Virus record (IMG/VR): IMGVR_UViG_3300017917_002374 | Span: 124,001 to 188,000 of that record | Length of the DNA stretch: 64,000 nt | Strand: one strand, 5' to 3' | Shown here: positions 1 to 64,000 of the stretch, in pieces | Numbering within the stretch: position 1 is the first letter of the stretch | How the letters are laid out: every line of letters starts with the position of its first letter | Position numbers and translations under genes: made by a program | Notes under the pieces: generated by a model | What the model was told of the DNA's origin: nothing | Seen by the model: the letters and a program-made list of their open reading frames with translations, nothing else | Databases searched by the model: none

Positions 1-2
1 GT

Positions 3-2513
3 ACTCCAGTAAGTCGTTTTTCCACTACCCATAGCAAAGAATATCATAAAGAACTGAGAATACAGTCAGGCAAACGTTTGTGGGAAAGTGATATCAATCC
101 TATTTTTCGTTGCTTAGAAAAACACTATCTTGGTGCCAATTCACCAAAACTGCAAACAGCATTTTTTGATATTGAAGTTGACTTTGATCCTGTAAGAGGA
201 TTTTCAAAACCAGCAGATCCATTCAATGCCATTACTGCAATCACAGTGTATTTTGATTGGCTAGACAAAACTGTGACCTTGGCTACTCCTCCCAAAAGCA
301 TGAGTTGGGAAACTGCTCAAGAAATCGCAGATCGGTTTGACAACTGTTTTCTGTTTGAACGAGAAACAGACCTGCTGGGCGCATTTCTTGATCTAATAGA
401 AGACGCTGATGTGCTCAGTGGGTGGAACAGCGAAGGTTTTGATATTCCTTACATGGTCATGCGTACCAAACGTGTGCTCAGCAAAGACGATTGTAGACGT
501 TTTTGTTTATGGGGACAGTATCCCAAAGAAAGAACCTTTGAACGTTTTGGTGCAGAAAATCTAACATTTGACCTCATAGGTCGGGTACATCTAGATTACA
601 TGCAACTGTACCGTAAGTACACTTATGAAGAACGTCACAGCTACAGTCTAGATGCCATTGGCGAACATGAACTAGATGAACGCAAAGTGGCCTACGAAGG
701 CACACTGGATCAACTGTACAACAAAGACTTTGAAAAGTTCATAGACTATAACAGACAAGACGCACTGTTGGTTGCCAAGCTAGACAAGAAACTCAGGTTC
801 CTGGATCTAGCCAACGAACTTGCACATGACAACACTGTGTTGCTACAAACCACCATGGGTGCCGTGGCAGTTACAGAACAGGCCATCATCAACGAAGCAC
901 ATCAACTGGGACTGATTGTTCCTAATAGAAAGGGTAGAGATGACCAAGGTGATACGCAAGCAGCAGGTGCCTACGTTGCTTTTCCCAAAAGGGGCATGCA
1001 CGACTGGGTCGGAGCGATTGACATCAACAGTCTGTATCCTTCTGCGATTCGGGCGCTCAACATGGGTCCAGAAACCATTGTTGGACAACTCAGACCAATA
1101 ATGACTGATAGATATATTCAAGATAAAATGGCAGCAGGCAGCAGTTTTGCAGATGCCTGGGAAAACATGTTTGGCAGTCTTGAATATACCGCTGTGATGG
1201 AAAATCAAGCCGGCACAGAAATTACCATTGACTGGGAAGATGGCAGTAGTACTCTACACAGTGCAGCAGAAATTTGGCGTATAATTTTTGACAGCAACCA
1301 GCCATGGACTTTGAGTGCCAATGGTACTATCTTCACTTATGAGAAAAAAGGTGTGGTACCTGGACTATTAGAGAGGTGGTATGCCGAACGAAAAGAAATG
1401 CAGGCCAAAAAGAAAGAAGCCGAAACCCCTGAAGATAAGGCCTTCTGGGACAAGCGTCAATTGGTCAAGAAAATTAATCTTAACAGTCTGTATGGAGCCA
1501 TTCTCAACCCAGGTTGTCGTTTCTTCGACAAGCGAATTGGCCAGAGTACTACTCTCACTGGAAGAATCATCGCAAGACACATGGACGCTTATATCAACGA
1601 GTGTATCATGGGAACATATGACCACGTGGGCGAAAGTATCATCTATGGAGACACTGATAGCTGTTATTTTACAGCCTGGCCTGCTATACGGGACGAAGTT
1701 GCCGCAGGACGTATGGAATGGAACAAAGACACCTGTGTGCAACTGTACGACACCATTGCTGATCAAGTCAATGCCAGTTTCCCTGCGTTTATGGAACGGG
1801 CGTGCCACTGTCCACGGAGTATGGGGTCGCTTATCAAAGGTGGACGAGAGCTAGTAGCAGAAAAAGGCTTGTATATTAAAAAGAAACGCTACGCTGTGTT
1901 GATCTATGATTTAGAAGGTGCAAGGCTGGACACACATGGCAAGCCAGGCAAGGTCAAAGCTATGGGGCTGGATCTCAAGCGTTCGGACACACCTAAGGTT
2001 GTGCAAGACTTCTTAAGTGAACTGCTTACTGATGTACTAACCGGATGTAACAAAGAGCATGTGTATGACAAGGTGCGTGAGTTTAAAATTGCTTTTCAGG
2101 ATCGCCCAGCTTGGGAAAAAGGCACACCCAAGCGTGTGAACAACCTAACCAAGTTTACCAAAGAAGAAGAACGTCTGGGCAAAGCCAACATGCCAGGGCA
2201 TGTGAGAGCAGCCATGAACTGGAACAATCTCAAACGCATGCACGGTGACAATTACAGCATGGCTATTGTGGATGGTATGAAAACCATTGTGTGCAAACTC
2301 AAAGACAATCCACTGGGATATACCAGTGTGGGATATCCAACAGACGAGTTACACATACCGCAGTGGTTCAAAGAACTACCCTTTGACGACGCTGCTATGG
2401 AGACCACCATTGTGGATCAAAAGGTAGAAAATCTGCTAGGAGTGCTAGAATGGAGCATAGCAGAACACACAGACATTGCCACAACCTTTGACAGTTTATT
2501 TTCATTTGAATAA
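3..2513 (+). CDS. Family B DNA polymerase (5'-truncated by window)
   Basis: Exonuclease motifs DIEVD, WNSEGFDIPY, YNRQD and polymerase motifs DINSLYPS, KINLNSLYG, YGDTDS. Frame is open from base 3 through the TTG at 78. Confidence 0.97.
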   Translation, partial: TPVSRFSTTHSKEYHKELRIQSGKRLWESDINPIFRCLEKHYLGANSPKLQTAFFDIEVDFDPVRGFSKPADPFNAITAITVYFDWLDKTVTLATPPKSMSWETAQEIADRFDNCFLFERETDLLGAFLDLIEDADVLSGWNSEGFDIPYMVMRTKRVLSKDDCRRFCLWGQYPKERTFERFGAENLTFDLIGRVHLDYMQLYRKYTYEERHSYSLDAIGEHELDERKVAYEGTLDQLYNKDFEKFIDYNRQDALLVAKLDKKLRFLDLANELAHDNTVLLQTTMGAVAVTEQAIINEAHQLGLIVPNRKGRDDQGDTQAAGAYVAFPKRGMHDWVGAIDINSLYPSAIRALNMGPETIVGQLRPIMTDRYIQDKMAAGSSFADAWENMFGSLEYTAVMENQAGTEITIDWEDGSSTLHSAAEIWRIIFDSNQPWTLSANGTIFTYEKKGVVPGLLERWYAERKEMQAKKKEAETPEDKAFWDKRQLVKKINLNSLYGAILNPGCRFFDKRIGQSTTLTGRIIARHMDAYINECIMGTYDHVGESIIYGDTDSCYFTAWPAIRDEVAAGRMEWNKDTCVQLYDTIADQVNASFPAFMERACHCPRSMGSLIKGGRELVAEKGLYIKKKRYAVLIYDLEGARLDTHGKPGKVKAMGLDLKRSDTPKVVQDFLSELLTDVLTGCNKEHVYDKVREFKIAFQDRPAWEKGTPKRVNNLTKFTKEEERLGKANMPGHVRAAMNWNNLKRMHGDNYSMAIVDGMKTIVCKLKDNPLGYTSVGYPTDELHIPQWFKELPFDDAAMETTIVDQKVENLLGVLEWSIAEHTDIATTFDSLFSFE

Positions 2514-2532
2514 CGTCGCACTTAATAATGTA

Positions 2533-2561
2533 TTGACAAATCTAAATACAATCACTATAAT
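2533..2561 (+). promoter_or_regulatory. sigma70 promoter with embedded TAAATA
   Basis: TTGACA-N17-TATAAT; TAAATA at 2543-2548. Confidence 0.9.
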
Positions 2562-2582
2562 CAACTATTACTGGAGAATCCT

Positions 2583-3314
2583 ATGAAAGACTATTTACAA
2601 GACATTGTACAACATACACATAGCCTAGGCATTATTGACCTAATAAAAATCACTGGCACAGACCAAGAGACCACACTGAGTGCTATTGCAGAAGATCGCA
2701 GCGTGATCCTAGATGCACAATTTAAAAATCCTGTGCCCGAGTTTGTTGGTACGTTTGGCATGCCCAACCTAGGCAAACTGAACACTATCCTGAACATTCA
2801 AGAGTATCGTGAAGATGCCAAATTGAGCATTCTTAGTCAAGATCGTAATGGCGCAACTGTGCCAGTTGGTATCCACTTTGAAAACAAAGCAGGTGATTTC
2901 AAGAATGATTATCGTTTCATGACCAGTGACATTATCAATGACAAATTGAAAAAAGTCAGCATGAAAGCTGTTCCTTGGAATGTAGAGATTGTGCCCACTG
3001 TGGCTGCTATTCAAAAGATGAAGTTTCAAGCCAGCGCCAACAGTGATGAGCCAGTGTTTGTGGTCAAAACTGAATCCAACAAACTGAAGTTTTTCTTTGG
3101 CGATCATAGCACACATGCAGGTGATTTTGTGTTTGCTGATGGTGTTGCAGGCACTTTGACCAAGAGCTGGAGTTGGCCAGTGGATGCGGTGATCAGTATT
3201 CTAAGTCTCAGCGGAGACAAAAATCTCAAGATCAGTGATGCCGGCGTGATGCAGATCACTGTGGATTCAGGTATTGCCACATACGAATACAAACTGCCAG
3301 CACAAACCAAATGA
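2583..3314 (+). CDS. Putative DNA polymerase sliding clamp
   Basis: 243 aa, directly after polB, alternating beta/alpha pattern and size typical of phage clamps. Inferred from context. Confidence 0.65.
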   Translation: MKDYLQDIVQHTHSLGIIDLIKITGTDQETTLSAIAEDRSVILDAQFKNPVPEFVGTFGMPNLGKLNTILNIQEYREDAKLSILSQDRNGATVPVGIHFENKAGDFKNDYRFMTSDIINDKLKKVSMKAVPWNVEIVPTVAAIQKMKFQASANSDEPVFVVKTESNKLKFFFGDHSTHAGDFVFADGVAGTLTKSWSWPVDAVISILSLSGDKNLKISDAGVMQITVDSGIATYEYKLPAQTK

Positions 3315-3703
3315 TCAAGGGCATTTACTCAGGCGGCAAGTATGTCCAAGTAAACAATGGACAGACGCCGTCTGTTAGCATATACAACAGTGGCAACAGT
3401 TTTTCCAACGGCGCCCAAGGTTTTGCTGGACAGCTTCGCTACAATACCAACAATCAAAGCATGGAAGTGTTTGACGGCAACATGTGGCAGATAATCAGTA
3501 CCAGTGTTGCACAAGTCGGGCTGTCGCCAATTGCTGAAGAAGCTCTTGATTGGGTACGTCAAAAGATGCAAGAAGAAAAAGACCTGTTCGAACGCATGAA
3601 ACGACATCCTGGACTCAAAGACTCGTATGATCAGTTCAAAGTAATGGATGCACTTACTGCGGAAGAAGAAAAATCAAAATCTGGAGTATACCAACGTGCC
3701 TGA
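3311..3703 (+). CDS. Hypothetical protein
   Basis: ORF coupled by ATGA overlap. Confidence 0.7.
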   Translation: MIKGIYSGGKYVQVNNGQTPSVSIYNSGNSFSNGAQGFAGQLRYNTNNQSMEVFDGNMWQIISTSVAQVGLSPIAEEALDWVRQKMQEEKDLFERMKRHPGLKDSYDQFKVMDALTAEEEKSKSGVYQRA

Positions 3704-5237
3704 ACAAGATAACCTAACAGCCAAACAAAATGATTATGCTGTGTTTCTTCCTGCTATATCTGGCTTCTATGCGACCTTTATAGGAAAACAACGTGTTAAC
3801 AATGACTATGTTAATCCTGCTCGTATGCCTGCGGCATTACAAGACATGGAGCAATTTAATTGGCTCAACAGCCAGCAAGCCCTGTTCCCATACAAATGGA
3901 GCCTCTACTCAGGAGGACACGCCAATCTAGATCTCAACAAACCAGATGCTAGTGAGGATATGGTTCGTAAACGAGAACCTGGTACTGTACTGCTAGGAGA
4001 TTCAGGTGGATTCCAAATTGCAAAAGGTGTATGGGACGGCGACTGGCGAGCAGGGTCAGGTTGTCCGCGAGCACAAAAGAAACGTGAACAGGCATTGGCT
4101 TGGTTAGACGGTATCGCAGATTACGCCATGGTACTAGATATTCCCAGCTTTGTGATCAACGAAAAGAACGGTTACAAGTCAGGTATACGCACACTGGAAG
4201 AAGCAGCAGATGCCACCAAGTACAACAACGAATATTTTATCAAACATCGTAAAGGTATTGCCAATGGTGGTACCAAGTTCTTGAATGTGTTGCAAGGCGG
4301 AAATCATGCTCATGCTGATGAATGGTACGATATGATGAAAGGTTACTGTGATCCTGCTCAGTATCCAGATCGGCACTTTAATGGTTGGGCCATGGGTGGT
4401 CAGAACATGTGTGATGTACACCTGGTGCTGCGACGTCTAGTGGCACTGCGTCACGACAATCTGCTGCAAGAAGGCGTACATGATTGGATGCACTTCTTGG
4501 GTACTAGTAAACTGGAATGGGCACTATTGCTTACAGACATTCAACGTGCAGTAAGAAAGTATATCAATCCTAACTTTACAATCAGTTTTGACTGTGCCAG
4601 TCCTTTCTTGGCCACTGCCAATGGACAGGTGTATCATCATATTGATTTACCACATGATGGCAAATGGTGCTATCGCATGAGTCCTATTGTGGATGATAAA
4701 AAGTATGCCACAGACACAAGACCATTTGGTCAGGCTGTGCTGGCTGACAAACTGATTGATGTGTTTGATGAAAGTCCAATCAGTCGCAACATGATGATGA
4801 AAGATGTGTGCGTGTACAAACCAGGTGATCTAAACAAGAACGGCAAAGAAGGTCGTACCAGTTGGGACAGTTTCAGCTACATGCTGCTCATGGGGCACAA
4901 TGTGTGGACACACATTGAGGCTGTGCAACGAGCCAATAGAGAATATGACAACGGCACTTGGCCCAACATGCTGTGGAACGCACGTGGCGATCATGCCAAG
5001 TTTAGAGACATTGTGGATGCTATCTTTGCAACACCGGATCGTGCAGAAGCAGAAGCCATAATTGAACACTATGATCGCTATTGGATGGACATTGTGGGTA
5101 CCCGCGGGTTCAAAGGCAAGAAGACCAAAAATTCAAACACCATGTTCAATGCACTGTTTGAAGTAGAACATGATCAAATGGAACAAGAAGATTTGGACGA
5201 GTCCAAATTGGACGAATTGGAACTTGCTCAAAATTAA
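3696..5237 (+). CDS. dpdA: TGT-fold 7-deazaguanine DNA transglycosylase (DpdA family, possibly DpdA2-like)
   Basis: TGT motifs DSGGFQI, VLDIP, NVLQGG, GWAMGG, HFLG, SFDCASP. GTG start at 3696 with GGAG RBS. Clustered with folE/queD/queE. Confidence 0.82.
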   Translation: MPEQDNLTAKQNDYAVFLPAISGFYATFIGKQRVNNDYVNPARMPAALQDMEQFNWLNSQQALFPYKWSLYSGGHANLDLNKPDASEDMVRKREPGTVLLGDSGGFQIAKGVWDGDWRAGSGCPRAQKKREQALAWLDGIADYAMVLDIPSFVINEKNGYKSGIRTLEEAADATKYNNEYFIKHRKGIANGGTKFLNVLQGGNHAHADEWYDMMKGYCDPAQYPDRHFNGWAMGGQNMCDVHLVLRRLVALRHDNLLQEGVHDWMHFLGTSKLEWALLLTDIQRAVRKYINPNFTISFDCASPFLATANGQVYHHIDLPHDGKWCYRMSPIVDDKKYATDTRPFGQAVLADKLIDVFDESPISRNMMMKDVCVYKPGDLNKNGKEGRTSWDSFSYMLLMGHNVWTHIEAVQRANREYDNGTWPNMLWNARGDHAKFRDIVDAIFATPDRAEAEAIIEHYDRYWMDIVGTRGFKGKKTKNSNTMFNALFEVEHDQMEQEDLDESKLDELELAQN

Positions 5238-5257
5238 TTTTTAATGCATAATAGTTT

Positions 5258-6079
5258 ATGCTCAACAGTTCTCTTGTAAAGAATATTGCACAGTCTTATG
5301 TGATGTGCAAGTACCTGTCTGCACTATGTGCTAGAATAGGTCCACACAACTACATGAACAGTGTGTTGAGAGTTGAACACGGCACCGGAACTGGCTTTTT
5401 TGGCATTGGAAACAGTGGCAGTACTGACTGTGTTAAAGAACGTTTTCGTGCTACCACTGATGCACTTGATCAAAATTTTGCCACTTGGCAAAAGATTGAT
5501 TTTGTAAGTGAAGGCTGTGTTGGTATAACCATGCGTGACTCGCAAGTACATCGTGTAGAGCATACTAGAGAAGTGATTGATTTATACAAACAGTTTGAAC
5601 AAGAATACATTATTACCGGTCGCAATTTCACTCCTGTTGAATTAGGAACTTGGTTAATTGAAAATCAAATTGTATGCTTGATTCAACAATCAGAACAAAA
5701 ATCCAAGACAGAATATAACGACAATCTTCCCTTTAGCAAATACAGTGCCAAGATATACTATAAAGGTACAGATATTTCTGCATATACCTTGGATCAGATC
5801 AAACAACTGAATAGACAACGGTTTGCTGGGGTAATTAAAGATTTACAACAGTTTAATTTTACAGATTTGCTAGATAAACAATCTAGAAATTTACTGCATG
5901 CCAAGAAAAAACACACACTGCCTCCCATGGACCTAGCTGTGAAATATTTTGATAATGAATTTTATCTGTTAAAAGAACACTATCATCACAAGCTGAACAA
6001 AAGAACAAATCCAAAAGACCGTTGGTACTGTGCCAACGACACTGCCAGATATATTTCATGGCTTGATACTGCGGTCTAA
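5258..6079 (+). CDS. Hypothetical protein
   Basis: 273-aa ORF; exact start uncertain. Confidence 0.65.
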   Translation: MLNSSLVKNIAQSYVMCKYLSALCARIGPHNYMNSVLRVEHGTGTGFFGIGNSGSTDCVKERFRATTDALDQNFATWQKIDFVSEGCVGITMRDSQVHRVEHTREVIDLYKQFEQEYIITGRNFTPVELGTWLIENQIVCLIQQSEQKSKTEYNDNLPFSKYSAKIYYKGTDISAYTLDQIKQLNRQRFAGVIKDLQQFNFTDLLDKQSRNLLHAKKKHTLPPMDLAVKYFDNEFYLLKEHYHHKLNKRTNPKDRWYCANDTARYISWLDTAV

Positions 6080-6103
6080 ATATAATACTCAAAGGATAAT
6101 ATT

Positions 6104-7078
6104 ATGGCAGAACTATTTAACATCAACAACAAGAAAAAAGTAATCAATCGCATTGGACGAGAATATTGGATCTGGAACACAGACAAATTGTATGAACAGC
6201 GCATGGCAAGAGAAAATGGTCCTTATCAATCACGCAACTTAGTAATGAATCGTAGATTGCTGCCCAATGCTAGAACTGTGATTGATGTAGGTGCTAATAT
6301 TGGCATGAATACCATTGAATATGCCACGTGGTGCAAAGACATTAAAAGTTTTGAGCCTATACAGAGCAGTCTAGAACTCATGAAGTTGAATGTGGATATT
6401 GCTCGTGCAGCCAAACTCAAAGGACGCTATTGGGATAACCGACTCAAACAAGTGCGACATCAACCAGATCACGACGACGGCTGGTTCAAGCAAGCAGATG
6501 GTACCTTTGCCAGTCTTGACTTAGTGGGCAATATTGAATATTTTGAATATGCTCTTGGAAAAGAAAATACCACTATTGTGATGGAACAAAAAACAGCAGA
6601 GTGCAGTAGAGGCGATGCTGTGCTGGCACAGGGGCGAAACACTCATAATCCTACACAAACAGCAGAACAAAGAACACTTGACAGTTTTAACTTTCAGGAT
6701 GTAGACTTAATCAAGATTGACGTTGAAGGCACCGAACTGTTTGTGCTTCAAGGCGCTGTGGATACCATACGTCGCTGTCATCCTGTAGTACAGGTAGAAC
6801 TGCGCGATACTCACTGCAAGAGATTTGGATACAAGTGCGACGATATTATTGATCTCATGATGAGTTTAGGTGATTATGTGATGTGCGACTTCAACGGCAA
6901 CGATCTAGGGAAAACTTATCAAAAGGTATCAGGTGTAATGGATAGATTTTTTGTTCCTAGATCAATATTTGTTGCTACAGAATTTAAAAACAAACGAGTG
7001 CATCCAGGCATGAAAAAAACAGCCAAAAAACCCAAAGTAGATCAAACAGTTGTGGACAATCTTTTAACAGTAGACTAA
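6104..7078 (+). CDS. FkbM-family methyltransferase
   Basis: VIDVGANIG SAM motif, SFEP, IKIDVEGTELFVLQGA. Confidence 0.88.
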   Translation: MAELFNINNKKKVINRIGREYWIWNTDKLYEQRMARENGPYQSRNLVMNRRLLPNARTVIDVGANIGMNTIEYATWCKDIKSFEPIQSSLELMKLNVDIARAAKLKGRYWDNRLKQVRHQPDHDDGWFKQADGTFASLDLVGNIEYFEYALGKENTTIVMEQKTAECSRGDAVLAQGRNTHNPTQTAEQRTLDSFNFQDVDLIKIDVEGTELFVLQGAVDTIRRCHPVVQVELRDTHCKRFGYKCDDIIDLMMSLGDYVMCDFNGNDLGKTYQKVSGVMDRFFVPRSIFVATEFKNKRVHPGMKKTAKKPKVDQTVVDNLLTVD

Positions 7079-7087
7079 GGAGACTAG

Positions 7088-7294
7088 ATGTATAAGGAAA
7101 AAATCCGACACCTTGAAGAAATGCATCGCGTGTTAAACAAGCAAATTGACGACATGGAACGCAATCATCCTCATGTGGAAGTAAACAAACTTGCTGAAAT
7201 GAAAAAACAAAAATTAGCCTTGCGTGACGAAATCAGTCGCTTGACACGATTGCAATGGGAACATGACCACGAACGTGTGGACCTAGGAGATTGA
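7088..7294 (+). CDS. DUF465/YdcH-like small coiled-coil protein
   Basis: LEEMHRVLNKQI...MKKQKLALRDEI pattern; AGGAG RBS. Confidence 0.7.
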   Translation: MYKEKIRHLEEMHRVLNKQIDDMERNHPHVEVNKLAEMKKQKLALRDEISRLTRLQWEHDHERVDLGD

Positions 7295-7295
7295 T

Positions 7296-7808
7296 ATGGA
7301 TAGACCAGGCCACGGCTTAGCTAAGATGTTTACAGGCATAGAAGTAGAACACACACCAGCACATGGTATGAAAACCTTGTTTGTGGTAGGTGTGCAACCA
7401 AAAGAATTGGTTGAAGCTGCATGCGTAGCCTACAAATGTCAACATGTGTATTTTGGTGCCAATCAAAGTTTTCCAAAATTGCATACCAACAGCAACGATT
7501 GGACAGTTTGGGAAAACATGATTTTTCCATTTCTTTCCCAAGGATATCTCTGCACTCTGGATCTTGATGTGAGTTGTGTAGAAGGCTTGCTGGAAAGCGG
7601 ACTTGTTGAACATCATAATTTTATTCCAATGATTTCAATTAAGTTGCCCTATATCAATCAACTAGGGTATAATGCTACAATCAAACTAGATGATAAAGAT
7701 TTTGCAGCAACCAATCCTGGCGTTTGGTGTCACAGTGTGCATGAGTTACAAAAACGCGAACAATTTACCAGTTGGTCTAAATATAGTCAAGATGAGGTCA
7801 TACGATGA
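7296..7808 (+). CDS. Hypothetical protein in dpd cluster
   Basis: 170-aa ORF between dpdA and dpdL-like gene. Confidence 0.7.
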   Translation: MDRPGHGLAKMFTGIEVEHTPAHGMKTLFVVGVQPKELVEAACVAYKCQHVYFGANQSFPKLHTNSNDWTVWENMIFPFLSQGYLCTLDLDVSCVEGLLESGLVEHHNFIPMISIKLPYINQLGYNATIKLDDKDFAATNPGVWCHSVHELQKREQFTSWSKYSQDEVIR

Positions 7809-8008
7809 AAGAATTCTTAATAAGAGATGAAGCAGCATTTAAATTGCGAGGCACTATGAAACCGTGTTTGCGTCCAGATGATCTCTGGTGCGTAGAATTC
7901 ACCGGCGAACAGTACAATGACAAAGGCGAAATGACTGGTGCCAGCACCTATCAATTTTTTCTAACCAATGAACACATAAGCAAAATGGTACAGGGATTAC
8001 AATCATGA
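7805..8008 (+). CDS. Hypothetical protein
   Basis: ATGA-coupled ORF. Confidence 0.65.
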   Translation: MKEFLIRDEAAFKLRGTMKPCLRPDDLWCVEFTGEQYNDKGEMTGASTYQFFLTNEHISKMVQGLQS

Positions 8009-8451
8009 CCATTCAAGCAGAACGTGAGCAAACGGATATCAATCAACAGGTAGCAGATCGCATGATTTGGGTATCCTTTGCTAAAGAAGGTATCCATAAA
8101 TACCCCGCAGCCTTGGAGGATCCAAAACTTGCAGACGTATCTTTTCTGGGTTATCCCCATCGTCATATGTTTCACTTCCGGGTGTCAATCTCGGTCTTTC
8201 ACAATGACCGTGATATCGAATTCATTCAATTCAAACGGTGGCTTGAATCATTGTATTCAGGGCAAGAAAATTGTTTGCGACTGGACTACAAAAGCTGTGA
8301 AATGATTGCAGATGATCTATATGTCCAAATTAATAGTCGTTATCCAGGCAGACATGTTATAATCAGTGTAAGCGAAGATAATGAAAACGGTTGTGAGATT
8401 GTGTATCGCGATCCACGCACACCAGAAAAAACTTTTCAACATCCAGTCTAA
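8005..8451 (+). CDS. dpdL: QueD-paralog T-fold protein, DpdL-like (putative CDG decarboxylase)
   Basis: LGYPHRHMF matches LxxxHRHxF. DRDIEFIQFK and SCEMIADDLY parallel QueD DFxxLK and xxENxA motifs. A canonical queD is present separately. Confidence 0.7.
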   Translation: MTIQAEREQTDINQQVADRMIWVSFAKEGIHKYPAALEDPKLADVSFLGYPHRHMFHFRVSISVFHNDRDIEFIQFKRWLESLYSGQENCLRLDYKSCEMIADDLYVQINSRYPGRHVIISVSEDNENGCEIVYRDPRTPEKTFQHPV

Positions 8452-8460
8452 TAGGAGAAA

Positions 8461-8739
8461 ATGATGGCTCAGCCAAAGTGGCTCAAAAAGTATTTGACCA
8501 TGCGTCCCGAAGTATCCAAGATCTACGATGATCTTGAGCAGTATCGCGAGTTCTGCGTTAATTATGGTCATGTGTTTGACGAACGTGATCTTTACAATGA
8601 ACGTAACACCAGTTATCAAGATTTCGTAAGACATCAAAGTGGGAAACATGTAAAGAATCGTTGGTATCAACGAGACGATGATCGTCCTCGTGTGCCAAGA
8701 GGACACAACAACTATCGCACAAGGAATAACAATGCGTAA
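8461..8739 (+). CDS. Hypothetical protein
   Basis: AGGAG RBS, 92 aa. Confidence 0.7.
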   Translation: MMAQPKWLKKYLTMRPEVSKIYDDLEQYREFCVNYGHVFDERDLYNERNTSYQDFVRHQSGKHVKNRWYQRDDDRPRVPRGHNNYRTRNNNA

Positions 8740-9910
8740 GCTCTACTACATGGGGCTTGAACCTTACAAAGCACGATACACCTTACAGTTACAAGAGTGG
8801 AATCGTGCTGTGTTTGAACGGCGCGGTATCAACTATGAAATTGTTACTGGAGAAACTCTTAGTAATGATCAAGCTATTGTAACAGGACAGGTGCTGGATG
8901 CACATGGTCGCACATACTTTGGCATGAGTCAGTTGATGAACCTTATTCGTAAAATGAAAGCTGGAGAGCTTAATCATGCAGATGTTGTATACTTTGAAGA
9001 CATGTTTCAACCCGGCATCGAGAGCCTACCTTACATTCTCAATCAAATTGATCCTGTTAACCGTCCTAGGATTTTTGTGCGTTGTCTTGCTCAATCCATT
9101 GACCCAGATGATTTCGTACATGTATGGGGCATGGGCGAATGGATGGGCCATTATGAAAAGATGGTGGACAGTTTTGTAGATGGTGTATTGGCTACCAACG
9201 AAGAAATGGTCATGCACATGAAGGTGGCAGGTTGGAAGAGCAAGATCTACAACATTTCAGGCTTGGCCTTTGGTAAAGACGAAGTTCGCTCGCGTGTGCC
9301 CGGTGAACTGCGTCCATTCAACGAACGTAAGATGCGTGTGGGCTTTGCTGCACGTTGGGATCAAGAAAAGCAACCAGATTTCTTCATGGATCTCATTGAA
9401 GCATATCACGAACGTCATCCAGGATCTGGCATTGAGTTCTGTTTGTTTTCTGGTGCTAAACTAAAAAGCAACAACGACAGCTACATGGCTCGTACTCGTG
9501 CAATGCAAGCTGAAGGCAAGTTGACCATACATGAGGATCTGGAAAAGAATGAATACTACGAGCTTCTTAACGATACTCGTGTACTATTTAATTGTGCTTT
9601 GCAAGATTGGGTCAGCAACACTGTGTCCGAAGCCGATACACTGGGAGCAAATGTTCTCTATCCTGCGTATAGGAGTTTTCCTGAGTCTTTTGCTAATGAT
9701 CATGAACGTCTTTATGTACCCTGGTCAATAGACGATGCTCTGGACAAACTGGAAAAGCTACTGCGGGCACCGCATCCTAATCAAGGCAAAATCAGTGACT
9801 GGACCAATGGCACTGTGGACCGTATCCTTGATATCATTACAGGGCAAGGTGAGCAATGGCAGCGCATGAACACAGACTATCGCAAACACACACACGAAAG
9901 CAAGTTCTAA
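8732..9910 (+). CDS. GT-B glycosyltransferase (GT4-like)
   Basis: GFAARWDQEK..F and DWVSNTVSEA (E-x7-E-like region), YPAYRSFPE; ATG at 8732. Confidence 0.75.
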   Translation: MRKLYYMGLEPYKARYTLQLQEWNRAVFERRGINYEIVTGETLSNDQAIVTGQVLDAHGRTYFGMSQLMNLIRKMKAGELNHADVVYFEDMFQPGIESLPYILNQIDPVNRPRIFVRCLAQSIDPDDFVHVWGMGEWMGHYEKMVDSFVDGVLATNEEMVMHMKVAGWKSKIYNISGLAFGKDEVRSRVPGELRPFNERKMRVGFAARWDQEKQPDFFMDLIEAYHERHPGSGIEFCLFSGAKLKSNNDSYMARTRAMQAEGKLTIHEDLEKNEYYELLNDTRVLFNCALQDWVSNTVSEADTLGANVLYPAYRSFPESFANDHERLYVPWSIDDALDKLEKLLRAPHPNQGKISDWTNGTVDRILDIITGQGEQWQRMNTDYRKHTHESKF

Positions 9911-10146
9911 TGAGCTTTGACCTCTGGTACCAAATGTTGAAAGATTCTATATACTGGCAGAACATACCAGGAGACATGGCTGTTGACATCTATCATCGTA
10001 CTGTTGTGGCGTGGGGGCATGGTCAAAACTACTATCTACAATCAGGTCCGGAACGTGTGGATTTGACAAAACTCTATGAACAATGTAAACTAATTGAAAC
10101 TCTTAAAGGAACAAATTATGACAAAGAAATCCCCTGGGGCGGTTAA
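9910..10146 (+). CDS. Hypothetical protein
   Basis: TAATG-coupled start at 9910. Confidence 0.55.
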   Translation: MSFDLWYQMLKDSIYWQNIPGDMAVDIYHRTVVAWGHGQNYYLQSGPERVDLTKLYEQCKLIETLKGTNYDKEIPWGG

Positions 10147-10336
10147 AACAATCAGCGATAAACTGACCAAAGTTGGTGAATCATTCACAGTGAACATGTA
10201 CGATAATGGATACATGATTGAAGTAAGTGGAAGAAACAGCCAAGGTGATTGGGCAACTGCCAAAATCATGGTATCAAATCTCAACGATCTAACCACACTG
10301 ATTGCCGAAGCAGCAGAAATGGAACGGGACAATTAA
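10118..10336 (+). CDS. Hypothetical protein
   Basis: AAGGA RBS, ATG at 10118. Confidence 0.65.
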   Translation: MTKKSPGAVKTISDKLTKVGESFTVNMYDNGYMIEVSGRNSQGDWATAKIMVSNLNDLTTLIAEAAEMERDN

Positions 10337-11334
10337 TGTCTACCACTGTGTTAGTAACAGGTGCCACTGGCTATATTGGTAGTCATGTGTGCAAACATCT
10401 ACTTGATGCAGGTTATAGAGTAGTAGGTGTGGATCGTGTGAGTAGAGATCATGCTCTTCCTTACATGACTTTTTTAATCAATGAAGACTATTACAGCGAC
10501 GGTGTAGTTAATTTTTTAAATAGCGAAACTGTGCATGCGGTGGTTCATTGTGCAGGTACCAGTTTGGTAGGTCCTAGTGTGTTGGATCCTGCAGAATACT
10601 ATACCAACAACGTGGCCAAAACAGCTATGTTTCTGGATGTGCTGCGTCGTTTGCCTAATCCACCTGCGTTTGTGTTTTCTAGCAGTGCCAGTGTGTATGG
10701 ATCACCAGATGTGGATATCATCACTGAAGACACACCATGGAATCCTGTGAGTCCATATGGTCAGACCAAGGCCATGATTGAACTCATGCTCACTGACATG
10801 TGCAAAGCATACAACATGGCAGCCATGAGCTTGCGTTACTTCAATGCTTGCGGCGCAGATGTTGATTCTGGTGCACTAGGACAAGCACCAGGTGCCACAC
10901 ATATCATAGCCAGATTGTTAGAAAGCATAAGAGATCGTAAACAGTTTATTTTATATGGCAATGACTACAACACTCCTGATGGCAGTTGCATTAGAGATTA
11001 TGTGCATGTAGATGATCTTGCTCGTGCTCATGTATATGCCATACAGTATCTATTGAGTTTTGAACACAATCAGCATTACATGGTAAATCTAGGCAGTGGT
11101 CGCGGATACAGTAATGTGGATGTGATTGCTGCTGTGGCAAGACACATTGGACCTGTTGACTTGCTTGAAGGTTCTAGACGTGCTGGCGATCCAGATCGTT
11201 TGGTAGCCAGCAATGATCTGGCTCAAGCCTATCTAGGTTGGTCACCAGAACACTCAGATTTAGAAACCATTATTACCAGTGCGTGGCGTTGGTATAATAA
11301 CACATCAAATCTTGTTGACACAGCATCTAAATAA
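10336..11334 (+). CDS. galE: UDP-glucose 4-epimerase
   Basis: TGATGYIGSH, FSSSASVYG, YGQTK, LRYFNACGA, DGSCIRDYVHV, RRAGDP. Confidence 0.92.
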   Translation: MSTTVLVTGATGYIGSHVCKHLLDAGYRVVGVDRVSRDHALPYMTFLINEDYYSDGVVNFLNSETVHAVVHCAGTSLVGPSVLDPAEYYTNNVAKTAMFLDVLRRLPNPPAFVFSSSASVYGSPDVDIITEDTPWNPVSPYGQTKAMIELMLTDMCKAYNMAAMSLRYFNACGADVDSGALGQAPGATHIIARLLESIRDRKQFILYGNDYNTPDGSCIRDYVHVDDLARAHVYAIQYLLSFEHNQHYMVNLGSGRGYSNVDVIAAVARHIGPVDLLEGSRRAGDPDRLVASNDLAQAYLGWSPEHSDLETIITSAWRWYNNTSNLVDTASK

Positions 11335-11343
11335 GTTTACAAT
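11315..11343 (+). promoter_or_regulatory. sigma70 promoter with embedded TAAATA
   Basis: TTGACA-N17-TACAAT; TAAATA at 11328-11333. Confidence 0.88.
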
Positions 11344-11381
11344 TAACTATTAGCCATCCTCGGCTATAACTCGGAGAACAA

Positions 11382-12149
11382 ATGGTATACAATAAAATAT
11401 ATGTAAGTCACGATGAAGAAACAGCACTTGACGCAATGGCAGGTGATGCTGGTTACGAAATAGGCCAAGCTCACAAACATCTCGCATTTAAAATGCGTCG
11501 CGATGGTAAAAGATTCTGGGCCGGTGACAATATTAGCGAATATGTTGATGGCTACATGAAAGCACAGTTGATTGACGAAGCCACAGCAGCATTTGAACAG
11601 GTACTAGACACACTGTTGATTGATCGCGAAAACGATCCTAATTCAAAAGGCACAGCACGACGTCTTGCCAAGATGTACTTTAACGAAATCATGGCAGGTA
11701 GATATGATCCAGCCCCTGATGCAACCAGTTTCCCAAATCATACAGAAGATCGTTATGCAGGCATGCTGGTTGTTCGTAGCGAATTGCGCAGCATGTGTAG
11801 CCATCATCATCAACCAGTTAATGGAGTAGCATATATTGGAATCATTGCTGCCGATCAGCTGATTGGTCTAAGCAAGTACACTCGTATTGCTCAATGGTGC
11901 GCTCGGCGTGGTACACTTCAAGAAGAACTGTGCAATGATATTGCCAGAGAAATCATGAAAGCCACAGGCAGTAAAGATGTGGGCGTTTATATTCAAGCCA
12001 CACATGGTTGTTGCGAAAATCGTGGTATTATGGCGCACTCCAGTCTTACACAAACCACAGTTCTCACAGGTGTATTCAAAGATGATCCTGCGGTAAAGAA
12101 AGAGTTCATGGACAATATCAAACTGCAACAAGAATTTGCACCGCGATAA
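11382..12149 (+). CDS. folE: GTP cyclohydrolase I
   Basis: GTARRLAKMY, SMCSHHHQP, GLSKYTRI, LQEEL, HGCCENRG. Confidence 0.96.
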   Translation: MVYNKIYVSHDEETALDAMAGDAGYEIGQAHKHLAFKMRRDGKRFWAGDNISEYVDGYMKAQLIDEATAAFEQVLDTLLIDRENDPNSKGTARRLAKMYFNEIMAGRYDPAPDATSFPNHTEDRYAGMLVVRSELRSMCSHHHQPVNGVAYIGIIAADQLIGLSKYTRIAQWCARRGTLQEELCNDIAREIMKATGSKDVGVYIQATHGCCENRGIMAHSSLTQTTVLTGVFKDDPAVKKEFMDNIKLQQEFAPR

Positions 12150-12160
12150 GGAGAGCTAAT

Positions 12161-12721
12161 ATGGCATTTTGGAAAGTTTCAACCACTCACAAAAAATCTT
12201 GTGAAGAACACATGATTTGGTATCAGTCTGGTCGCAGTTTCAAAATTATCACAGGATATCGTTGGGGAACATTCACAGTAGAAACCAATGACGACAATCC
12301 ACCTGAAGGCATAGACCCAGACAACCCAGAAGGTATCAACATGTATGATTATTTCAGCGACAATGCAGATTGCGCTGAACTAGACAGCATGGATGATGGT
12401 TGGTACATGGATTTTGAATTTGACGACGAGATGTTCTCAGAAGATGAACAAGAACAACTGCGCCAGCTATGGGAAGATGATAGCTTTTCTGCTTTAGAAG
12501 GTGCAGGCTGGGTCAATGACGAAACCGAAGCATGGTTGTTTGGACCATTAGAAATCACTAGAGAAGATGTTGAACCTTCTGCTGATGAATGGATCAAGGC
12601 AGACAATTTACCAGAATTACAGGATGTGTTTGAAAAAGACATGACTGACAATGTGCCAAAATCTGCCACGATTCCACTATGGCCATTTCCAACAGGAGAT
12701 AAAGATGATAAATCAAGTTAA
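12161..12721 (+). CDS. Acidic hypothetical protein
   Basis: AGGAG RBS, 186 aa. Confidence 0.75.
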   Translation: MAFWKVSTTHKKSCEEHMIWYQSGRSFKIITGYRWGTFTVETNDDNPPEGIDPDNPEGINMYDYFSDNADCAELDSMDDGWYMDFEFDDEMFSEDEQEQLRQLWEDDSFSALEGAGWVNDETEAWLFGPLEITREDVEPSADEWIKADNLPELQDVFEKDMTDNVPKSATIPLWPFPTGDKDDKSS

Positions 12722-12932
12722 GCAAGCAGCAGAAAATCTCATCAAGCGTGTTATGAACATGCAAACTTTTAAAATCATTAGACCACTACCTGACGAATTT
12801 GAGTTTCGCGGACCGGCACCGTTTGATATCCGGGTGGACAAAGAATGCATTATGACATTTACGGTTCACTGTATGACCTTACAAGAAGCCAATCAAATGG
12901 TTGATGAATATCTTGAAAAAAATTCTATTTAA
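12705..12932 (+). CDS. Hypothetical protein
   Basis: AGGAG RBS before ATG 12705. Confidence 0.65.
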   Translation: MINQVKQAAENLIKRVMNMQTFKIIRPLPDEFEFRGPAPFDIRVDKECIMTFTVHCMTLQEANQMVDEYLEKNSI

Positions 12933-13101
12933 TACTAAAATATACGTGTCCTTACTGGCATGTTGTATGTCCGTGGTGTGTATTGCACAAGCCATACTCA
13001 ACATAGATAATATGTCTGCTGCCATGGCGTGGGCAGTGGCTTGTGCAGCCTGGATACCGCATGTGTTTGTAAACCGACTAACCAAGGAAGATATAACATG
13101 A
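12901..13101 (+). CDS. Small membrane protein
   Basis: Two hydrophobic stretches. Confidence 0.5.
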   Translation: MMNILKKILFNTKIYVSLLACCMSVVCIAQAILNIDNMSAAMAWAVACAAWIPHVFVNRLTKEDIT

Positions 13102-13307
13102 GAGATCAATTAATAGACACACTACGAGTAAACTTTTCAGCCAATTTACTCAAACACAAAATGAATGTGGAAATCATGCTCAAGAAACCCATGGCCATTC
13201 ACGATCACACTGACTGGATGACTGCTGTGGAAAATGAGATGGCCATGATTGCAGAGTATGAAGACAAGCTGAGTGTGTTGAACAAACACTTTGGGAGCAA
13301 AGAATAA
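13098..13307 (+). CDS. Hypothetical protein
   Basis: AAGGA RBS, ATG 13098. Confidence 0.7.
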   Translation: MRDQLIDTLRVNFSANLLKHKMNVEIMLKKPMAIHDHTDWMTAVENEMAMIAEYEDKLSVLNKHFGSKE

Positions 13308-13903
13308 TGGGTGCCATGCGAGAAAAAGATTCTGCAGACTTTGATCTAGAAGCATTCATTGATCTGTTTGATGAGGCAATTACCAGCGACGATCCAAATG
13401 TTCAAAAAACTCTACAGCATCTAATGGTTATTGCCGCGTTGGCTCGCAATCATAATCAGCACAATCACCGCAATGGCCCTCTGCGCAGACTGTTTGAAGA
13501 CGTTCGCGACATAAACAACAGACTTGGCCATCTAGAAACCAATCTTAGAGGTTATCAAAAAGGCTATGGTCCAGTTCCTACGCCATATCCTAGTATGCCT
13601 TTGAATCCAGTTCCTATTTGGACTGCTCCTACTACAGGCACACGCTGGCCACCTTCCCCAGGAACTTACCCACCAGGCACACTGTTTGCACAAGGTGTGG
13701 GCGGTCCAGTTGGGAGTGGCGCAGCACTAGCTGGTGCCCAAAGCACTACCAGCTACACCTGGGATCCTGTGGCGGCTAACAGCATTACTAAGAAAATCAA
13801 CAGCGGAACTCCTGGAGGTATTGCAGAACGTGTGGACGAATTGCTCAAGGATAACAAATACAAAGGCAGCAGTGTAGGAGCACCAGATGTTAAAACTGCT
13901 TGA
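13307..13903 (+). CDS. Hypothetical protein with Pro-rich linker
   Basis: TAATG-coupled ORF. Confidence 0.7.
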   Translation: MGAMREKDSADFDLEAFIDLFDEAITSDDPNVQKTLQHLMVIAALARNHNQHNHRNGPLRRLFEDVRDINNRLGHLETNLRGYQKGYGPVPTPYPSMPLNPVPIWTAPTTGTRWPPSPGTYPPGTLFAQGVGGPVGSGAALAGAQSTTSYTWDPVAANSITKKINSGTPGGIAERVDELLKDNKYKGSSVGAPDVKTA

Positions 13904-14372
13904 GCGTTTGGGCCGCAAGCGTATCATTTATGATCGCATCAACAACGAGCCATATCTTGAACGCTACTATCTGTTCTTGAAAGAAAGAAAACGTTTTCCG
14001 TTTAATGTGTTTCTGCACAAATTCTTAAAAGGCGATCCAGATGATGTACATGATCATCCATGGCCATATGCCACACTGATTTTAAAGGGCGGTTATTATG
14101 AATATGTTCCAGTCTTTAATAGCAAAGGTCTTAAAACTCATGAACTTTGCCATTGGCGTGGGCCCGGACATTTCCGTATTTGTAAGCCTGAGTCTTTTCA
14201 TCGCATTGAACTAAAACCTGGTGTGACTGCATGGACACTGTTCATGCCAGGTCCGCACAAACGAGAGTGGGGATTCCTTACCGGCAAAGATCCATTGAGA
14301 AATTGGGAACACAATGAAAGTTATCTCACCAGGCGCAGTGGCTCTGCGCCCAATCAAAATCACAGTGAATAA
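13887..14372 (+). CDS. Cupin-fold phage protein
   Basis: FLHKF...HDHPW...GGYYE...FHRI...WTLF cupin metal motifs. Confidence 0.7.
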   Translation: MLKLLERLGRKRIIYDRINNEPYLERYYLFLKERKRFPFNVFLHKFLKGDPDDVHDHPWPYATLILKGGYYEYVPVFNSKGLKTHELCHWRGPGHFRICKPESFHRIELKPGVTAWTLFMPGPHKREWGFLTGKDPLRNWEHNESYLTRRSGSAPNQNHSE

Positions 14373-14385
14373 ACTAAACCAAGAA

Positions 14386-14667
14386 ATGGCGGATTGGTGG
14401 ATCATGCAAGGTGCCGAAGCACAGGAAATACATGATCCTTATTGGACGCATTTTCGTGGAAACGTGGTGGACAAACATTATCGTATTCGAATGCCAGGTC
14501 TAGGCGGCAAGTGGAGTCATAAGTTTAATGATGGCAGTGGCATACACCTAATTCATTTGCCAGAAATCTATGCCAGTACTGCCAGTTTGTTTTGTTTAAA
14601 ATTTTTTGATGCTATAATATCACATAACATAGAGGTTCCAAAACATGAAGATTCATTACAACAATAA
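14386..14667 (+). CDS. Hypothetical protein
   Basis: ORF from ATG 14386. Confidence 0.55.
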   Translation: MADWWIMQGAEAQEIHDPYWTHFRGNVVDKHYRIRMPGLGGKWSHKFNDGSGIHLIHLPEIYASTASLFCLKFFDAIISHNIEVPKHEDSLQQ

Positions 14668-15193
14668 ACATTTACACGCATGGTTGCACACGATCATGCG
14701 TCAAATGCAACACTACAATTTCAAACCAGATTACATTGTGGGTATTACTCGTGGAGGATTAATTCCTGCTACTATGTTAAGTCATTATCTTGATGTGCCC
14801 ATGCACACACTGGATGTGAGTTTTAGAGACAGCGGCACAGGACCAGAAAGCAATCTCTGGATGGCCGAAGATGCTTTTGGCTATGTGAACAAAGAGGATC
14901 GTACAGACGAAGGCACAGTTAGTGACCCTAAACTACGCAAGAACATTTTGATTGTGGATGATATTAACGACAGTGGTCGTACACTGCAATGGATCAAGGA
15001 CGATTGGGAAAGTGGTTGCATGCCTCGCAGTGAAGACTGGAATGACGTTTGGCATCATAATGTACAATTTGCGGTAATGGTAGACAACACCGCTAGTAAC
15101 TTTAAAGGTGTTGATTTTTACGGTACAGAAATTAACAAGCAAGAAACACCTGCCTGGGTAGTGTTTCCTTGGGAAAACTGGTGGGAGAATTAA
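14645..15193 (+). CDS. Purine phosphoribosyltransferase (Gpt-like)
   Basis: VGITRGGLIPA, PRPP motif ILIVDDINDSGRTL, WVVFPWE. Confidence 0.88.
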   Translation: MKIHYNNKHLHAWLHTIMRQMQHYNFKPDYIVGITRGGLIPATMLSHYLDVPMHTLDVSFRDSGTGPESNLWMAEDAFGYVNKEDRTDEGTVSDPKLRKNILIVDDINDSGRTLQWIKDDWESGCMPRSEDWNDVWHHNVQFAVMVDNTASNFKGVDFYGTEINKQETPAWVVFPWENWWEN

Positions 15194-15643
15194 ATGCTGA
15201 ATGGTAAACGAGTAGGCTTTACAGCCAGTACATTTGATCTATTGCATGCAGGACATGTGGCCATGTTGCGCGAAGCCAAAGACAAATGTGAGTACCTAAT
15301 ATGTGCATTACAAAATGATCCTACTATGGATAGACCAAACAAAAATCGTCCTGTGCAGAGTATTGTGGAACGGCAGTTGCAACTGATTGGCTGCAAGTAC
15401 GTGGATGAAGTTTGGGTGTACAATACAGAAAAAGATCTAGAGGATCTATTGCTCACACTACCAATAGATGTTAGAATACTTGGCGTTGAATACGAAGGCA
15501 AGGAGTTTACTGGTCGTGAAATATGTCATAAACGTAATATTGAACTTTACTTTAACGGTCGTGATCATAGCTTTAGTAGCAGCGAGCTTCGTCAGCGTGT
15601 GGCATCAGCTGAGGATTCTAAGAAGAGATTAAACGAACAATAA
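15194..15643 (+). CDS. Cytidylyltransferase (TagD-like)
   Basis: STFDLLHAGH (HxGH), PVQSIVER, SSSELR. Confidence 0.88.
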   Translation: MLNGKRVGFTASTFDLLHAGHVAMLREAKDKCEYLICALQNDPTMDRPNKNRPVQSIVERQLQLIGCKYVDEVWVYNTEKDLEDLLLTLPIDVRILGVEYEGKEFTGREICHKRNIELYFNGRDHSFSSSELRQRVASAEDSKKRLNEQ

Positions 15644-15728
15644 ATATTAGTCTCAGCGGTCTCAAGGCATTCATCCCGCTTTACAAATTCTGCATGCCAT
15701 TGCTAACTTTCAGGAGATAACAATGGCA
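15641..15728 (+). promoter_or_regulatory. TAAATA promoter plus pseudoknotted 5' UTR of queD (riboswitch candidate)
   Basis: P1 AGCGG/CCGCT, P2 GGCAT/ATGCC, alternative stem TGCCATTG/CAATGGCA covering the ATG. Confidence 0.6.
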
Positions 15729-16208
15729 AAATTTTACTCAACAAAAACATATGGTAATGACAGAGGTCTGTCATGTTGCTTTAGACAATGGCGTGCCACA
15801 CACAGTCATTGCTCCACACTACACGGTTATTCAATTGGCATTAAACTGATCTTTGAATGCGACACATTAGATGACAAAAACTGGTGCATGGACTTTGGAG
15901 GGCTCAAAGAATTCAAAGCATGGGCCGATCACATGTTTGATCATACATTGGTCATTGCAGAAGATGATCCTCATTTGGAAACATTCAAACAACTAAATGA
16001 AATTACGGGCGGATTCAACGAAAGCGGAGTGTGTGATTTGCGTATTGTGCCTGGAGTAGGCTGTGAAATGTTTGCCAAATTGTGCTATGACAAAATGGCT
16101 GAGCTATTAGCCAGCGGCACGATGCGTTATCCAATCAATCCGACTGTGCGTGTTAAAAGCGTTGAAGTGTTTGAACATGGTGCTAATTCAGCCACATACG
16201 AAGGATAA
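15723..16208 (+). CDS. queD: 6-carboxy-5,6,7,8-tetrahydropterin synthase
   Basis: HCSTLHGYS, MDFGGLK, DHMFDH, GCEMFA, VEVFEHGANSA. Confidence 0.93.
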   Translation: MAKFYSTKTYGNDRGLSCCFRQWRATHSHCSTLHGYSIGIKLIFECDTLDDKNWCMDFGGLKEFKAWADHMFDHTLVIAEDDPHLETFKQLNEITGGFNESGVCDLRIVPGVGCEMFAKLCYDKMAELLASGTMRYPINPTVRVKSVEVFEHGANSATYEG

Positions 16209-16242
16209 AACAGTTTTTTAGCATTTTTGCCCGTTGTCAGTA

Positions 16243-16271
16243 TTGACATTCGGGCTGTTTTGTTTTATAAT
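16243..16271 (+). promoter_or_regulatory. sigma70 promoter
   Basis: TTGACA-N17-TATAAT. Confidence 0.88.
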
Positions 16272-16301
16272 GTTGTTTCAATATTTCTTGAGGATTCTAT
16301 C

Positions 16302-16625
16302 ATGTCTCGTAAATTCAGCACCTACTCGCATTCAGTTAAAGATCTCAAAATCAATGTACGGTTTGAAGCAGAAGTATTAAATGAACAAGGTCTGGTCGTT
16401 GACGACAGTTTTGGTCTTGAGTTTCATGAATATTTTCATAGCTTGGAGATTGCTGCTGATGCCACACTTGAAAGCACAGCTCAAACTGTGTATGAACATT
16501 TTGAACAAAAACTGAATTCAGACCCTGCTAATGTTTATACCAACTTGATGGGCGACGAGTATCCTCGGGTAAAACTTATCTTTGTAGACGTACACGGCGC
16601 TTACACTGCTACCTATGGAGATTGA
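16302..16625 (+). CDS. Hypothetical protein
   Basis: GAGG RBS before ATG 16302, downstream of promoter. Confidence 0.7.
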   Translation: MSRKFSTYSHSVKDLKINVRFEAEVLNEQGLVVDDSFGLEFHEYFHSLEIAADATLESTAQTVYEHFEQKLNSDPANVYTNLMGDEYPRVKLIFVDVHGAYTATYGD

Positions 16626-16628
16626 TTA

Positions 16629-17069
16629 ATGAACATGCATAAACGTATTTTTGATGGCCCAGACCATTTAGACGAAAGCGATGCACCATGGGACGACACA
16701 GTGAGAAAAGACTTTCACGTGGCGGTGTTTAACGATAAGTACCCTGTGACCTCGGGTCATATGCTGTTTGTTCCTCAGTACAATAGCATCAGTGTACTCA
16801 AAGAAACCTTTGAGGATGCATTTGATTACGGAAAACAAAAAGTTGACACAGGGGAATGGGACGGCTTCAACATCGGACTTAACTATGGCGAAGCCGCGGG
16901 ACAGACTGTGTCATGGCCTCATATTCATCTTATACCCCGTAGAAAAGGCGATGTGCCGGATCCAGTAGGTGGTGTACGGAATACAATTCCAGGCAAAGGC
17001 AACTATAGAAAGATGCCAACCACAGTTCAAACAGTAGTTGGCGACAGTGAAGGCGGAGACATAGATTAA
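16629..17069 (+). CDS. HIT-family nucleotide hydrolase
   Basis: YPVTSGH, GEAAGQTVSWPHIHLIPR histidine triad. Confidence 0.92.
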   Translation: MNMHKRIFDGPDHLDESDAPWDDTVRKDFHVAVFNDKYPVTSGHMLFVPQYNSISVLKETFEDAFDYGKQKVDTGEWDGFNIGLNYGEAAGQTVSWPHIHLIPRRKGDVPDPVGGVRNTIPGKGNYRKMPTTVQTVVGDSEGGDID

Positions 17070-17950
17070 TGATAATTGTAACAGGAGATCGTGGATTCAT
17101 TGGCAGTGAGTTAAAGCAGTATCTTGAGTCAGTTGGACACAAGGTTCACGGTCTTGATTGGGCCACTAGAGGCAAAACCTATACTGTAGATGAACCAGTT
17201 GAATGGATCTATCATATGGGTGCAGTAAGCAGTACCGACGCAGGCGATTGGCAGGAACTGGTTACAAAAAACATTCAAGACACACAGGCATGGATACGTG
17301 CAGCCGAGCAATGGAACTGTGGTATAACCTATGCCAGCAGTGCTAGTACATATGGTCCATGGACCAACAGTCCAGAATGGGGACCGGTGCAACCACAACA
17401 CTTGTATGGAGTTAGCAAGCTGGCAATTGACAATTGGTGTGCAGAACAATCATTTAGCGTACCTGTGCAAGGTGTGAGATTTTTTAATGTGTACGGACGT
17501 AATGAACAACACAAACGCCAGCCCAGTCCAGTCAGACGTTATCTTGATCAAGCAGCTACCAAGCGCGAACTCACAGTATGGCATCACAATGGTCGTTATG
17601 GATCAAGAGATTTTATCAGTATAGATGATACTATTCATGCCATGGAACAGTTACGTGCTGCTAGAGTAAGTGGAGTGTACAACATAGGCACAGGCAAAAC
17701 TGATAGTTTTTATGACATTGCCAAAACCTGTCAACGACTGGCAGGAGTGACCAATTGTAAGTTGGCGGTGGTCCCCATGCCTGAACACATGTTGGCTACT
17801 TATCAATGGGAAAGCTGTGCTAATTTGGACAAATTAAGGCAAGTTATTCCTGATTGGAATCCAGAAAACATACATGACTGGCTTGAACACAACTGGCAAA
17901 CCCTGTATAATAAAACAATTGAGGACTTAAACAATGAAATTCAAAATTAG
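17069..17950 (+). CDS. NAD-dependent epimerase, HldD/RfaD-like
   Basis: GDRGFIGS, HMGAVSST, YASSASTYG, YGVSK, RFFNVYG, SRDFI, YQWESCA. Confidence 0.82.
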   Translation: MIIVTGDRGFIGSELKQYLESVGHKVHGLDWATRGKTYTVDEPVEWIYHMGAVSSTDAGDWQELVTKNIQDTQAWIRAAEQWNCGITYASSASTYGPWTNSPEWGPVQPQHLYGVSKLAIDNWCAEQSFSVPVQGVRFFNVYGRNEQHKRQPSPVRRYLDQAATKRELTVWHHNGRYGSRDFISIDDTIHAMEQLRAARVSGVYNIGTGKTDSFYDIAKTCQRLAGVTNCKLAVVPMPEHMLATYQWESCANLDKLRQVIPDWNPENIHDWLEHNWQTLYNKTIEDLNNEIQN

Positions 17951-18830
17951 TGAAATTTTTTATAGTACGCAAGGCGAAGGTCGCTATGTAGGTGTGCCTA
18001 GCATATTCATGCGCACGTTTGGTTGTAATTTTAAATGTGAAGGCTTTGGTTGCAAGCCCGGAGAAAAAAGCAAAGAACGTGAGCAGGTTTTAGAGTTAAT
18101 ACATGCTGAGCCAGCAAAATATCAAAAATTTGAAGATCTTCCTTTAGTGTCAACTGGCTGTGACAGTTATGCTAGTTGGGATCCAAAATTTAAAGACTAC
18201 AGTCCTAGTATAGACAACGATACGATTGTAGAACGTATGATGTCTTTATTACCAAACGGACAATGGCAACAGCCTAACGGTAATAACATACATCTAGTAA
18301 TCACTGGTGGAGAGCCACTCCTAGGTTGGCAGCGTAACTATCCTTCTTTACTAGATCATCGTGGCATGTTTGATCTTGCCAATCTTACATTTGAAACCAA
18401 CGGGACTCAAGAACTTTCGGAAGATTTTTATGATTGGATACAGGACTGGCATGCTGATCCTGATTTTATTCAAGAACATCTAGGACAATTTAGAGAATTA
18501 GTGTTTAGTGTAAGTCCTAAGTTGAGTGCCAGTGGTGAAAGCTGGGCAGATGCAATCAAACCTGATATAATCAAACAGTATCAGGAGGTAGGACTAACCT
18601 ATCTTAAATTTGTAGTGTCAACTGCGGAAGACTTTCAAGAAGTAGACCAAGCAGTTGCTGAATATCGCAATGTTGGGTTCATGGGTAGTGTGTATGTGAT
18701 GCCTGTGGGAGGTACACTAGAAAGTTATAATCAGAATCGTGTGCATGTTGCAGACGAAGCACTCAAACGCGGTTACTATTACAGCCCAAGGCTTCACGTG
18801 GATCTGTGGGGCAACGGGTGGGGCAAATGA
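17934..18830 (+). CDS. queE: 7-carboxy-7-deazaguanine synthase (radical SAM)
   Basis: EIFYSTQGEG, RTFGCNFKC...CDS, ITGGEPLL, FETNGT, SVSPKL, RLHVDLWG. Confidence 0.93.
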   Translation: MKFKISEIFYSTQGEGRYVGVPSIFMRTFGCNFKCEGFGCKPGEKSKEREQVLELIHAEPAKYQKFEDLPLVSTGCDSYASWDPKFKDYSPSIDNDTIVERMMSLLPNGQWQQPNGNNIHLVITGGEPLLGWQRNYPSLLDHRGMFDLANLTFETNGTQELSEDFYDWIQDWHADPDFIQEHLGQFRELVFSVSPKLSASGESWADAIKPDIIKQYQEVGLTYLKFVVSTAEDFQEVDQAVAEYRNVGFMGSVYVMPVGGTLESYNQNRVHVADEALKRGYYYSPRLHVDLWGNGWGK

Positions 18831-19009
18831 GTGAAACTCATAAAAGAACACTGATTAGAGCCATTACCTGGCGCATCGTGGCCACCCTGGTCACTGCTGT
18901 TTGGACTGGACTAAGTGGAGCGATTGTGATTAATATTTTTATGACTATCGCACACTATATTCATGAACGTGCCTGGTTAAAAGTCAAATGGGGCAAAACA
19001 GATGGGTGA
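18827..19009 (+). CDS. DUF2061-like membrane protein
   Basis: RTLIRAITWRIVAT...YIHERAW pattern. Confidence 0.7.
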   Translation: MSETHKRTLIRAITWRIVATLVTAVWTGLSGAIVINIFMTIAHYIHERAWLKVKWGKTDG

Positions 19010-19271
19010 CCAAAGTGTTCAAACTGACGGCGGAACATCAGGACGTTTGTTCTATAGTCGTGCGACATGGGAATGGTGCTTTGCCTGGCTGCCGCATCGT
19101 TGCGATAGATCCAATCAATTGATCTGGTTACGCTATGCCTATCGTGGTACTGTGTATTATGAAAGTGTCAAAGGTATTATGACAGATCGCGCAGCCTTGA
19201 CCAGACGTTGGCTCACCACAGATGAATTTCTTATTGGATCGCTGAAAGGAACTATTAATGGCTACAGCTAA
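19002..19271 (+). CDS. Hypothetical protein
   Basis: FAWLPHRC...IWL motif seen in small phage proteins. Confidence 0.6.
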   Translation: MGDQSVQTDGGTSGRLFYSRATWEWCFAWLPHRCDRSNQLIWLRYAYRGTVYYESVKGIMTDRAALTRRWLTTDEFLIGSLKGTINGYS

Positions 19272-19635
19272 AAAACCCACAGCAAAAAAAACTGCTACAA
19301 AAAAGACAGAACCCAAACTGCGTGTGGGTGCCAGTGCCAAGGACGCTGCTACAAAAAGAAACGAGCCATATATCAGTGTGCTTAATGTAGAGCTAGACCC
19401 AGACAATGTGCAAAATGGTGCATTTGAACTGGATTGGAATGATGTGTTTGTGGCCAAGCTGGTACGAGCAGGCTACAAAGGCAAAGACGATGCACAGATT
19501 GTGGATCAGTGGTTTCAGGACATTTGCCGAAACGTGCTCATGGAAAACTATGAGCAGTGGGCAGCCAATCAAACAGGCGAAAACAGAATTATAAATCGTC
19601 GTGATTTAGGCGACGGACGTACAGAGGTCAGCTAA
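19258..19635 (+). CDS. Hypothetical protein with Lys-rich N-terminal tail
   Basis: AAGGA RBS; AKKPTAKKTATKK. Confidence 0.75.
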   Translation: MATAKKPTAKKTATKKTEPKLRVGASAKDAATKRNEPYISVLNVELDPDNVQNGAFELDWNDVFVAKLVRAGYKGKDDAQIVDQWFQDICRNVLMENYEQWAANQTGENRIINRRDLGDGRTEVS

Positions 19636-20798
19636 TGACTCATACACTTCATACTCATATAACCACTGAAAACTTTGAGCAAGATGATTACAGAGTTTAT
19701 CTCACACGGGATCTTGAATGGACCACTCGTAATCATCCCATGCAAAAAACACCTATAGAGCTTGAGGGAGCATGGGGTGAACCAAATGCAAAATTTGATC
19801 CTGTGTTCATGCAACGACTGTGCGCATTTGCAAAAGATCATAAATTTTCTCTACCTCCTGATTCCATGTGGGGCAATTATTATCTGCATCATCAATCTTT
19901 TCTAGACATGCTCAAGCAGGATCAACTGGAATCAGCACATGATCTGTTGAATCTCATGCATCAATCAGTGCTAATGACCGGAATGTCACAAGGTGTTACC
20001 GAATTTGGTTACATCACAAGATATCCAGACACAGTTGGCACCATGCGATTGAAACGTCATTGGGATGTGTTTCTTGGTTTCATGGAATACTGCGGGGTGA
20101 TCAGTCCTCAAAATCATGAGCAAGGAGCCAGCTATGTGGCAACTCCTTTGAATGACATGTTGGATGCGTTGCCAGCAAATATTGTGGCACCACAATGGCA
20201 AGGTGGTCTTTGGTCACTTAAAACCAATAGAGGACTGTTTACAGACCGAGATCTTACTGCACTGTATCTTGCATATAAGATTAGAGAAAAAATGCCCGTG
20301 GAAGCATCTATAACCGAAATAGGCGGCGGTGCTGGATATCTAGGTTATTGGTTGCATGTTTTGGGTTATAGAAAAATTTGCATGGTAGACTTACCAAGCA
20401 TCATATGCTGTCAAGCCTATCAGTTGGCACAGAACATTGGTGCCCACGAAGTGTGTTTGCCAAACGAAGAATATCATGGTCAGGCTGTGAGATTTTTAAC
20501 TCCTGATCAATTTTATTCAAATGTTCACACAACAGATCTTGTGGTCAATTGCGACAGCATGCCAGAAATGGATGATGCCTCATTGCATGCATACTTGAAG
20601 TCTATAGCTCAATCAGCGAATTATTTTTACAGTATTAATCAAGAGTCTCGTGGCACGTATGGACCACAAAAACGAATGCAACATGTGGTACGCAGCGTGT
20701 TGAAAAAACAATACAGCACAAACTACACTCGTATAGATCGTAGTCTTTTTTGGTTACGCAATGGCTACACTGAAGAATGGTATTCTATAATCAAATGA
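19635..20798 (+). CDS. Putative sugar O-methyltransferase
   Basis: EIGGGAGYLG, VDLP, DLVVNCDSMPEM, FYSINQE. Confidence 0.65.
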   Translation: MTHTLHTHITTENFEQDDYRVYLTRDLEWTTRNHPMQKTPIELEGAWGEPNAKFDPVFMQRLCAFAKDHKFSLPPDSMWGNYYLHHQSFLDMLKQDQLESAHDLLNLMHQSVLMTGMSQGVTEFGYITRYPDTVGTMRLKRHWDVFLGFMEYCGVISPQNHEQGASYVATPLNDMLDALPANIVAPQWQGGLWSLKTNRGLFTDRDLTALYLAYKIREKMPVEASITEIGGGAGYLGYWLHVLGYRKICMVDLPSIICCQAYQLAQNIGAHEVCLPNEEYHGQAVRFLTPDQFYSNVHTTDLVVNCDSMPEMDDASLHAYLKSIAQSANYFYSINQESRGTYGPQKRMQHVVRSVLKKQYSTNYTRIDRSLFWLRNGYTEEWYSIIK

Positions 20799-21043
20799 AA
20801 AGTCTTGATCCGCCAGAATTTCTAACCTTTTGGGTGCTGTTCAGTCAAAGCAGCACCAATCTTTATTTTTCAACAACAGGTGCGCCGGTGAACCCTGGTA
20901 CCTCAGGTTTTGGAACTGGGTTCTATGCCACTCGGGACGAAGCAGAAAAAGCACGGACCTTTGCCATACTCAACGATAAAACGGATACCAAATTTCATAT
21001 TTTTGAACTAGAATTTCCAAATCCAGCCTACAAAGGTGGTTGA
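20795..21043 (+). CDS. Hypothetical protein
   Basis: ATGA-coupled ORF. Confidence 0.6.
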   Translation: MKSLDPPEFLTFWVLFSQSSTNLYFSTTGAPVNPGTSGFGTGFYATRDEAEKARTFAILNDKTDTKFHIFELEFPNPAYKGG

Positions 21044-21068
21044 CACGGGGTAAATAAAGTGCTATTAT
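21040..21068 (+). promoter_or_regulatory. sigma70 promoter with embedded TAAATA
   Basis: TTGACA-N17-TATTAT; TAAATA at 21051-21056. Confidence 0.82.
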
Positions 21069-21074
21069 TACTCC

Positions 21075-22064
21075 ATGAACTATTTGATCGTCGACACCGC
21101 TAACACATTCTTCCGCGCTCGCCATTCTGCTCACAGAGCTACTTCTCTTGAGGAAAAGGTGGGCTTTGCCATACATGTAACACTAGGCAGTATCTACAAG
21201 GCCTGGCGCGACCAACGTGCAGACCATGTGGTTATCTGTTTGGAGGGACGCAGCTGGCGCAAAGACTTTTACGAACCCTACAAGAAAAATCGTGCAGTGG
21301 CTCGTGCTGCTCTTACCGATGCAGAGCTAGAAGAAGATGCTGCGTTCTGGGCTGCCTTTGACGATTTAAAAACATTCTTTATTGAAAAAAGTAACTGCAC
21401 AGTTCTGCGTCATGAAAGTCTAGAAGCAGATGACCTTGTGGCAGGCTGGATACAGAGTCACCCACAGGACCATCATACTATTGTGAGTTCTGATACAGAC
21501 TTTTATCAACTGCTGGCAGATAATGTTAATCAGTACAACGGCATCAGCGACGAGCTTCATACCCTAAAAGGCATACTCAATAACAAAGGCAAATTGGTTG
21601 TTGACAAGAAGACCAAAGAGCCCAAGGTAATTCCTGATCCTAAATGGATCTTGTTTGAAAAGTGCATGCGTGGCGATCCTACTGATAATGTGTTTTCTGC
21701 ATTCCCTGGCGTGCGTACCAAGGGCAGCAAGAACAAGGTAGGTTTACAAGAAGCGTTTGCAGACATGGATCGCAAAGGTTTCAACTGGAACAATCTCATG
21801 CTACAACGTTGGATTGATCACAACGAAGTTGAGCATCGTGTGTTAGACGATTATGAACGTAATCGTGTTCTAGTGGATCTTACTGCACAGCCCGACCATG
21901 TGAAGGCCTGGATCGTTGAAACCATTACTGTAAATGCTGTGCCCAAAGATGTTGGACAAGTTGGCATGAAGTTCATGAAGTTTTGCGGGAAACATCAATT
22001 GGTAAAAATTGGTGAACAAGCCACAAGCTATGCAGAGTTTTTAGCAGCACCTTATCCCAAGTGA
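21075..22064 (+). CDS. rnh: T4 RNase H-like 5'-3' exonuclease (FEN family)
   Basis: LIVDTAN, SWRKDFYEPYKKNR, LEADDLVA, IVSSDTDFYQL, GDPTDNV. Confidence 0.9.
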   Translation: MNYLIVDTANTFFRARHSAHRATSLEEKVGFAIHVTLGSIYKAWRDQRADHVVICLEGRSWRKDFYEPYKKNRAVARAALTDAELEEDAAFWAAFDDLKTFFIEKSNCTVLRHESLEADDLVAGWIQSHPQDHHTIVSSDTDFYQLLADNVNQYNGISDELHTLKGILNNKGKLVVDKKTKEPKVIPDPKWILFEKCMRGDPTDNVFSAFPGVRTKGSKNKVGLQEAFADMDRKGFNWNNLMLQRWIDHNEVEHRVLDDYERNRVLVDLTAQPDHVKAWIVETITVNAVPKDVGQVGMKFMKFCGKHQLVKIGEQATSYAEFLAAPYPK

Positions 22065-22071
22065 GGAGACC

Positions 22072-22212
22072 ATGTTTAATCGTGATCTAGTAAACACTGT
22101 AAGAGAAATGCTAGAACGCAATTGGGACATTTATGATATGGCAACAAAGTTAAAGATGGATCCGCTTTTGGTAAGAGCCATAGTAGATTTTATAAACGGA
22201 ACACTAACATGA
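22072..22212 (+). CDS. Small hypothetical protein (46 aa)
   Basis: GAGGAG RBS; fills gap between coupled ORFs. Confidence 0.65.
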   Translation: MFNRDLVNTVREMLERNWDIYDMATKLKMDPLLVRAIVDFINGTLT

Positions 22213-22433
22213 ACAAAGAGCTGTTAAGAAAATTACAGTTACAGGCAGGTGGATCACACTATCCTGATATCAATCCGCAGATACAAGCAAAGTTCGCCGA
22301 GTTGATTGTTCAGGAATGTTTAGAACAGATTGACACAGTTCGCGATGGTTGTGACGAAGATGGCGAACATCAACAGGCATTGGGTGCTGATTGGGCCGGA
22401 CTAGCAGTGGCAAGACATTTTGGAATTGAATAA
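22209..22433 (+). CDS. Hypothetical protein (KFAELIVxEC family)
   Basis: Shares motif with 22549-22746. Confidence 0.7.
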   Translation: MNKELLRKLQLQAGGSHYPDINPQIQAKFAELIVQECLEQIDTVRDGCDEDGEHQQALGADWAGLAVARHFGIE

Positions 22434-22552
22434 TGACACCTGAATTTATTGAACGTGCCAAGCGAGATTATGCAGAAGAAAAGTCTGTGCTGGATTGGGA
22501 CAGTTATTTGGCAGGATATCTTGCCTGCCTTAAACGATTTGCGAGTAAATGA
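22433..22552 (+). CDS. Small hypothetical protein (39 aa)
   Basis: TAATG start, ATGA overlap with next ORF. Confidence 0.5.
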   Translation: MTPEFIERAKRDYAEEKSVLDWDSYLAGYLACLKRFASK

Positions 22553-22746
22553 TGAACGAACAAATTAAAGAATTAATGAAACAAGCTGGCACTGATTCCA
22601 GTGGTAAATGGATGGGAATGAATCATGCCGAAAAGTTTGCCGAGTTAATTGTGGCTGAGTGTATAAGACTTTGTGACCAAGTTGACTTAGCTGGTGCCGA
22701 TAATTGTATTGACAATATTAAAGACCATTTTGGAGTTAAAGAATGA
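22549..22746 (+). CDS. Hypothetical protein (KFAELIVxEC family)
   Basis: Paralog of 22209-22433. Confidence 0.7.
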   Translation: MMNEQIKELMKQAGTDSSGKWMGMNHAEKFAELIVAECIRLCDQVDLAGADNCIDNIKDHFGVKE

Positions 22747-22994
22747 CTGAAAAGAAACTGAACATACAATTTGCGCCTGGGTGTTTTGATCATTTTGAAG
22801 GTACTCAGGAAGAACTAGATGAGATGATAGCAGAGATCCAGGGCATATTTGAAAAGCTCACACCAGAAGAATTAGAAGCACAAAGTCGTCCGGTTTGCAT
22901 TGATGATCTACTTGATGACGATGACATTTCCGACGATGAGTTTGAACAGATGTTGAGTGCATTAGTAGGTAATAACGATCGTACATTGCAATGA
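22743..22994 (+). CDS. Acidic hypothetical protein
   Basis: Coupled ORF. Confidence 0.7.
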   Translation: MTEKKLNIQFAPGCFDHFEGTQEELDEMIAEIQGIFEKLTPEELEAQSRPVCIDDLLDDDDISDDEFEQMLSALVGNNDRTLQ

Positions 22995-23218
22995 ATATCA
23001 CTGCTCATAAAAGCGTTATTCGCAGTATCCGCGAAGGGGATGCAGATTTCATGTTGCACGACGGCATGATCATCAGTCCTCGCGCTCATTTTCAAATCAA
23101 AAATGATTGTCCTGCGCATGTCAAGAATAATATTTTATGGGCAATCAACAACGGTTATCTTACGTGTGTGGCCAATGTGAAAGATCATGAATTAATGTGG
23201 GATCAGTTACATGAGTAA
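22991..23218 (+). CDS. Hypothetical protein
   Basis: Coupled ORF. Confidence 0.65.
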   Translation: MNITAHKSVIRSIREGDADFMLHDGMIISPRAHFQIKNDCPAHVKNNILWAINNGYLTCVANVKDHELMWDQLHE

Positions 23219-23762
23219 ATTAAATTCCAGTCCTGATAGATATACCTTTCAGTTGAACAATTATGTGCAACGTATGACCGAAGCAGGACGACTGGATGAT
23301 CCTCATGTGCAACGCATGATCAAGTTTTATAAAGACTGGGCTATTCGTGCTGCCGAAGCAGAAGCAGATCCTGCATTTCAACAAAACAATCTTGAATGGG
23401 ATCTGCGTACCACAGACTGGGTCAGAGAAAAATGTCAAAGCGACAGTTATGCACAAAATCTTTATGCTGCCTTGTGCAACATGCGTTGGCAAAAACGTGA
23501 GGTAATTCCTATTCTAAAAGATGAATATTGGACCTGTACCTGGCGCAGTGCAGGAGGTATTGTGGCAGACATACAAGGCAGAGGCGACTATATTGATTGG
23601 TACTGCTCAGGTATACAAAATAATATAAGTCTAGACGAACGAGAAAATCAAGACTGGCATAACAATGGTTATGTGCCAGAAGGTACTGTGACTGAAGAAA
23701 TTGAAAATGACATGTATGTACTAGGCTGGATTCATAGCCCTTACCCGGAGGATGACCAATGA
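23211..23762 (+). CDS. Hypothetical protein
   Basis: 183 aa, YAQNLYAALCN...DYIDWYCSG. Confidence 0.75.
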   Translation: MSKLNSSPDRYTFQLNNYVQRMTEAGRLDDPHVQRMIKFYKDWAIRAAEAEADPAFQQNNLEWDLRTTDWVREKCQSDSYAQNLYAALCNMRWQKREVIPILKDEYWTCTWRSAGGIVADIQGRGDYIDWYCSGIQNNISLDERENQDWHNNGYVPEGTVTEEIENDMYVLGWIHSPYPEDDQ

Positions 23763-23944
23763 AAAGAAGTTTCATGATTGACATGTTGATCTTGCTAGTG
23801 GTGTTTGTGGCCAGTGTAGGACTGCTGTTTTTGATTCCACAGCCCACACATCAAGTGATCAATTGCAGTCTGGCAGAAATTTCACCAGACTTCACTCCAG
23901 AAATGCGCAAGCAATGTAGAATGATTAGAGGAACCAAACTATGA
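23759..23944 (+). CDS. Small membrane protein
   Basis: N-terminal TM helix, CSLAEISPDF motif. Confidence 0.6.
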   Translation: MKRSFMIDMLILLVVFVASVGLLFLIPQPTHQVINCSLAEISPDFTPEMRKQCRMIRGTKL

Positions 23945-24408
23945 CAGAACTCAAAGCACGACCAGTAGTTAAAAATAAATTCTGGATAGTTGAACGTGAC
24001 GGTGAAAAGATTGCCACTATCCAGGCAGTGGATGAAGGCGGATTCGTTTTTGTGGACAACGAACAACGACAACCATATGCCAACATCAAAAGCATTCGTA
24101 ACAAACTAAACATTGTTTTTGATCGTCCTGAAAAACAAAAATCCGAAGTAACCAACGAAGTGTATGGCTTTCCTGCATCTACCAAAACCTATAACTGTTT
24201 GTACGATGTAAGCAAACGTCTGCCTATCTATACCAAGAACTTAAAGAGCAAGAGTTACTATTGTGCAGGACACTATGCAATAAAATTTAACAACACTTGG
24301 ACCAAGGCCTATTGTCCAAAACTGATTACCTTGCAACGATATCAGTTTCTAGGCCCTTACAAAAGCAAATCTGAACTGGATCTTGCTGTGGAGAATGCCC
24401 ATGGATAA
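23941..24408 (+). CDS. Hypothetical protein
   Basis: GAGG RBS, 155 aa. Confidence 0.75.
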   Translation: MTELKARPVVKNKFWIVERDGEKIATIQAVDEGGFVFVDNEQRQPYANIKSIRNKLNIVFDRPEKQKSEVTNEVYGFPASTKTYNCLYDVSKRLPIYTKNLKSKSYYCAGHYAIKFNNTWTKAYCPKLITLQRYQFLGPYKSKSELDLAVENAHG

Positions 24409-24619
24409 TTTCACTCATCATGTGAGCATGTTTAATGACCGTGTGCGAGCCATGAATCAAACTCACAAAAACGAACTGCGACTAACCGCAGTGGAAGCAA
24501 ACAACCTACTATCAGATATTGTGGCTGTGCTAGCACAAGTGTCCAGCTTGAAACAACAGTTAGACTCTGCTAGTGAACAAGTGGTAGAAGTGGTCATGGA
24601 TGGCGGCGGATTTAAATAA
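24401..24619 (+). CDS. Hypothetical protein
   Basis: GGAG RBS, ATG 24401. Confidence 0.65.
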   Translation: MDNFTHHVSMFNDRVRAMNQTHKNELRLTAVEANNLLSDIVAVLAQVSSLKQQLDSASEQVVEVVMDGGGFK

Positions 24620-24664
24620 TATGCCCACTTTATATCATAAATAAACAACAAGCAGGAACAGGAT

Positions 24665-24952
24665 ATGTCAAGACCAAAACCAACAGTGTTGTTAGAGTAC
24701 GTGAACAAGAGCAACTTTAAAAGTGAGCAGGTGCTCAGCAGCGAAGGAATCTGGGCAGTGTTCTATGATGGCAAGCCTATCAATCTCAAGAATCAAAATA
24801 TCTTGATTTCCTATCCAGGACCCAAGTACAAAAAAGTCAGTTTCAGCAACCCAGGGCATGCTATCAATCTAGCCAAGAAACTCAACACTCTGTTTAAGAC
24901 AGACAAATTTAGTGTGGTGATATTAAAACAAGGTGACCAAATCTTCCCTTAA
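24665..24952 (+). CDS. Hypothetical protein
   Basis: Preceded by TAAATA (24638-24643) and AGGA. Confidence 0.75.
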   Translation: MSRPKPTVLLEYVNKSNFKSEQVLSSEGIWAVFYDGKPINLKNQNILISYPGPKYKKVSFSNPGHAINLAKKLNTLFKTDKFSVVILKQGDQIFP

Positions 24953-25283
24953 GCCAGGACGTCAGCGTGACCACGAACAAACGCTGTTTAGAGGGCCACG
25001 TCCACGACAGATTTGGCAAAACCCTACTAATCCTGACAGTTTAAGACTTACCACAGAAGCATACAGTGTGCTGACCAAATACGAATGTGTGCCCAGTTAT
25101 CCTTTTAAGTTTACAGAAAGCATGAGCAACCGAATGCTATTACAACTTGACAGATTGATGACTGCGCCTTACTATATAGGTAGTCGTAAACAGATTCAGC
25201 TGTTAGGCGAAGCAGATGCCATCATGCTCAGTTTGCATGCAAATGATCTAGCACGATATTTGAATAACTTAGCAGAAAGTTAA
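24933..25283 (+). CDS. Hypothetical protein
   Basis: GTG-start ORF overlapping previous gene. Confidence 0.6.
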   Translation: MTKSSLKPGRQRDHEQTLFRGPRPRQIWQNPTNPDSLRLTTEAYSVLTKYECVPSYPFKFTESMSNRMLLQLDRLMTAPYYIGSRKQIQLLGEADAIMLSLHANDLARYLNNLAES

Positions 25284-25306
25284 CAAAAAGCATTTTGCCA
25301 AAAGAG

Positions 25307-25335
25307 TTGACGACAGGACTAAATAAACGTACAAT
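25307..25335 (+). promoter_or_regulatory. sigma70 promoter with embedded TAAATA, heading tRNA region
   Basis: TTGACG-N17-TACAAT; TAAATA at 25320-25325. Confidence 0.85.
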
Positions 25336-25342
25336 AGATACT

Positions 25343-25459
25343 ATGATGAAACACACTATTCTATCCGCTCATTATCAATTGCCTAATGTACAGGCAAATT
25401 GCCCAACCTTTATGGTTTCAATTGAGCGTGATCTAATTAAAGGAATGGGGTCTCGGTAG
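25343..25459 (+). CDS. Leaderless 38-aa putative attenuator leader peptide
   Basis: ATG 8 nt after the -10 box. MMKHTILSAHYQLPNVQANCPTFMVSIERDLIKGMGSR. Last codons form the antiterminator 5' strand. Confidence 0.65.
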   Translation: MMKHTILSAHYQLPNVQANCPTFMVSIERDLIKGMGSR

Positions 25460-25484
25460 AATCTAAGCAACAGGATAATACCCA

Positions 25485-25519
25485 AGACCCCAGGATTAAA
25501 ACCCTGGGGTTTTGTTTTT
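25485..25519 (+). terminator. Intrinsic terminator (attenuator) overlapping an antiterminator
   Basis: AGACCCCAGG-loop-CCTGGGGTTT followed by TGTTTTT. The 5' arm can instead pair with TGGGGTCT at 25446-25453. Confidence 0.85.
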
Positions 25520-25531
25520 AGAAAGGAAGAA

Positions 25532-25696
25532 ATGACAACTGAACAAGAGATACTGTCGTTTCAAAAAAAGTTAGAAGAACGCGATTTTGTTTTAGACGAT
25601 GGATTGCTTGCTCAATTGATTGCAGGTAAAATGGAAAGAATGCGCAAGCAGTCAGAATTCATAAAACAATTGCAAGACATTAAGAAACGACGATAG
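25532..25696 (+). CDS. Small hypothetical protein (54 aa)
   Basis: AAGGA RBS; MTTEQEILSFQKKLEERDF. Confidence 0.65.
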   Translation: MTTEQEILSFQKKLEERDFVLDDGLLAQLIAGKMERMRKQSEFIKQLQDIKKRR

Positions 25697-25796
25697 TACA
25701 GTGTGATGCGGAACGAGGCTGCGGCAACACTATAACTTGCCAAACGGGCGGAGCTGAGGATGAAGCTGTGGCGATAACGCAGTGGTAAAATTCAGA

Positions 25797-25877
25797 ATGA
25801 TAAAGCACATTCAAACACATGATGGCGGCCGGCGCCATGGGCGCACGTTACGGTGGCCCAGGAATGTGTTTTATCAT
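25797..25877 (+). ncRNA. Small structured RNA (long closing stem, two internal hairpins)
   Basis: 16-bp stem ATGATAAAGCACATTC/GAATGTGTTTTATCAT enclosing ATGGCG/CGCCAT and GGGC..CAC/GTG..GCCC. Confidence 0.55.
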
Positions 25878-25950
25878 ACACTTTGGATGAACAGATAAAT
25901 CTGACTCCGAATCAGACAGACTCCTGGTTGACAACAGCCCCCCAGAGTGT
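25878..25950 (+). ncRNA. tRNA-like element with Arg(CCG) anticodon stem-loop
   Basis: 9-bp closing stem ACACTTTGG/CCAGAGTGT and TCTGA-CTCCGAA-TCAGA. D and T arms degenerate, no CCA. Confidence 0.45.
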
Positions 25951-25968
25951 TACACTAAATAGAGTTTT

Positions 25969-26050
25969 GCCCATGTGGTGGAATGGTAGACACGCTAGTC
26001 TTAGGAACTAGTGCGAGAGCGTGGGGGTTCGAGTCCCTCCATGGGCACCA
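25969..26050 (+). tRNA. tRNA-Leu(TAG)
   Basis: CTAGT-CTTAGGA-ACTAG, long variable arm, GTTCGA, CCA. Confidence 0.95.
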
Positions 26051-26062
26051 TTAAATACGTGT

Positions 26063-26308
26063 ATGAAAGAACTGCTTAAAAATCTGCCTCAGATTCTAGG
26101 TGCCTTGCCTGAGATAGTAAAGTACCTCAAGTACATTCCTATTCTTATGGTACTAGGTGGATTAGGTTATCTAGCATATTTTTACATGCAAAATCACAAA
26201 GATCCATATGTGTGTGTTAACAATCAGGTATTTGAACAGTTACGAGTGGATAGCGATATCTATATTTTCAAAGGTGAAACCTGTGTTGATGCAAAAGATT
26301 TGAAATAA
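26063..26308 (+). CDS. Small membrane protein within tRNA array
   Basis: ATG 5 nt after TAAATA; one TM helix. Confidence 0.65.
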   Translation: MKELLKNLPQILGALPEIVKYLKYIPILMVLGGLGYLAYFYMQNHKDPYVCVNNQVFEQLRVDSDIYIFKGETCVDAKDLK

Positions 26309-26310
26309 TT

Positions 26311-26386
26311 GGGGGTATAGCTCAGCTGGGAGAGCGGCGGCTTTGCAAGCCGTAGGTCGCAGGTTCGATCCCTGTTACCTCCACCA
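26311..26386 (+). tRNA. tRNA-Ala(TGC)
   Basis: Loop TTTGCAA, G3:U70, CCA. Confidence 0.95.
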
Positions 26387-26393
26387 AATAAAT

Positions 26394-26470
26394 CCGAGTG
26401 TAGCGCAGCCTGGTAGCGCATCTGCTTTGGGAGCAGAGGGTCGGGAGTTCGAACCTCTCCACTCGGACCA
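26394..26470 (+). tRNA. tRNA-Pro(TGG)
   Basis: TCTGC-TTTGGGA-GCAGA, CCA. Confidence 0.95.
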
Positions 26471-26477
26471 ATTCTAT

Positions 26478-26553
26478 TGGGGATTCGCCAAGTTGGTAAG
26501 GCATCGGATTTTGATTCCGACATTCGGTGGTTCGAGTCCATCATCCCCAGCCA
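26478..26553 (+). tRNA. tRNA-Gln(TTG)
   Basis: TCGGA-TTTTGAT-TCCGA, CCA. Confidence 0.95.
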
Positions 26554-26554
26554 T

Positions 26555-26631
26555 GCGACCGTAGCTCAGTTGGATAGAGTACTGGCTTGCGAAGTCAGTG
26601 GTCGGAGGTTCGAGTCCTTCCGGTCGCACCA
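26555..26631 (+). tRNA. tRNA-Arg(GCG)
   Basis: CTGGC-TTGCGAA-GTCAG, CCA. Confidence 0.93.
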
Positions 26632-26647
26632 GTTCAAGGAGATAACC

Positions 26648-26824
26648 ATGAAACCTATTACATTTGAAAATCGTGTAAGTCACGAGCGTGTGATCTGTGA
26701 TGACGTGCGGCAGGTTCAGACCATTGACGGCGTTGAGTTTCTACAGGTTAGACGTCAGAATGAGCAACGACATTTTTTAATGCGCAAAGACAGTTTGCAA
26801 AAAATTGTTGATAAAAAGAAATAA
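26648..26824 (+). CDS. Small hypothetical protein within tRNA array
   Basis: AAGGAG RBS; MKPITFENRV. Confidence 0.7.
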   Translation: MKPITFENRVSHERVICDDVRQVQTIDGVEFLQVRRQNEQRHFLMRKDSLQKIVDKKK

Positions 26825-26828
26825 CAGT

Positions 26829-26905
26829 GGTGTTGGTAGCTCAATTGGTAGAGTTCTGGATTGTGATTCCAGTGGTTGCGGGTTCAAGCCCCGTCCATCA
26901 CCCCA
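26829..26905 (+). tRNA. tRNA-His(GTG)
   Basis: CTGGA-TTGTGAT-TCCAG, G-1:C73, CCA. Confidence 0.93.
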
Positions 26906-26907
26906 AA

Positions 26908-26983
26908 GCCAACTTAGCTGATGTGGTCATAGCGGCGGTCTGAAGAACCGTGGAAAGACGTTCGATTCGTCTAGTTGGCACCA
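26908..26983 (+). tRNA. tRNA-Phe(GAA)
   Basis: GCGGT-CTGAAGA-ACCGT, CCA. Confidence 0.93.
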
Positions 26984-26984
26984 A

Positions 26985-27431
26985 TTAACCTTTGAATTCG
27001 CGCCAGGCGTTACAACAGCCGCGAGCATCAACTTTAGTATCTAGTTTGAAATCTTTGGGCAGCTTTTTGTTTAGGTCATCAAACAATGAACAGATCTTGG
27101 TGTCTGCGCCAAAGTACAAACAGTTTTCGCAACGCACTTGTCCTAGTACATAACCAGATGCTTTGGGATCAACTGGTCTTTCAATGAACTCTTGATCGTC
27201 CTTGGGCTCACCGTTGATATAGAGTGCGCAGCTGGCATTAGCCACAACCTTGAAGCTCTTAGGGTAAATGTTACAGCGTTCTTTTCCTGGCATAAAATGC
27301 AAACAGGTACCACATTGTGCATGTTGAGTCACACCAGGTGGCGGATCCATGTACAAAAATGCATCACGAGCAACTTTAGGTCCACTGTCCTTGGCTTCAG
27401 TGACAATTTGAATAAAATCTTTAAGATCCAT
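26985..27431 (-). CDS. Cys-rich protein with tandem HiPIP-like repeats
   Basis: Two CxxCxxF..C..[YF]..V.A..C repeats; ATG 4 nt after TAAATA on minus strand. Confidence 0.6.
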   Translation of the reverse strand: MDLKDFIQIVTEAKDSGPKVARDAFLYMDPPPGVTQHAQCGTCLHFMPGKERCNIYPKSFKVVANASCALYINGEPKDDQEFIERPVDPKASGYVLGQVRCENCLYFGADTKICSLFDDLNKKLPKDFKLDTKVDARGCCNAWREFKG

Positions 27432-27444
27432 ACAGTATTTAGCT

Positions 27445-27518
27445 GCTCTCATAGTATAAAGGCATTACACTACATTGGTAATGTAGAAACTCTGGATCGT
27501 TACCAGATGAGAGCACCA
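27445..27518 (+). tRNA. tRNA-Thr(GGT)
   Basis: CTACA-TTGGTAA-TGTAG; T-loop ATCGTTA; CCA. Confidence 0.9.
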
Positions 27519-27520
27519 AT

Positions 27521-27594
27521 GCCCCTGTAGCTCAAAGGTAGAGCAATCGATTGATAATCGATAGACGTTGGATCGTTACCATCCGGGGGTACCA
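27521..27594 (+). tRNA. tRNA-Ile(GAT)
   Basis: ATCGA-TTGATAA-TCGAT; T-loop ATCGTTA; CCA. Confidence 0.9.
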
Positions 27595-27599
27595 AAAAC

Positions 27600-27675
27600 G
27601 GTAATGTAGCATAGTGGCCAATGCACCTCCTTCATACGGAGACTATCGCTGGTTCGAGTCCAGCCATTACCACCA
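27600..27675 (+). tRNA. tRNA-Met(CAT) (Ile2 identity not excluded)
   Basis: CTCC-TTCATAC-GGAG, CCA. Confidence 0.88.
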
Positions 27676-27677
27676 AA

Positions 27678-27754
27678 CGGCCCTTAGCTCAACTGGATAG
27701 AGTTCTGCGCTTCGAACGCAGCGGTTGTGGGTTCAAATCCTGCAGGGCCGGCCA
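27678..27754 (+). tRNA. tRNA-Arg(TCG)
   Basis: CTGCG-CTTCGAA-CGCAG, CCA. Confidence 0.93.
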
Positions 27755-27762
27755 AAGAATAC

Positions 27763-27850
27763 GGAAGTGTGCCAGAGTGGTTTAATGGAGCAGTCTTGAA
27801 AACTGTCGTACTGAAAGGTACCGTGGGTTCGAATCCTACCACTTCCGCCA
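27763..27850 (+). tRNA. tRNA-Ser(TGA)
   Basis: GCAGT-CTTGAAA-ACTGT, long variable arm, CCA. Confidence 0.95.
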
Positions 27851-27880
27851 GTATTAGCAAAATAGCAACAAAATAGGCGG

Positions 27881-27909
27881 TTGACCATTATTCAATCATT
27901 TGCTACACT
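27881..27909 (+). promoter_or_regulatory. sigma70 promoter inside tRNA array
   Basis: TTGACC-N17-TACACT just before tRNA-Asn. Confidence 0.75.
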
Positions 27910-27927
27910 ATTGAAAGTTAGAAACAT

Positions 27928-28003
27928 TGTCTCGTAGCTCAGTTGGTAGAGCAGGTGACTGTTAATCACCCTGTCGCTGGTTCGATCCCAGCCGAGACAG
28001 CCA
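27928..28003 (+). tRNA. tRNA-Asn(GTT)
   Basis: GGTGA-CTGTTAA-TCACC, CCA. Confidence 0.95.
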
Positions 28004-28009
28004 GTTTTT

Positions 28010-28084
28010 GCACCCATCATCTAGTGGTTAGGATATCGCCCTTTCACGGCGAGTACACCGGTTCGAATCCGGTTGGGTGTACCA
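28010..28084 (+). tRNA. tRNA-Glu(TTC)
   Basis: TCGCC-CTTTCAC-GGCGA, CCA. Confidence 0.95.
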
Positions 28085-28094
28085 GTTTAAAGTT

Positions 28095-28180
28095 GGGGAT
28101 GTGTGCCGAGCGGCGAAGGCAGCTGACTGTAAATCAGTGACAGAGAAACACCGTAGGTTCGATTCCTACCGTCCCCACCA
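28095..28180 (+). tRNA. tRNA-Tyr(GTA)
   Basis: CTGA-CTGTAAA-TCAG, variable arm, CCA. Confidence 0.93.
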
Positions 28181-28182
28181 AG

Positions 28183-28762
28183 TTCCGGTTACCACTTTCC
28201 TGAAAGTGGCGTATGGTAAACGAGAAAACCCAGGTGGCTATGGCACCTTTAGCGAAACATAGACTCTGCATTACGATGTGGTGTCTCCGGTGTTTCAGAC
28301 GACATAGCAGCGTGGACACTACGCGGCACAGTCCTTTTAGTGTTCGGACAGGGTAACAACTCCAGCTTGGGGGCGACCGTGGAAAAGCGTGGCCCAAGCA
28401 TAAAGGCAAGTGCTATAGATGACAACTGGGTATCGTGTGTGGACGCACACACTATGCGGGCACTCCCGGCCGGGGACGGGTCCTGATATAACCAACAGCG
28501 GCTTTGACACACTTAGCGGTGGACGTCTAAATTGGTACTATAGCACTTACCTTTATGTCAAGACGTGGGGGCGCCACCCCCTACTCTGGTCCGGAGGATG
28601 AGAAGACCGTGGTAGGTCAGGACCTTACTGTTTGGTGCAAACAGCGTTGGCAATACGAGAATCCTCTCTGGTCGGGGAGCGGGTGGGGGCATGCGTGATG
28701 TGGGCAGTGCAAAGACTGTTCACTGATGTGCTATAATAACCGCCGCAGAGAGGAAGCACCTA
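28183..28762 (+). ncRNA. Large structured ncRNA, GOLLD/ROOL-like candidate
   Basis: GC-rich, about 580 nt between tRNA-Tyr and tRNA-Asp. 20-nt long-range helix 28399-28418/28538-28557 with one mismatch, many hairpins, ends pair via CGGTTA/TAACCG. Confidence 0.65.
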
Positions 28763-28766
28763 TTCA

Positions 28767-28841
28767 GGTCTCAAAGTGTTCATGGACGCACGCCAGCCTG
28801 TCACGTTGGAAGAAGGGGATCGTTACCCCTTGGGACCGCCA
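28767..28841 (+). tRNA. tRNA-Asp(GTC)
   Basis: CCAGC-CTGTCAC-GTTGG; T-loop ATCGTTA; CCA. Confidence 0.92.
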
Positions 28842-28858
28842 GATAAATTGAGAAGACA

Positions 28859-29068
28859 ATGAGTGAATTTAAAGTATATTGGACCTACGGCGGTGAGAGC
28901 CATGGAGAAGCGTTTCAGGACGTGACCCAGGCATTGGATCGCTGCCAACAACTAAGAAACAGTGGTCGTAGATTTGTGACCATGGCCAGTGAAATTGATG
29001 ACATGGTTGGAGAGTTTGGAGTAACAGAAACGGACTCCACTTACAACTGGAAAAAACGGAGAATCTAA
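28859..29068 (+). CDS. Hypothetical protein
   Basis: 69-aa ORF within array. Confidence 0.7.
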   Translation: MSEFKVYWTYGGESHGEAFQDVTQALDRCQQLRNSGRRFVTMASEIDDMVGEFGVTETDSTYNWKKRRI

Positions 29069-29313
29069 TGAGAGATTATACGCCAAAAATTGCCAAGGCA
29101 GATCTTGAGCATGGTGCATACTATGCGGGTCGCTGTCGCAATGCACACGAAGCACGTTGGAACGCCAGCATACAAAAGTTCGTGCATTGGCGTACCAAAT
29201 TCAATCATACTTTTTTAGAAGAAATTTGTCATCCAGAAGACGAACAACAGTTTGATGTGTTTGTGGTTGAAGCAAAATTAGATAGACCAGAACGAGAAAT
29301 TCCATTAAAATAA
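29068..29313 (+). CDS. Hypothetical protein
   Basis: TAATG-coupled; YYAGRCRNA..ARW. Confidence 0.7.
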   Translation: MRDYTPKIAKADLEHGAYYAGRCRNAHEARWNASIQKFVHWRTKFNHTFLEEICHPEDEQQFDVFVVEAKLDRPEREIPLK

Positions 29314-29366
29314 ATTTTTACACAAGGAGAGTCCAAAATGGACAGTGACAAGAGTGACAAACGCCC

Positions 29367-29441
29367 GGGGGTGTAGCTCAGAGGAAGAGCAACTGGCTTT
29401 TAACCAGTAGGCCGAGATATCGTAATTCTCCACCCTCACCA
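29367..29441 (+). tRNA. tRNA-Lys(TTT)
   Basis: ACTGG-CTTTTAA-CCAGT; atypical T-loop ATCGTAA; CCA. Confidence 0.85.
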
Positions 29442-29528
29442 TATGAAAACACATTATAGCGGATTTCGCAAGTATAAGTCGCATTCTAAAGAGTGCCCTT
29501 GAGATTGGATATAGTGTGTTTCCATATG
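29440..29528 (+). ncRNA. Small multibranched RNA between tRNA-Lys and tRNA-Cys
   Basis: 19-nt closing stem CATATGAAAACACATTATA/TATAGTGTGTTTCCATATG with internal hairpins such as GCATTC-TAAA-GAGTGC. Confidence 0.55.
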
Positions 29529-29605
29529 CAACGGTGGCAGAGAGGCCCAATGCAAGGGACTGCAAATCCCTAAAACCGTGAGTTCGAATCTCACCCGTTG
29601 CTCCA
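29528..29605 (+). tRNA. tRNA-Cys(GCA)
   Basis: AGGGA-CTGCAAA-TCCCT, U73, CCA. Confidence 0.93.
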
Positions 29606-29627
29606 TTTCAAACTCTAGGAGGTCACA

Positions 29628-30095
29628 ATGCCGTGGATAGAAAATGTTGCTGCCACTGATGTGTCTCAGGGTTTTCATCATGCAGCAGGCGATAACAGCA
29701 TGCTGATTCAAATTGCCGATCCTGCAGGTTGGTTCCCCACTCCTAAATATCAGTTCAAAGAAATACACCAGTTTGAATTCTTGGACGCAGAGGACTCAGA
29801 TGGCTTTCCTGAGGAAGCCAAGTGCTCACATGCACAAGCCGCTGAACTGGTTCGCCTGCTTCAGCATGCACTTGACAATCGCATGAATGTGGTTGTACAC
29901 TGTATGGCTGGTATTTGTCGTAGTGGTGCGGTATGCGAAGTTGGTGTGATGTTGGGATTTCAAGATACTGAAAGGTTCCGTCAACCCAATCTGCGTGTGA
30001 AACATCGCATGATGCAGGCACTGGGCTGGTCATACAACGCAGATGAACAGCCAGATCCAGACAGCTGGCGCAATTTTAAATTAGGAAACATATGA
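29628..30095 (+). CDS. Cys-based (PTP/DSP-fold) phosphatase
   Basis: VVVHCMAGICRS CX5R motif. Confidence 0.88.
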   Translation: MPWIENVAATDVSQGFHHAAGDNSMLIQIADPAGWFPTPKYQFKEIHQFEFLDAEDSDGFPEEAKCSHAQAAELVRLLQHALDNRMNVVVHCMAGICRSGAVCEVGVMLGFQDTERFRQPNLRVKHRMMQALGWSYNADEQPDPDSWRNFKLGNI

Positions 30096-30544
30096 AAATT
30101 GGTTTTAGTTTTGGCCGTTGTGTGGCCAGTATTGTGCGTGGCGAAGTGAACATTGATGATGTGTTGTGCATTATTGCTCGCACTCACATGCCCAGTGCTG
30201 CTGCTGTCAAAGCCGTGATTCAATCATACCTTTATGAACCTAGCTATCTAATGGGACTGGACGCTAACACATGCGAAGCTGTGGGACTAGAGCTGTTTAT
30301 ATCTGGCAAGGTACTAGAACCAAGAGCCAATGGCATTGGTGTGATCAAGGTGCCACGTGATTATGTGTGGATGGATCTTTATCCTACTGTGGCGGACACA
30401 CAAAATGCAGGCGTTCGTACTGCATGGGAAAATTATCGTATGATGATAGAGCTAGCAGAGCATGTGCCGGATGGTGATTACCAACAGGAAGTATATCAAC
30501 ATTCACCTAAAATGAATCTTAATGATGATGGCCAAGAAATCTAA
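30092..30544 (+). CDS. Hypothetical protein
   Basis: MKIGFSFGRCVASIV; coupled. Confidence 0.75.
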   Translation: MKIGFSFGRCVASIVRGEVNIDDVLCIIARTHMPSAAAVKAVIQSYLYEPSYLMGLDANTCEAVGLELFISGKVLEPRANGIGVIKVPRDYVWMDLYPTVADTQNAGVRTAWENYRMMIELAEHVPDGDYQQEVYQHSPKMNLNDDGQEI

Positions 30545-30926
30545 CGTATTGAAAAATAATTGTTTTTTACTCAGTTGGGATTGCAATGGGCTTGAAGCTT
30601 GTGTGCCCTTACACGAGCTAGAGGAAAAATACAATCAGGCAAATAAAGCACGAGTATGGACCACTTTGGCCAGCGAAAATGGCGAGGATCCTGGTAACCC
30701 TGTAGACAGAGAAATCAATCATGTCTACACTAGTATACTCTTTAGAGCTAGATTGAATCCGCAGCGACACTATGAAGTTTACACTGTGCAAACAGATCCT
30801 AGTATCTCCAAAGAGGACATGATTCGCATGTTTAAAGACAGTCCACAGAGCATGGCGGATCTTGTGCGCGAACGTGGTGAACGTCTCTACGGTGATCGTA
30901 GCAAAAATACAACAAAAATCACATAA
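30522..30926 (+). CDS. Hypothetical protein
   Basis: Overlapping ORF. Confidence 0.7.
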   Translation: MMMAKKSNVLKNNCFLLSWDCNGLEACVPLHELEEKYNQANKARVWTTLASENGEDPGNPVDREINHVYTSILFRARLNPQRHYEVYTVQTDPSISKEDMIRMFKDSPQSMADLVRERGERLYGDRSKNTTKIT

Positions 30927-30934
30927 AATAACCG

Positions 30935-30963
30935 TTGACAACTGCCTAATGGTGTAGTATTAT
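30935..30963 (+). promoter_or_regulatory. sigma70 promoter
   Basis: TTGACA-N17-TATTAT. Confidence 0.8.
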
Positions 30964-31038
30964 AAGAATCATAGCAATAGTGCTATACAATTTCTCCTAG
31001 AACCTTAAACTAGGAGCAATTAAAATTTGGAGATTATT

Positions 31039-32313
31039 ATGTCAACTGCAACTGTACCTGCTCAGGCTAACAAACGCCTAGGCACAAAAAAATTCGCCAA
31101 GCTGGCAACCAAGGTCTTGGTTCAGCAGGCCGCTACAACACCAGCTACCTATGCAGCGCAGCAAAATGCTCGCTACAATCACACAGGCAGCATCTATGTA
31201 AATCTTTCTCAACGATTCAATAATACTCTTGCCAATCTGCCTGCAATGAAGGCCACAGGCATTCGCGCACAAATCGCCGCCGCATGTAAGGAATTTCAAA
31301 AACGTTATCCTCATGTGACCAAGTTCAGCGATTTACAACTAGCAGATGCTAAACTAACGACCCTGGGAACTATTTTTATTGACATCACCATTCAGCGTCT
31401 ATTGGACTTGGGTTGGGTAGTCACGATCCTCAAGAACTTTCGCGAAGTGCAAGCTGATCCTATCAAACTGTATGAAGTGATGGATGGCGGCGACCTAGCC
31501 AAAGAATTAGGTGTTGGCACAGTGTTTGCCAGCTGGGACGCTCAACACACCGCTATTGTGTACTGGATCATTGCTGTGATGATCAACAAAGAAGATCCAA
31601 TGAAAGTAGAGGTTCCTAGCGTGATTTACAAGGTTAAAAATCGCGCAGACATTCGCGAGAACTTTGTGAACGGTAACAGTCGTGCAGGCAAGCATCTGTT
31701 GGACAGTATTGACCTGTTTGCACAAATGGTATCTGGTGTGCGTGTGGACGGTAGCAAGGACACCAAGTGGGAAGAAGCAGAACTCAAACAGCAATATCTT
31801 GAACAAGCAGATCTGTTTGTAACTGCTGAAAAGTTTGGCAACACTCACATGCCAGGTGCTATCAGTCGTATGGCAGAAATAGACAAGTACACCAGTGATG
31901 TGATCCGCAAGTTCTGTTTGTATTCATCACAAATTGATCCTCCTCGTCCAATTGATTCGCAGGAAATAGAGATCATGTGTGCATGGTTTGACATGGCCAA
32001 GAATGCAGGTATTGACTATGATGATGCACAAGTGGTTGAACTGGCTACATACGTGTTGAATACATTTGGTCAAGATTGGGGTAACGAAGCCAGTCCATTC
32101 TGGGACAAGGTTAAACATTCATATCAGAACTGGCACAACAAATATTACAAAAAGTTTCCTGCTAGTATGCGTCCTAACTCACGCATGGCCAAGAACTGGA
32201 ACACCGGCGGTACTTTTTTGTGGGCACAGTTGAACAAGAGCTGGAACCACAACCCACTGCCTCCGTTGAGCAATAGCACACCTTTTGTGCCTGACAACAA
32301 TGACCTGTACTAA
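31039..32313 (+). CDS. Hypothetical protein, possible ParB/DGQHR-like domain
   Basis: TIQRLLD...SWDAQHT resembles the QR...DGQH motif pair. Confidence 0.5.
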   Translation: MSTATVPAQANKRLGTKKFAKLATKVLVQQAATTPATYAAQQNARYNHTGSIYVNLSQRFNNTLANLPAMKATGIRAQIAAACKEFQKRYPHVTKFSDLQLADAKLTTLGTIFIDITIQRLLDLGWVVTILKNFREVQADPIKLYEVMDGGDLAKELGVGTVFASWDAQHTAIVYWIIAVMINKEDPMKVEVPSVIYKVKNRADIRENFVNGNSRAGKHLLDSIDLFAQMVSGVRVDGSKDTKWEEAELKQQYLEQADLFVTAEKFGNTHMPGAISRMAEIDKYTSDVIRKFCLYSSQIDPPRPIDSQEIEIMCAWFDMAKNAGIDYDDAQVVELATYVLNTFGQDWGNEASPFWDKVKHSYQNWHNKYYKKFPASMRPNSRMAKNWNTGGTFLWAQLNKSWNHNPLPPLSNSTPFVPDNNDLY

Positions 32314-32314
32314 C

Positions 32315-32887
32315 ATGACTACTACTAAAACACTAGTTGAAAGCTGGAAGCCTAAGAAGAAAAAGATGGTCAAGCGCAATGACATTGCCTATCAGCAGTG
32401 TCTAGAGGAAACAACACAAGCACTAGAACGTTTGTTGGAAGAATATCGCACCACGGTATTTGAAGAAGACATGCGAGCCAGGCTCAAGCGCGATGCAATG
32501 GACCATTGGATTCGTAGGTATCATAAGTATGCCATACAAGGTAAAATTAAATCGCACTACAAACAACGAGGAGTGAGCATGGCTCCAGAAGACTGTATAT
32601 TTGAACACGTGATTCCAGAGGGTCAGGCCAGAGACATGTTGATTGATGGTGCTCTTACCATAGTTCAAGCTCTCAATATCCCCACTTGCCGTATCAGTCG
32701 TGTACATAACAAGATGCTGAATGACCGGGGCATGCATGATCACAATACTGAACCTTATTATCCTTTTAAGCGGTATGTGCAGGGCATGCAAGATGCAATT
32801 GAAATAGAAACTTACAATGGACAAGTAATTTCTGATTTAAATACTTGGACATTAGATGATCATTTCAAACAATTTAATATTAGATGA
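32315..32887 (+). CDS. Hypothetical protein, possible HNH-like
   Basis: FEHVIP...HNKMLN. Confidence 0.45.
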   Translation: MTTTKTLVESWKPKKKKMVKRNDIAYQQCLEETTQALERLLEEYRTTVFEEDMRARLKRDAMDHWIRRYHKYAIQGKIKSHYKQRGVSMAPEDCIFEHVIPEGQARDMLIDGALTIVQALNIPTCRISRVHNKMLNDRGMHDHNTEPYYPFKRYVQGMQDAIEIETYNGQVISDLNTWTLDDHFKQFNIR

Positions 32888-32891
32888 TATT

Positions 32892-33314
32892 ATGAAACTG
32901 GATAGACTTAAAAGGTTTGATAAAAGCAAACATGAACAATTAGTTGGCTTGCTGCAATGGTGCGAGCTCATGGGTCTCAGCGGCCGTGATCTCGTCAGTC
33001 TAGGTGGTCACATTGATCGCTTGCAGGCTCGCGAGGCTGCTCAAAAAAACATTGAGATTGCCAAAGGCTACAAGATTGATCTAGTGGGCCACGACACCTC
33101 TACCGACGCAAGATTCAGTCTGAAGACCATAAACGGTAGATATCTTTTTCAATACTACAGTTACAATCAAGTGCATGTGACCAGCTACAAGACCAAGGTC
33201 AAGAAAATTTTTGCAGTGGATCCTTATGATCTAGGTCGCATGGGTTGGCGCAAGGCTTGGATATACCGTGCTGTTCTAAATGTGCATTCTGGCAAAATAC
33301 TTTTGGATTTTTAA
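32892..33314 (+). CDS. Hypothetical protein
   Basis: ORF from ATG 32892. Confidence 0.7.
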   Translation: MKLDRLKRFDKSKHEQLVGLLQWCELMGLSGRDLVSLGGHIDRLQAREAAQKNIEIAKGYKIDLVGHDTSTDARFSLKTINGRYLFQYYSYNQVHVTSYKTKVKKIFAVDPYDLGRMGWRKAWIYRAVLNVHSGKILLDF

Positions 33315-33315
33315 C

Positions 33316-33972
33316 ATGACAAAATACATAGAAGATCGTACCGAGCTGCATGAAGCTCTTTATCAAGACTGGGCCAAGATCGCTCCGTTACAAGGAACTC
33401 ATACCTGGTTTGGTGTAACTGTACAAAAGCATCCGTTTGACATCTGGGTCTATCAAGAAATGCTGTACCGTATGCGTCCGGATGTGATCATAGAAATAGG
33501 ACACTGTGTGGGCGGCAGTACCATGTTCTTTGCTCACATGCTGGATCTGTTGAATCATGGACGCATTGTAACCATAGATATCACAGATGGTCTTCGTGAC
33601 ACTAGACCAGAATTGTCCAAGCATGCTCGTATTGAATGGATCACAGCCGATGCCACAGATCCGCGAGTGGCAGAACATGTGAAATCAAAAATCAAGCCAG
33701 ACGAACGAGTATGGATCATTGAAGACAGTGCTCATGATTTCTGGACCACGTACAATGTACTAGAAGCCTATCATGATTTGATCAAACCTGGCGATTATTT
33801 TGTGGTGGAAGATACCATTTGCCAACATGGTCTTGCAGAAGGTCCGGCAATAGGTGCTTGGGAAGCTGTAGATGCGTTTTTGGAACAACATCCAGATTGG
33901 CAAGTGGATCGCAGCATGGAAAAGTTCAGCATGACCTGGTGTCCACGTGGATTCTTGCAAAGAAAAAAATAA
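33316..33972 (+). CDS. CmcI-family (cephalosporin hydroxylase-like) O-methyltransferase
   Basis: KHPFDIWVYQEML...RPDVIIEIG, IIEDSAH, YFVVEDT, PRGFL. Confidence 0.85.
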   Translation: MTKYIEDRTELHEALYQDWAKIAPLQGTHTWFGVTVQKHPFDIWVYQEMLYRMRPDVIIEIGHCVGGSTMFFAHMLDLLNHGRIVTIDITDGLRDTRPELSKHARIEWITADATDPRVAEHVKSKIKPDERVWIIEDSAHDFWTTYNVLEAYHDLIKPGDYFVVEDTICQHGLAEGPAIGAWEAVDAFLEQHPDWQVDRSMEKFSMTWCPRGFLQRKK

Positions 33973-33978
33973 GCTACA

Positions 33979-35037
33979 ATGAAACTTTTTATAACCATGC
34001 GAGATACCATTCACGGTCGTGAAAATTTTACAATCAAATGGAAAATTAAAGAGACTGTGTTAGCAAAGAACTGGGCCAATCTATTAATATCAAACGTGCT
34101 GAATAGTAACCATCCTATTGAAAAAACCTATTGTCTGTTTGGATGGCAAACAACATGGGACAGTAATTATTCAAGAAATCTTGAGGTTCTTTGTGTAAAA
34201 CTCAATGATGCTATTGCAATTATCAATCAAAACATGTGTCCTCTAGGGTACAACAAAATCAATCTAGATTTTACTGTTGATAAATTAAAATCAAACGATC
34301 ATCAAACATTGATGAATGAAATACATCATCATTTTGAATTGCTTATTGGACAAATTTGGAATGTAAGTGAATGGTATAAAAAGACCCCAAATGAACTTAC
34401 GAGAACTGCCATTCGCATGCTCAATAACTATTGCCACGAAATTGAAAGTGCAATACGTGTAATTAATATTCAAACCCAACTCTCATTGGAAAAATTTTCA
34501 GCACTCTTATATGCTCCATGCACTGTAAACATTTCTTGTAATGGGGTCAACAGTCAAGGAAAATACTACCTGACGAAAAATTTGAAGTACCTAAGTTTGC
34601 CAGAATTTGAATGCTTCCAAAATCACACAGCATGGGGAGATGTAACATTATATTATGCACAATTAGGCAAAACACATCTTGACGCCTTTCGGGATCAAGA
34701 CGAATACATTGATAGAAAAAATATCAGCAGTCATCAAACCATTACTGGCGAATTTGTAATTGATTTTAGCCCTGGCGAAATCATCCAGGATGATTTTAAA
34801 GCATGGTGTGAAAAACATGACTTTGATTTAAACGACAAAACTCTTGGTATAGGGTTTCCTGTAGTGGCATCTATTGAAAATCCATTCTTAACAGAAGCAG
34901 ATCTAGTAAGACATATAAGAAAGTATAATGATCTATACCAAATAGGTGTTGAAGATGATCAAGGTTCTATTACAGCCACGAAAATCTATGACTATACCTG
35001 GAAAGACGAGGAAGAATGGAAATGCTTACAATCTTAA
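33979..35037 (+). CDS. Hypothetical protein
   Basis: 352 aa, AT-richer than neighbours. Confidence 0.75.
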   Translation: MKLFITMRDTIHGRENFTIKWKIKETVLAKNWANLLISNVLNSNHPIEKTYCLFGWQTTWDSNYSRNLEVLCVKLNDAIAIINQNMCPLGYNKINLDFTVDKLKSNDHQTLMNEIHHHFELLIGQIWNVSEWYKKTPNELTRTAIRMLNNYCHEIESAIRVINIQTQLSLEKFSALLYAPCTVNISCNGVNSQGKYYLTKNLKYLSLPEFECFQNHTAWGDVTLYYAQLGKTHLDAFRDQDEYIDRKNISSHQTITGEFVIDFSPGEIIQDDFKAWCEKHDFDLNDKTLGIGFPVVASIENPFLTEADLVRHIRKYNDLYQIGVEDDQGSITATKIYDYTWKDEEEWKCLQS

Positions 35038-35050
35038 CAAAATTGCAAGG

Positions 35051-35079
35051 TTGACCAAAAAGATCTATTTTGCTATACT
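35051..35079 (+). promoter_or_regulatory. sigma70 promoter
   Basis: TTGACC-N17-TATACT. Confidence 0.8.
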
Positions 35080-35101
35080 ATGTAACAACCAGGAGATCAA
35101 G

Positions 35102-35182
35102 ATGTTTTGGATATTTTTAATATTTGTTATATTGTTAATATGGGGCTACTTTGCCTACATAGACGGAGGCAAACATGATTAA
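35102..35182 (+). CDS. Tiny membrane peptide (26 aa)
   Basis: AGGAG RBS; MFWIFLIFVILLIWGYFAY. Confidence 0.5.
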   Translation: MFWIFLIFVILLIWGYFAYIDGGKHD

Positions 35183-35357
35183 ATTTCTCAAACACATTTG
35201 GGCAGGTGGATGGAGCGTTAGGCTCAGCTTCTTGGTTGTGTTTCTGTTTGGCGCTATGGCCCTTTTGACCATGCCTGGTCCAATCATCATACTCACCTTG
35301 GTGATAGCAAGTTTTATCAGACTGATCAAACATTTTCATGACAACGATTACAGTTGA
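35175..35357 (+). CDS. Small membrane protein
   Basis: GGAGG RBS, two hydrophobic segments. Confidence 0.65.
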   Translation: MIKFLKHIWAGGWSVRLSFLVVFLFGAMALLTMPGPIIILTLVIASFIRLIKHFHDNDYS

Positions 35358-35382
35358 CTGTAATTCGCACATCGCATACAAT
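35354..35382 (+). promoter_or_regulatory. sigma70 promoter
   Basis: TTGACT-N17-TACAAT. Confidence 0.82.
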
Positions 35383-35414
35383 AACCCAGCTAACACAATT
35401 TTATAGGAGTAGAG

Positions 35415-36524
35415 ATGAGTTCTAAATCCACTGAAAGCCGTACTGTTACTACCCAAGGCGCACGTCGCGGTATTCTTAAATGTTTCAAAACCAAGCGTCC
35501 TGTGTTTCTTTGGGGTCCTCCGGGCATTGGTAAATCCGAACTTGTTGCAGGTATCACTGAAGAACTAGGCGGTCATATGATTGACCTGCGTCTGGGTCAA
35601 ATGGAACCAACTGACTTGCGTGGTATTCCTTACTTCAACAAAGAAAAAGGCGTAATGGATTGGGCACCGCCTATTGATCTTCCGGATGCAGAGCTTGCTG
35701 CTCAGTATCCTTTGATCGTGCTGTTCTTGGATGAGATGAACTCAGCTGCTCCTGCTGTTCAAGCAGCCGGTTATCAATTGATTCTCAATCGCCGAGTGGG
35801 TCGTTATGTACTGCCGGACAACGTGGTTATTGTGGCTGCTGGTAACCGTGAAAGCGATAAAGGCGTTACCTATCGTATGCCTACTCCGTTGGCGAACCGT
35901 TTTGTTCATTTGGAACTGCGTGTGGATCATGCCAGCTGGGAAAATTGGGCCACTGCCAATCGTATTCACAAGGACGTGGTTGGTTACATTGGTTTTGCCA
36001 AACAAGATCTGTTTGACTTTGACAGCCGTAGTCCAAGTCGTGCATTTGCCACTCCGCGTTCTTGGAGTTTTGTAAGTCAGTTCTGTGAAGACAATGATAC
36101 CACTGATCAAGAACTCACTGATCTGATCGCAGGCACTGTGGGCGAAGGTATTGCCATCAAGTTCATGGCACATCGTAAGGTTGCAGGTCAAATGCCCAAG
36201 CCAGCTGATGTGCTCAGTGGCAAGGTCAAAGAACTGCAAACCAAAGAAGTTTCTGCTCAGTATTCTCTAGCAGTGAGCTTGTGCTATGAATTGCAAGAGC
36301 ATCATCAGAACGGCGCCAAGCCAGAACAGTGGAACGAAATGGCTGATCATTTCTTGGCATTCATGATGAACAACTTCAACACAGAGCTAGTGGTTATGGG
36401 TGCTCGTACTGCTCTTACCACTTTCAATCTACCCTTGGTACCAACCAAACTCAAGAACTTTGACGAGTTCCACAAACGATTTGGCAAGTACATTTTGGCA
36501 GCCAGTGCCAAAGACAGCAAGTAA
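35415..36524 (+). CDS. MoxR-like AAA+ ATPase
   Basis: GPPGIGKS, LFLDEMN, AAGNR, PLANRF, TPRSW. Confidence 0.92.
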   Translation: MSSKSTESRTVTTQGARRGILKCFKTKRPVFLWGPPGIGKSELVAGITEELGGHMIDLRLGQMEPTDLRGIPYFNKEKGVMDWAPPIDLPDAELAAQYPLIVLFLDEMNSAAPAVQAAGYQLILNRRVGRYVLPDNVVIVAAGNRESDKGVTYRMPTPLANRFVHLELRVDHASWENWATANRIHKDVVGYIGFAKQDLFDFDSRSPSRAFATPRSWSFVSQFCEDNDTTDQELTDLIAGTVGEGIAIKFMAHRKVAGQMPKPADVLSGKVKELQTKEVSAQYSLAVSLCYELQEHHQNGAKPEQWNEMADHFLAFMMNNFNTELVVMGARTALTTFNLPLVPTKLKNFDEFHKRFGKYILAASAKDSK

Positions 36525-36525
36525 C

Positions 36526-36554
36526 AACAAGGGCTACGGCCCTTGTTTTGTTTT
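36526..36554 (+). terminator. Intrinsic terminator
   Basis: AACAAGGGC-TACG-GCCCTTGTT followed by a T-rich tail. Confidence 0.85.
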
Positions 36555-36581
36555 GACATAAAAGATCTAGCCGTGTACAAT
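36553..36581 (+). promoter_or_regulatory. sigma70 promoter
   Basis: TTGACA-N17-TACAAT. Confidence 0.85.
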
Positions 36582-36606
36582 ACAGTATTACATACAAGGA
36601 GTGACT

Positions 36607-37923
36607 ATGAGCATAGCAGGTACTACCGCAGTTGACACTAAAAAAATTGCCAAAGATATCTTGGATCGCGTGGGCGCAAGCGCAGAAGATGTTGTAGAAC
36701 GCAAGCCGGTGGATCCTGTTGTGGATGCGCAGGTGCGTGAAAAAATTATTACCGCACGTATTGCACTCTTGCTCAAGGCTCCGTTCTTTGGTAATCTAGC
36801 CACTCGCCTTCAGCTTAAGAATGCAGACGACTGGTGTCCTACTGCTGCCACTGACGGACGCAACTTCTATTACAATACTGAATTTGTTCAAAAACTACCC
36901 CCTAAACAATTAGAGTTCTTGGTTGGACACGAGGTACTGCATGCTGTATATGATCATATGGGTCGGCGTGTGGATCGTAAACCCAAGATCTTCAACATTG
37001 CCTGCGACTATGCTGTGAACGCAGACCTAGTGGATCAGCGTGTGGGCGAACGCATTACTGTGGTTCCCATGCTGTATGATACCAAGTATCGCGGCATGAG
37101 CGCAGAAGCTATCTACGACGACCTCATGCAAAATGTAAAAGAAGTCACATTGGATCAGCTGGCACAGATGCTGCTGGACGAACACTTAGATGGCAACGGC
37201 GAAGGTGAAGGCGATAATGACAAAGACGGCAAAGGTCGTCCCAAACTAAGTGAAGCAGAAAAAGCAGCCATTCGCGACGAGATTCGTGAAGCTGTGCTCA
37301 ACGCGGCTCAACAAGCAGGTGCAGGCAACATTCCTGCAGGTGTTAAACGCATGATCAAGGATCTTACCGAGCCTGTGATCAACTGGCGTGAGCTACTGCA
37401 ACAGCAGATTGAGAGCACTATCAAGAGCGACTTTACCTGGATGAAACCCAGCCGCAGAGGGTGGCATATGGATGCAATCATGCCCGGTATGCGACCAGGC
37501 GAACAGATTGATGTGTGCATTGCCATTGACACTTCTGGTTCAATTAGCGAGCGAGATATCAAAGACTTCATGACCGAAATCAAGGGCATCATGGAAGCCT
37601 ACGATGAATACAAGATTCATGTATGGTGTTTTGATACTGAGATCTACAATCCGCAGATCTTTACTAGCGACAATCTTGATGATATTGCTGCATACGAACC
37701 ACAAGGTGGTGGCGGAACCGACTTCATGGCTAACTACGAGTTCATGAAAGAGAACAATATTGAACCTAAAAAGTTTATCATGTTCACAGACGGTATGCCA
37801 TTTGGTGAGTGGGGCGATGAACAGTATTGTGACGCTTGCTGGATCATCAAAGGCAATCCAAACGCAGAACCGCCTTTTGGTGTGTGGGCACATTATGAAG
37901 AAGCTGCAAAGGAGGCAGCATGA
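36607..37923 (+). CDS. Metallopeptidase-vWA domain protein (DUF2201-type)
   Basis: HEVLH zincin motif, NIACDYAVN, MIDAS DTSGS, GGGGTDF, FTDG. Confidence 0.9.
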   Translation: MSIAGTTAVDTKKIAKDILDRVGASAEDVVERKPVDPVVDAQVREKIITARIALLLKAPFFGNLATRLQLKNADDWCPTAATDGRNFYYNTEFVQKLPPKQLEFLVGHEVLHAVYDHMGRRVDRKPKIFNIACDYAVNADLVDQRVGERITVVPMLYDTKYRGMSAEAIYDDLMQNVKEVTLDQLAQMLLDEHLDGNGEGEGDNDKDGKGRPKLSEAEKAAIRDEIREAVLNAAQQAGAGNIPAGVKRMIKDLTEPVINWRELLQQQIESTIKSDFTWMKPSRRGWHMDAIMPGMRPGEQIDVCIAIDTSGSISERDIKDFMTEIKGIMEAYDEYKIHVWCFDTEIYNPQIFTSDNLDDIAAYEPQGGGGTDFMANYEFMKENNIEPKKFIMFTDGMPFGEWGDEQYCDACWIIKGNPNAEPPFGVWAHYEEAAKEAA

Positions 37924-38198
37924 AAAAGTTCTTGAATTTTTTGAAGTGGGCCTGGCGCAAGACTGACTGGTTTGATAGGAGCATGATGGTTGCAAGTTTC
38001 TTGATAGGAGCCTCGCTACCTCAAGATGGTCCTGCAGGCAAATATTTACTTTATGCTGGATTAAGTATACCTGTACTATGGGCCTTGCGATTTGTACTGT
38101 ATGTTGGACCCAGGAATGCTTGGCGAGAGTACAACAAAGAACAAGAACAAACTGTTGAATTACTAAAAAAGGATTACTCCAATGAACGAAGATTTTAA
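37920..38198 (+). CDS. Membrane protein
   Basis: GGAGG RBS, two TM segments. Confidence 0.65.
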   Translation: MKKFLNFLKWAWRKTDWFDRSMMVASFLIGASLPQDGPAGKYLLYAGLSIPVLWALRFVLYVGPRNAWREYNKEQEQTVELLKKDYSNERRF

Positions 38199-38340
38199 AT
38201 TGTTTATTTGGCTCATGGTAATCTTTGTGGCTTTGCCCTTGCTGGGACTTGGAGTGAGTGAATGGCGCAAACAAGATTGCAAAATTGAACTGGCCAAGGC
38301 AGGCAAAACTGTTGAAGAGATAACAGCCATATGCAAGTGA
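38182..38340 (+). CDS. Small membrane protein (52 aa)
   Basis: AAGGA RBS; MNEDFKLFIWLMVIFVALPLL. Confidence 0.55.
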   Translation: MNEDFKLFIWLMVIFVALPLLGLGVSEWRKQDCKIELAKAGKTVEEITAICK

Positions 38341-38549
38341 TCGCCTGGCTCAGAGGTATACCTGTTTGGTACTGGTGCTGGAGTTTCAGCACCATTTGCA
38401 TAGGGCTGGCACTCATGCTCTACTATCCTTACAACAGATACTTCTTGATAGCTAGTGTGTTGTGCAGTCTAGCACTGGTAAGTAACTATGTAATTTACAC
38501 ACTGATAACCCATGCAAAAAATTCTAGATTTTTTCAAAATAAAAAGTAG
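38331..38549 (+). CDS. Small membrane protein
   Basis: Hydrophobic coupled ORF. Confidence 0.5.
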   Translation: MQVIAWLRGIPVWYWCWSFSTICIGLALMLYYPYNRYFLIASVLCSLALVSNYVIYTLITHAKNSRFFQNKK

Positions 38550-38712
38550 GCCTGTATGGGAATATAAGATTATTCCCATAATAGATGCTGACGATGGTAA
38601 TTTTGTAGAGTACGAATTGATCATGAATGCTCTAGGCGACCTTGGGTGGGAATTTGCAGGCATATACAAAGACTATCTAATTTTTAAATCATGCTCAAAC
38701 AAAACGAAGTAA
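38512..38712 (+). CDS. Hypothetical protein (DUF4177-like)
   Basis: WEYKII...MNALGDLGWEF pattern. Confidence 0.55.
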   Translation: MQKILDFFKIKSRPVWEYKIIPIIDADDGNFVEYELIMNALGDLGWEFAGIYKDYLIFKSCSNKTK

Positions 38713-38981
38713 ATCCGTTAAATGTGTTTGGTTTGCGCCGGGTAGAGCATTGCCCGCCTCACTTTGAGACCTTGTGCTTTGACCTAAAAACCAACGAAAA
38801 AAATATCTCAGATTGGATCTATGAAAATCTTTCCAGTAGATTCTTTTTAGGAGATACCTATATTTTGAGTCCAGAAAACAACAATGTGGTATTATGTCAC
38901 AAGGTAGGATTTGAAGATTCTAGCGAGCTTACTTATTTTGGCATGTTTCTTGATACCATAAACACCTACGATCACTTCTAA
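38691..38981 (+). CDS. Hypothetical protein
   Basis: NPLNVFGLRRVEHCPPHF. Confidence 0.7.
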   Translation: MLKQNEVNPLNVFGLRRVEHCPPHFETLCFDLKTNEKNISDWIYENLSSRFFLGDTYILSPENNNVVLCHKVGFEDSSELTYFGMFLDTINTYDHF

Positions 38982-39042
38982 ATAAATTTTCTCTTACACA
39001 CATCGGTCGTTAAATACACTGTGTTAATTACGGAGGAAATGT

Positions 39043-39306
39043 ATGTCTGAAGAGCAAGCGCAACCAGCTGGTCCAAACTTGACCATTGCTGACCTTATAC
39101 TCACCGCGCAAATTATTCAAGCTGCTGCACCAAAAGGCCTGTTTAAAGCAGAAGAGCTAAAAGTGGTTGGAGACTTTTATGAAAGATTGATTGGATTCTT
39201 AGAATCATCTGGAGCCATTCAAAGACCCAACCCGCCCACAGAAGCAGTTCAAGAACCAACCCAAACTCAGGAGAAAGCAAATGCTAAAACACGTCGGAAA
39301 GCATAA
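39043..39306 (+). CDS. Hypothetical protein
   Basis: TAAATA and GGAGG upstream. Confidence 0.75.
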   Translation: MSEEQAQPAGPNLTIADLILTAQIIQAAAPKGLFKAEELKVVGDFYERLIGFLESSGAIQRPNPPTEAVQEPTQTQEKANAKTRRKA

Positions 39307-39952
39307 CGATCGCAAGATTGCACTGCTCTGGAGAGAAGTACCAAACGAAGATCACATGTGTCTAGTGGTTTACAGTGATCTATTACCTAGACTGATTCAT
39401 GACGAGATCATGAAAGTGCTTGAAAGCGCCAGCGGTCAAGCAGCAGAAAATCTAGCTGATGCACTATGGCGCAATGTAATGGCTGACGGTAGAAACACAC
39501 TGGAAGCCTTGCATCGCGAAGGTTTCATTAAGAAAGTGCCAACCAATCAAGTGATAGTCACACCCAACGCCAAGAGCACCGTACGTCTTGATGAATTGAA
39601 TACTATTCTTAACGAGATGAAGAATGGTGAAGATGCTGTGAAAAGAATGGCAGAGCTTGATGCTAGTGCAGGCATGACTGGTAAAAAACGTCGTGCTCCA
39701 GAGCCGCGTGAAGTTGGCATGCCGCGAGACAGTCGCGGACAACCAGCACAAGTTCCTTTAACTGAAGCTGCTGATGTGCTTCTAAGTGATGCTGATTTAG
39801 CAAAACAAAGATTAGATCAAGCAGAAAAAATGCGAGCAAATGCTCAACAATTACTAGCCGAAGCAGAGCGATTAATGGCAGAGGCAGCAGAATTTGATCC
39901 AAAGTTAAAGACCAAGCCAAATGCCAAGAAAAAATCAATCCAAGCGCATTAA
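39281..39952 (+). CDS. Hypothetical protein
   Basis: AGGAG RBS, 223 aa. Confidence 0.75.
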   Translation: MLKHVGKHNDRKIALLWREVPNEDHMCLVVYSDLLPRLIHDEIMKVLESASGQAAENLADALWRNVMADGRNTLEALHREGFIKKVPTNQVIVTPNAKSTVRLDELNTILNEMKNGEDAVKRMAELDASAGMTGKKRRAPEPREVGMPRDSRGQPAQVPLTEAADVLLSDADLAKQRLDQAEKMRANAQQLLAEAERLMAEAAEFDPKLKTKPNAKKKSIQAH

Positions 39953-40244
39953 CATTGACCATAGAGAACGATGGAAAAGCATATTGAAAGGTGTTACCAA
40001 GGACGAAGTCCCGGTGGCACTGATCAAGTCAGTAACAGTCAATCTACTAGACGGAACTCAAGTGGAAATAGATGTTCTTGAGTTACTGGATCAAGGATAT
40101 GACACTGACGAAATTGAAAGCATGCTTAACAGTCGTTTGAAAAAACTTGATGAAATAATCAAAGATGTAGATTTTTTTATCAACGTTGACAGTGTGGCAA
40201 GCACTGTGCAACCGGTCACAGATGACATATTAAAAAACCTATAG
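39921..40244 (+). CDS. Hypothetical protein
   Basis: Overlapping ORF. Confidence 0.7.
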   Translation: MPRKNQSKRINIDHRERWKSILKGVTKDEVPVALIKSVTVNLLDGTQVEIDVLELLDQGYDTDEIESMLNSRLKKLDEIIKDVDFFINVDSVASTVQPVTDDILKNL

Positions 40245-40245
40245 C

Positions 40246-40749
40246 ATGATAGCAAGCATTTTTTCAGTTGACCAAACCGGAGGAGTTGGCAATAGAGGTA
40301 CATTACCTTGGCGACATCACCCAGAAGATATGGCATGGTTTAAAGAACTTACTACCAATCATATTGTGATCATGGGACGTCGTACATGGGATGATCCTCG
40401 TATGCCAAAACCTTTACCGCAACGCACTTGTATTGTGGCCAGCAGTTCCAATATCTCATCACATCCTCGTATACGCATAATCAGTGGGGACCTAAACAGT
40501 AAAATTCTTGAATTAGAACAACTGTATCCTAGCAAAACCATTTGGCTCATAGGCGGTGTTAATCTATTGAACCAATGTAAAAGCATCACCGATTATGCAT
40601 ATATCACTCATCGTAAGGGCAGTTTCTTTAGCGACACTCGCATTGATCTTGCTCGTTATATGGCAGGCATGCGAATTACCAGCAGTAGACCTAGCACGGA
40701 TAAAATGTTAAACTTTGCTGTATACAAGAACATTGACCCATTTAGATAA
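40246..40749 (+). CDS. folA: Dihydrofolate reductase
   Basis: GNRGTLPW...DMAWFKELT..IMGRRTW..PKPLPQR, LIGG. Confidence 0.93.
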   Translation: MIASIFSVDQTGGVGNRGTLPWRHHPEDMAWFKELTTNHIVIMGRRTWDDPRMPKPLPQRTCIVASSSNISSHPRIRIISGDLNSKILELEQLYPSKTIWLIGGVNLLNQCKSITDYAYITHRKGSFFSDTRIDLARYMAGMRITSSRPSTDKMLNFAVYKNIDPFR

Positions 40750-41666
40750 TGAAACCCTATCATGAAGCTCTCCAAACTGTTTTACGAGACGGTACCCAAC
40801 GCGGCGACCGTACTGGCACTGGCACTATCAGTGTATTTGGTATGCAGCAACGTTACGACCTGGCTGCAGGATTTCCTGCGGTAACAACAAAAAAACTAGC
40901 GTGGCGAGCTGTAGTCAGCGAGTTGCTGTGGTTCATTGAAGGTTCAGGGGATGAAACTCGCCTACGAGAGATACTACATGGTAGTAGGGATTCCAGTAAG
41001 GACACCATCTGGACTGCCAATGCTACCGCAGCATACTGGAAGCCGCGAGCCAAGTTTGATGGTGACCTAGGTCGTGTGTACGGTGTACAGTGGCGTCATT
41101 GGCGTACTATTAAAGAACGCGAAGCCAATGGATCTTTTAAAGATAGTTTTGGAACCACTTACCGTAGAGTGGGTAACAATATAGAAGTACAGGAAGTTGA
41201 TCAACTATTATCTCTGATCAACGGAATCAAAGCAGATCCATACGGACGAAGACATATGCTATCAGCATGGAACCCAGGCGAATTAGAAGCCATGGCCCTG
41301 CCCCCGTGTCACTGCTTTGCGCAGTTTTATGTAGCAGATGGAAAGTTGTCGTGTCAGATGTATCAAAGATCCTGCGATATGTTTTTAGGTGTTCCTTTTA
41401 ACATCGCTAGCTATAGTCTGCTCACACACATGATAGCACAGGTGTGTGATCTGCAAGTAGGTGAGTTTGTTCACGTACTCGGCGATGCCCACATATATCT
41501 GAATCACGTAGAGCAGGTAAAAGAACAATTGCAACGTGAACCCTTACCCGCTCCACAACTATGGCTCAATCCAGACATCAAAGACATCACTCAGTTTACC
41601 ATGTCTGATATACGTCTGGAGAACTATCAATGTCACAAAGCAATACCGGCACCCATGGCAGTATGA
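40749..41666 (+). CDS. thyA: Thymidylate synthase
   Basis: DRTGTGT, TTKKL, ALPPCH, YQRSCDMFLGVPFN, GDAHIYLNH; uninterrupted. Confidence 0.97.
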   Translation: MKPYHEALQTVLRDGTQRGDRTGTGTISVFGMQQRYDLAAGFPAVTTKKLAWRAVVSELLWFIEGSGDETRLREILHGSRDSSKDTIWTANATAAYWKPRAKFDGDLGRVYGVQWRHWRTIKEREANGSFKDSFGTTYRRVGNNIEVQEVDQLLSLINGIKADPYGRRHMLSAWNPGELEAMALPPCHCFAQFYVADGKLSCQMYQRSCDMFLGVPFNIASYSLLTHMIAQVCDLQVGEFVHVLGDAHIYLNHVEQVKEQLQREPLPAPQLWLNPDIKDITQFTMSDIRLENYQCHKAIPAPMAV

Positions 41667-41893
41667 TCTTTGCTGAGTTTTTTATAGGCGATGTAGAAGA
41701 TCCAGAGATTTATGCAGCTGAGCCTCTTTGGCAATGGCAACAGAGTGAAGCAGGTAAATTTGTCATGGAACATGCACTAGAAACTCCAAGTTTTCAAATC
41801 ATGCCTAATATGGAAACCATGGGCTACAAGGTTCGTGTATATGGCAATCTGTCAGAAAGAGATGAAGTTTTTTATAGGTTGAAATACAAATGA
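41663..41893 (+). CDS. Hypothetical protein
   Basis: GDVEDPEIYAAEPLWQWQ. Confidence 0.7.
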   Translation: MIFAEFFIGDVEDPEIYAAEPLWQWQQSEAGKFVMEHALETPSFQIMPNMETMGYKVRVYGNLSERDEVFYRLKYK

Positions 41894-42855
41894 ATATCTT
41901 GGTTACCGGCGGTGCCGGCTTTATTGGACACAATGTAGTTCATGAACTAGAAGCTCAAGGACATGCTTGCATGATTCTTGATAATCGTACCACCTACGGT
42001 ATCATACCAAACGAGCACATGAGCGCACTGCATGAAGAACGGAGACAATTTTATACCGCTCCTGTACATGGCATTGATCTTGGACACAGTGATGCGGCCG
42101 GCTGTGACTGGATCATGCGACACTACGCAGTTGACACGGTGTTGCACTTGGCCAGCTTTCCAAGACAGAAAGTGGTCAGCGCCAATCCTGGACTGGGCGC
42201 AGAAGTTATGATGGTTGGACTCATGCACTTGTTGGAAGCTGCTAAGAAAAACAATATCAAACGTTTTGTGTATGTGAGCAGCAGCATGGTGTACGGTGAT
42301 TTTACCAATGATATTGATGAAGACTATCCTTGCAATCCTATTGGGCAGTACGGCATCATGAAATTGGCCGGAGAGTGGTTGGTCAAAGACTATGCTCGCC
42401 GCACAGGCATGGAATACGTGATTCTACGACCCAGTGCTGTGTACGGACCACGCGACATTGAAGATCGTGTGGTCAGTAAGTTCTTGATAGCAGCCATGCA
42501 AGGCATTCCTTTGCGTGTAAAAGGCGAAAAAGAAATGCTGGATTTTACCTATGTAGATGATGCTGTAGCGGGCATTGTAGGAGCCACGCTAAGTGCAAAC
42601 AGTGTCAATAAAACCTATAACATCACTCGTAGTGCCAGCCATACCCTGCATCAAGCAGCATTGCTGGCCATACAAACTGTGGACAGACCCGGACACATAA
42701 CTTTTGAAAGTGCAGATGCAGAGTACCCCAGTCGTGCCAGCTTGCGCATAGATCGGGCTAGAGCTGATTTTGGCTACGAGCCAAAAGTGGACATTACCCA
42801 AGGGTTCCAACTTTATTACAATTGGCTCAAAACGTCCGTTTACGCTCAGTCATAA
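41890..42855 (+). CDS. NAD-dependent nucleotide-sugar epimerase/dehydratase
   Basis: TGGAGFIG, SSSMVYG, YGIMK, RPSAVYG, DFTYVDD. Confidence 0.9.
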   Translation: MNILVTGGAGFIGHNVVHELEAQGHACMILDNRTTYGIIPNEHMSALHEERRQFYTAPVHGIDLGHSDAAGCDWIMRHYAVDTVLHLASFPRQKVVSANPGLGAEVMMVGLMHLLEAAKKNNIKRFVYVSSSMVYGDFTNDIDEDYPCNPIGQYGIMKLAGEWLVKDYARRTGMEYVILRPSAVYGPRDIEDRVVSKFLIAAMQGIPLRVKGEKEMLDFTYVDDAVAGIVGATLSANSVNKTYNITRSASHTLHQAALLAIQTVDRPGHITFESADAEYPSRASLRIDRARADFGYEPKVDITQGFQLYYNWLKTSVYAQS

Positions 42856-42939
42856 AATCTCATAAATAATAGAGCTATTGTATTTTTGGACAGCTCAAAA
42901 AACTGTCCATAAATACACAATCTATTACAGGATTAAAAC

Positions 42940-43806
42940 ATGGCAGGACCAGGCGTATTCCCCAAAGAAAATGGGGACATCATATATTATCAAGATTATA
43001 ATGCAATCCGTGCTATTATTGAGCCAATTTTAGGCGTAGGATCTGGAAACAACGGCTATGGACAAGTTCTAACCAGCTCTAATATAAATCAATTTGATCA
43101 AATAACAGAACTGCACTGGGACAATTTACGTTCAGATATTGATAAATGTCTTACACACCAAAGTGGCGGTACTTCGCTGACCAACGTGTCTACCTCAACA
43201 ACCATTTTAAAAGATCTAATTAATCAATATAAAACTGGTGCTGATACCGCAGTTACAAATAAAGATCTTGTGTTTGCTCAAACGCAGTCAGCACTTGGAA
43301 CCGGTATTAGTAGTACATATGCCACTCCGTGGAAAACATCTATTCGTCACAGAGTCACTGTAACATTTTCTACTGCCAACGATGCAAGACATTTTTTTAA
43401 TCTTGGTGGTAATATACGTCTTACTGCCAGTCAAACTGGTAGTGTGGCAGCAACAAAAGATCAACGTTGGGCCGAACTAATTGACAGTTTAGGTGGCATT
43501 TATTACACTCCTAGCAATTATCGCACAGGAGGTAATATTATAATCAAAGCTCAAACTTTTAGTGTGAGTCCGTATGCCGCCAACTTTTATCAAGCATGGG
43601 GCGAACGCACGAGTGATACTACCTTAGTAATTACTGCATTGTTTAACGATGCTTCTGTGCAAACTGGATTTAATCAATCACAAGCTCAATTTGATGAAAA
43701 TGTAACCTTATCTATAACCAGTGCTGTAGATTTTTTCAAATCAATCGGAGCTATTGTAGGTGTTGTTCCTAGCAGCGTTACAAATCTGTTTGCTCTAGGA
43801 CCTTAA
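42940..43806 (+). CDS. Putative virion structural protein
   Basis: Two TAAATA boxes upstream; Thr/Ser/Asn/Gly-rich, RHFFNLGG. Structural role inferred. Confidence 0.55.
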   Translation: MAGPGVFPKENGDIIYYQDYNAIRAIIEPILGVGSGNNGYGQVLTSSNINQFDQITELHWDNLRSDIDKCLTHQSGGTSLTNVSTSTTILKDLINQYKTGADTAVTNKDLVFAQTQSALGTGISSTYATPWKTSIRHRVTVTFSTANDARHFFNLGGNIRLTASQTGSVAATKDQRWAELIDSLGGIYYTPSNYRTGGNIIIKAQTFSVSPYAANFYQAWGERTSDTTLVITALFNDASVQTGFNQSQAQFDENVTLSITSAVDFFKSIGAIVGVVPSSVTNLFALGP

Positions 43807-43855
43807 ATTTTCAATGAGATCTGTCTACTGATAATTACAGTAAAGGATCTCAATT

Positions 43856-44200
43856 ATGTCTGAACTTGATCAACTGCTAGCAGAAGCAGCATTTCAAACT
43901 CATTTCAAGCAACAAAAAGAATTTTTATCAGTTGTGTTCAAAGATGCCTGTGTGTTTACCTACAATGGCGGAATTTTTGAATTGACTCCTGAATTTTTAG
44001 CTGGTCTACAGTTGCGCAACAATTATAATACAGATAATAAGATATGGGCCATTGATAGAAATCAAACTTGTATTTTAATTGACAACGTTGATCTATTCAT
44101 TGAAAAAGCAACTAAAATTTACAATAAGGCATTGGAAGAATACGGAACTGCATGGAATAACATGCGCACCAAACGATCAGTAAGTGCATTGATAAAATGA
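43856..44200 (+). CDS. Hypothetical protein
   Basis: AAGGA RBS. Confidence 0.7.
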   Translation: MSELDQLLAEAAFQTHFKQQKEFLSVVFKDACVFTYNGGIFELTPEFLAGLQLRNNYNTDNKIWAIDRNQTCILIDNVDLFIEKATKIYNKALEEYGTAWNNMRTKRSVSALIK

Positions 44201-45027
44201 GTCAAGGGTTTCTTTTATTTGCACACAATAACGAACATATCAACTATGGCGAACTGGCTGTATGGTGTGCCCGACGATTAAACCATTATTATAATCGCCC
44301 AGTGTCGTTGGTGTGTGACAGCAATACATTACAAAGTATTGAGTCAATCAAATCGTCGCATTTTGATAAGATAATTCTTTCTGAAGTTACCACTTCTCAA
44401 TTAAAAAGATATCATGACAAATTGTATTCGTTTAACAATCTTGATCGTACTGATGCATTTGAAATAACCCCGTACGATGAAACTATTATAATTGATACAG
44501 ATATTGCAATACAATCATCTGTGATGAACTGTTTATGGAACAGTGTACATGATTTTGTAGTGTGCGCAGACTCGCTACATGTGTTTTCAAAAAAAATTGA
44601 AGAATTTAAATATCTAAGTCGCTACAGTTCAAGATTTTTTTGGGCCACACAGTTTTATTTTCGTAAAACTGAACAAACCAAGTTATTTTTTGATACTTGC
44701 AAATATGTAAAAGAAAACTATTGGTGGTATGCGCAATTATATGATTTTGATTCTAATCTTGTGCGCAATGATTACTTGTGGAGTATTGCCCTTGATCTTA
44801 TGGGAGGATCGGCCAACAGTTCTTGGTGTGCAACTATGCCTTGGAAACTTTTTTATGCAACAGACGACGAGCAGTTATTTGATTTAACTGAAGATAAAAT
44901 AATTTTAGGTAATACTAATACTGTTCGGTCTAAGGAAGTATGTGTGATTAGAAACAAAGATGTACATCTAATGAACAAAAATCAACTGATCTACTTTGTC
45001 AAAAAAGAGTTAGGATTAAATCCATGA
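44197..45027 (+). CDS. GT-A (GT8-like) glycosyltransferase-like protein
   Basis: TPYDETIIIDTD (DxD), RNDYLWSIA. Confidence 0.6.
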   Translation: MSQGFLLFAHNNEHINYGELAVWCARRLNHYYNRPVSLVCDSNTLQSIESIKSSHFDKIILSEVTTSQLKRYHDKLYSFNNLDRTDAFEITPYDETIIIDTDIAIQSSVMNCLWNSVHDFVVCADSLHVFSKKIEEFKYLSRYSSRFFWATQFYFRKTEQTKLFFDTCKYVKENYWWYAQLYDFDSNLVRNDYLWSIALDLMGGSANSSWCATMPWKLFYATDDEQLFDLTEDKIILGNTNTVRSKEVCVIRNKDVHLMNKNQLIYFVKKELGLNP

Positions 45028-45824
45028 GTAAAGGATATTTGGTCATGGCACAAGGGGGATATATTAAGCAGGCAGAATATTTGGCGCTTAGTATTCATAA
45101 AACCCAAAAAGAAATAAAAAATATCAGTGTTATAACTGATCAGCCTACAGACTGTAAATTATTTGATCAGGTATTACCATTACCTGATACCGATATGGCT
45201 AAACATGCTGATTGGAAAATACACAATCGTGCGCAGTTTCTTGATTTAACACCTTACGAAGAAACTGTGATTCTTGATGCTGACATGCTTTTTCTTACAG
45301 ATGTTAGTCATTGGTGGAGCAATTTTAGTCGTTATGAGCTGTTAATCACAAATAAAGTTTTAACCTATAGAGGCAATTGGGTTACCCATAGTCCGTATAG
45401 AGAGACCTTTGTTGAAAATCAACTGCCAAATGTTTATTCTGCATTTACATATTTTAAATCTCAAGGAGTTACTAAAGAATTTTTTACCTTGATTAAGTCT
45501 ATGGTATTAAACTGGGATGAATGGACAGCACATTACGCTCCTAGTAGTACACAACTTTGGCCCAGTATAGATTTAGCCATGTCCATGGCAGTAAAAATCC
45601 TAGGGTGCGAAAATCATGTTACCAGCGACCGGCATTACCCAACATTTACTCATATGAAAAGTGGATGCCAAGGATGGAAAAACTATGCTGAAGATTGGCG
45701 TCTACATCTACCAGTTCATGTTCGTCAGAATCAATTAAGATTAGGAAGTTATGTACAAAGTGGTGTTTTACACTATGTGATTAAAGATTTTGTAAATCCA
45801 ACAATTATGGATATCTTCAAATGA
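45024..45824 (+). CDS. GT-A (GT8-like) glycosyltransferase-like protein, paralog of previous
   Basis: TPYEETVILDADMLF, SIDLAMSMA, FTHMK. Confidence 0.6.
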   Translation: MSKGYLVMAQGGYIKQAEYLALSIHKTQKEIKNISVITDQPTDCKLFDQVLPLPDTDMAKHADWKIHNRAQFLDLTPYEETVILDADMLFLTDVSHWWSNFSRYELLITNKVLTYRGNWVTHSPYRETFVENQLPNVYSAFTYFKSQGVTKEFFTLIKSMVLNWDEWTAHYAPSSTQLWPSIDLAMSMAVKILGCENHVTSDRHYPTFTHMKSGCQGWKNYAEDWRLHLPVHVRQNQLRLGSYVQSGVLHYVIKDFVNPTIMDIFK

Positions 45825-46351
45825 ACTTTTTATACTACGATAAAGATACCGGAGCAATTAAAGCTATATCACCAGTTTTAGATTCTAGTATATCTGATCC
45901 ATATATCAAAATACATCCAGATCTTGGGCAAGATTTTTATTCAGGCAAAAAACATACACATCAATACGCTGTAAATTATCGTGGAGAACTTTGCGAAAAA
46001 CATAATCCTGGCAAACAAAATTCTTCAGATAACAGAATTTATTGTATTCCTTATTGTTCAGATTCACAGAGTGAGTTTTTATTAGAACAAAACTGTACAA
46101 ACAAAAGCATCAAATTGAGCCTAACCCCTGAAGCTAGTGCATGGTGGCAAAATAACAATTGTTTTGGACAAACACATTATTTTATTGTAGCTTGCCCTCC
46201 GCAAGATCCTTATTTCTATTACTGGACATTTGTATTTGAAATATCTCAATTAATTAAAGGTTCGGTAATTTATCATTATCAAGGTTCTGATAATTTAAGT
46301 TTTTTTACTAGAAAAATTTTTGAAAGTTATTGTCATGTCAAACATTATTAA
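45821..46351 (+). CDS. Hypothetical protein
   Basis: Coupled ORF. Confidence 0.65.
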   Translation: MNFLYYDKDTGAIKAISPVLDSSISDPYIKIHPDLGQDFYSGKKHTHQYAVNYRGELCEKHNPGKQNSSDNRIYCIPYCSDSQSEFLLEQNCTNKSIKLSLTPEASAWWQNNNCFGQTHYFIVACPPQDPYFYYWTFVFEISQLIKGSVIYHYQGSDNLSFFTRKIFESYCHVKHY

Positions 46352-47978
46352 ATTGCACGAGCTTGATTGTATATTTTTAAGCTACGACGAACCAAATGCC
46401 GATTACAATTACGCAGATTTACTTTCAAAAGCGCCTTGGGCTAAACGTGTACACGGAGTTAAAGGCAGCGATGCAGCACACAAAGCCTGCGCAGATCTTA
46501 GCGAAACCGAACATTTTATAACCGTTGATGCAGACAATATAGTAGATCCAAAGTTTTTTGACTTATCTTTTGACTTAGATAATTTTGGCACTGGTGTAGA
46601 AAGTCAACTGAGTTGGAGCGGAAGGAACAATATCAACGGCCTTGTTTATGGCAACGGTGGATTAAAATGTTGGACTAGACAGCATGTATGGCGTATGCGT
46701 ACTCATGAACAGGCCGAAGATAATACCAATCAAGTGGATTTTTGCTGGGATCCTTATTATCACCATGTTGAAGGGTGTTTTAGTATAGTATACAACAATG
46801 CCAGTGCTCTTCAGGCATGGAGAGCTGGGTTTCGCGAAGGTGTAAAAATGAGTTTGCTTTCAGGAATAAAATTGTCAAATCCCAAGCATGGCAACTTTAA
46901 AAAACAGCTTCCAAAACAAAATTATCAAAGACTAATGGTTTGGATGACTGTTGGCGAAGATGTTTCATACGGATTATGGGCTATATACGGAGCACGTATG
47001 GGTTGCTATATGACCAATTGCACAGATTGGGATTACACTCAGGTGAGAGATTTTGATTATCTTGATTCATTGTTCAAAGAGCAAGAACTTTTGATAGATA
47101 ATGAACCATTGCTTAGACAAGCATCTGTTCAACTTGGAGAAAAACTTTCTACCCGACTGAATCTTGAATTTGCTAATTTTAACAAACAACAAAGTTCTTT
47201 TTATAAAGAAACCAATGTATATCTTCCTCGCAGTAATCAAGTTATCAACAAATCATTGACTTTTATCACAGATATACAATTGCCTATTTACTACGATGTT
47301 GTTTTTATTAGTAACGGCGAACCTCATGCAGATACAGTTTATCAGCGTTTACTTAACAAGTGCGGAGATAAAATTAAAATACATCGGATTGATAATGTCA
47401 AAGGAATATTTAATGCACACAAGGCCGCAGCTAATATAGCTAATACAGAAATGTTTTTTGTTGTTGATGCTGATGCATGGATTACAGATAATTTTTCATT
47501 TCCTACAGTAAACGAAATCAACGACACTAGATACAATTATATATATTATAGTGTAAATCCTTTGAATCATCTCTGTTATGGACACGGAGGCCTAAAAGTT
47601 TTTCCTAAGCATGTGTTTGACCAACCACTAGATGAATACGTTGATATGACGACCTCAGTTGGACAAGGAATAAAAATTCTTCCAGTTATTAGCAACATAA
47701 CCAAATTTAACACAGATGCATTTAGTACTTGGCGGACTGCATTTAGAGAGTGTGCTAAATTAAGTTCAGGAATCATTGCAGAACAAGTGCATTACGATAC
47801 AAAATATAGATTAGACGTTTGGACCAGTTATGCATCTGGAGATTTTGCAAACGAATGCATTCAAGGAGCAATAGCCGGAAAAACCTATGGCATGGAAAAT
47901 AAAAACAATTTAGAAGCCATGCAACGTATTAATGATTATGAATTTTTAGAAAAATTGTATAAAGAAACAAATGGCTAG
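46335..47978 (+). CDS. Tandem two-domain GT-A-like protein
   Basis: Two homologous halves, each with EP.AD, VKG..AH.A, VDAD, YG.GGLK, WR..FRE..K. Confidence 0.65.
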   Translation: MSNIIKLHELDCIFLSYDEPNADYNYADLLSKAPWAKRVHGVKGSDAAHKACADLSETEHFITVDADNIVDPKFFDLSFDLDNFGTGVESQLSWSGRNNINGLVYGNGGLKCWTRQHVWRMRTHEQAEDNTNQVDFCWDPYYHHVEGCFSIVYNNASALQAWRAGFREGVKMSLLSGIKLSNPKHGNFKKQLPKQNYQRLMVWMTVGEDVSYGLWAIYGARMGCYMTNCTDWDYTQVRDFDYLDSLFKEQELLIDNEPLLRQASVQLGEKLSTRLNLEFANFNKQQSSFYKETNVYLPRSNQVINKSLTFITDIQLPIYYDVVFISNGEPHADTVYQRLLNKCGDKIKIHRIDNVKGIFNAHKAAANIANTEMFFVVDADAWITDNFSFPTVNEINDTRYNYIYYSVNPLNHLCYGHGGLKVFPKHVFDQPLDEYVDMTTSVGQGIKILPVISNITKFNTDAFSTWRTAFRECAKLSSGIIAEQVHYDTKYRLDVWTSYASGDFANECIQGAIAGKTYGMENKNNLEAMQRINDYEFLEKLYKETNG

Positions 47979-49341
47979 CACTGTCAATTTTTACAAATCT
48001 GTCAAGGAAGCATTAGACGCAGTAGGCCCAGGTATGTGTTTGGCCAAATGGTACCAAGTTACTCTGCATCTTGAGAACGGGCATAATCATAGTTGTCATC
48101 ACCCTAAAACTCATAAAACTCCTTTAGAAGAACTAGACAAAACTCCAGATGCTTTGCACAATACAGTTTATAAAAACACAGTTAGAACCATGATGCTAAA
48201 TGGCCAGCGTCCAGATGAATGTAGATATTGTTGGAATATAGAAGACACTGTGACCAATGAATCATTAGTGTCCGATCGTGTGTTAAAGAGCAGTTGGGGT
48301 ATTGAGAAACTGCCAAACATTATAGAACAAACAGTTGCCCTTGGCAACAACAGTCAACCACCACCAAGCCACATGGAAGTCAGCTTTAGTACCACTTGTA
48401 ATTTTGCATGCAGCTATTGTAGTGCAGATGTAAGCAGTAGTTGGATGAAAGAATTACAAGAACACGGCAAGTACCCAACAGAGTACCCTCTAATTTCAAT
48501 TGAACAAATACAGCGTGATGGAAAAATTCCTATATCAGACAGAGAACATAATCCGTACATTGAAGCATTTTGGAAATGGTGGCCTGATCTGTACTCTCAC
48601 TTGCAGGTGATGAGGATTACTGGTGGAGAACCTTTACTAAGTCCGCATACATTTAAAGTTTTTGATTGGATCAAAAACAATCCTCGTCCAGATCTTGGGT
48701 TGGCACTAAACAGTAACATGGGGGTGCCTGCTCTGTTAATTGATAGGTTTATAACTAAAATTAAAGATATTCTGCATAACGATCTAATTAAAGATTTTAC
48801 ACTGTACACTAGTTGTGAGGCACATGGTTCAAACGCAGAGTACATACGTCATGGGATGAAATATCAACAATGGTTAGACAATTGTAGCAGATTTCTTCAA
48901 GAGATACCACAGGCAAAAATTAGTATCATGGTAACTTATAATGCCATGAGTACTGTGTCATTTTTATCATTTTTACAAGACGTAACCAATTTAAAAAGAA
49001 AATTTAAAAATCGTCTTTCTTTAGACATTGTATACATGGCTAATCCAAAATGTATGACTATTGACATTTTATCAAAAGAATTTTTAGTTTATATTGAACA
49101 GCAGATGAAATATATATCAATCATGCATGCTCAAGGACTTTATAATGATTGGGAACTTCATAAAATACGTAGATTACAGGATTATTTTGAATCCAGGCTC
49201 AAGGATCCAATGAAAAATTTAGATGTTTTTAGAAGAGATTTTAAAGTGTTTGTTGATGAACATGACCGACGTAGGGGTACAAATTTTTTGCAAACTTTTC
49301 CACAGATGAAAGAATTTTACACATTATGCAGCAATTCTTAG
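47971..49341 (+). CDS. Radical SAM protein with auxiliary Cys cluster
   Basis: CNFACSYC, ITGGEPLL, extra CLAKW..CHH..CRYC. Confidence 0.88.
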   Translation: MASTVNFYKSVKEALDAVGPGMCLAKWYQVTLHLENGHNHSCHHPKTHKTPLEELDKTPDALHNTVYKNTVRTMMLNGQRPDECRYCWNIEDTVTNESLVSDRVLKSSWGIEKLPNIIEQTVALGNNSQPPPSHMEVSFSTTCNFACSYCSADVSSSWMKELQEHGKYPTEYPLISIEQIQRDGKIPISDREHNPYIEAFWKWWPDLYSHLQVMRITGGEPLLSPHTFKVFDWIKNNPRPDLGLALNSNMGVPALLIDRFITKIKDILHNDLIKDFTLYTSCEAHGSNAEYIRHGMKYQQWLDNCSRFLQEIPQAKISIMVTYNAMSTVSFLSFLQDVTNLKRKFKNRLSLDIVYMANPKCMTIDILSKEFLVYIEQQMKYISIMHAQGLYNDWELHKIRRLQDYFESRLKDPMKNLDVFRRDFKVFVDEHDRRRGTNFLQTFPQMKEFYTLCSNS

Positions 49342-49880
49342 ACCTTAACAAAGATGCATTTAGCAGTGGTCAAATAGGTAGCAAGCTATGGCTGTGCAAA
49401 CAACTTGAATTAACTGATCTTTATAGTAAAGAAACAGCTATCTATGGTGGTTGGTATGGATTAACCGCATTTCTTTTGTTAAGTAGATCAAAGTTCAATG
49501 TTGAAAAAATACGCAGCTATGACATTGATCCTGCTTGTGTACCAATAGCGGACATGATTAATGAATACTGGGTATGGCAAGATTGGAAGTTTAAAGCATT
49601 TACAGAAGATTGTAATCATCTTTATACCGAAGCAGATTTAATTATAAACACTTCAACAGAACATTTTGATGGTTTTGGCTGGTGGCACAATATCAAAAGT
49701 GGTACCGCAGTTGCTTTACAAGGCAATAATATGAGGCACGATGACCATGTTAATACCTGCGGTTCTTTAACAGATTTTTGCGAACAGTTTCCATTAACCA
49801 ACGAAATTTATAGAGGATCATTAGAATTTAATTATCCCGAATGGAGTTTTGAAAGATACATGATTATCGGCATTAAATAG
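49326..49880 (+). CDS. Putative class I methyltransferase
   Basis: IYGGWYG, SYDID, LIINTSTEH, LQGNN. Confidence 0.55.
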   Translation: MQQFLDLNKDAFSSGQIGSKLWLCKQLELTDLYSKETAIYGGWYGLTAFLLLSRSKFNVEKIRSYDIDPACVPIADMINEYWVWQDWKFKAFTEDCNHLYTEADLIINTSTEHFDGFGWWHNIKSGTAVALQGNNMRHDDHVNTCGSLTDFCEQFPLTNEIYRGSLEFNYPEWSFERYMIIGIK

Positions 49881-49884
49881 TATT

Positions 49885-50520
49885 ATGGAAATTGAATGCG
49901 GACCGGAGAATGATAAACGCACTCTAAAAGTATCTTTACCTCCAGTAGAAAAAGTAGGTGTATTTGTAAGCGGGGGTATTGATAGTGCTTTATTATACTA
50001 TCTACTTCTAGCAGAGAAGTATTTTTTACAAAGCAATCACCAGATTTACCCAATAGTAATCTACAGAAAAGAAGGGTCAAAATATTTTGCTGAGCCGGTA
50101 ATTAAAAAAATAAACAGTATTTTTGATCATGCTCTTCCTACAAAACGGCTTGGTAACACAACATTGCCCGAAGTACAACAGGTAAAATCAGCAGTTGAGC
50201 AAGCATTTCGTCTTCCGCCATATTTTCAAAGTGTTTTTATTGGAGTAATACAAAACAGACCAGAGCACGTTGTTGGGTTTGATCCAATACCACTACCCGA
50301 AGAAAAAGATAACGTGCTGATGCCTTTAAAGCATTTAGAAAAAACACATATTGTAGATTTATATTTTAGATTAGGAATTAATCATTTGCTTAAATACACT
50401 CATAGTTGCGATCAAAATGAACAATTATTGTGTCATGTTTGTAATGGATGTAGAGAACGGGCATGGGCGTTTGATCAATTAAATTTACAGGATCCAAGAA
50501 CAAATGAATCTCACACATAA
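49885..50520 (+). CDS. QueC-like PP-loop ATPase
   Basis: SGGIDS and C-x7-CxxCxxCxxR Zn motif (HSC...CHVCNGCRER); ATG 5 nt after TAAATA. Confidence 0.65.
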   Translation: MEIECGPENDKRTLKVSLPPVEKVGVFVSGGIDSALLYYLLLAEKYFLQSNHQIYPIVIYRKEGSKYFAEPVIKKINSIFDHALPTKRLGNTTLPEVQQVKSAVEQAFRLPPYFQSVFIGVIQNRPEHVVGFDPIPLPEEKDNVLMPLKHLEKTHIVDLYFRLGINHLLKYTHSCDQNEQLLCHVCNGCRERAWAFDQLNLQDPRTNESHT

Positions 50521-51256
50521 CGATAAAGTGCGAGGGTTACAAGTAATTAACCACATCGCATCTATAGTTGGCATATCATTGGCTTTTTATTTTCAAGAAT
50601 GGTACTTGTTCTTAGTGGCTTTACTAGTCTACTGGGCCATTGGAATTTTAGGAATTAATGTAGGATATCATCGCTTGTTAAGCCATAGATCTTTTAAAAC
50701 TCGTCTATGGACTGAAAAACTGTTAAGTGTTATTGGTATACTTACTACTGTAGGTTCTCCACTAGCATGGGTAGCAATACATAGACAGCATCACAGACGT
50801 GCAGAACATCCAGGCGATCCACACAGCCCATATCTAATTGGAAACTTACGGGCATGGTTTGGCATATGGCCTAAAATTAGACTTGATTTAAAACTTATCC
50901 GAGATCTGCGAGAACAAGAATTTCAAAGATGGTTACATAAAAACTATTTTGTTATAATTTTTGCCTATGTTGCTATACTAGCTTGTATCAATCCGTGGCT
51001 TGTTGTTTTTGCTTATTGTTTACCTGCTTGTTTGTGTTTGCATTCTTCAAGTGCGATCATTGTAATTGCTCACAGACATGGATATGTTACTCATAAAGTA
51101 AATGATCACAGTCGTAATAGTTGGATTGCAAATTTGATTACCATGGGCGAAGGTTGGCATAATAATCATCACGCTAAACCATATGCATGGAGCAATTGGG
51201 AAAAATGGTGGGAATGGGACATACCTGCACTGATTATACGAGTTATCAAAAAATGA
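50504..51256 (+). CDS. Membrane fatty acid desaturase (delta-9-like)
   Basis: His boxes HRLLSH, HRQHH, HNNHH; GEGWHNNHH. Confidence 0.92.
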   Translation: MNLTHNDKVRGLQVINHIASIVGISLAFYFQEWYLFLVALLVYWAIGILGINVGYHRLLSHRSFKTRLWTEKLLSVIGILTTVGSPLAWVAIHRQHHRRAEHPGDPHSPYLIGNLRAWFGIWPKIRLDLKLIRDLREQEFQRWLHKNYFVIIFAYVAILACINPWLVVFAYCLPACLCLHSSSAIIVIAHRHGYVTHKVNDHSRNSWIANLITMGEGWHNNHHAKPYAWSNWEKWWEWDIPALIIRVIKK

Positions 51257-51870
51257 ACGCTATCAAATTAAAAAAACAATTTGATTTGCACTCGTATCAA
51301 CTTGAGGGCTTAACAACACAATTTGGTCTTATTGTTAACGGTGTCTATCGCGGAATAAGATATTTTAAGGTACAGGACAAAGCTGCTCTTAAGTTACTAG
51401 ATATGATTCCTGAGCGATATCAATCAAATTTTGATTTTAGTTGGGTTGAAATTAATTGCAAGATTCCCATACATGTGGATTCTATAAACCAAAGTGTGAT
51501 TAATATATATTACAAGACCGGTGATGCAGTAACTAACTTCTATAAACCAAAAGTTAAAAATAGTTATTATTTTGATCAAACAAACGCATACCATCACAAC
51601 GAGGTTGATCAAGAATCCACACAATGGTTTCAAGAAGAAAATGTTGATTTAGTTGAAAGTTTTATAGCTCACGAGAAAGACGGCTGGGTATTAAATACTT
51701 CACAGCCTCACAGTGTCAACCCATCAAATATTTTAAACGGCGAAACCTTTGAAGTTAACGGCGTTATATATAGCTGCGATATTTTTCGAACTTTTGTTCA
51801 AATTTACACCGCGACTTATCAATTTGATCAAGTCTGCGAAATGCTTCAAGCTACAGGATACATTGACTAA
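51253..51870 (+). CDS. HxD..H jelly-roll oxygenase-like protein
   Basis: IPIHVDS...LNTSQPHSV. Confidence 0.5.
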   Translation: MNAIKLKKQFDLHSYQLEGLTTQFGLIVNGVYRGIRYFKVQDKAALKLLDMIPERYQSNFDFSWVEINCKIPIHVDSINQSVINIYYKTGDAVTNFYKPKVKNSYYFDQTNAYHHNEVDQESTQWFQEENVDLVESFIAHEKDGWVLNTSQPHSVNPSNILNGETFEVNGVIYSCDIFRTFVQIYTATYQFDQVCEMLQATGYID

Positions 51871-52637
51871 TGAAAAAATACGGTAAAAACTTTTGGATGT
51901 GGTTCCTTCCTGCACATGTGTTAGGATTATTAGGTTTATTTTATGCGCTGGATAACCTATTAACTCTTTTTTTTCTTTGGTTTGTTATAGGTGTTGTTGG
52001 CAACGGCGTGGCAGCACATAGATATTTCGCGCACGGTCAATTTAAAACTTGGAAACCAGTTCGCTGGGGCCTCGCACTATTAACAACCCTAGGAGGCATT
52101 GGGCCTATTAGTTATTGGACTATTCAACACAAAGCTCATCACCTTTTTTCAGATACAGAGCTTGACCCTCATTCTCCTAAACACAAAAACATATGGCAAG
52201 TATTTTACTCATGGACTTTTCCCCAGGGACAAAATCAACAAGAATACCTCAAACATCGTTGGGCAAAGGTACTAGCAGCAAGACAAATGCGCGATCCTAT
52301 GTTTAGATTTTTTCATAATCACCATTACACTATTATCTACTTGTTCTGTTTATTGTTATTTGTAATAGATCCGGTACTACCATTAATCTATTGCTTGGCT
52401 TATGCAATAGACTTTTTTAAATTAGGTCTGATTAATTTTGTATGTCATAACTATGGCTATAAAAATTTTATTGGCAACGATTCAAGTACAAATAACTTAT
52501 GGCTTGGGTGGCTTACTCTAGGATTTGGATGGCATAATAACCATCATGCCAATCCTGGAAAATTAGTGCTTCAAGAAAAATGGTGGGAAATTGATATTGA
52601 AGGATATATAGGTAAACTATTATCTAAAAAATCATAG
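51870..52637 (+). CDS. Membrane fatty acid desaturase
   Basis: HRYFAH, HKAHH, HNNHH. Confidence 0.92.
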   Translation: MKKYGKNFWMWFLPAHVLGLLGLFYALDNLLTLFFLWFVIGVVGNGVAAHRYFAHGQFKTWKPVRWGLALLTTLGGIGPISYWTIQHKAHHLFSDTELDPHSPKHKNIWQVFYSWTFPQGQNQQEYLKHRWAKVLAARQMRDPMFRFFHNHHYTIIYLFCLLLFVIDPVLPLIYCLAYAIDFFKLGLINFVCHNYGYKNFIGNDSSTNNLWLGWLTLGFGWHNNHHANPGKLVLQEKWWEIDIEGYIGKLLSKKS

Positions 52638-54080
52638 ATTAAAAATCATAGTTTTGTAGATTTCAAATAATCGTTTTTTATCTCTTGCGTATTGACGCCA
52701 GGGTAGATCACTGGCAGGTATGTTTTTTAAATCTTTAATGTCGTAGCCATAACTTAATAAGGCAAATAAAAACCAAGTTGACGGTGTATTTTTTCCATAT
52801 AGTCCATGTGCGTTAAATTCTTCTGCAAGCTCTAATGCTTTAGAATATGTAAAATTGTCATTATACCAGTGCCCGTCACTGTCAATAGTATATCCGTATT
52901 GTGCAAAATTTATATCAAACTCGCTTTTGTAATGCGTGTCTGATCTAATGAACAGCGGAAACCATACATCATTAATAGGTGATTGTTGGCACCATTCGTG
53001 TGTTTGTCTAATGGTATTTTCTGTATCGTGTGGTAATCCTATTATAAAACTACAAGTGATAGGTATTTCTTTTTTCCACTGATTATCGTGCAAATCAAGT
53101 AAAAAATCTTTGACTTTGGTTGGACTCATTCCTTTACCAATTACTTTACCAGTGCGATGATTCAGAGTCTCAATTCCAAAAAATGCAGATCCAAGCCCCA
53201 TTTCATAAAGCAAATTTATTTGTTCTTTGTGATGATAAATTAAATCTAATCTTAAGTAAGTAACAAACTTAATTTTAAAAGGTAAAGATGTAATCGCTTG
53301 ATGCAATCTCTCTAGTTTGAATGTACTATCGTTAAATGTATCGTCAGTAAAATAATAATTTGTAGTTCCATATAATTCGTAGTTTTTAACTAACTCATTC
53401 TTAATGTGTTCTGGATCTCGTAGATAATCAAATTTCTTTTTTCCATTAAGTGGATAAGCACAAAACTTACATTTAAAAATACAGCCTCTACTAATTTCTA
53501 TTGGTAAAGTTTCTTTAGGCAACACACAGTCGTGCTTGTGCCATTTATGATCCATGTGTTCAATATCAAAATGATCCGCGGCACCGTCTATAATACTAGT
53601 AGTACCTTGCATGGGCCAAATTCTTTTTGTTTTTTTCTTGATATTGATCAAATATTCTACAACACTTTGTTCACTATATCCATGAAAAATTGCATCAAAC
53701 AAACTATCATTTTTAATCTGATGACTTTGTGCACCACCTGCTAATAATTTTAATCCAGGATATTTGGATTTAATTTGTTCTAAACTTTGACGTATTGTGG
53801 TAGGAATAACTGTTTCAAAATTACGATCAGCACTAATAAATTTTTTCTTAGTGGTTTCGTTAAAATAGAAACTAGTAGATACCCCAATAGCCAGAGTGCT
53901 TTGATCAACAAACTTATCCAATAAACTATTGATTTCTTCTAGACTAAAATGATCAGTAAAATCAATCACCTGGCAGCTGAATCCGTGATCACGGCAATGT
54001 GAGGCCACTTGGTAAGCTCCAATAGATCTTTGCCAAACAGGACCAGCTGTGTTTGTTAGTATAACCAAATCAACGGACAT
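52632..54080 (-). CDS. B12-binding radical SAM enzyme
   Basis: N-terminal cobalamin-type domain (GAYQVASH, GVSTSF, GGAQ), SRGCIFKCKFC, TDDTFN, FGIET. Confidence 0.88.
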   Translation of the reverse strand: MSVDLVILTNTAGPVWQRSIGAYQVASHCRDHGFSCQVIDFTDHFSLEEINSLLDKFVDQSTLAIGVSTSFYFNETTKKKFISADRNFETVIPTTIRQSLEQIKSKYPGLKLLAGGAQSHQIKNDSLFDAIFHGYSEQSVVEYLINIKKKTKRIWPMQGTTSIIDGAADHFDIEHMDHKWHKHDCVLPKETLPIEISRGCIFKCKFCAYPLNGKKKFDYLRDPEHIKNELVKNYELYGTTNYYFTDDTFNDSTFKLERLHQAITSLPFKIKFVTYLRLDLIYHHKEQINLLYEMGLGSAFFGIETLNHRTGKVIGKGMSPTKVKDFLLDLHDNQWKKEIPITCSFIIGLPHDTENTIRQTHEWCQQSPINDVWFPLFIRSDTHYKSEFDINFAQYGYTIDSDGHWYNDNFTYSKALELAEEFNAHGLYGKNTPSTWFLFALLSYGYDIKDLKNIPASDLPWRQYARDKKRLFEIYKTMIFNL

Positions 54081-54138
54081 AATTTTTGTACTTGCGAAGT
54101 GAGAGTATAACTACTTATAACAAGAACGAGAAAGAAAA

Positions 54139-54801
54139 ATGAAACTAGCACTTATTACCGGCGGTACCAAAGGTATCGGAAAAGCCATTGCTGAAGTTCT
54201 AAAAAATGAATATGAAGTTGTCACTGTTGGTAGATCTAATTCTGCTACAGAACCGGGTGATCTTAATGATAAAAATTTTAGACATTATCTAGCTACTAGG
54301 TATACCCCCGATGTGTTTGTCAATAATGCAGCACTTTTATCTTATAACCTTGAAACCATGATCAACATGAACGGTATCATAGCTGTTGATTTACTTTTTA
54401 GGTTCTACGAAAAAATGCCTAGCGGTAAAATAATTAATGTGAGCAGTATTAGTGCAGAAAAAAACTTTTTAGCAAAAGAACCTGAAATACGCATTGCTTA
54501 CGCAACTGCTAAAAAATATTTAAAAGATGTTTCTCTAGCTTTATCTTATAGTAAAAACAAACCAGTTAAGGTTATGTGCGTCAGTCCTGCTGCTACTGAT
54601 ACTGACATGATAAAATCTATTTCTAATAACTATCAACCACTTGAAGAACACTATACCAACTACGATTGGAATACAAGTATTTGTTGGACTAGGCCGCACG
54701 AAGTTGCAAATATTGTTAAATGGATGATTGATCAACCAGAATGGATTAATATTCCCGAACTAGTAATTGATAACCATTATTCAAATGCAATTAATTGGTA
54801 A
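54139..54801 (+). CDS. Short-chain dehydrogenase/reductase
   Basis: TGGTKGIG, VNNAA, NVSS, YATAK. Confidence 0.9.
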   Translation: MKLALITGGTKGIGKAIAEVLKNEYEVVTVGRSNSATEPGDLNDKNFRHYLATRYTPDVFVNNAALLSYNLETMINMNGIIAVDLLFRFYEKMPSGKIINVSSISAEKNFLAKEPEIRIAYATAKKYLKDVSLALSYSKNKPVKVMCVSPAATDTDMIKSISNNYQPLEEHYTNYDWNTSICWTRPHEVANIVKWMIDQPEWINIPELVIDNHYSNAINW

Positions 54802-56685
54802 TTATAAATCCCAAAAAAACAATCTATCTTCTGGAGATTTTGAATCAAAAAAAGTTTTTTGCGCTTGTATTTGAATTTTTTCCAAAACTCCTTCTTTTAA
54901 AGTCACATTGTCATACACATAGTATAGATATAAATCATTACTGTAAGTCACGCTGTGGGGAGTATAAGCGGCATTAAAAATTAAAACACTGGATCTTGCA
55001 TGTGTTTGAATTGTGCAAGGTTCAATATTTTCTACATAAGAATTTAATAAATTAGGGTTTGTATAATAACGTGAAAACAACGGATCGGTTTCGCTGATTG
55101 GATCATAAAAAGAGTAAGTAACTGGTTTGTCAAAAAATGTTAATCTAACAATAAATGTAATTGTATATTTTTTTACATCACTAAATCGGTGGGTATGAAC
55201 ATTGATTTGTTTTCCTAAACTATTGTGCCCAACAAGAACTGCGGAATGTTCACAGTCATAAATGTATTCTTGTGCCATTTGTTCCACTTGATGGCTTAAC
55301 TTTGTTAATCTATGATATATAAATGGTTCTTTACCAATCGCAAATTGTAATGCATGTTCAAAATCATATGTTAATAAATCTGGAAAATCTTTCATTGATT
55401 TTTGACTCGGGTCAAGACGAACTATATCACTGGTTCTCTTTTTAAAATACCTGGCTCCATCTATACCAACATTCTTAAATTTTCCTTGACCAATATACTG
55501 TTGAACTTTTCCCAAAGGAACAATGTTTATTACAAACCAATAAGCAAAATAAGGAATAAAAACCCAGTCTATCAACACATTTGCATCAGGATATGTGGTT
55601 TCTAGGAACTCGCTTGTATACCCATCAGAGGATGTGTAACGATAAAAATCAACTGATTTATCTAGATAGTTTTTTTGCAATCTATCAATCATGTTTTGAT
55701 ACTGTTCACTAGTTCGTTTAGAAAAGTCATAGTAAGAATTTTGATTCCAGAAAATCACTCTTAACTCTGATCTCAGCTGATCAAAACTTTGATGTTCTTC
55801 AACTGCTAGAACTTCGGGCGCAGTTAATAAAAGTGTGTACAGATCTTTTACATCTTGCTCAGAATGAGTTTGTTCAATTAATTCTTTCTTGTGTGTAACA
55901 TTGTATACCGTGTATCTTTCTTGGTTGTTATAAACTTTTTTAGGATTATATTTGGTTACACTTGATTTCAAGAGCTTGTTATACTTGTTTATATCAGGTA
56001 TACCGCTGACTACCATTAGTATTTTTGATTTTCCTTTGTGATCTGCTCCGTGCAAGAAAGCTCCGTTGTTAAAAGCAAAAGAATTTGTATCGTCGGGCAA
56101 GATTACATAATCAAGTTTTGTGTCATTACCTTTATTCTTTGCAACATAAAAAGTTGGATCAGAGTTTTCGTCGTAGATAATACTTCTACATGACAATGGT
56201 AAATTGTAAGTCCAATCTTGATCTCTATGCAAGTCAACCGGTCTTGTGTTTGACCAAAATCTTATAAAAAAGATTTCTTTATAAGGAAATAATTCAAATA
56301 CTTGTTCGTATAACTCAGGAAATATTTTTGTTGCATCAACATTGTGATTTGCAATAGTGTTTGTTCCAAACCATTGTTTTGCTGAAGGAGATCTATAAAT
56401 TTCTAAGGTACGCCAATAAGGATTGTGCCAACTGCTTTGATTATCATTTTTGTCAGCATACTCATCAAATGATTCTATTTGTCGTAAACCTGGTATAGAA
56501 TTTTTTTTAAAATAATCTACAAAATGTTCTATGTCTTTAGGTAAAATTTTTTCAATAGCCAAAGGCATCCAGGGAATATCACTATATTCCCTTTCTAAAT
56601 TAATAAATTGTTGTTGCGTTTGACTGTCTAGCCAAACTGTCTGTGGAGTAGGTTTGCCCGAATGATCAAGCGGGGTCTGGATCAT
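54802..56685 (-). CDS. Fusion of two oxygenase-like jelly-roll domains
   Basis: DLHRD...FLHGA in N-part; VHTH...YTPHSV in C-part. Confidence 0.5.
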   Translation of the reverse strand: MIQTPLDHSGKPTPQTVWLDSQTQQQFINLEREYSDIPWMPLAIEKILPKDIEHFVDYFKKNSIPGLRQIESFDEYADKNDNQSSWHNPYWRTLEIYRSPSAKQWFGTNTIANHNVDATKIFPELYEQVFELFPYKEIFFIRFWSNTRPVDLHRDQDWTYNLPLSCRSIIYDENSDPTFYVAKNKGNDTKLDYVILPDDTNSFAFNNGAFLHGADHKGKSKILMVVSGIPDINKYNKLLKSSVTKYNPKKVYNNQERYTVYNVTHKKELIEQTHSEQDVKDLYTLLLTAPEVLAVEEHQSFDQLRSELRVIFWNQNSYYDFSKRTSEQYQNMIDRLQKNYLDKSVDFYRYTSSDGYTSEFLETTYPDANVLIDWVFIPYFAYWFVINIVPLGKVQQYIGQGKFKNVGIDGARYFKKRTSDIVRLDPSQKSMKDFPDLLTYDFEHALQFAIGKEPFIYHRLTKLSHQVEQMAQEYIYDCEHSAVLVGHNSLGKQINVHTHRFSDVKKYTITFIVRLTFFDKPVTYSFYDPISETDPLFSRYYTNPNLLNSYVENIEPCTIQTHARSSVLIFNAAYTPHSVTYSNDLYLYYVYDNVTLKEGVLEKIQIQAQKTFFDSKSPEDRLFFWDL

Positions 56686-57052
56686 TGAAAATTTGATCGT
56701 AACTTATTCTTTGTTCCTCAAGAATACGAGGATCGTCTGACGCCCATGCATAATCATCTTCTGGCGGATACAGCCTATGAAATTCAATGCCCATGGTTTG
56801 CATGTATTCTTCCATTGCTCGCTGTAATTCTAAATGTTCAGTTTCGTGATCTTTGTGCCAAGAATCATAAGATTCTTTTGATTCCCAAACAATATAAATC
56901 TGAGCATAGCTTTTATCTTCTGATCGATAGTATAAAATGTCCAAAACTCTAGGATCAGCAAAAATAGTAGATCCTAGCTCTATTGGGCCCAAATAATGTT
57001 CAAGCAACACGTCTGCGCCTGGCTTTTCATAAGTTTGTTTAACAACGTACAT
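56666..57052 (-). CDS. Hypothetical protein (ABM-like barrel?)
   Basis: IYIVWESKESYDSW; AAGGA RBS. Confidence 0.5.
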   Translation of the reverse strand: MYVVKQTYEKPGADVLLEHYLGPIELGSTIFADPRVLDILYYRSEDKSYAQIYIVWESKESYDSWHKDHETEHLELQRAMEEYMQTMGIEFHRLYPPEDDYAWASDDPRILEEQRISYDQIFNDPDPA

Positions 57053-57111
57053 AAACTTTCCTTGTGGATATATTGGAACTAAATATCTTTACAACTATTT
57101 AGTGCTATGGA

Positions 57112-57585
57112 ATGTTTTTAAATTATCTTTATCATTGGCCAAAAATTCCGCTAGAACTGCATCAACAAGTCTCACATATAATTACAAACGAACAAGACGA
57201 ACTAGATAAGTTTGTAGGAAGTTTTTACGCTCCTTATAAACTATTTCCGATTACAGGAGAGTTGGGCAACTGGTTAAAATCAAATTTGCCTATGAAATTT
57301 GGATCTTGTTTTCACATACATGTAATCACCGATGATCTTGTGGTTCATAAAGATTACATGCAAGAAAAATATAAAGTAAACTATATATTTGAAACTGGCG
57401 GAAGTTTAGTGCGCACAAACTTTTACAACGATAATCAAATACTAGTAGAGTCTCACCAAGTATCGCCTTACGAGTGGCACTGGTTTGACGGTACTACATA
57501 TCATAATGCAACTAATATTGAACCAGGAAAAAAACGTATTGCAATAACTTTAGGAACTAATGATGTTGACAGTTTTGACCTATGA
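57112..57585 (+). CDS. HxD..H jelly-roll oxygenase-like protein
   Basis: VVHKDY...WFDGTTYHNA. Confidence 0.5.
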   Translation: MFLNYLYHWPKIPLELHQQVSHIITNEQDELDKFVGSFYAPYKLFPITGELGNWLKSNLPMKFGSCFHIHVITDDLVVHKDYMQEKYKVNYIFETGGSLVRTNFYNDNQILVESHQVSPYEWHWFDGTTYHNATNIEPGKKRIAITLGTNDVDSFDL

Positions 57586-58162
57586 ACATTTGGATCTTTT
57601 TTTAGAATTAAAAAAGAACAATCCAGGGCAGTGGAAATTAGGAATAGCGTTTGAACAAACAGTAGATAATTCTAGATTTTTTCTTGAACGATTGGTATCA
57701 GAAAAAGCATTTAGTGTTGGATGGATAGAAGATGGCAAATTACTTAGTATGTCAAGTATGCACGATCTAGATAATCAAACCTGGGGCTGGCTATACTATG
57801 CTAACGTCGCACAATCTTATATGAATTTTTCGCGCAATCATGGACTAGAAGTAATTAACGAGATGTTTAAAGAAGCTGCTAAAAGAAAGTACAGTACTTG
57901 TGTTACTCTTGTGCGAGACGATTTTGCATCAATTACTAGCGATGCAGTTGGAAAGATGCAGAAAACTATCGCATCCTGGCATGACCAAGTACCAGAAATA
58001 AAAAAATATCATTGGGTTGATGAAGCTAAAATTCCCGCCAATTCATTTTCAAAATTGTTTTATGTGTCTTGGATGATGGGTTTTAGAACATGGCCTGTAA
58101 ATCTTAGAGTAAGACTGGGATTTTTAAAACAAGAATTTCGTAACGAAATTTTATTTTCTTAA
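57560..58162 (+). CDS. Hypothetical protein (GNAT-like fold?)
   Basis: SVGWIEDGKLLSMS..WLYYANV pattern; fold inferred. Confidence 0.45.
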   Translation: MMLTVLTYEHLDLFLELKKNNPGQWKLGIAFEQTVDNSRFFLERLVSEKAFSVGWIEDGKLLSMSSMHDLDNQTWGWLYYANVAQSYMNFSRNHGLEVINEMFKEAAKRKYSTCVTLVRDDFASITSDAVGKMQKTIASWHDQVPEIKKYHWVDEAKIPANSFSKLFYVSWMMGFRTWPVNLRVRLGFLKQEFRNEILFS

Positions 58163-58603
58163 GCATTGCCGAGTCTTGAAACAAATATCCCATATAGGCC
58201 AAAAAAGTCCAAAATTTACTTTGCTATTAACATGATGTAGTAAATGCCATTTTCCGCTAGTTAACCAGGGGTATATTGAAAAATTTTTGTTGTGTTCTAT
58301 TCTTTCTTGCAACAACGAAGCCCACAGATAATAAAAAATAAGTATCCACCAATGACCAGTAATCCAACTAAAAATGACTGTGGGAATCACTTCTGTTATC
58401 CATAAATCAGCGGTGCTTTTATAGGTATCATTGAATAATAATAAGTTATTCCAATGCCATTTGGTATGATTTAGATTTATATATTTGTGATGATCCCAAT
58501 GCCAAGATCGTAACATGGGTATCTTATGCACTGCTCTGTGAATCCAATACAACACAAAAGTCCAGAGTAAAAATATAGATATAAAATTAAAACTTTTTTC
58601 CAT
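58151..58603 (-). CDS. Sterol desaturase/fatty acid hydroxylase family
   Basis: YWIHRAVH, HWDHH, EH, HLLHH, NFGLF..WD. Confidence 0.85.
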   Translation of the reverse strand: MEKSFNFISIFLLWTFVLYWIHRAVHKIPMLRSWHWDHHKYINLNHTKWHWNNLLLFNDTYKSTADLWITEVIPTVIFSWITGHWWILIFYYLWASLLQERIEHNKNFSIYPWLTSGKWHLLHHVNSKVNFGLFWPIWDICFKTRQCLRK

Positions 58604-59072
58604 ATACCATAATTGATGCTTTTGGCCCAGAATAGCTAGTAGGCTGATTATCTTTAATTTTTATTACATCCTTATTTTGAACTGATACCAAACTCATAGT
58701 TCGTTTAGCTCCTAGTTCTTTTGATTTTTGAAGATAATAAGGAAAACATAGCTTACTAATTCCTGTACCACGTTCTTCGGGTAAAGAGAAAGCCGTTACT
58801 AACATTGAAACTTTATCTTCAGTGATAACAAAAGAAAGTCCACTTAATACCTTGTGATGTGCATCTTGAGCATATACCGCATGACAAGAACTTAACTGTT
58901 CCCAATAAAAACCTTGAGTTCCTAGATTGTTCCTTAACAGTTCTGCATAAGTGTTAAAAAGTAAACCCAAAGCAGGACTTTGTACTATTTTATTGGCAAA
59001 GTATATATTAATATCTTTAAGATTTTTATCTTTTGTTGATTCTAATAATATAACATCATGCAGCATCTTCAT
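58587..59072 (-). CDS. GNAT-like acyltransferase
   Basis: AFSLPEERGTGIS acyl-CoA binding motif A. Confidence 0.65.
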   Translation of the reverse strand: MKMLHDVILLESTKDKNLKDINIYFANKIVQSPALGLLFNTYAELLRNNLGTQGFYWEQLSSCHAVYAQDAHHKVLSGLSFVITEDKVSMLVTAFSLPEERGTGISKLCFPYYLQKSKELGAKRTMSLVSVQNKDVIKIKDNQPTSYSGPKASIMVYGKKF

Positions 59073-59544
59073 TAATTAAAGACCTTGTTAAAATATAGTG
59101 AGTGGGGTGCATACCAACTAGCTTTGATCTATTTAGACTTGACAGATCTTCAATATGCAAAATATGATATAATCCACTAATGTCTTTTTGTTTGCCATAC
59201 GAGATCATATGGTCAATACATTTCTTATGCATATTACTGCTATAAGAATATGCTGGATCTTCAAAAATCAAAAGAATATTAATCATGTTAAATTCTTTTT
59301 CATTAACAAAACAGATCCCCCCAATTGTATTTTTATCTTTGTCTGCCGCCCAAATAATTTGTGCATCATTGAGTTTTTTCCACTCTAAACTGGGCTGTTG
59401 AATATTTTGAGTGTGCATGTTAGATAAAGTCTGAAAAATTACTGCAAGCACCGATCGTATTGCCACATGTTCACAATACCAGAAAGTTATTTCTTGATCT
59501 TGATCTTTAATGGTTTCTATAAGTTGTTCCATTTTACTCTCCAA
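59056..59544 (-). CDS. GNAT-like protein
   Basis: Similar layout to neighbour (IIWAAD..IGGICF..ILLIF). Confidence 0.5.
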   Translation of the reverse strand: MESKMEQLIETIKDQDQEITFWYCEHVAIRSVLAVIFQTLSNMHTQNIQQPSLEWKKLNDAQIIWAADKDKNTIGGICFVNEKEFNMINILLIFEDPAYSYSSNMHKKCIDHMISYGKQKDISGLYHILHIEDLSSLNRSKLVGMHPTHYILTRSLINEDAA

Positions 59545-59547
59545 AAA

Positions 59548-60087
59548 CTAAACTAAATTTTCTAATACTTCTTGGTATGTATGATTACACCATTGGAATG
59601 CAACAAAAATTCGTGGGTTAAGTGAAATTCGTTTTACGCTATGTATTTCGCTTACATTTAATAGATAGGTTTGATTACTACTGGCCACAAATTTGCAAAC
59701 TGGATTTAAATCTGTTTCATGATAGATGTTTTCTATACTTTGTCCGCTATGTGCATATCCTCGTACTTGACTATTTTTTGTTGCGTAAAATATAGTATGA
59801 TCATGTTCGGCTTCAACATAGTAATTTAAACTTGCATTAACGTTGTGATCTTTATGAGGATTGAGCATACCCTCGCCATTTATTTCTGCGTATAATGCGT
59901 ATGTAGGAGTAATTTTACAGAATTTTTTAATGTTTAATTGTAAAAAAACTTCTTCGTTGACAGAGAAATATGTGAGCATGGAGTTGTATTGATTAACTTG
60001 TGTCTTTTTCAAGGTATGAAGGACCTCAATATTATGCTCCATGTAATTTTTAGTTTGTTGAAAATAACCTGGAAAACTATTCATCAT
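59548..60087 (-). CDS. HxD..H jelly-roll oxygenase-like protein
   Basis: LNPHKDH...LLNVSEIHSV..RI. Confidence 0.5.
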   Translation of the reverse strand: MMNSFPGYFQQTKNYMEHNIEVLHTLKKTQVNQYNSMLTYFSVNEEVFLQLNIKKFCKITPTYALYAEINGEGMLNPHKDHNVNASLNYYVEAEHDHTIFYATKNSQVRGYAHSGQSIENIYHETDLNPVCKFVASSNQTYLLNVSEIHSVKRISLNPRIFVAFQWCNHTYQEVLENLV

Positions 60088-60991
60088 AATATATTTCTTT
60101 GATAGGCGACAGTACTACCTGTCGAAATAAATTTCCATTGTGTACTCCAATGGCTAAATCTCTTTGTAATGGCCCAAACATATAATCCTCAATATCTTCT
60201 AATCCGTGCTTTTTTGCTCTTGGTATTAGTTCCGGCCAAGCTTCTCTATATCCCTGAATCTTTGTAGAATGTACTCCTCTTTTGCCCATAATTTTATCTG
60301 AAATTAAATCATTAAACCACTTGGTTTTAGCATAGGCTTTAAGTAGTCTATGAGACCATCGTAACCAATCTGAAATTCCTACTCTGTTTTGATTGATAAA
60401 ATATTTTAGTCTTCCAAAATCATATTCAATTTCAACATTTAACCAGGTACCCGGCTTGTCATAGCCCGGAGTAGTTCTCCAAAGTTCAGGGTTACCGTCG
60501 CCTAGTATAGGAATACCATCAACCCTATCAGTTAACGCTAGTGTTGTTAGTATTGGTGGTATAGTTATTTGAGCCTTTCTGCTACATTCTGCTATGTCAT
60601 GTTCAAAAAAATTTTTTACGTTAAAATCAATAAATTTGTAAGATACATTCATATTTTCACAGGCAACCACAGCATGAGACACATCATAGATGTTTAGATA
60701 ATCTTCAAACCTTCCAATATAAACCTGAAATGGTACACCAGCTTCTTTGAACGCTCGAACAAGCATTTCGCTTTCGCCGCCTCCGGAAAGCATTAAACTG
60801 AATTTTTCGTTTGGGTAATGATCTCTAATGCTTTGGCATGCTAATACCATTTCAGTTCTTAAATCTTTACACGGTGTTGAATCTAGTTCAAAATCAATGT
60901 TAAAAATTTGATCGTTGTTGCTTCTAAACAAAGCCGTGGGATCATCGTCGTAATACCACTTCATCCAGTTGTTTTCAAGGTAGGTAAACAT
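60077..60991 (-). CDS. PP-loop (adenine nucleotide alpha hydrolase) family protein
   Basis: SLMLSGGGESE (SGGxDS variant). Confidence 0.55.
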   Translation of the reverse strand: MFTYLENNWMKWYYDDDPTALFRSNNDQIFNIDFELDSTPCKDLRTEMVLACQSIRDHYPNEKFSLMLSGGGESEMLVRAFKEAGVPFQVYIGRFEDYLNIYDVSHAVVACENMNVSYKFIDFNVKNFFEHDIAECSRKAQITIPPILTTLALTDRVDGIPILGDGNPELWRTTPGYDKPGTWLNVEIEYDFGRLKYFINQNRVGISDWLRWSHRLLKAYAKTKWFNDLISDKIMGKRGVHSTKIQGYREAWPELIPRAKKHGLEDIEDYMFGPLQRDLAIGVHNGNLFRQVVLSPIKEIYYDE

Positions 60992-61509
60992 TATAAATTG
61001 TGTTCAATACAAAATTGCTTTACATCATTGTAATGAATATCGTATAAAGAAAGACTCAATAACATACGTCTTTGTTCTCTAGTAAACACACAATGTGGTT
61101 GTTTTAAATTCATTAAAATACCTTTATTACTTGCGTACGGCACTTCACAAGTTTCTCTTAATTCAATTGTGGGTTTACTGTGTAGGCGCTTTGCTGCAGA
61201 ATAGAAAGCATGTCCGTCAAAACCGTTTAGCAGTACATTCACAGCAACCTTTCTTGGTATATCTGTATGCCAGTGGTAGAACGTACTAGGGTCTATACAT
61301 AAAAGATGTATGTCGCAAACAAAATTATCAAAAAATTCTTTGACCCACTTGGTTTGCCAACTCACGGTGTTAACCGGAATTACTAGCATTTCAAATGCGT
61401 GTGCTGTTTTCCATTGTGAAACATGTGCTTGATCAACCATTTGCATCACAGCGTCGTGATCCAAAAAATCATCTTTGAGTGTATAGAAAAATTGAGAGGA
61501 ATCTAACAT
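60991..61509 (-). CDS. HxD..H jelly-roll oxygenase-like protein
   Basis: YHWHTD..AVN...LMNLKQPHCV..RRMLL; start placed at MLDSS. Confidence 0.55.
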   Translation of the reverse strand: MLDSSQFFYTLKDDFLDHDAVMQMVDQAHVSQWKTAHAFEMLVIPVNTVSWQTKWVKEFFDNFVCDIHLLCIDPSTFYHWHTDIPRKVAVNVLLNGFDGHAFYSAAKRLHSKPTIELRETCEVPYASNKGILMNLKQPHCVFTREQRRMLLSLSLYDIHYNDVKQFCIEHNL

Positions 61510-61563
61510 ATTGAAATAACCGTGCCTATAAATACTTATCACTAAAACCCATGAAAGATAAAA

Positions 61564-62109
61564 ATGCATGCTATAACTTGGCAGCCTGGTACCGACACAT
61601 TACTTGATCCATTATTTGATTTTCATAGAGAAATGCACTTTCGGAAGCAAGATCATCCTCTTTGGAAAAATTATAATAGGAGTCATTTCTTTGAAGAATG
61701 TGTGGCAATAAGTTTGGCATTTAATGAGCACAACATACCAGTATTGGGTAGTAGCATACTCAAACGAGACTGCTGGCCTAACAACGTTTATAGAATTTTA
61801 AATCGTCTCTGGGCCATGAATCCGCATCCCAGTCCAATTAAAGATTTACACCCTAGCGGGGGTCCAATACTAAGATCTCAGATTGACTGGCTTAAAAAAA
61901 ACTATGAGTACGATTTAGTGTTTATAAGTCGCGAATCTTCATACTGGCAAGAATGGACTGTGAATCAATACAAACGTTTATATGACTTAGAGTTTGAATA
62001 TGATACTAAATTATATCAGGTATGTGATAATCCAATAGACGACAGTTGTTGGCAACGTATAATTTATCAAGGTAATAAAGAACTATTGACACAATGGTCT
62101 CAAAAATAA
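61564..62109 (+). CDS. Hypothetical protein (GNAT-like?)
   Basis: TATAAATA upstream; RILNRLW, LVFISRE. Confidence 0.55.
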   Translation: MHAITWQPGTDTLLDPLFDFHREMHFRKQDHPLWKNYNRSHFFEECVAISLAFNEHNIPVLGSSILKRDCWPNNVYRILNRLWAMNPHPSPIKDLHPSGGPILRSQIDWLKKNYEYDLVFISRESSYWQEWTVNQYKRLYDLEFEYDTKLYQVCDNPIDDSCWQRIIYQGNKELLTQWSQK

Positions 62110-62882
62110 TAAAACAAATATTCCACTGGACCCCTACCTGGGGTGCCTGGCTACCTGTGCAGTTTTTTGGTATATTGGCTATCTATAATATTTTGACTGG
62201 TTCTACTTCGCCTTATTGGTGGATCTATACAATTATAGGATACTTTTTGTTTTCGGTTATAGGTATATCAATAGGATACCATAGATATCTAAGTCATAAA
62301 AGTTTTAAAACAAGAAAAATTTACCAAAGAATCATGCTCTGGTGCGGCGTAATGGCTGCACAAGGCACTCCTATTTTTTGGGCTATCATACATCGAGGGT
62401 ATCATCATAAGCACACCGATACAGATCTAGATCCTCATAGTCCAAGACATGGATTTTGGCATTCGTACCTTGGATGGTTATTTAAAATTAGACCTGTTAT
62501 GAATACCAAATATGTATTAGATCTAATGAAAAATCAGGACGTATTTTTTGCCCATAAAAATTATTTTACTATATTGTGGATATCAAATATTTTGTTATTG
62601 ACTATTAACGTAGATCTTTGGTTATATGGTGTGATGTTGCCTTGTTTTTTATCTTTCCATGCTTATGCTACCAACACTAGTATAAATCATTGCAAGGCAT
62701 TAGGTTATCAGCGATATAAATTAAACAACGATAGTACTAATGTAATAGTACTTTGGCCTTTATTATTTGGTGATGCGTGGCACAATAATCACCATAATAG
62801 AGCCGCTGATCCAAATTTTGGAAAAAGCACTTGGGAATTAGATCCTGCTTTTTGGATTATTAAGTTGATTCGTTCTGATTAA
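62094..62882 (+). CDS. Membrane fatty acid desaturase
   Basis: HRYLSH, HRGYHH, HNNHH; DPHSP. Confidence 0.9.
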   Translation: MVSKIIKQIFHWTPTWGAWLPVQFFGILAIYNILTGSTSPYWWIYTIIGYFLFSVIGISIGYHRYLSHKSFKTRKIYQRIMLWCGVMAAQGTPIFWAIIHRGYHHKHTDTDLDPHSPRHGFWHSYLGWLFKIRPVMNTKYVLDLMKNQDVFFAHKNYFTILWISNILLLTINVDLWLYGVMLPCFLSFHAYATNTSINHCKALGYQRYKLNNDSTNVIVLWPLLFGDAWHNNHHNRAADPNFGKSTWELDPAFWIIKLIRSD

Positions 62883-63120
62883 GAATTTTTTCAAGTGCGT
62901 CATGAAGACTTTGCAAAGTTTTTATTTCTGCGATTTCAGGGTACTCGTCAAGATTTATATCTATACCAAACTCTTCGTCACAGGCAATCAATAGCTCAGT
63001 TAGACTAAGACTATCAAGTCCTAAATCTTTTTTAAACTGTAAATTAAGATTGATATCAGTAACTTTCTTTTTATTAAAATGCTCACGTACAATTTTTAAC
63101 AAACGTTCTTCAATATTCAT
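62860..63120 (-). CDS. acpP: Acyl carrier protein
   Basis: DLGLDSL phosphopantetheine site, EEFGIDI; GGAG RBS and TAAATA upstream on minus strand. Confidence 0.88.
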   Translation of the reverse strand: MNIEERLLKIVREHFNKKKVTDINLNLQFKKDLGLDSLSLTELLIACDEEFGIDINLDEYPEIAEIKTLQSLHDALEKILNQNEST

Positions 63121-63176
63121 AGAATGTGCGCTCCGTATATATTTACACAGTACAGGCCATGTTTATAAATATTTTT

Positions 63177-63959
63177 ATGACCTTTGCTAATCAATATAGA
63201 CTTTTTTATTTTATCATACTTTTGTCTGTCCCATTAAGTGTATTTGTAGCTATTCAAACATCTATTTGGTATTTGATAGGCAGTTATCTGTGGATGCGTA
63301 TCACAAGTTTTTTATTTGTTCAAATAGGTATGCACAGATACTTTGCTCACAATGGGTTTACTACCGATAAAAAGCGTCATATTTTTTTAACTTTAGGCAG
63401 TATTCTCACTGGTAATGGCAGTCCATTAACTTGGAGTACTCACCATTTACATCATCATAGACATAGCGATACCAATCTTGATTTACATAGTCCTGTAAAC
63501 GGTATCATTAATACTACATTTTTATGGCCTATAAGAGATGTTAGTTATTTTGAAAACGGAAAACAAATAGGAATTACGCCAAAAAGACTTGTTAAAGATA
63601 AATTACTAATGTTTATTCATCAACACTATTTCAAAATATGGATCTTCATTATTCTACTAAGTGGGTTTATTGACTGGAAAATTACTTTGTTCTTATTTTT
63701 AGCTCCTGCAGGATGGAGTGTACTACACGGAAACATAATTACCAACTTTATAAGTCACTGGAAGCTGCCAGGGTCTTATAGAAATTTTGATACTAACGAT
63801 AACAGTTACAATAACAAATGGATTCAGCTACTACAATTTGGCGAAGGTTTACACAATAATCATCACCATAACATGCGTGATTATAATCAAGCTGTACGAA
63901 AAGACGAATTTGATTTGGCCGCTTGGACTATTGATAAATTTTTTAAGGTCACTAAATGA
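63177..63959 (+). CDS. Membrane fatty acid desaturase
   Basis: HRYFAH, HHLHH, GEGLHNNHH; ATG 63177 just after TATAAATA. Confidence 0.9.
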   Translation: MTFANQYRLFYFIILLSVPLSVFVAIQTSIWYLIGSYLWMRITSFLFVQIGMHRYFAHNGFTTDKKRHIFLTLGSILTGNGSPLTWSTHHLHHHRHSDTNLDLHSPVNGIINTTFLWPIRDVSYFENGKQIGITPKRLVKDKLLMFIHQHYFKIWIFIILLSGFIDWKITLFLFLAPAGWSVLHGNIITNFISHWKLPGSYRNFDTNDNSYNNKWIQLLQFGEGLHNNHHHNMRDYNQAVRKDEFDLAAWTIDKFFKVTK

Positions 63960-64000
63960 TTATTGGCACAGGAATTGATTTGGTAACTATTTCAAGATTT
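63956..64000 (+). CDS. acpS: Holo-ACP synthase N-terminus (3'-truncated)
   Basis: MIIGTGIDLVTISRF matches the AcpS N-terminal GxDxVxIxR signature; ATGA-coupled to desaturase; only 15 codons visible. Confidence 0.7.
   Translation, partial: MIIGTGIDLVTISRF

Follow-up and report, generated by a model that had tools for sequence, protein, structure and literature searches.

The window analysed here, a 64,000-nucleotide stretch of a 355-kb contig from an uncultured giant phage, contains a cluster of 18 tRNA genes preceded by a compact unit composed of a promoter, a short open reading frame and an intrinsic terminator. A sequence-only reading of the window had proposed that this unit is a leader-peptide transcription attenuator that heads the tRNA array and senses tRNA depletion. 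We therefore sought to determine whether its components are present and conserved in related phages. The locus is organized as follows:

25307-25335, + strand: sigma70-type promoter, with -35 TTGACG (25307-25312), a 17-nt spacer holding the family-conserved CTAAATAAA (25319-25327) and -10 TACAAT (25330-25335)
25343-25459, + strand: leader ORF of 38 codons plus TAG (MMKHTILSAHYQLPNVQANCPTFMVSIERDLIKGMGSR)
25379-25397, + strand: hairpin in the middle of the ORF (TTGCCT / AGGCAA), possibly a pause or folding element
25446-25492, + strand: predicted antiterminator hairpin, pairing 25446-25453 with 25485-25492, 25455-25458 with 25479-25482 and 25461-25464 with 25473-25476, and containing the stop codon (25457-25459)
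25483-25519, + strand: intrinsic terminator, with stem 25483-25494 / 25503-25514, an 8-nt loop and a T tract to 25519
25532-25696, + strand: first downstream gene, encoding a 54-aa helical, charged protein, with the ribosome-binding site AAGGAAG just after the T tract
25697-25925, + strand: conserved structured RNA of unknown family (RNA X)
25928-25956, + strand: sigma70-type promoter of the tRNA array (TTGACA, 17 nt, TACACT with an extended TG)
25969-29605, + strand: array of 18 tRNA genes identified with ARAGORN and Rfam, with no Trp, Gly or Val tRNA in the window

All of the features proposed in the sequence-only reading were found at their assigned positions. The promoter scores 10/12 in a promoter scan, and the ATG lies 7 nt after the -10 box, suggesting that the mRNA is probably leaderless. 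The segment TGGGGTCT (25446-25453) is the exact complement of AGACCCCA (25485-25492), and the antiterminator hairpin is longer than had been proposed, with 8+4+4 pairs. It folds at -21.9 kcal/mol (z -4.86), whereas the terminator, a 12-pair stem of which 7 pairs are GC, folds at -20.5 kcal/mol (z -4.81), and the two structures overlap in 25483-25492. This terminator is the only + strand terminator call in 23500-30500. Pairing of the upstream 100 nt with the terminator 5' arm is better than in dinucleotide shuffles (E -19.0, z -3.0, p 0.01). The antiterminator forms in the lowest-energy fold of the transcript cut before the terminator 3' arm, although in the full-length lowest-energy fold 25446-25453 pairs with codons 3-10.

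One correction is required, as the unit does not directly head the tRNAs. The gene immediately after the terminator is the 54-aa ORF, followed by RNA X, and the first tRNA starts only at 25969. No + strand promoter was called between 25335 and 25928, but the tRNA array has its own promoter (10/12) 13 nt upstream of the first tRNA, an equivalent of which is seen by eye in several relatives at the 3' end of one of our alignments (A3). The attenuator can thus at most add to array transcription. A further internal promoter, also noted in the sequence-only reading, lies at 27881-27909. The 54-aa protein has no Pfam match and only weak PHROG matches, and Pfam and PHROG searches assigned no function to the leader peptide or the flanking genes. 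For RNA X, nhmmer gave 24 matches among the loci collected, several being the same contig retrieved twice, and RNAalifold predicts 24 pairs, 15 of them with compensatory changes. Rfam gave no family for RNA X or for the unit, with no match other than tRNAs at E<=1 in 24500-30000, nor at the units in four related loci.

Conservation of the unit and its alternative pairing

We identified 40 homologous units through two motifs and 79 more through a terminator pattern that is blind to the peptide, all in IMG/VR contigs related to the one studied here, and the unit is conserved in over 100 related uncultured jumbo-phage contigs. In the 47 loci scanned (those of the first 40 units), wherever flanking tRNAs were included the unit is co-oriented with the main tRNA array and lies 250-900 nt upstream of it. 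A homologous 42-55-aa gene follows the terminator in 26/40 units. No cultured phage carrying the unit was found in GenBank phage searches by megablast, blastn and tblastn with the window unit, a relative's unit and a leader peptide, which gave nothing or only tRNA or chance hits. The nearest cultured relative, Sinorhizobium phage Phosso, has a homologue of the upstream 95-aa gene but no tRNA array or unit there. A scan of bacterial and archaeal genomes with the terminator pattern gave 120 chance hits and no family member. The promoter, including the spacer motif, is conserved in all homologous units. With regard to a T4-type late promoter, the spacer motif TAAATAAA is not enriched in the window (3 found, 4.9 expected).

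The upstream segment pairs with the terminator 5' arm better than dinucleotide shuffles in 36/40 units (median z -3.8) and in 78/79 units (median z -3.9), that is, in 114 of 119 units. Among the first 40, the automatic hairpin caller picked an inner hairpin in 4 units, three of which pair by eye over 11 bp and one over 7 bp. On a structure-blind MAFFT alignment of 29 units, 87.8% of cells pair and 7 of 11 pairs show double changes, with a covariation score of 0.328 against 0.225 in shuffles (0/500 reaching it), while sliding the partner by one column drops pairing to 56-67%. The terminator is 95.3% paired across 29 homologues. Covariation was counted on one subfamily only, since a single alignment of all subfamilies misaligned the 5' strand because the helix register differs between them. 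Indeed, different subfamilies use different registers and sequences: GGGTCC/GGACCC, AGGGTTCTTA/TAAGAACCCT, AGGGTTTAAGT/ACTTAAACCCT, CCTGGGG+TATAGAA/TTCTATA+CCCCAGG, and TGGGGTCT/AGACCCCA in the window. Transcripts cut before the terminator 3' arm fold into the antiterminator in all 9 cases examined.

The stop codon lies inside the antiterminator hairpin in all units, -4 to +20 nt after the paired 5' segment and 16-30 nt before the terminator stem. In E. coli that distance leaves a terminator functional, with about 90% efficiency at 28 bp and under 10% at 5 bp (PMC4824070).

The leader ORF is open in 119/119 units, whereas the other five frames carry 1.4-4.3 stops, and compensating frameshifts restore the same stop codon in two units. 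The ATG is 6-11 nt after the -10 box in 46 units. Translation signals are nonetheless non-canonical: besides the leaderless start in these 46 units, 69 units have a long 5' UTR, in which 38 have a Shine-Dalgarno-like motif, mostly 14-20 nt from the ATG. An alternative possibility is a non-coding riboswitch-like leader or small RNA, in which the structured body is an aptamer or trans-acting RNA, the antiterminator/terminator pair is its expression platform and the ORF is incidental. The whole transcript is strongly structured (z -5.1), internal hairpins recur in homologues, including a GGC/GCC-type hairpin at the place equivalent to 25379-25397 whose conservation was judged by eye only, and the terminated RNA of about 175 nt would be abundant. 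However, the single open frame, the compensated frameshifts, the fixed distance of the ATG from the -10 box, the frame-specific amino-acid composition described below and the lack of an Rfam match in the regions searched make this explanation very unlikely.

Amino-acid composition of the leader peptides

The window's peptide contains 19 of the 20 amino acids and lacks Trp, which is weak evidence in this window alone, as 13 of 152 small ORFs in the window also reach 19. Across the family, however, it is a strong property. Of 119 distinct leader peptides (median 47 aa), 95 carry all 20 amino acids, 20 carry 19 and 4 carry 18, while the null expectation is 0.6-4.6% per peptide, or 3% even when using the family's own composition. 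The other five frames of the same DNA reach all 20 in 0-8 of 119. Among clusters below 50% identity, 16/30 are complete (binomial 8.5e-17), although the homologous sequences are related and the p-values therefore overstate independence. Interestingly, Cys occurs exactly once in 84% of peptides and is absent in 6.7% (Poisson expectation 36%), and its position differs between close relatives. In 75 of the 95 complete sets, all amino acids are already present upstream of the antiterminator, against 20.7 expected. Leaders also use 34.9 distinct codons against 28.4, and both codon boxes of Leu, Ser and Arg in 62% against 11%.

As proposed in the sequence-only reading, all 18 downstream tRNAs in the window have a cognate or wobble codon in the leader, whereas random 38-codon gene windows cover 12.1 on average and none of 20000 covered all 18. 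Across loci, coverage of individual tRNA species is above the gene background (0.89 against 0.72) but no better than with leaders swapped between loci (p 0.2), using a wobble rule for A34 that was too strict. Selection is seen at the amino-acid level, not at the level of matching each phage tRNA, and the 18/18 match in the window is therefore partly a by-product of amino-acid completeness.

We expected purifying selection on the peptide and did not find it: pN/pS is about 0.96 over the N-terminal part, with a second value of 0.77, by a crude Nei-Gojobori count on a MAFFT peptide alignment. We therefore do not favor, as the main explanation, an independent small gene encoding a micro-protein that acts in trans, with the hairpin around the stop codon serving as an RNA-stability or termination-context element and readthrough being mere leakage. 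The promoter-ORF-terminator layout is complete, gene callers predict 27 such proteins in public data, all labelled hypothetical, and a few residues are conserved. Yet the C-terminal tail is read in different frames in different lineages while its nucleotides are kept, and the hairpin shares bases with the terminator arm and covaries with it. Moreover, in the window no promoter call precedes the following gene or RNA X, so both depend on readthrough, and in relatives they follow 13-35 nt after the terminator. A folded micro-protein also gives no reason for one of each amino acid at shifting positions, and we consider this reading improbable.

Part of the peptide is conserved, which a general sensor does not need. 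Trp is nearly invariant (>90% of columns) and, 8-12 residues later, S-N-D-R-T-P-E is the consensus in most subfamilies, ending about 10-12 nt before the paired segment, which is the distance of a ribosome's leading edge. This raises the possibility of a specific arrest peptide, in the manner of TnaC or the Erm leaders, that stalls the ribosome in response to a particular small molecule, factor or drug, with the stall position setting the choice between antiterminator and terminator and the all-20 composition being secondary. Known translation-stress attenuators work this way (PMC9226507, PMC6310831). However, the window's copy and its closest subfamily lack DRTPE, and the window's copy also lacks Trp, yet they keep the switch and 19-20 amino acids. 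The motif codons also lie in predicted RNA helices, so RNA-level constraint could explain them, and an arrest peptide does not explain the moving Cys and His positions or the frame-specific composition. We regard it as unlikely, though less so than the two alternatives above.

A candidate attenuator responding to decoding capacity

Based on these computational results, which support the idea of a multivalent attenuator put forward in the sequence-only reading, we suggest that the unit is a ribosome-mediated transcription attenuator of the trp/his/ilv kind, but with a leader peptide that samples all amino acids instead of repeating one. In the absence of experimental or transcriptomic evidence, we give this explanation a probability of roughly 0.6, with translation of the ORF, the direction of control, the nature of the stall signal and the role of the tRNAs, rather than the small protein or RNA X, as the relevant output all being inferred. 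In this model, transcription starts at the promoter at 25307-25335 and the 5'-terminal AUG is translated at once. With no ribosome in the way, the nascent RNA would fold into the long antiterminator hairpin, tying up the 5' arm of the terminator and allowing RNA polymerase to read on into the 54-aa gene, RNA X and the tRNA array. A ribosome that keeps pace with the polymerase would reach the last codons and the stop codon and melt or cover the 5' strand of the hairpin, such that the terminator forms about 25 nt further on and transcription ends. As the roughly 35 codons ahead of the hairpin include at least one codon for nearly every amino acid, a shortage of any charged tRNA, or a general slowing of initiation or elongation, would delay the ribosome and raise readthrough, resulting in negative feedback from decoding capacity onto the translation-related locus of the phage. 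It should be noted that a single codon per amino acid is a much weaker sensor than the codon runs of classical attenuators.

Phage tRNA arrays are currently discussed as codon-usage adaptation, as replacements for degraded host tRNAs, or as decoys against tRNA-cleaving defences, while the control of their expression is essentially unknown. More tentatively, and somewhat less likely than not, we speculate that the leader peptide is kept by selection to contain every amino acid and acts as a 20-valent probe of decoding capacity, with readthrough rising whenever any aminoacyl-tRNA runs short, whether through decay of host tRNAs during infection, host anticodon nucleases or starvation; the link to anticodon nucleases is speculation. 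This would be an inducible, self-tuning tRNA supply, a kind of sensor not described in cells or viruses, and the first attenuator built to report on the whole aminoacyl-tRNA pool rather than on one amino acid. The unit also offers a compact natural part, under 200 nt, for sensing translation stress, and compositional completeness of a short ORF without sequence conservation provides a new signature for finding regulatory small ORFs.

The closest known systems are the leader-peptide attenuators of amino-acid operons (trp, his, leu, thr, pheA, and the multivalent ilvGMEDA and thr leaders of enterobacteria). Similarly to these, the unit has a short ORF next to the promoter, an intrinsic terminator, an antiterminator that shares the terminator's 5' arm, and an ORF end and stop codon placed so that a terminating ribosome prevents the antiterminator, while a delayed ribosome would give readthrough. 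It differs in having no run of codons for one or a few amino acids but about one codon for each of the 20 in 38-50 codons, with positions free to move, in being encoded by a phage, in the probably leaderless mRNA of 46 of the 119 units, in an untranslated default that appears to be the antiterminator rather than a 1:2 plus terminator state, and in a proposed regulated region that holds a small protein, a structured RNA and a tRNA array rather than biosynthetic enzymes. Attenuators that respond to translation inhibitors through stalling on a leader ORF (erm/cat-type leaders, Bacillus subtilis vmlR, Listeria hflXr; PMC9226507, PMC6310831) likewise sense impaired translation as such and answer by reading through a terminator into a gene that restores translation, but they are short, with defined arrest motifs and drug dependence, whereas here no drug link is known and the distinctive feature is the compositional completeness of the peptide.

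T-box riboswitches share a terminator/antiterminator decision that reports tRNA charging status and controls translation-related genes, but they bind one uncharged tRNA directly and involve no ORF, while the element proposed here senses through a ribosome, and no T-box match was found by Rfam in the regions searched. Finally, as in the TnaC arrest peptide of the tryptophanase operon, a conserved Trp lies 8-12 residues (about 12 in the subfamily first found) before a conserved Pro near the end of a short leader peptide in most family members. [quoted passage not shown]

Architecture of the locus and its relatives

All features listed in the sequence-only reading, namely a sigma70-type promoter, a short leader ORF, and an intrinsic terminator whose 5' arm can pair with the end of that ORF, are present in the sequence. 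The locus is organized as follows:

25307-25312 and 25330-25335: promoter, TTGACG and TACAAT separated by a 17-nt spacer
25343-25459: leader ORF of 38 codons ending in TAG, with its ATG 7 nt after the -10 box
25446-25492: antiterminator hairpin of 8+4+4 pairs, with the stop codon (25457-25459) in its second helix
25483-25514, + strand: terminator, a 12-pair stem followed by TTTTGTTTTT
25532-25696: ORF of 54 aa, preceded by a ribosome-binding site
25697-25925: conserved structured RNA of unknown family (RNA X), about 230 nt
25928-25956: second sigma70-type promoter
25969-29605: tRNA-Leu and 17 more tRNAs

The leader promoter is one of the six best sigma70-type matches (10/12) in 23500-30500, and the terminator is the only + strand terminator call in this region. 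TGGGGTCT (25446-25453) is the exact complement of AGACCCCA (25485-25492), which is the lower half of the terminator's 5' arm. Folding shows that the competing structure is larger than this 8-nt pairing, which was all that the sequence-only reading described. The antiterminator hairpin folds at -21.9 kcal/mol (z -4.9 against shuffles) and the terminator at -20.5 kcal/mol (z -4.8); the two share 25483-25492 and cannot coexist. In the transcript cut before the terminator's 3' arm, the antiterminator is part of the lowest-energy fold. In one respect the sequence-only reading, which placed the attenuator at the head of the tRNA array, needs correction, since the terminator is followed not by a tRNA but by the 54-aa ORF, RNA X and a second promoter.

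Interestingly, the spacer of the leader promoter (25319-25327) carries a (C/A)TAAATAAA motif that is conserved at the same place in all homologous promoters. This motif is unusual for a sigma70 spacer and is reminiscent of T4-type late promoters (TATAAATA), and copies also recur upstream of some units, although it is not enriched in the window (3 found, 4.9 expected). A further strong sigma70-type match (TTGACA, 17 nt, TACTAT; 25147-25175) lies inside the upstream 116-aa gene. Transcripts from it would carry the leader ATG internally, without a ribosome-binding site, and might bypass the ribosome-dependent control. This 116-aa ORF (24933-25283) starts at a GTG that overlaps the end of a 95-aa gene (24665-24952), and as it is conserved over its full length in 136 related loci, the overlapping start seems real.

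The window is part of IMGVR_UViG_3300017917_002374, a 355-kb contig whose DNA polymerase is of the T4 type and is 44-50% identical to those of the jumbo phages Phosso, Atu_ph07, GAP32 and CBB. No GenBank phage record matches the unit by DNA or peptide, whereas the flanking genes have hundreds of relatives in IMG/VR. Homologous units were recovered in three ways, including an nhmmer profile and two exact motifs, which gave 33 and 15 loci. After removal of duplicates and non-family hits, 119 distinct leader ORFs remained. In the 47 loci scanned for tRNAs, the unit is on the same strand as the main tRNA array wherever flanking tRNAs are present in the sequence. It lies 250-900 nt upstream of that array, and a few tRNAs (Met, Arg-TCT, Leu-TAA, Ile-TAT) often lie further upstream.

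Conservation of the alternative pairing and of the reading frame

We sought to determine whether the 100 nt upstream of the terminator contain a segment that pairs with the terminator's 5' arm better than dinucleotide shuffles do, using an alignment-free test. In the first set, 36 of 40 units pass at p<=0.05 (median z of -3.8), the four failures being cases in which our script picked an inner hairpin. In the set found without reference to the peptide, 78 of 79 units pass (median z of -3.9). The window itself scores E -19.0, z -3.0, p 0.01. Covariation was counted on a structure-blind MAFFT alignment of 29 units of one subfamily. The antiterminator is paired in 87.8% of cells, and 7 of 11 pairs carry changes on both sides (30 cells). 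The covariation score is 0.328 against 0.225 in shuffles, none of 500 shuffles reaching the observed value, and sliding the partner by one column lowers pairing to 56-67%. On the same alignment the terminator is 95.3% paired with covariation 0.125.

Between subfamilies the helix has changed sequence and even register while staying complementary: GGGGTCC/GGACCCC, AGGGTCC/GGACCCT, AGGGTTCTTA/TAAGAACCCT, AGGGTTTAAGT/ACTTAAACCCT, a 13-pair GGGGTCTTGGATA/TATCCAAGGCCTC, CCTGGGG+TATAGAA/TTCTATA+CCCCAGG in the subfamily closest to the window, and TGGGGTCT/AGACCCCA in the window. In five of nine full-length folds the antiterminator even beats the terminator, and the untranslated default therefore seems to be readthrough.

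The ORF is open in all 119 units, while the other five frames of the same DNA carry 1.4-4.3 stops on average. In the related loci L164 and L166, the ORFs differ by two compensating single-base indels that return the frame to the same AGT TAA. A purely non-coding RNA is contradicted by the frame-specific signals. Start signals fall into two groups. In 46 units the ATG is 6-11 nt after the -10 box, so the mRNA is effectively leaderless. In 69 units there is a 5' UTR of more than 30 nt (mostly 41-66), starting with a hairpin in those examined by eye, and the stretch before the ATG is A-rich; 38 of these 69 have a Shine-Dalgarno-like motif, mostly unusually far from the ATG (-14 to -20).

The stop codon always lies inside the antiterminator hairpin, -4 to +20 nt after the paired 5' segment (typically 7-12 nt) and 16-30 nt before the terminator stem. 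In E. coli, a stop codon 28 bp before a terminator allows about 90% termination and one 5 bp before allows under 10%, and about 10-15 nt of free RNA beyond the A site are needed for the terminator to fold (PMC4824070). A ribosome at this stop codon would therefore cover the 5' strand of the antiterminator and still leave the terminator free to fold.

Amino-acid composition of the leader peptide

The amino-acid sequence of the leader is barely constrained, with a crude count giving pN/pS of 0.96 upstream of the conserved motif and 0.77 downstream. In an alignment of 47 diverse members the mean column identity is 26%, with only Met1 invariant and one Trp nearly invariant. After the last conserved codons the peptide tail is read in different frames in different lineages, although the nucleotides that pair with the terminator arm are kept. 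A micro-protein acting in trans is hard to reconcile with pN/pS near 1, with this frame-independent tail and with the dependence of downstream genes on readthrough. A conserved core (Trp, then 8-12 residues, then SNDRTPE, ending about 10-12 nt before the paired segment) does exist in most subfamilies, which keeps alive the possibility of a specific arrest peptide. However, the window's subfamily lacks the motif, and these codons also lie in predicted RNA helices.

In contrast to the sequence, the composition is extraordinary. Of the 119 peptides (36-53 aa, median 47), 95 contain all 20 amino acids, 20 contain 19 and 4 contain 18; in the peptide-blind subset 63 of 79 are complete. Same-length windows of this phage's proteins have 16.2-17.6 distinct residues and reach 20 in 0.6-4.6% of cases, and the family's own flattened composition gives only 3%. 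The other five frames of the same DNA, which share base composition and phylogeny, reach 20 in 0-8 of 119. Among representatives below 50% identity, 16 of 30 are complete (binomial 8.5e-17), and below 40% identity 6 of 11 are complete (1e-6).

Rare residues are under-dispersed. Cys occurs exactly once in 84% of peptides and is absent in 6.7%, where a Poisson model expects 36%, while His is never absent, where 27% is expected. In one close subfamily the single Cys sits at five or more different positions, which points to selection for presence, not for position. Of the 95 complete peptides, 75 are already complete in the codons upstream of the antiterminator, where random residue order would give 20.7 and no simulation exceeded 37. 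At the codon level the leaders use 34.9 distinct codons against 28.4 in gene windows and both codon boxes of Leu, Ser and Arg in 62% against 11%, and they have low codon adaptation.

The window's copy is a somewhat eroded member of the family, with 38 codons, 19 amino acids, no Trp and no SN.R motif. On its own, its diversity is only modest evidence, as the sequence-only reading had cautioned, since 13 of 152 small ORFs in the window also reach 19. Its codons do cover all 18 tRNAs of the window, where the null mean is 12.1 and none of 20000 windows reached 18. Across 65 loci the coverage is 0.89 against 0.72 for gene windows, but it is not tuned to each locus (swap test p 0.2). The selected property is therefore amino-acid completeness rather than a match to each tRNA species. 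Only two of the 119 leaders lack a Trp codon, those of the window and of L166, and they belong to the loci whose visible tRNA arrays (18 and 29 genes) lack tRNA-Trp, an anecdotal observation (n=2) from truncated loci.

Inferred attenuation mechanism and downstream products

Based on these results, we infer that the unit is most likely a ribosome-mediated attenuator. On a nascent transcript without a closely following ribosome, the antiterminator would form and the polymerase would read on, whereas a ribosome that reaches the end of the ORF in time would melt or cover the antiterminator's 5' strand, so that the terminator forms. Because the sensing part of the ORF contains every amino acid, a shortage of any charged tRNA, or slow initiation or elongation in general, would delay the ribosome and increase readthrough. 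This is the model of the sequence-only reading and the comparative data fit it well; however, all of the evidence is computational, the homologous sequences are not independent, and translation itself, the direction of control and the physiological trigger are inferred. The element conforms to leader-peptide attenuators in four structural criteria, but lacks their enriched regulatory codons, which it replaces with full coverage of the 20 amino acids. It is not a T-box, based on Rfam, and is not TnaC-like. Functionally it also resembles the translation-stress attenuators of resistance genes such as vmlR and hflXr (PMC9226507, PMC6310831). In the open full text searched, we found no description of a leader peptide with all amino acids or of an attenuator at a phage tRNA array.

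The regulated output is uncertain. In 26 of 40 units the terminator is followed, 15-35 nt after the T tract, by a charged, helical protein of 42-55 aa (window 25532-25696; e.g., L161:3679-3837 and L165:285-437 in related loci). This protein belongs to a conserved family (..HTLTPEQR..LI..KLERA..) of no known function, with no Pfam match and only weak PHROG matches to families of unknown function. In most of the remaining units (10 clear cases), about a quarter of units, the terminator is followed directly by RNA X, which may thus be the main regulated product. RNA X (also L166:1697-1956, L164:3990-4250, L195:5166-5437 and others) gave 24 nhmmer matches among the loci collected, several being the same contig represented twice. 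RNAalifold predicts 24 pairs, 15 of them with compensatory changes, including a 15-pair long helix, and there is no Rfam match at E<=1. In the window no promoter-like site precedes either product.

The tRNA array, on the other hand, is not solely dependent on the leader. Sigma70-type promoters with an extended TG lie inside the tRNA region at 25928-25956 and 27881-27909, the first being 13 nt upstream of tRNA-Leu, with an equivalent promoter seen by eye in several relatives. The attenuator could therefore only modulate array transcription. The tRNA arrays of related phages also contain GOLLD RNA (RF02032, 196-197 bits, E about 1e-54; L166:6249-6711 and L164:1132-1594) with a tRNA nested in it, while the window's array has no GOLLD match. 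In the related loci L163, L165, L168, L178 and L187, ARAGORN calls tmRNA-like genes (flagged tmRNA*) near the units, with tag peptides such as ANDEQFALAA and ANANTKGEVAINARGVKIARRAAVLA, suggesting that these phages carry further translation-rescue RNAs.

What the first reader, a model, noticed from the sequence alone, without database searches (positions are those of the whole stretch)
28183..28762. Roughly 580-nt ornate non-coding RNA between tRNA-Tyr and tRNA-Asp
Seen: GC-rich sequence with no credible RBS-led ORF. 20-nt helix CATAAAGGCAAGTGCTATAG/CTATAGCACTTACCTTTATG (one mismatch), hairpins CCACTTT/AAAGTGG, GTGTGTG-GACG-CACACAC, GGGGG/CCCCC, CTGTTT/AAACAG, end-to-end CGGTTA/TAACCG pairing, and a repeated ACGAGAA motif near both ends. 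Known: GOLLD and ROOL are large RNAs of unknown function found in phage tRNA clusters. This may be a short GOLLD variant or a new class.
Basis: partly seen in the sequence, partly recalled or inferred. Interest (0 to 1): 0.65.

Follow-up and report, generated by a model that had tools for sequence, protein, structure and literature searches.

The report
Three tandem phage tRNA-array RNAs
The 586-base gap between two tRNA genes of this uncultured 355-kb freshwater phage holds three separate, intricately folded non-coding RNAs rather than one giant RNA; each belongs to a widespread family that is absent from Rfam, sits inside phage tRNA gene clusters, and has no known job.

Summary
The region is real non-coding structured RNA, but the "one ~580-nt ornate RNA" reading does not hold. 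It is a head-to-tail tandem of three modules: A (28181-28399), B (28399-28557) and C (28561-28760).

Each module is an independent family with more than 100 members in IMG/VR viral contigs. In other phages each usually sits alone, filling the space between two same-strand tRNA genes.

Covariation supports the folds:
- C: 93.8% of cells paired, 36 of 46 pairs compensatory, including a kissing loop and a pseudoknot.
- B: 94.2% paired, 29 of 34 compensatory.
- A: partial structure only, 9 of 21 compensatory.

C is single-copy in 13 of 13 large records and occurs without A or B in complete genomes. The order C then B also occurs, whereas A-B-C was seen only here.

Nothing matches Rfam 15 (no GOLLD, no ROOL), T4 rnaC/rnaD, cultured phages or prokaryote genomes. 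Freshwater metatranscriptome contigs cover A and C, but not B or the neighbouring ORFs.

Most likely these are stable RNAs co-transcribed with the tRNAs and released by tRNA-processing enzymes. Their function is unknown. I rate them as new families of a known kind: phage tRNA-island RNAs.

The parts
27881..27909 (+). Promoter-like site (TTGACC, 17-nt spacer, TACACT, with TG) just upstream of tRNA-Asn. It is a candidate start of the transcript carrying tRNA-Asn, Glu, Tyr, modules A-B-C and tRNA-Asp.
   Evidence: Consensus scan only. No + strand terminator-like site lies between it and the end of the array.
28095..28180 (+). tRNA-Tyr (GTA) with encoded CCA. Its 3' end sets the 5' boundary of module A.
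   Evidence: ARAGORN; Rfam tRNA 53.7 bits.
28181..28399 (+). Module A, about 219 nt. Features: 5' hairpin 28192-28209; mini-hairpin 28210-28222 with the 7-nt loop AUGGUAA; AGAA 28223-28226; hairpin 28231-28247; the conserved GGACAGGGUAAC box; 3' hairpin 28365-28399.
   Evidence: CM R3 hit at window 28181-28404, 134.5 bits, E 7e-34. Iterated nhmmer found 18 full-length relatives, mostly starting 2-3 nt after tRNA-Tyr and ending about 10 nt before tRNA-Asp. The partial structure is 93.5% paired against 28-53% in slid controls. The A-box pattern hits at least 119 IMG/VR stretches. Metatranscriptome contigs cover it.
28399..28557 (+). Module B, about 159 nt. A 20-bp closing stem (28399-28418 with 28538-28557) encloses hairpin 28435-28452, hairpin 28459-28484 and a third, variable hairpin, joined by conserved junctions.
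   Evidence: CM R2 hit at window 28390-28558, 132.7 bits, E 3e-28. On 19 sequences, 94.2% of cells are paired against 37-43% slid, and 29 of 34 pairs are compensatory. MFE z = -4.7. The pattern hits at least 119 IMG/VR stretches.
28561..28760 (+). Module C, about 200 nt. Elements:
- P1 28567-28581.
- P2 hairpin about 28584-28596, whose loop forms a pseudoknot with 28620-28623.
- P3 about 28606-28619, whose loop kisses the P1 loop.
- P4 28628-28644.
- Mini-hairpin 28645-28657 with the invariant loop UGGCAAU, then AGAA 28658-28661.
- P6 28662-28670 with 28746-28754.
- P7 28679-28682 with 28740-28743.
- P5 about 28689-28731.
   Evidence: CM R1 full-length hit, 135.5 bits, E 6e-38, the only one in the 355-kb genome. 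On 80 sequences, 93.8% of cells are paired against 38-45% slid, and 36 of 46 pairs are compensatory, including the kissing loop and the pseudoknot. Metatranscriptome contigs of 159-160 nt lie at 28573-28735.
28767..28841 (+). tRNA-Asp (GTC). RNase P cleavage at its 5' end would set the 3' end of module C (inferred).
   Evidence: ARAGORN; Rfam tRNA 34.5 bits.

Best explanation
The gap holds three independent, compactly folded non-coding RNA genes (A, B, C) lying head to tail within one tRNA operon of a T4-like jumbo phage.

Shown:
- Each module is a separate conserved family with its own covarying fold. C has seven nested helices, a mini-hairpin, a loop-loop kiss and a pseudoknot.
- Each family normally occupies a slot between two same-strand tRNA genes.
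- The families move independently between slots and genomes.
- A and C sequences are present in freshwater RNA libraries, while the adjacent ORFs are not.

Inferred:
- The modules are transcribed with the tRNAs from the array promoters.
- They are released as stable RNAs by the host tRNA-maturation machinery: RNase P at the 5' end of the next tRNA, and endo- plus exonucleolytic 3' processing of the preceding CCA-encoding tRNA. T4 species 1 and 2 RNAs are released this way.
- In this window no tRNA separates the modules. They either stay linked or are cut at the short single-stranded linkers or in B's 20-bp stem (an RNase III-type substrate).

Most likely role (a guess, low confidence): trans-acting RNAs that bind a component of the tRNA or translation system, or of host defence. 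A and C share a local building block: a hairpin, then a 3-bp stem with a 7-nt loop that reads UGGCA in C and UGGUA in this window's module A, then AGAA. This suggests a common partner or a common tertiary motif.
For: Modularity:
- nhmmer splits the 5' 380 nt into two units that hit different places in other contigs. Iterated searches confirm this.
- C fills 194-231-nt inter-tRNA gaps exactly in 24 contigs.
- Across 320 loci every module-tRNA strand comparison agrees (A 2252, B 1820, C 1871).
- Adjacencies within 40 nt are mostly module-tRNA: B>t 95, t>C 78, A>t 60, C>t 50, t>B 45, t>A 43. Module-module junctions are rare and in varied order: C>B 12, A>B 5, B>C 1.
- C is single-copy in 13 of 13 large records. 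B is in 6 and A in 6 (three of them weak). Complete 172-kb genomes have C only.
- In the close relative L031, a tRNA-Asp lies between A and C.

Structure.

Not a known family.

Expression: RNA-library contigs from 4 studies cover the tRNAs, A (28107-28366) and C (28573-28735). Depth is zero over B and over ORFs 28863-29478.

Folding energy: the module MFEs sum to -205.7 kcal/mol against -214.4 for the whole.

Operon context: promoter-like sites stand before tRNA-Leu and tRNA-Asn, and there is no internal + strand terminator.

Precedent: T4 carries rnaD and rnaC directly after tRNA-Arg.
Against: - No end mapping was possible. Logan contigs cannot show transcript ends, and RNA libraries may carry DNA.
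- B is absent from the RNA contigs, so its expression is unshown.
- In this one genome the three could still be used as a single transcript.
- All loci were found through patterns taken from the families themselves, and most are short, so co-occurrence counts are biased.
- A's full fold is unresolved. MI is dominated by two clades.
- Function is entirely inferred.
- The UGGNA loop is UUGAUUA in most A members, so a shared tRNA 3'-end contact is not general.
Confidence: 0.72

Rival explanations
1. One large (about 580 nt) ornate RNA, a short GOLLD or ROOL relative or a new large class, in which A, B and C are domains closed by end-to-end pairing.
For: The three are contiguous here, with 0-3-nt linkers and no tRNA between them. 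The whole-region MFE contains some inter-module pairs worth about 9 kcal/mol. The total length is ROOL-like. GOLLD and ROOL also sit near phage tRNA islands (paper 10.1101/2024.12.08.627333).
Against: No Rfam hit even at E <= 10. The modules occur singly, or in the order C then B, elsewhere. The A-B-C tandem was seen in this window only, out of 320 loci. The end-to-end arms belong to module-internal conserved elements. No conserved inter-module complementarity longer than 4-5 nt was found. No RNA contig bridges the modules.
Confidence: 0.07
2. A, B and C are subunits of one multi-RNA machine: separately encoded in most phages and fused here, by 'Rosetta stone' logic.
For: Adjacency without tRNAs recurs (C>B 12 loci, A>B 5). 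A and C share a local motif. 16 loci hold all three.
Against: Records judged 95-100% complete carry C but no detectable A or B (G010, G011, G012). The cross-molecule search for antiparallel covarying runs found only chance-level 4-5-nt runs.
Confidence: 0.07
3. They are cis-acting parts of the tRNA operon rather than trans-acting RNAs. Candidates are processing spacers or insulators that keep neighbouring tRNAs folding correctly, or carriers of an internal promoter. C holds a nearly invariant TATAATTA box about 45 nt before the next gene, which resembles the T4-type late promoter TATAAATA (recalled from own knowledge).
For: They are always on the tRNA strand and abut tRNAs. The TATAAT box is conserved. 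Downstream partners vary: tRNAs of 8 kinds, or unrelated ORFs.
Against: Conservation reaches well beyond a promoter hexamer and includes covarying pseudoknots and a kissing loop. Some members carry TACAAT or a 1-nt deletion in the box. No -35 or TGn element stands at the right spacing (sequence). Most tRNA-tRNA junctions in the same arrays need only 1-10-nt spacers. Stable presence in RNA libraries fits a product rather than a discarded spacer.
Confidence: 0.08
4. One or more modules are self-cleaving ribozymes that cut at their own 5' edge, freeing the 3' CCA end of the upstream tRNA.
For: C and A begin 0-5 nt after the encoded CCA. Their cores are pseudoknotted with invariant junction nucleotides. 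A PTP/DSP-type phosphatase gene lies in the array.
Against: No match to any ribozyme family in Rfam. C's 5' end is poorly conserved. C also occurs without an upstream tRNA. One RNA contig runs uninterrupted from tRNA-Tyr into A (record 4). There is no experimental test.
Confidence: 0.05
5. The region is protein-coding (small ORFs) or consists of degenerate pseudo-tRNAs.
For: ORFs of 47-60 aa exist. GC-rich sequence leaves long stop-free stretches.
Against: The open frames differ in frame and strand between relatives. Substitutions are compensatory in stems. ARAGORN and the Rfam tRNA model find nothing inside 28181-28766. By contrast, a true small gene in another gap of the same array shows a conserved reading frame.
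Confidence: 0.01

Closest known systems
GOLLD and ROOL (large ornate RNAs of phages and prophages)
   Same: The genomic niche is the same: phage and prophage tRNA islands (paper 10.1101/2024.12.08.627333). They are also elaborately pseudoknotted, have no known protein partner or function, and are supported by covariation.
   Different: There is no sequence or structure match (Rfam 15 at E <= 10). The modules here are 160-220 nt each, not about 580 or more than 800 nt. They are known so far only from uncultured, mostly freshwater viral contigs. Oligomeric cage formation is untested.
Phage T4 species 1 and 2 RNAs (rnaC, rnaD)
   Same: They are two small stable RNAs (139 and 119 nt) in tandem, directly after tRNA-Arg in the tRNA cluster of a T4-type phage. 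They are co-transcribed with the tRNAs and cut out by tRNA-processing enzymes (own knowledge of the T4 literature). Their function is still unknown. This is the best analogue for biogenesis and layout.
   Different: No homology: the three covariance models give only noise on the T4 cluster with filters off (best 9 bits). T4 rnaC ends in a tRNA-like T-arm and acceptor (sequence). No such end is seen in A, B or C.
T-box riboswitch antiterminator bulge (UGGN pairing with the tRNA 3' NCCA) and the RNase P L15 loop
   Same: C has an invariant 7-nt loop starting UGGCA. This window's module A has UGGUA. Both resemble the first five bases of the T-box bulge, UGGNA (recalled from memory). The context is tRNA-rich.
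   Different: There is no Rfam T-box or RNase P match. There is no specifier or elbow-binding element and no downstream terminator. The N position does not vary in C. Most A members have UUGAUUA instead. This is a lead only.
raiA and manA motif RNAs (about 200 nt or less, pseudoknotted, function unknown; manA forms RNA-only cages)
   Same: Size class, conserved junctions, and kissing-loop or pseudoknot content. manA occurs in cyanophages and assembles through compact RNA-RNA contacts (bioRxiv 10.64898/2026.07.01.735769).
   Different: No model match. manA is a 5' UTR element, whereas these lie in tRNA arrays. Assembly is untested.

Membership tests
GOLLD (Rfam) | Match to the family covariance model (conserved 3' half) | tested here: not met
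   cmscan of the window at gathering thresholds, and of 28100-28900 at E <= 10 with lax filters, gave no GOLLD hit. A typical C member also gave none.
GOLLD (Rfam) | Single RNA, many members exceeding 800 nt | tested here: not met
   The whole gap is 586 nt and resolves into three independent modules of 160-220 nt.
GOLLD / ROOL | Location in phage or prophage DNA near tRNA islands | tested here: met
   The modules lie inside an 18-tRNA array of a 355-kb phage record. This is a shared niche, not proof of membership.
ROOL (Rfam) | Match to the family covariance model | tested here: not met
   No hit at E <= 10.
ROOL / GOLLD | Homo-oligomeric RNA-only nanocage | not testable with these tools
   This needs cryo-EM or SEC-MALS. 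Covariation cannot tell whether C's P1-P3 loop-loop pairing is intra- or intermolecular.
T4 rnaC / rnaD stable RNAs | Sequence or structure homology to T4 species 1 or 2 RNA | tested here: not met
   R1, R2 and R3 run with filters off on T4 70.5-72.7 kb gave only sub-10-bit noise.
T4 rnaC / rnaD stable RNAs | Non-tRNA stable RNA genes abutting tRNA genes on the same strand in the tRNA cluster | tested here: met
   Window layout, T4 layout and family-wide adjacency.
T4 rnaC / rnaD stable RNAs | Accumulate as processed stable RNAs during infection | tested here: inconclusive
   RNA-library contigs cover A and C but not B or the flanking ORFs. Contigs show no ends, and the phage is uncultured.
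tRNA / tmRNA / RNase P RNA / T-box / group I or II intron / known ribozymes | Match to the Rfam model or an ARAGORN call within 28181-28766 | tested here: not met
   The only weak hit (tmRNA_permuted, 19 bits against a gathering score of 47) is anchored on the T-arm of the real tRNA-Tyr.

The most novel reading that the evidence does not exclude
A, B and C are three new classes of RNA-only devices that T4-like and jumbo phages embed in their tRNA operons. Module C, with its invariant T-box-like UGGCA loop, double pseudoknot and loop-loop kiss, would either capture tRNA 3' ends (or another translation or defence component) or self-assemble through an intermolecular kiss into an oligomer, as ROOL, GOLLD and manA do. 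That would give a small, tractable handle on what phage tRNA-island RNAs do.
Probability: 0.15. Interest if true: 0.85.

Novelty: new variant of a known kind. Interest (0 to 1): 0.62.

Why it matters
Phage tRNA clusters have been known for decades to carry extra stable RNAs: T4 species 1 and 2, and later GOLLD and ROOL. Nobody knows what these RNAs do.

This work adds three more families, each with more than 100 members in viral metagenomes. They are compact (160-220 nt) and rich in covarying tertiary contacts. They are embedded so tightly between tRNAs that host tRNA-processing enzymes must define their ends.

Their small size suits SHAPE, cryo-EM and pull-down experiments. Their independent gain, loss and shuffling between tRNA slots gives a natural data set for phylogenetic profiling against phage proteins.

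The result also shows that a long "ornate RNA" in a tRNA array may be a string of separate RNA genes.

Tried and rejected
- Rfam 15 at gathering thresholds and at E <= 10, on the window region and on a typical C member: only the flanking tRNAs and noise.
- blastn of the window region and of typical A, B and C members against 50,697 GenBank phages: no match.
- BLAST of the whole region in five relatives' records: only 14-15-nt chance hits.
- CMs R1-R3 on the four nearest cultured jumbo phages (Phosso, Atu_ph07, Vibrio 2.275.O, CBB): nothing significant. The best E-values were 0.18-0.49.
- CMs on the T4 tRNA cluster with rnaC/rnaD: noise.
- Pattern scan of 185,579 prokaryote genomes for the C core: 0 hits. 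C is therefore not a common prophage or cellular element at that stringency.
- 'Three-subunit complex' idea: not supported by co-occurrence or by a cross-molecule complementarity search.
- 'C is a 5' leader of a fixed gene': rejected. Downstream ORFs fall into many unrelated clusters, the largest covering 13 loci, and otherwise tRNAs of 8 kinds follow.
- Coding potential of C: the frames are inconsistent.
- RNAalifold alone gave a poor C structure. The structure was rebuilt from mutual information.
- A full fold of A could not be settled. MI is confounded by two clades, and the pseudoknot region misaligns.
- Literature: the IMG/VR catalogue of 10,006 candidate RNAs (PMC10690425) could contain these motifs, but its tables are not held. 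No paper describing them was found.
- Another gap of the same array (26051-26310) was tested as a further RNA and turned out to be a small protein gene.

Full report
**Setting**

The window is bases 124001-188000 of a 354,959-bp IMG/VR virus record with direct terminal repeats, judged complete. Its family B DNA polymerase is closest to Sinorhizobium phage Phosso (50% identity), then Agrobacterium phage Atu_ph07 (47%), then Rak2-like jumbo phages (about 44%). About 2,670 phage records match, mostly T4-type phages.

The window carries an 18-tRNA array on the + strand at 25969-29605. The finding is the 586-nt gap between tRNA-Tyr (ends 28180) and tRNA-Asp (starts 28767). The same DNA is found in pond, freshwater, lake and soil metagenomes from 13 studies.

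**Checking the observation**

GC is 0.54-0.55 against roughly 0.39-0.47 in the coding sequence flanking the array.

Folding energy alone is not persuasive. The whole gap gives -214.4 kcal/mol, z = -2.2. Taken separately, only the middle part stands out: A z = -0.8, B z = -4.7, C z = -0.8. The case therefore rests on comparative data.

**Not a known family**

Rfam 15 (4,227 models) finds only the tRNAs at gathering thresholds. At E <= 10 on 28100-28900 it finds nothing credible. There is no GOLLD, ROOL, raiA, OLE, RNase P, T-box, intron or ribozyme hit. The tmRNA_permuted hit (19 bits against a threshold of 47) merely re-uses the T-arm of tRNA-Tyr. A typical relative of the 3' part also gives nothing.

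**The gap falls into three units**

A flanking protein led to related contigs. In one of them, only the last 170 nt or so of the gap aligned, inside a shorter inter-tRNA gap.

A pattern taken from that alignment hit 100 viral contigs. In 24 of them the element fills, base for base, a 194-231-nt space. It begins right after the encoded CCA of one tRNA and ends 3-11 nt before the next tRNA on the same strand. This is module C (window 28561-28760).

The remaining 380 nt then split cleanly in an nhmmer search:
- Positions 1-222 (module A, 28181-28399) hit one set of places. These typically lie 2-3 nt after tRNA-Tyr and about 10 nt before tRNA-Asp.
- Positions about 213-376 (module B, 28399-28557) hit different places. 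These typically lie 9 nt after tRNA-Glu or about 14 nt before another tRNA.

**Structures**

Module C. Mutual information on 77 sequences and pair counts on an 80-sequence alignment support this fold:
- hairpins P1, P2, P3 and P4;
- a 3-bp mini-hairpin with the invariant loop UGGCAAU, followed by AGAA;
- nested long-range helices P6, P7 and P5;
- a 3-bp kiss between the P1 and P3 loops;
- a 4-bp pseudoknot between the P2 loop and the strand after P3.

Overall 93.8% of cells are paired, against 38-45% when partners are slid by 1-3 columns. 36 of 46 pairs show changes on both sides, and 0 of 500 shuffles reach the observed covariation.

Module B. It is a 15-20-bp closing stem around three hairpins with conserved junctions. 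94.2% of cells are paired against 37-43% slid, and 29 of 34 pairs are compensatory.

Module A. Five helices are supported: 93.5% paired against 28-53% slid, with 9 of 21 compensatory. Two pseudoknot-type contacts are visible by eye and by MI. The full fold is unresolved.

The end-to-end pairing is not. Its 3' arm is part of C's P7 and junction, and its 5' arm is a conserved A element present where no C is nearby.

The repeated ACGAGAA is part of a block shared by this window's modules A and C: a hairpin, then CGU, a 7-nt loop, ACG, then AGAA.

**Independence of the modules**

Covariance models R1 (C), R2 (B) and R3 (A) each hit the window once, full length, at 132-136 bits.

In 13 large records, C is present exactly once in each. 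B is present in 6. A is present in 6, three of them weakly. Records judged 95-100% complete at 158-173 kb have C alone. In one 349-kb record, C is followed directly by B, the reverse of the order here.

Across 320 fetched loci:
- All module-tRNA strand comparisons agree: 2252 for A, 1820 for B, 1871 for C.
- Junctions within 40 nt are overwhelmingly module-tRNA.
- Module-module junctions are C>B in 12 loci, A>B in 5, and B>C in 1, which is this window.

A search for conserved antiparallel complementarity between modules in loci holding two of them found only 4-5-nt runs, which is chance level. The module MFEs sum to within 9 kcal/mol of the whole.

The loci were ascertained through the families' own motifs and are short, so the counts are indicative rather than a census.

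**Expression**

Only Logan contigs of RNA libraries were available, so ends and levels cannot be read. In four metatranscriptome studies, contigs lie on the tRNAs and on two of the modules:
- Module A: 28107-28353 with no differences; also 27944-28259 and 28230-28366.
- Module C: 28577-28735 and 28573-28731, with 1-2 differences.

Relatives' A and C sequences were also present, at summed depths of up to several hundred. Depth was zero over B (28401-28554) and over the neighbouring ORFs (28863-29478) in all four runs. That pattern fits abundant stable RNAs better than DNA carry-over, but it does not prove processing.

**Operon context**

Promoter-like sites precede tRNA-Leu (25928-25956) and tRNA-Asn (27881-27909). 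No + strand terminator-like site lies within the array.

**Coding and pseudo-tRNA alternatives**

Long stop-free stretches in C arise from base composition. They lie in different frames and strands in different members. By contrast, the 260-nt gap at 26051-26310 of the same array has a frame conserved in two relatives and encodes an 82-aa protein with a hydrophobic segment.

**Comparison with known systems**

The layout matches phage T4, where rnaD and rnaC (species 2 and 1 RNAs) follow tRNA-Arg with gaps of 1 and 6 nt. The three models find no homology there.

GOLLD and ROOL share the niche, being 'often near tRNA islands', but they share no sequence or structure with these modules.

No member was found in GenBank phages by blastn, in the four nearest cultured jumbo phages by CM, or in 185,579 prokaryote genomes by pattern. 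No paper describing these families was found. The 2023 IMG/VR catalogue of candidate RNAs may include them, but its tables could not be checked.

**Mechanism**

What is shown is the anatomy, the modularity and the presence in RNA libraries.

What is inferred is the biogenesis. The modules would be co-transcribed with the tRNAs and released by RNase P and tRNA 3' processing, as for the T4 stable RNAs (own knowledge). In this window the cuts would have to fall at the linkers or in B's long stem.

What is guessed is the role. The invariant single-stranded junctions and tertiary contacts are those of an RNA that binds something specific. The UGGCA/UGGUA loops recall the T-box bulge that pairs with tRNA NCCA ends, but most A members lack the motif. 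The loop-loop kiss in C could be intermolecular, as in the recently solved RNA cages. I put about 15% on such a tRNA-binding or self-assembling role and regard the function as open.

**Verdict**

The single-RNA and GOLLD reading is not supported. The region holds three new, widespread families of phage tRNA-array RNAs, which I rate as a new variant of a known kind. Interest is 0.62.

Noticed in passing
window 26051-26310 (+), between tRNA-Leu and tRNA-Ala: This gap encodes a conserved protein of about 82 aa with a hydrophobic, membrane-like segment. The reading frame is preserved in L011 and L090, where the gene also sits between tRNAs. It is a protein gene embedded in the tRNA array, not an RNA.
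   Followed up: partly
L017, L020, L042, L043, L064, L069, L090, L104; also the weak R3 hits in G006, G013, G017: A further RNA subfamily of about 200 nt shares module A's 5' start (CCCGUUAC plus a hairpin) and its 3' end (the GGACAGAGUAAC box plus the terminal hairpin), but has a different middle. Some contigs carry both forms (two pattern hits in L017, L117, L134, L138).
   Followed up: partly
window 28210-28226 and 28645-28661: This window's modules A and C share a local block: a hairpin, then CGU, a 7-nt loop (AUGGUAA in A, UGGCAAU in C), ACG, then AGAA. It may be a shared tertiary motif or partner site, or a trace of common ancestry. R1 does not detect A.
   Followed up: partly
window 28767-28841: tRNA-Asp scores only 34.5 bits on the Rfam tRNA model and has an unusual T-loop (GGGGAUCGUUACCCC). 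A similar T-arm appears in relatives' tRNA-Asp (L003).
   Followed up: no
window 29628-30095 (+): A 155-aa ORF just past the last tRNA has weak PTP/DSP-type phosphatase hits (Tc-R-P 28.4 bits, DSPc 26.1 bits). It could be an RNA-end or protein phosphatase linked to the tRNA region.
   Followed up: no
L015, L016, L023, L036, L044, L057, L058, L066, L067, L073, L075, L099, L110 (downstream of module C): In 13 contigs, C is followed 18-30 nt later by a homologous ORF of 88-100 aa with a ribosome-binding site. The ORF is rich in acidic EE..E motifs. It was not run against any family library.
   Followed up: partly
G007 (record of L079) 346396-346757: Module C is followed directly by module B, overlapping by about 2 nt in the model hits. 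This is the reverse of the B-then-C order in the window. The C>B junction recurs in 12 loci.
   Followed up: partly
window 26985-27452 (-) and 28859-29313 (+): A 155-aa ORF on the opposite strand, with a faint cysteine-rich zinc-finger hit, lies in a 461-nt array gap. Two small ORFs of 69 and 81 aa with no family hits lie between tRNA-Asp and tRNA-Lys. The latter stretch is partly conserved in L014.
   Followed up: no
window 36601-37923 (+) and 47971-49341 (+): An HNH endonuclease (phrog_1314, E 2e-112) and a radical-SAM-domain protein (phrog_14086, E 2.5e-10) lie downstream of the array.
   Followed up: no

Follow-up and report, generated by a model that had tools for sequence, protein, structure and literature searches.

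A predicted ACP, desaturase and acyltransferase lipid island in an uncultivated jumbo phage

The window analysed here is a 64,000-nucleotide stretch of IMGVR_UViG_3300017917_002374, a 354,959 bp record of an uncultivated freshwater-type jumbo phage. Its family-B DNA polymerase is 44-50% identical to those of the Phosso, Atu_ph07 and GAP32 jumbo myoviruses. An array of 18 tRNAs and the presence of tail-fibre genes agree with a phage origin. The window contains a sharply bounded low-GC accessory island of about 20 kb that begins at position 43856 and continues in the contig to position 64315, where the AcpS ORF ends. The GC content of the island is 34.1%, compared with 43.1% upstream and 41.1% downstream. 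The same contrast is seen in relative L005/L084 (handles beginning with L denote sequences used in the comparison, mostly other viral loci). The features of the island are as follows.

46320-47978 (+), GT2-like glycosyltransferase
47971-49341 (+), Twitch-domain radical SAM protein
49326-49880 (+), u184, no assigned function
49885-50520 (+), QueC-like PP-loop ATPase
50504-51256 (+), desaturase 1 (Des1), SCD/DesC type
51187-51870 (+), u227, Fe/2OG-oxygenase-like
51870-52637 (+), desaturase 2
52632-54080 (-), class-B-like (B12-binding type) radical SAM enzyme, a likely C-methyltransferase
54139-54801 (+), short-chain dehydrogenase/reductase (SDR), ketoreductase-like
54802-56685 (-), u627, a fusion of a predicted N-terminal Fe/2OG oxygenase domain (55936-56685) and a C-terminal domain without assigned function (54802-55935)
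56666-57052 (-), u128, no assigned function, related to part of the u627 C-domain
57112-57585 (+), u157, Fe/2OG-oxygenase-like (transitive evidence)
57560-58162 (+), u200, GNAT-like (weak evidence)
58151-58603 (-), small membrane di-iron enzyme of the FA_hydroxylase superfamily
58587-59072 (-), u161, GNAT-like (weak evidence)
59056-59544 (-), u162, a paralogue of u161, GNAT-like (weak evidence)
59548-60087 (-), u179, Fe/2OG-oxygenase-like
60077-60991 (-), PP304, a PP-loop ATP pyrophosphatase
60991-61569 (-), u192, Fe/2OG-oxygenase-like
61564-62109 (+), u181, predicted GNAT-fold acyltransferase
62094-62882 (+), desaturase 3 (Des3)
62860-63120 (-), acyl carrier protein (ACP)
63126-63959 (+), desaturase 4
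63956-64000 (+), AcpS (holo-ACP synthase), first 15 codons

The ACP matches PF00550 (E 1.2e-8) and E. coli AcpP (E 7e-8), and contains a DLGLDSL motif with the DSL serine. It scores 46.7 bits against TIGR00517, below the AcpP equivalog cutoff of 70.45. Its 3’ end overlaps Des3 convergently by 23 nucleotides. The 15 AcpS codons at the end of the window continue in the contig to a complete ORF of 119 amino acids (L001:1886-2245). This ORF matches PF01648 (E 8e-16), aligns end to end with solved AcpS (E 5e-15), and has the invariant D8 and K54-E55-A56 residues.

The four desaturases match PF00487 with E-values of 1e-18, 1.8e-16, 2.7e-11, and 6.6e-14 for desaturases 1 to 4, respectively. All nine metal-binding His are invariant, and the profile matches SCD1 at E 3.6e-35. 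The hydroxylase matches PF04116 (E 2.2e-14) and contains HxxxH, HxxHH, and HxxHH motifs. The SDR matches PF00106 (E 1.5e-14) and contains TGxxxGxG and YxxxK motifs. The class-B-like radical SAM enzyme matches PF04055 (E 1.8e-17) and contains a CxxxCxxC motif (CIFKCKFC). Its best NCBIfam hits are the PhpK-family, lipid-biosynthesis B12 rSAM, and HpnJ, all below their curated cutoffs.

Two PP-loop proteins are present. The first matches PF06508 (E 3e-9) and contains an SGGIDS motif and a C-terminal Cys cluster, but falls far below the QueC equivalog cutoff. The second, PP304, contains SGGGES within an invariant SGGxxSE pattern, and its profile hits NAD synthetase (E 4e-4), QueC, TtuA, MnmA, and LarE. 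PP304 co-occurs with the ACP-bearing clusters.

Four proteins are GNAT-like, none with a Pfam hit. The best supported is u181, for which the AlphaFold model has a pLDDT of 91 and a pTM of 0.87, and all 50 listed Foldseek matches in the PDB are GNATs. The TM-scores are modest (0.37-0.56), and u181 lacks a recognisable Q/RxxGxG/A motif. This protein has no Pfam domain or name in 182 clusters and appears to represent a new acyltransferase family. The other three rest on weak but consistent profile hits with E-values of 0.007-0.6. For the u200 profile, the top seven PDB hits are all GNAT-fold (E 0.007-0.16), and for the u161 and u162 profile the best GNAT hit has an E-value of 0.017. The u200 family was found in 23 viral loci and 0 bacterial loci.

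Five proteins are Fe/2OG-oxygenase-like. Three of these (u227, u179, and u192) belong to one family, designated A6, which has invariant H, H, and R and a nearly invariant D (HxD..H..R) and gives weak JmjC hits. The u157 protein has an HKD..H pattern and is placed here transitively, as its homologue L025:13528-14016 is also hit by the A6 profile. The fifth is the N-domain of u627. Its AlphaFold model has a pLDDT of 85, its top Foldseek hits are AlkB, P3H, PHD2, and AspH, and the triad H/D-E/H is conserved. The u627 C-domain has no PDB hit. The two parts of u627 are separate genes in L089. The relationship of u128 to the C-domain was found by jackhmmer.

The upstream part of the island contains the GT2-like glycosyltransferase (PF00535, E 1.8e-5), which recurs near Des1-type genes in other viral loci, and the Twitch-domain radical SAM protein (NF033640, 304.8 bits against a cutoff of 170), which recurs with the desaturase in many viral loci. 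The u184 protein has no Pfam or PHROG hit and shows only a putative methyltransferase-like GxG motif. Its homologues occur in 18 non-redundant viral ORFs near the desaturase.

The first-pass annotation had listed an ACP, an AcpS N-terminus, four desaturases with intact His boxes, a hydroxylase, an SDR, a B12 radical SAM enzyme, at least two GNAT-like proteins, and two PP-loop proteins. That observation is confirmed almost item by item. Its start for desaturase 4 at 63177 is an in-frame ATG of the same ORF. It missed the five Fe/2OG-oxygenase-like proteins, which make up a large part of the island, as well as the island boundary and the link to tail-fibre genes.

The whole island is syntenic in a diverged relative, found in four samples, at 27-80% amino-acid identity. 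A core of AcpS, u181, a Des3-type desaturase, and the ACP recurs within about 2.5 kb in at least six distinct phages. In a further AcpS group, at 31-34% identity, AcpS overlaps a desaturase. A complete AcpS and co-occurrence of the genes in related phages had both been set as tests beforehand, and neither result refutes the earlier reading. More distant relatives (L087/L088 and L089/L090) add a ketosynthase (KS) with the invariant Cys-His-His-Lys set, a FabA/ApeI/ApeP-like dehydratase (DH), and a second ACP next to the same desaturase core, and L089/L090 also carry an SDR. In contig L093, the same desaturase clade is flanked by ACPs, together with an AMP-ligase, a KR, a KS, and an MBOAT.

It is unlikely that the island is only a mosaic of independently acting accessory genes. 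There are nine strand switches in 20 kb, which would also fit such a mosaic. Different relatives carry different subsets, and the upstream GT2, Twitch radical SAM, and u184 cassette also occurs without the ACP part. However, gene order is conserved over the whole island despite the divergence, the four-gene core recurs, and composition is uniform with sharp boundaries in two lineages. Neighbouring genes overlap, and the convergent ACP/Des3 overlap is also seen in L084, L087, and L089.

The four desaturases each belong to a separate, well-supported viral orthologue group, which suggests distinct roles. Desaturase 1 falls in its own viral group. The desaturase 2 group is shared with L009, L013, L019, and L029. 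Desaturase 3, the GNAT-paired and ACP-adjacent group, forms a clade with L084, L087, and L079 (support 99), and desaturase 4 forms a clade with L084 and L079 (support 100). The u181 protein lies directly upstream of a desaturase in dozens of viral loci, with at least 16 non-redundant cases, and occurs in 55 viral loci. The GNAT and the other accessory families are absent from 80 bacterial desaturase neighbourhoods and from 50,697 deposited phage genomes. The desaturases match only 3 of the 50,697 deposited phage records, including Pelagibacter phage Mosig at 26% identity.

Single-gene delta-9 lipid desaturases that act on host membrane lipids are established in cyanophages and pelagiphages (vFAD, PMC5776448), and are of the same Pfam family. 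The desaturases here could similarly remodel host phospholipids during infection, with the ACP and AcpS serving another purpose or boosting host fatty-acid synthesis. The closest cellular desaturases are probably ordinary acyl-lipid delta-9 enzymes and include cyanobacterial sequences that are presumably DesC-type. The best NCBIfam hit is the DesA family. Most viral loci with the GNAT-desaturase pair show no ACP within 10 kb, so the pair can evidently work without a phage ACP. This reading is nevertheless considered unlikely. Four to five deeply diverged paralogues, at 27-35% identity, are kept as separate orthologue groups. The desaturase is paired tightly and virus-specifically with a GNAT, repeatedly with AcpS and the ACP, and co-occurs with a KS and DH. 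A fluidity function needs none of these.

The best explanation, with a probability of roughly 0.55, is that the island encodes a virus-specific, previously uncharacterised pathway that tailors fatty acyl groups on a carrier protein and transfers them, probably yielding an unusual unsaturated, oxygenated acyl group. Homology establishes that AcpS is a complete holo-ACP synthase, that the ACP has the phosphopantetheine-attachment serine, and that the desaturases are SCD-type di-iron enzymes with all metal ligands intact; the GNAT fold of u181 is counted with these, from its structure model. The remainder is inferred, including phosphopantetheinylation of the ACP, its loading, action of the desaturases on acyl-ACP rather than on membrane lipids, the product, and the acceptor. 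In this view, AcpS would convert the ACP to its holo form and an acyl chain would be placed on it. In relatives this would be done by their own KS, KR, and ApeI/P-like DH. In this phage it would be done by host type II FAS enzymes or an unrecognised loader, and the two PP-loop ATPases are candidates for an adenylation step. The desaturases, which diverged anciently, would then introduce several unsaturations on the pantetheine thioester, resembling JamB and the bacterial polyyne desaturase triad. SCD enzymes themselves use acyl-pantetheine (CoA) substrates. The di-iron hydroxylase, the Fe/2OG-oxygenase-like proteins, the SDR, and the B12-type radical SAM enzyme would add hydroxyl, keto, or methyl groups. 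Finally u181, perhaps with u200, u161, and u162, would transfer the acyl group from the ACP to an amine acceptor, which could be a small molecule or lipid head group, a host envelope component, or the neighbouring fibre proteins.

The first-pass annotation had proposed that the phage makes a desaturated, hydroxylated, and methylated acyl group on its own ACP and transfers it by GNATs to virion proteins, host membranes, or a small-molecule product. This interpretation is partly supported. The KS, DH, and second ACP of relatives strengthen the reading that a chain is built or tailored on a dedicated carrier, and the tight GNAT-desaturase pairing fits transfer by a GNAT. Against it, no KS, DH, AMP-ligase/FAAL, acyl-ACP synthetase, or thioesterase was found in the 74 kb read for this phage, and its contig is not among the 80 best of 130 KS-bearing viral loci, which leaves ACP loading unexplained. 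No electron donor (ferredoxin, rubredoxin, or cytochrome b5) was identified in the island.

The bacterial polyyne clusters (cay/pgn) and the JamABC cassette also combine a dedicated ACP with several membrane-bound di-iron desaturases of the PF00487 family, which act together on an ACP-tethered acyl chain (PMC9828172). By this logic, the island could make a reactive, highly unsaturated fatty-acid derivative that is released and acts on competitors, on the host, or on host defences. Relatives have a KS, KR, and ApeI/P-like DH without an enoyl reductase, as in aryl-polyene pathways. This reading is also unlikely. No FAAL, thioesterase, rubredoxin, or ferritin was found here, all four desaturases are SCD-like, and the conserved partners are AcpS and a GNAT-fold protein rather than a thioesterase. 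Compared with type II FAS/PKS of the aryl-polyene kind, the KS and DH are lacking in the 74 kb read, and no chain-length factor, adenylating starter enzyme, or LPLAT acyltransferase was seen.

Aminolipid pathways of the ornithine-lipid type (OlsB/OlsC/OlsD/OlsE) follow a similar logic, in which a GNAT-like N-acyltransferase uses acyl-ACP, and a di-iron FA_hydroxylase-family enzyme and Fe/2OG (LpxO-like) hydroxylases then act. The resemblance is drawn by analogy of pathway logic. These pathways are not known to include desaturases or a dedicated AcpS.

The module repeatedly sits next to tail-fibre genes. The island ends against a virion structural protein and a 911-amino-acid tail-fibre gene, and Mtd_N-type fibre proteins lie within 3-2200 bp of the desaturase in 22 of 26 loci, in several arrangements, although linkage by descent inflates the count of 26. 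A doubtful alternative is therefore that the chemistry of the island is directed at the adjacent tail-fibre or virion proteins. This would mean lipidation by a GNAT related in fold to N-terminal acetyltransferases, hydroxylation by prolyl-, aspartyl-, or JmjC-like Fe/2OG oxygenases, and glycosylation by the GT2 proteins. No acceptor motif was identified in the fibres, and tail-fibre regions are general hot spots for accessory genes, so adjacency may be neutral. In favour of this alternative, the fold neighbours of u181 include Naa10, Naa50, and RimI, and those of the u627 N-domain include prolyl and aspartyl hydroxylases. The deposited-phage collection searched gave no ACP match. Also in its favour, a 2026 paper, whose text does not mention desaturases, describes a ‘host-interface island’ with duplicated ACPs in freshwater Flavobacterium jumbophages, and its authors propose that it acts at the host surface (PMC13573597).

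The window belongs to IMGVR_UViG_3300017917_002374, a 354,959-bp viral contig. The same DNA is on record at JGI, and the AcpS region recurs in two further samples. The window encodes a family-B DNA polymerase that is 44-50% identical to those of the Phosso, Atu_ph07, GAP32, and CBB group of jumbo myoviruses. It also encodes an exonuclease, an HNH endonuclease (36601-37923, phrog_1314, E 2e-112), and a thymidylate synthase (40749-41666, PF00303, E 2e-106), the last two lying upstream of the island described below. An array of 18 tRNA genes (Leu, Ala, Pro, Gln, Arg x2, His, Phe, Thr, Ile, Met, Ser, Asn, Glu, Tyr, Asp, Lys, and Cys) is present on the + strand at 25969-29605, in the higher-GC stretch of the window. 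Tail-fibre genes follow the region of interest. The element is therefore an uncultivated jumbo phage. A megablast search of the region against deposited phages found no match.

The GC content falls from 43.1% to 34.1% at position 43856 and returns to 41.1% directly after AcpS at 64315. The same contrast is shown by a diverged relative (L084). The upstream third of this low-GC island (43856-49880) contains two paralogous unknown proteins (u276 and u266, phrog_1903), a 552-aa GT2-like protein, a bona fide twitch-domain radical SAM protein (NF033640, above its cutoff), and u184. A methyltransferase reading of u184 rests on a motif only, with no family hit, and was not adopted. The GT2, twitch-radical SAM, and u184 trio recurs around Des1-type genes in other phages (for example, viral loci L031, L034, L015, and L016), which hints at a glycan or glycolipid side to the pathway.

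The first-pass annotation had listed an acyl carrier protein (ACP), the start of an AcpS at the window end, four desaturases, a hydroxylase, an SDR, a B12-type radical SAM enzyme, at least two GNAT-like proteins, and two PP-loop proteins. This observation is confirmed, as a counterpart was found for every item, although the B12-type and several of the GNAT assignments rest on weak matches. The features, with the strand where it is needed, are as follows.

49885-50520, QueC-like PP-loop protein
50504-51256, FA_desaturase (Des1)
51870-52637, FA_desaturase (Des2)
52632-54080 (-), radical SAM enzyme
54139-54801, SDR
54802-56685 (-), u627, a 627-aa fusion protein with a predicted Fe/2OG oxygenase domain
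57560-58162, u200, GNAT-like on weak evidence
58151-58603 (-), FA_hydroxylase
61564-62109, u181, predicted GNAT fold
62094-62882, FA_desaturase (Des3)
62860-63120 (-), PP-binding ACP
63126-63959, FA_desaturase (Des4)

The 15 AcpS codons at the window end continue in the contig to a complete ORF of 119 aa. It hits PF01648 at E 8e-16, and residues 1-116 align with the solved holo-ACP synthase 3qmn at E 5e-15, with 24 AcpS structures hit in total. Of the N-terminal GxGxD and central KEAxxK motifs (Mg2+ and CoA binding), D8, K54-E55-A56, and K59 are invariant in four phage AcpS sequences. The ACP is 86 aa in length, contains the DLGLDSL motif with the DSL serine expected at the start of helix II, and hits PF00550 at E 1.2e-8 and 92 ACP entries in the PDB. 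It scores 46.7 bits, below the TIGR00517 (housekeeping AcpP) equivalog cutoff of 70.45, and is a dedicated, diverged ACP.

The four desaturases are 27-35% identical to each other. All nine metal ligands, those of the three His boxes (HxxxxH, HxxHH, and HxxHH) plus the extra transmembrane His, are invariant in the four paralogues (H56, H61, H93, H96, H97, H190, H219, H222, and H223). Their profile matches the stearoyl-CoA desaturase SCD1 (4ymk) at E 3.6e-35 and AlkB at E 1.3e-5. The desaturases were considered as CrtW-type ketolases or AlkB-type hydroxylases, and this was rejected because the SCD1 match is 30 orders of magnitude better than AlkB and the His-box spacing is SCD-like. The DesA-family equivalog cutoff is not reached (45-74 bits against 400).

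The radical SAM enzyme has a CxxxCxxC core (CIFKCKFC) and hits PF04055 at E 1.8e-17. Its best NCBIfam hits are all B12-binding families (PhpK type, the lipid-biosynthesis B12 radical SAM, and HpnJ), and the alignment to the PhpK family spans residues 24-453, but every score is far below its curated cutoff (85.8 against 600) and there is no Pfam B12-binding hit. The two PP-loop proteins contain SGGIDS (QueC-like protein, PF06508 E 3e-9) and SGGGES (the 304-aa protein, PP304). The profile of PP304 hits NAD synthetase at E 4e-4, followed by QueC, TtuA, MnmA, and LarE. Both proteins are PP-loop ATP pyrophosphatases with homology to adenylating N-type ATPases. A 7-deazaguanine DNA-modification role for the QueC-like gene was rejected, as it scores 28 bits against the 150-bit equivalog cutoff and no QueD, QueE, FolE, or DpdA was seen.

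Pfam and PHROGs searches of the eleven unannotated ORFs gave nothing, and NCBIfam was applied to the already annotated genes only; profiles and structure models were needed for the rest. No ORF hits a Pfam acetyltransferase model. A 26-sequence alignment of the 181-aa protein u181 gave a confident AlphaFold model (pLDDT 91, pTM 0.87), and all 50 listed Foldseek matches in the PDB are GNAT acyltransferases (E from 5e-5, TM 0.37-0.56). The assignment of u181 is structural only, as motif A (Q/RxxGxG/A) was not found and neither Pfam nor a PDB sequence search gave a hit. Its invariant residues are R22, Y37, P59, R81, C162, and Q164. Profiles of the 200-aa protein u200 and of the paralogous 161- and 162-aa proteins (u161 and u162) give weak but consistent GNAT hits, with E from 0.007 to 0.6.

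Five proteins that the first-pass annotation did not list appear to be Fe(II)/2-oxoglutarate oxygenases. The family containing u179, u227, and u192 has an HxD..H..R pattern in which H78, H149, and R159 are invariant and D80 is nearly invariant; its JmjC profile hits are weak (E about 0.3). The protein u157 joins this family through a shared homologue. The N-terminal domain of u627 (u627N) is predicted to form a double-stranded beta-helix (pLDDT 85), with AlkB, proline 3-hydroxylase (P3H), PHD2, and AspH as its top structural neighbours. It is the only one of the five for which the fold is supported by a structure model. Its metal triad is conserved (H153 in 20/20, D/E155 in 20/20, and H212 in 17/20). 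The remainder of u627 is a 378-aa domain of unknown function. The two parts are separate genes in the relatives L089 and L011, and the oxygenase part is duplicated in L013 and L011. PDB profile searches with u181, u627N, and the u627 C-terminal domain were empty or uninformative; the last of these and the small protein u128 have no assignment.

A desaturase profile finds more than 540 relatives in IMG/VR. A look-up of the desaturase of viral locus L064 found no record. Some viral contigs carry four or five desaturase paralogues in a head-to-tail tandem run (L037 9237-13150, L007 9989-12917, and L010 9989-12984). One relative (L084), on a 71-kb contig and present in at least three further samples, is syntenic across the whole island at 27-80% amino-acid identity, including Des, ACP, Des, and AcpS and the same flanking fibre genes. 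AcpS is found in 17 viral contigs. In all six distinct phages of the close group, AcpS, u181, a Des3-type desaturase, and a short ACP lie within about 2.5 kb, while in a more distant group AcpS overlaps a desaturase gene. Homologues of u181 sit directly upstream of a desaturase in dozens of loci. The ACP gene and the Des3-type gene overlap convergently at their 3' ends by 18-29 nt in four diverged phage lineages (window 62860-62882, L084 8096-8124, L087 3814-3831, and L089 7064-7092), which is an unusual conserved arrangement.

More distant relatives add a ketosynthase (KS) with the invariant Cys-His-His-Lys set, a FabA/ApeI/ApeP-like dehydratase (DH), and a second, longer ACP. One lineage (L087, 5558-6367 and 13278-14576) also carries a Rieske protein and a UbiB/ABC1 kinase, and another (L089, 5050-5923) carries NifU and IscA-like Fe-S assembly proteins, inside or beside the cluster. 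These are possible electron-supply or cofactor-supply components and are missing from the window. A contig binned as Bdellovibrio (L093 1-17000, CBIHNI010000009.1, 49% GC) carries ACP, AMP-ligase, ACP, MBOAT, KR, ACP, Des, Des, ACP, and KS. Its two desaturases nest inside viral clades next to L059. Either viral DNA was binned into a MAG, or this is a cellular counterpart with Dlt-like (ligase, carrier, MBOAT) export logic.

The u181, u627N, PP304, u200, and oxygenase families were found in 15 to 55 viral loci each and in none of 80 bacterial loci around the closest cellular desaturases. Those cellular desaturases are only 31-39% identical. Seven of the nine representatives included in the tree form one separate group, although the deeper split has weak support, and each of the four window paralogues falls in its own well-supported viral orthologue group. 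A recent capture from a host was rejected on these grounds. The u181 family has 182 cluster representatives, none with a Pfam domain or a name. Among 50,697 deposited phage records there is no match to u181 or the ACP, AcpS matches only eight short, unannotated Firmicutes fragments, and the KS matches are distant. The only deposited 'phage' record with both a distant desaturase (28% identity) and two fabB-annotated ketosynthases is the multi-contig, metagenome-derived Acinetobacter phage MD-2021a (CAKLQH02 and CAKLQF02). No earlier description of such a phage cluster was found in the literature that could be searched.

The interpretation given with the first-pass annotation, that the phage makes a specially desaturated, hydroxylated, or methylated acyl group on its own ACP and transfers it by GNATs, is supported only in part. 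Homology establishes an intact AcpS and ACP pair, four intact SCD-type di-iron desaturases, a partner with a modelled GNAT fold, and a battery of hydroxylase, oxygenase-like, reductase, and radical SAM enzymes. The activities are inferred, including phosphopantetheine transfer to the ACP and any delta-9 regiospecificity and the substrate carrier (lipid, CoA, or ACP) of the desaturases. In this view, the ACP is activated by AcpS and carries a fatty acyl chain, and the desaturases act on the pantetheine-bound chain as in the polyyne desaturase triad and JamB (PMC9828172); SCD enzymes themselves use acyl-CoA. Other enzymes would then hydroxylate, oxidise, or methylate the chain, and the GNAT would transfer it to an amine acceptor.

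The weakest link is loading. No KS, DH, AMP-ligase, or thioesterase was found in the 74 kb of this phage that could be read. No island ORF hits PF00501, and tblastn with the L093 AMP-ligase was negative over the 74 kb. No hydrolase or thioesterase family was hit in Pfam, PHROGs, or, for the annotated genes, NCBIfam. A single-sequence KS query of viral contigs found only the phage that the query came from, and in the search repeated with an alignment the contig of the window was not among the best KS-bearing viral loci. The candidates for loading are host FAS enzymes acting on a FAS-like ACP (E. coli AcpP, E 7e-8) or the PP-loop ATPases. Many viral loci have the GNAT-desaturase pair without any ACP nearby, so the carrier-protein layer is an addition found in some lineages. 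With one ACP and four desaturases, the island resembles the polyyne clusters (cay/pgn) in having a dedicated ACP with three or more membrane desaturases, but it is not a member of that family because the fatty acyl-AMP ligase and the releasing thioesterase were not found in the 74 kb that could be read. It also does not look like a simple fluidity AMG. The system appears to be a virus-specific form of carrier-protein-dependent fatty-acyl tailoring clusters.

Phage lipid genes known so far are essentially single desaturases that adjust host membrane fluidity. Here, a phage lineage carries its own carrier protein, the predicted activating enzyme, a previously unannotated family with a predicted acyltransferase fold, and a set of old desaturase paralogues, and relatives also carry a ketosynthase and a dehydratase, which is the hardware of a self-contained acyl-chain pathway. 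Given its spread in viral contigs and near absence from deposited phages, a widespread viral biochemical capacity has gone unnoticed. If the product is a new lipid, a lipidated virion protein, or a reactive polyunsaturated metabolite, it would open a new area of phage-host surface biology and supply new desaturase and acyltransferase chemistry.

The island ends against a virion structural protein and a 911-aa tail fibre. Proteins that start with an Mtd_N domain lie within 3-2200 bp of the desaturase in 22 of 26 loci, in several arrangements. This may only reflect the usual accumulation of accessory genes near fibre genes, but it leaves open the possibility that the acyl product decorates the fibres. 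In this speculative and unlikely reading, the virus-specific core of AcpS, ACP, u181, and an SCD-type desaturase would build an unusual, multiply unsaturated and oxygenated acyl chain and attach it covalently to the neighbouring tail-fibre or receptor-binding proteins, or to another virion surface protein. Such phage-encoded lipidation of the host-recognition apparatus would explain why the module sits beside Mtd_N-type and other fibre genes in many uncultivated large phages. ACP-containing 'host-interface islands' are noted in freshwater Flavobacterium jumbophages in a 2026 paper (PMC13573597). A gene called as a 6,288-aa protein, with faint FG-GAP and E1_FCCH hits, starts about 7 kb downstream of AcpS in the contig beyond the window (L002 16939-20360), and the diverged relative also has a 6,288-aa gene in the same position (L084 1-361).
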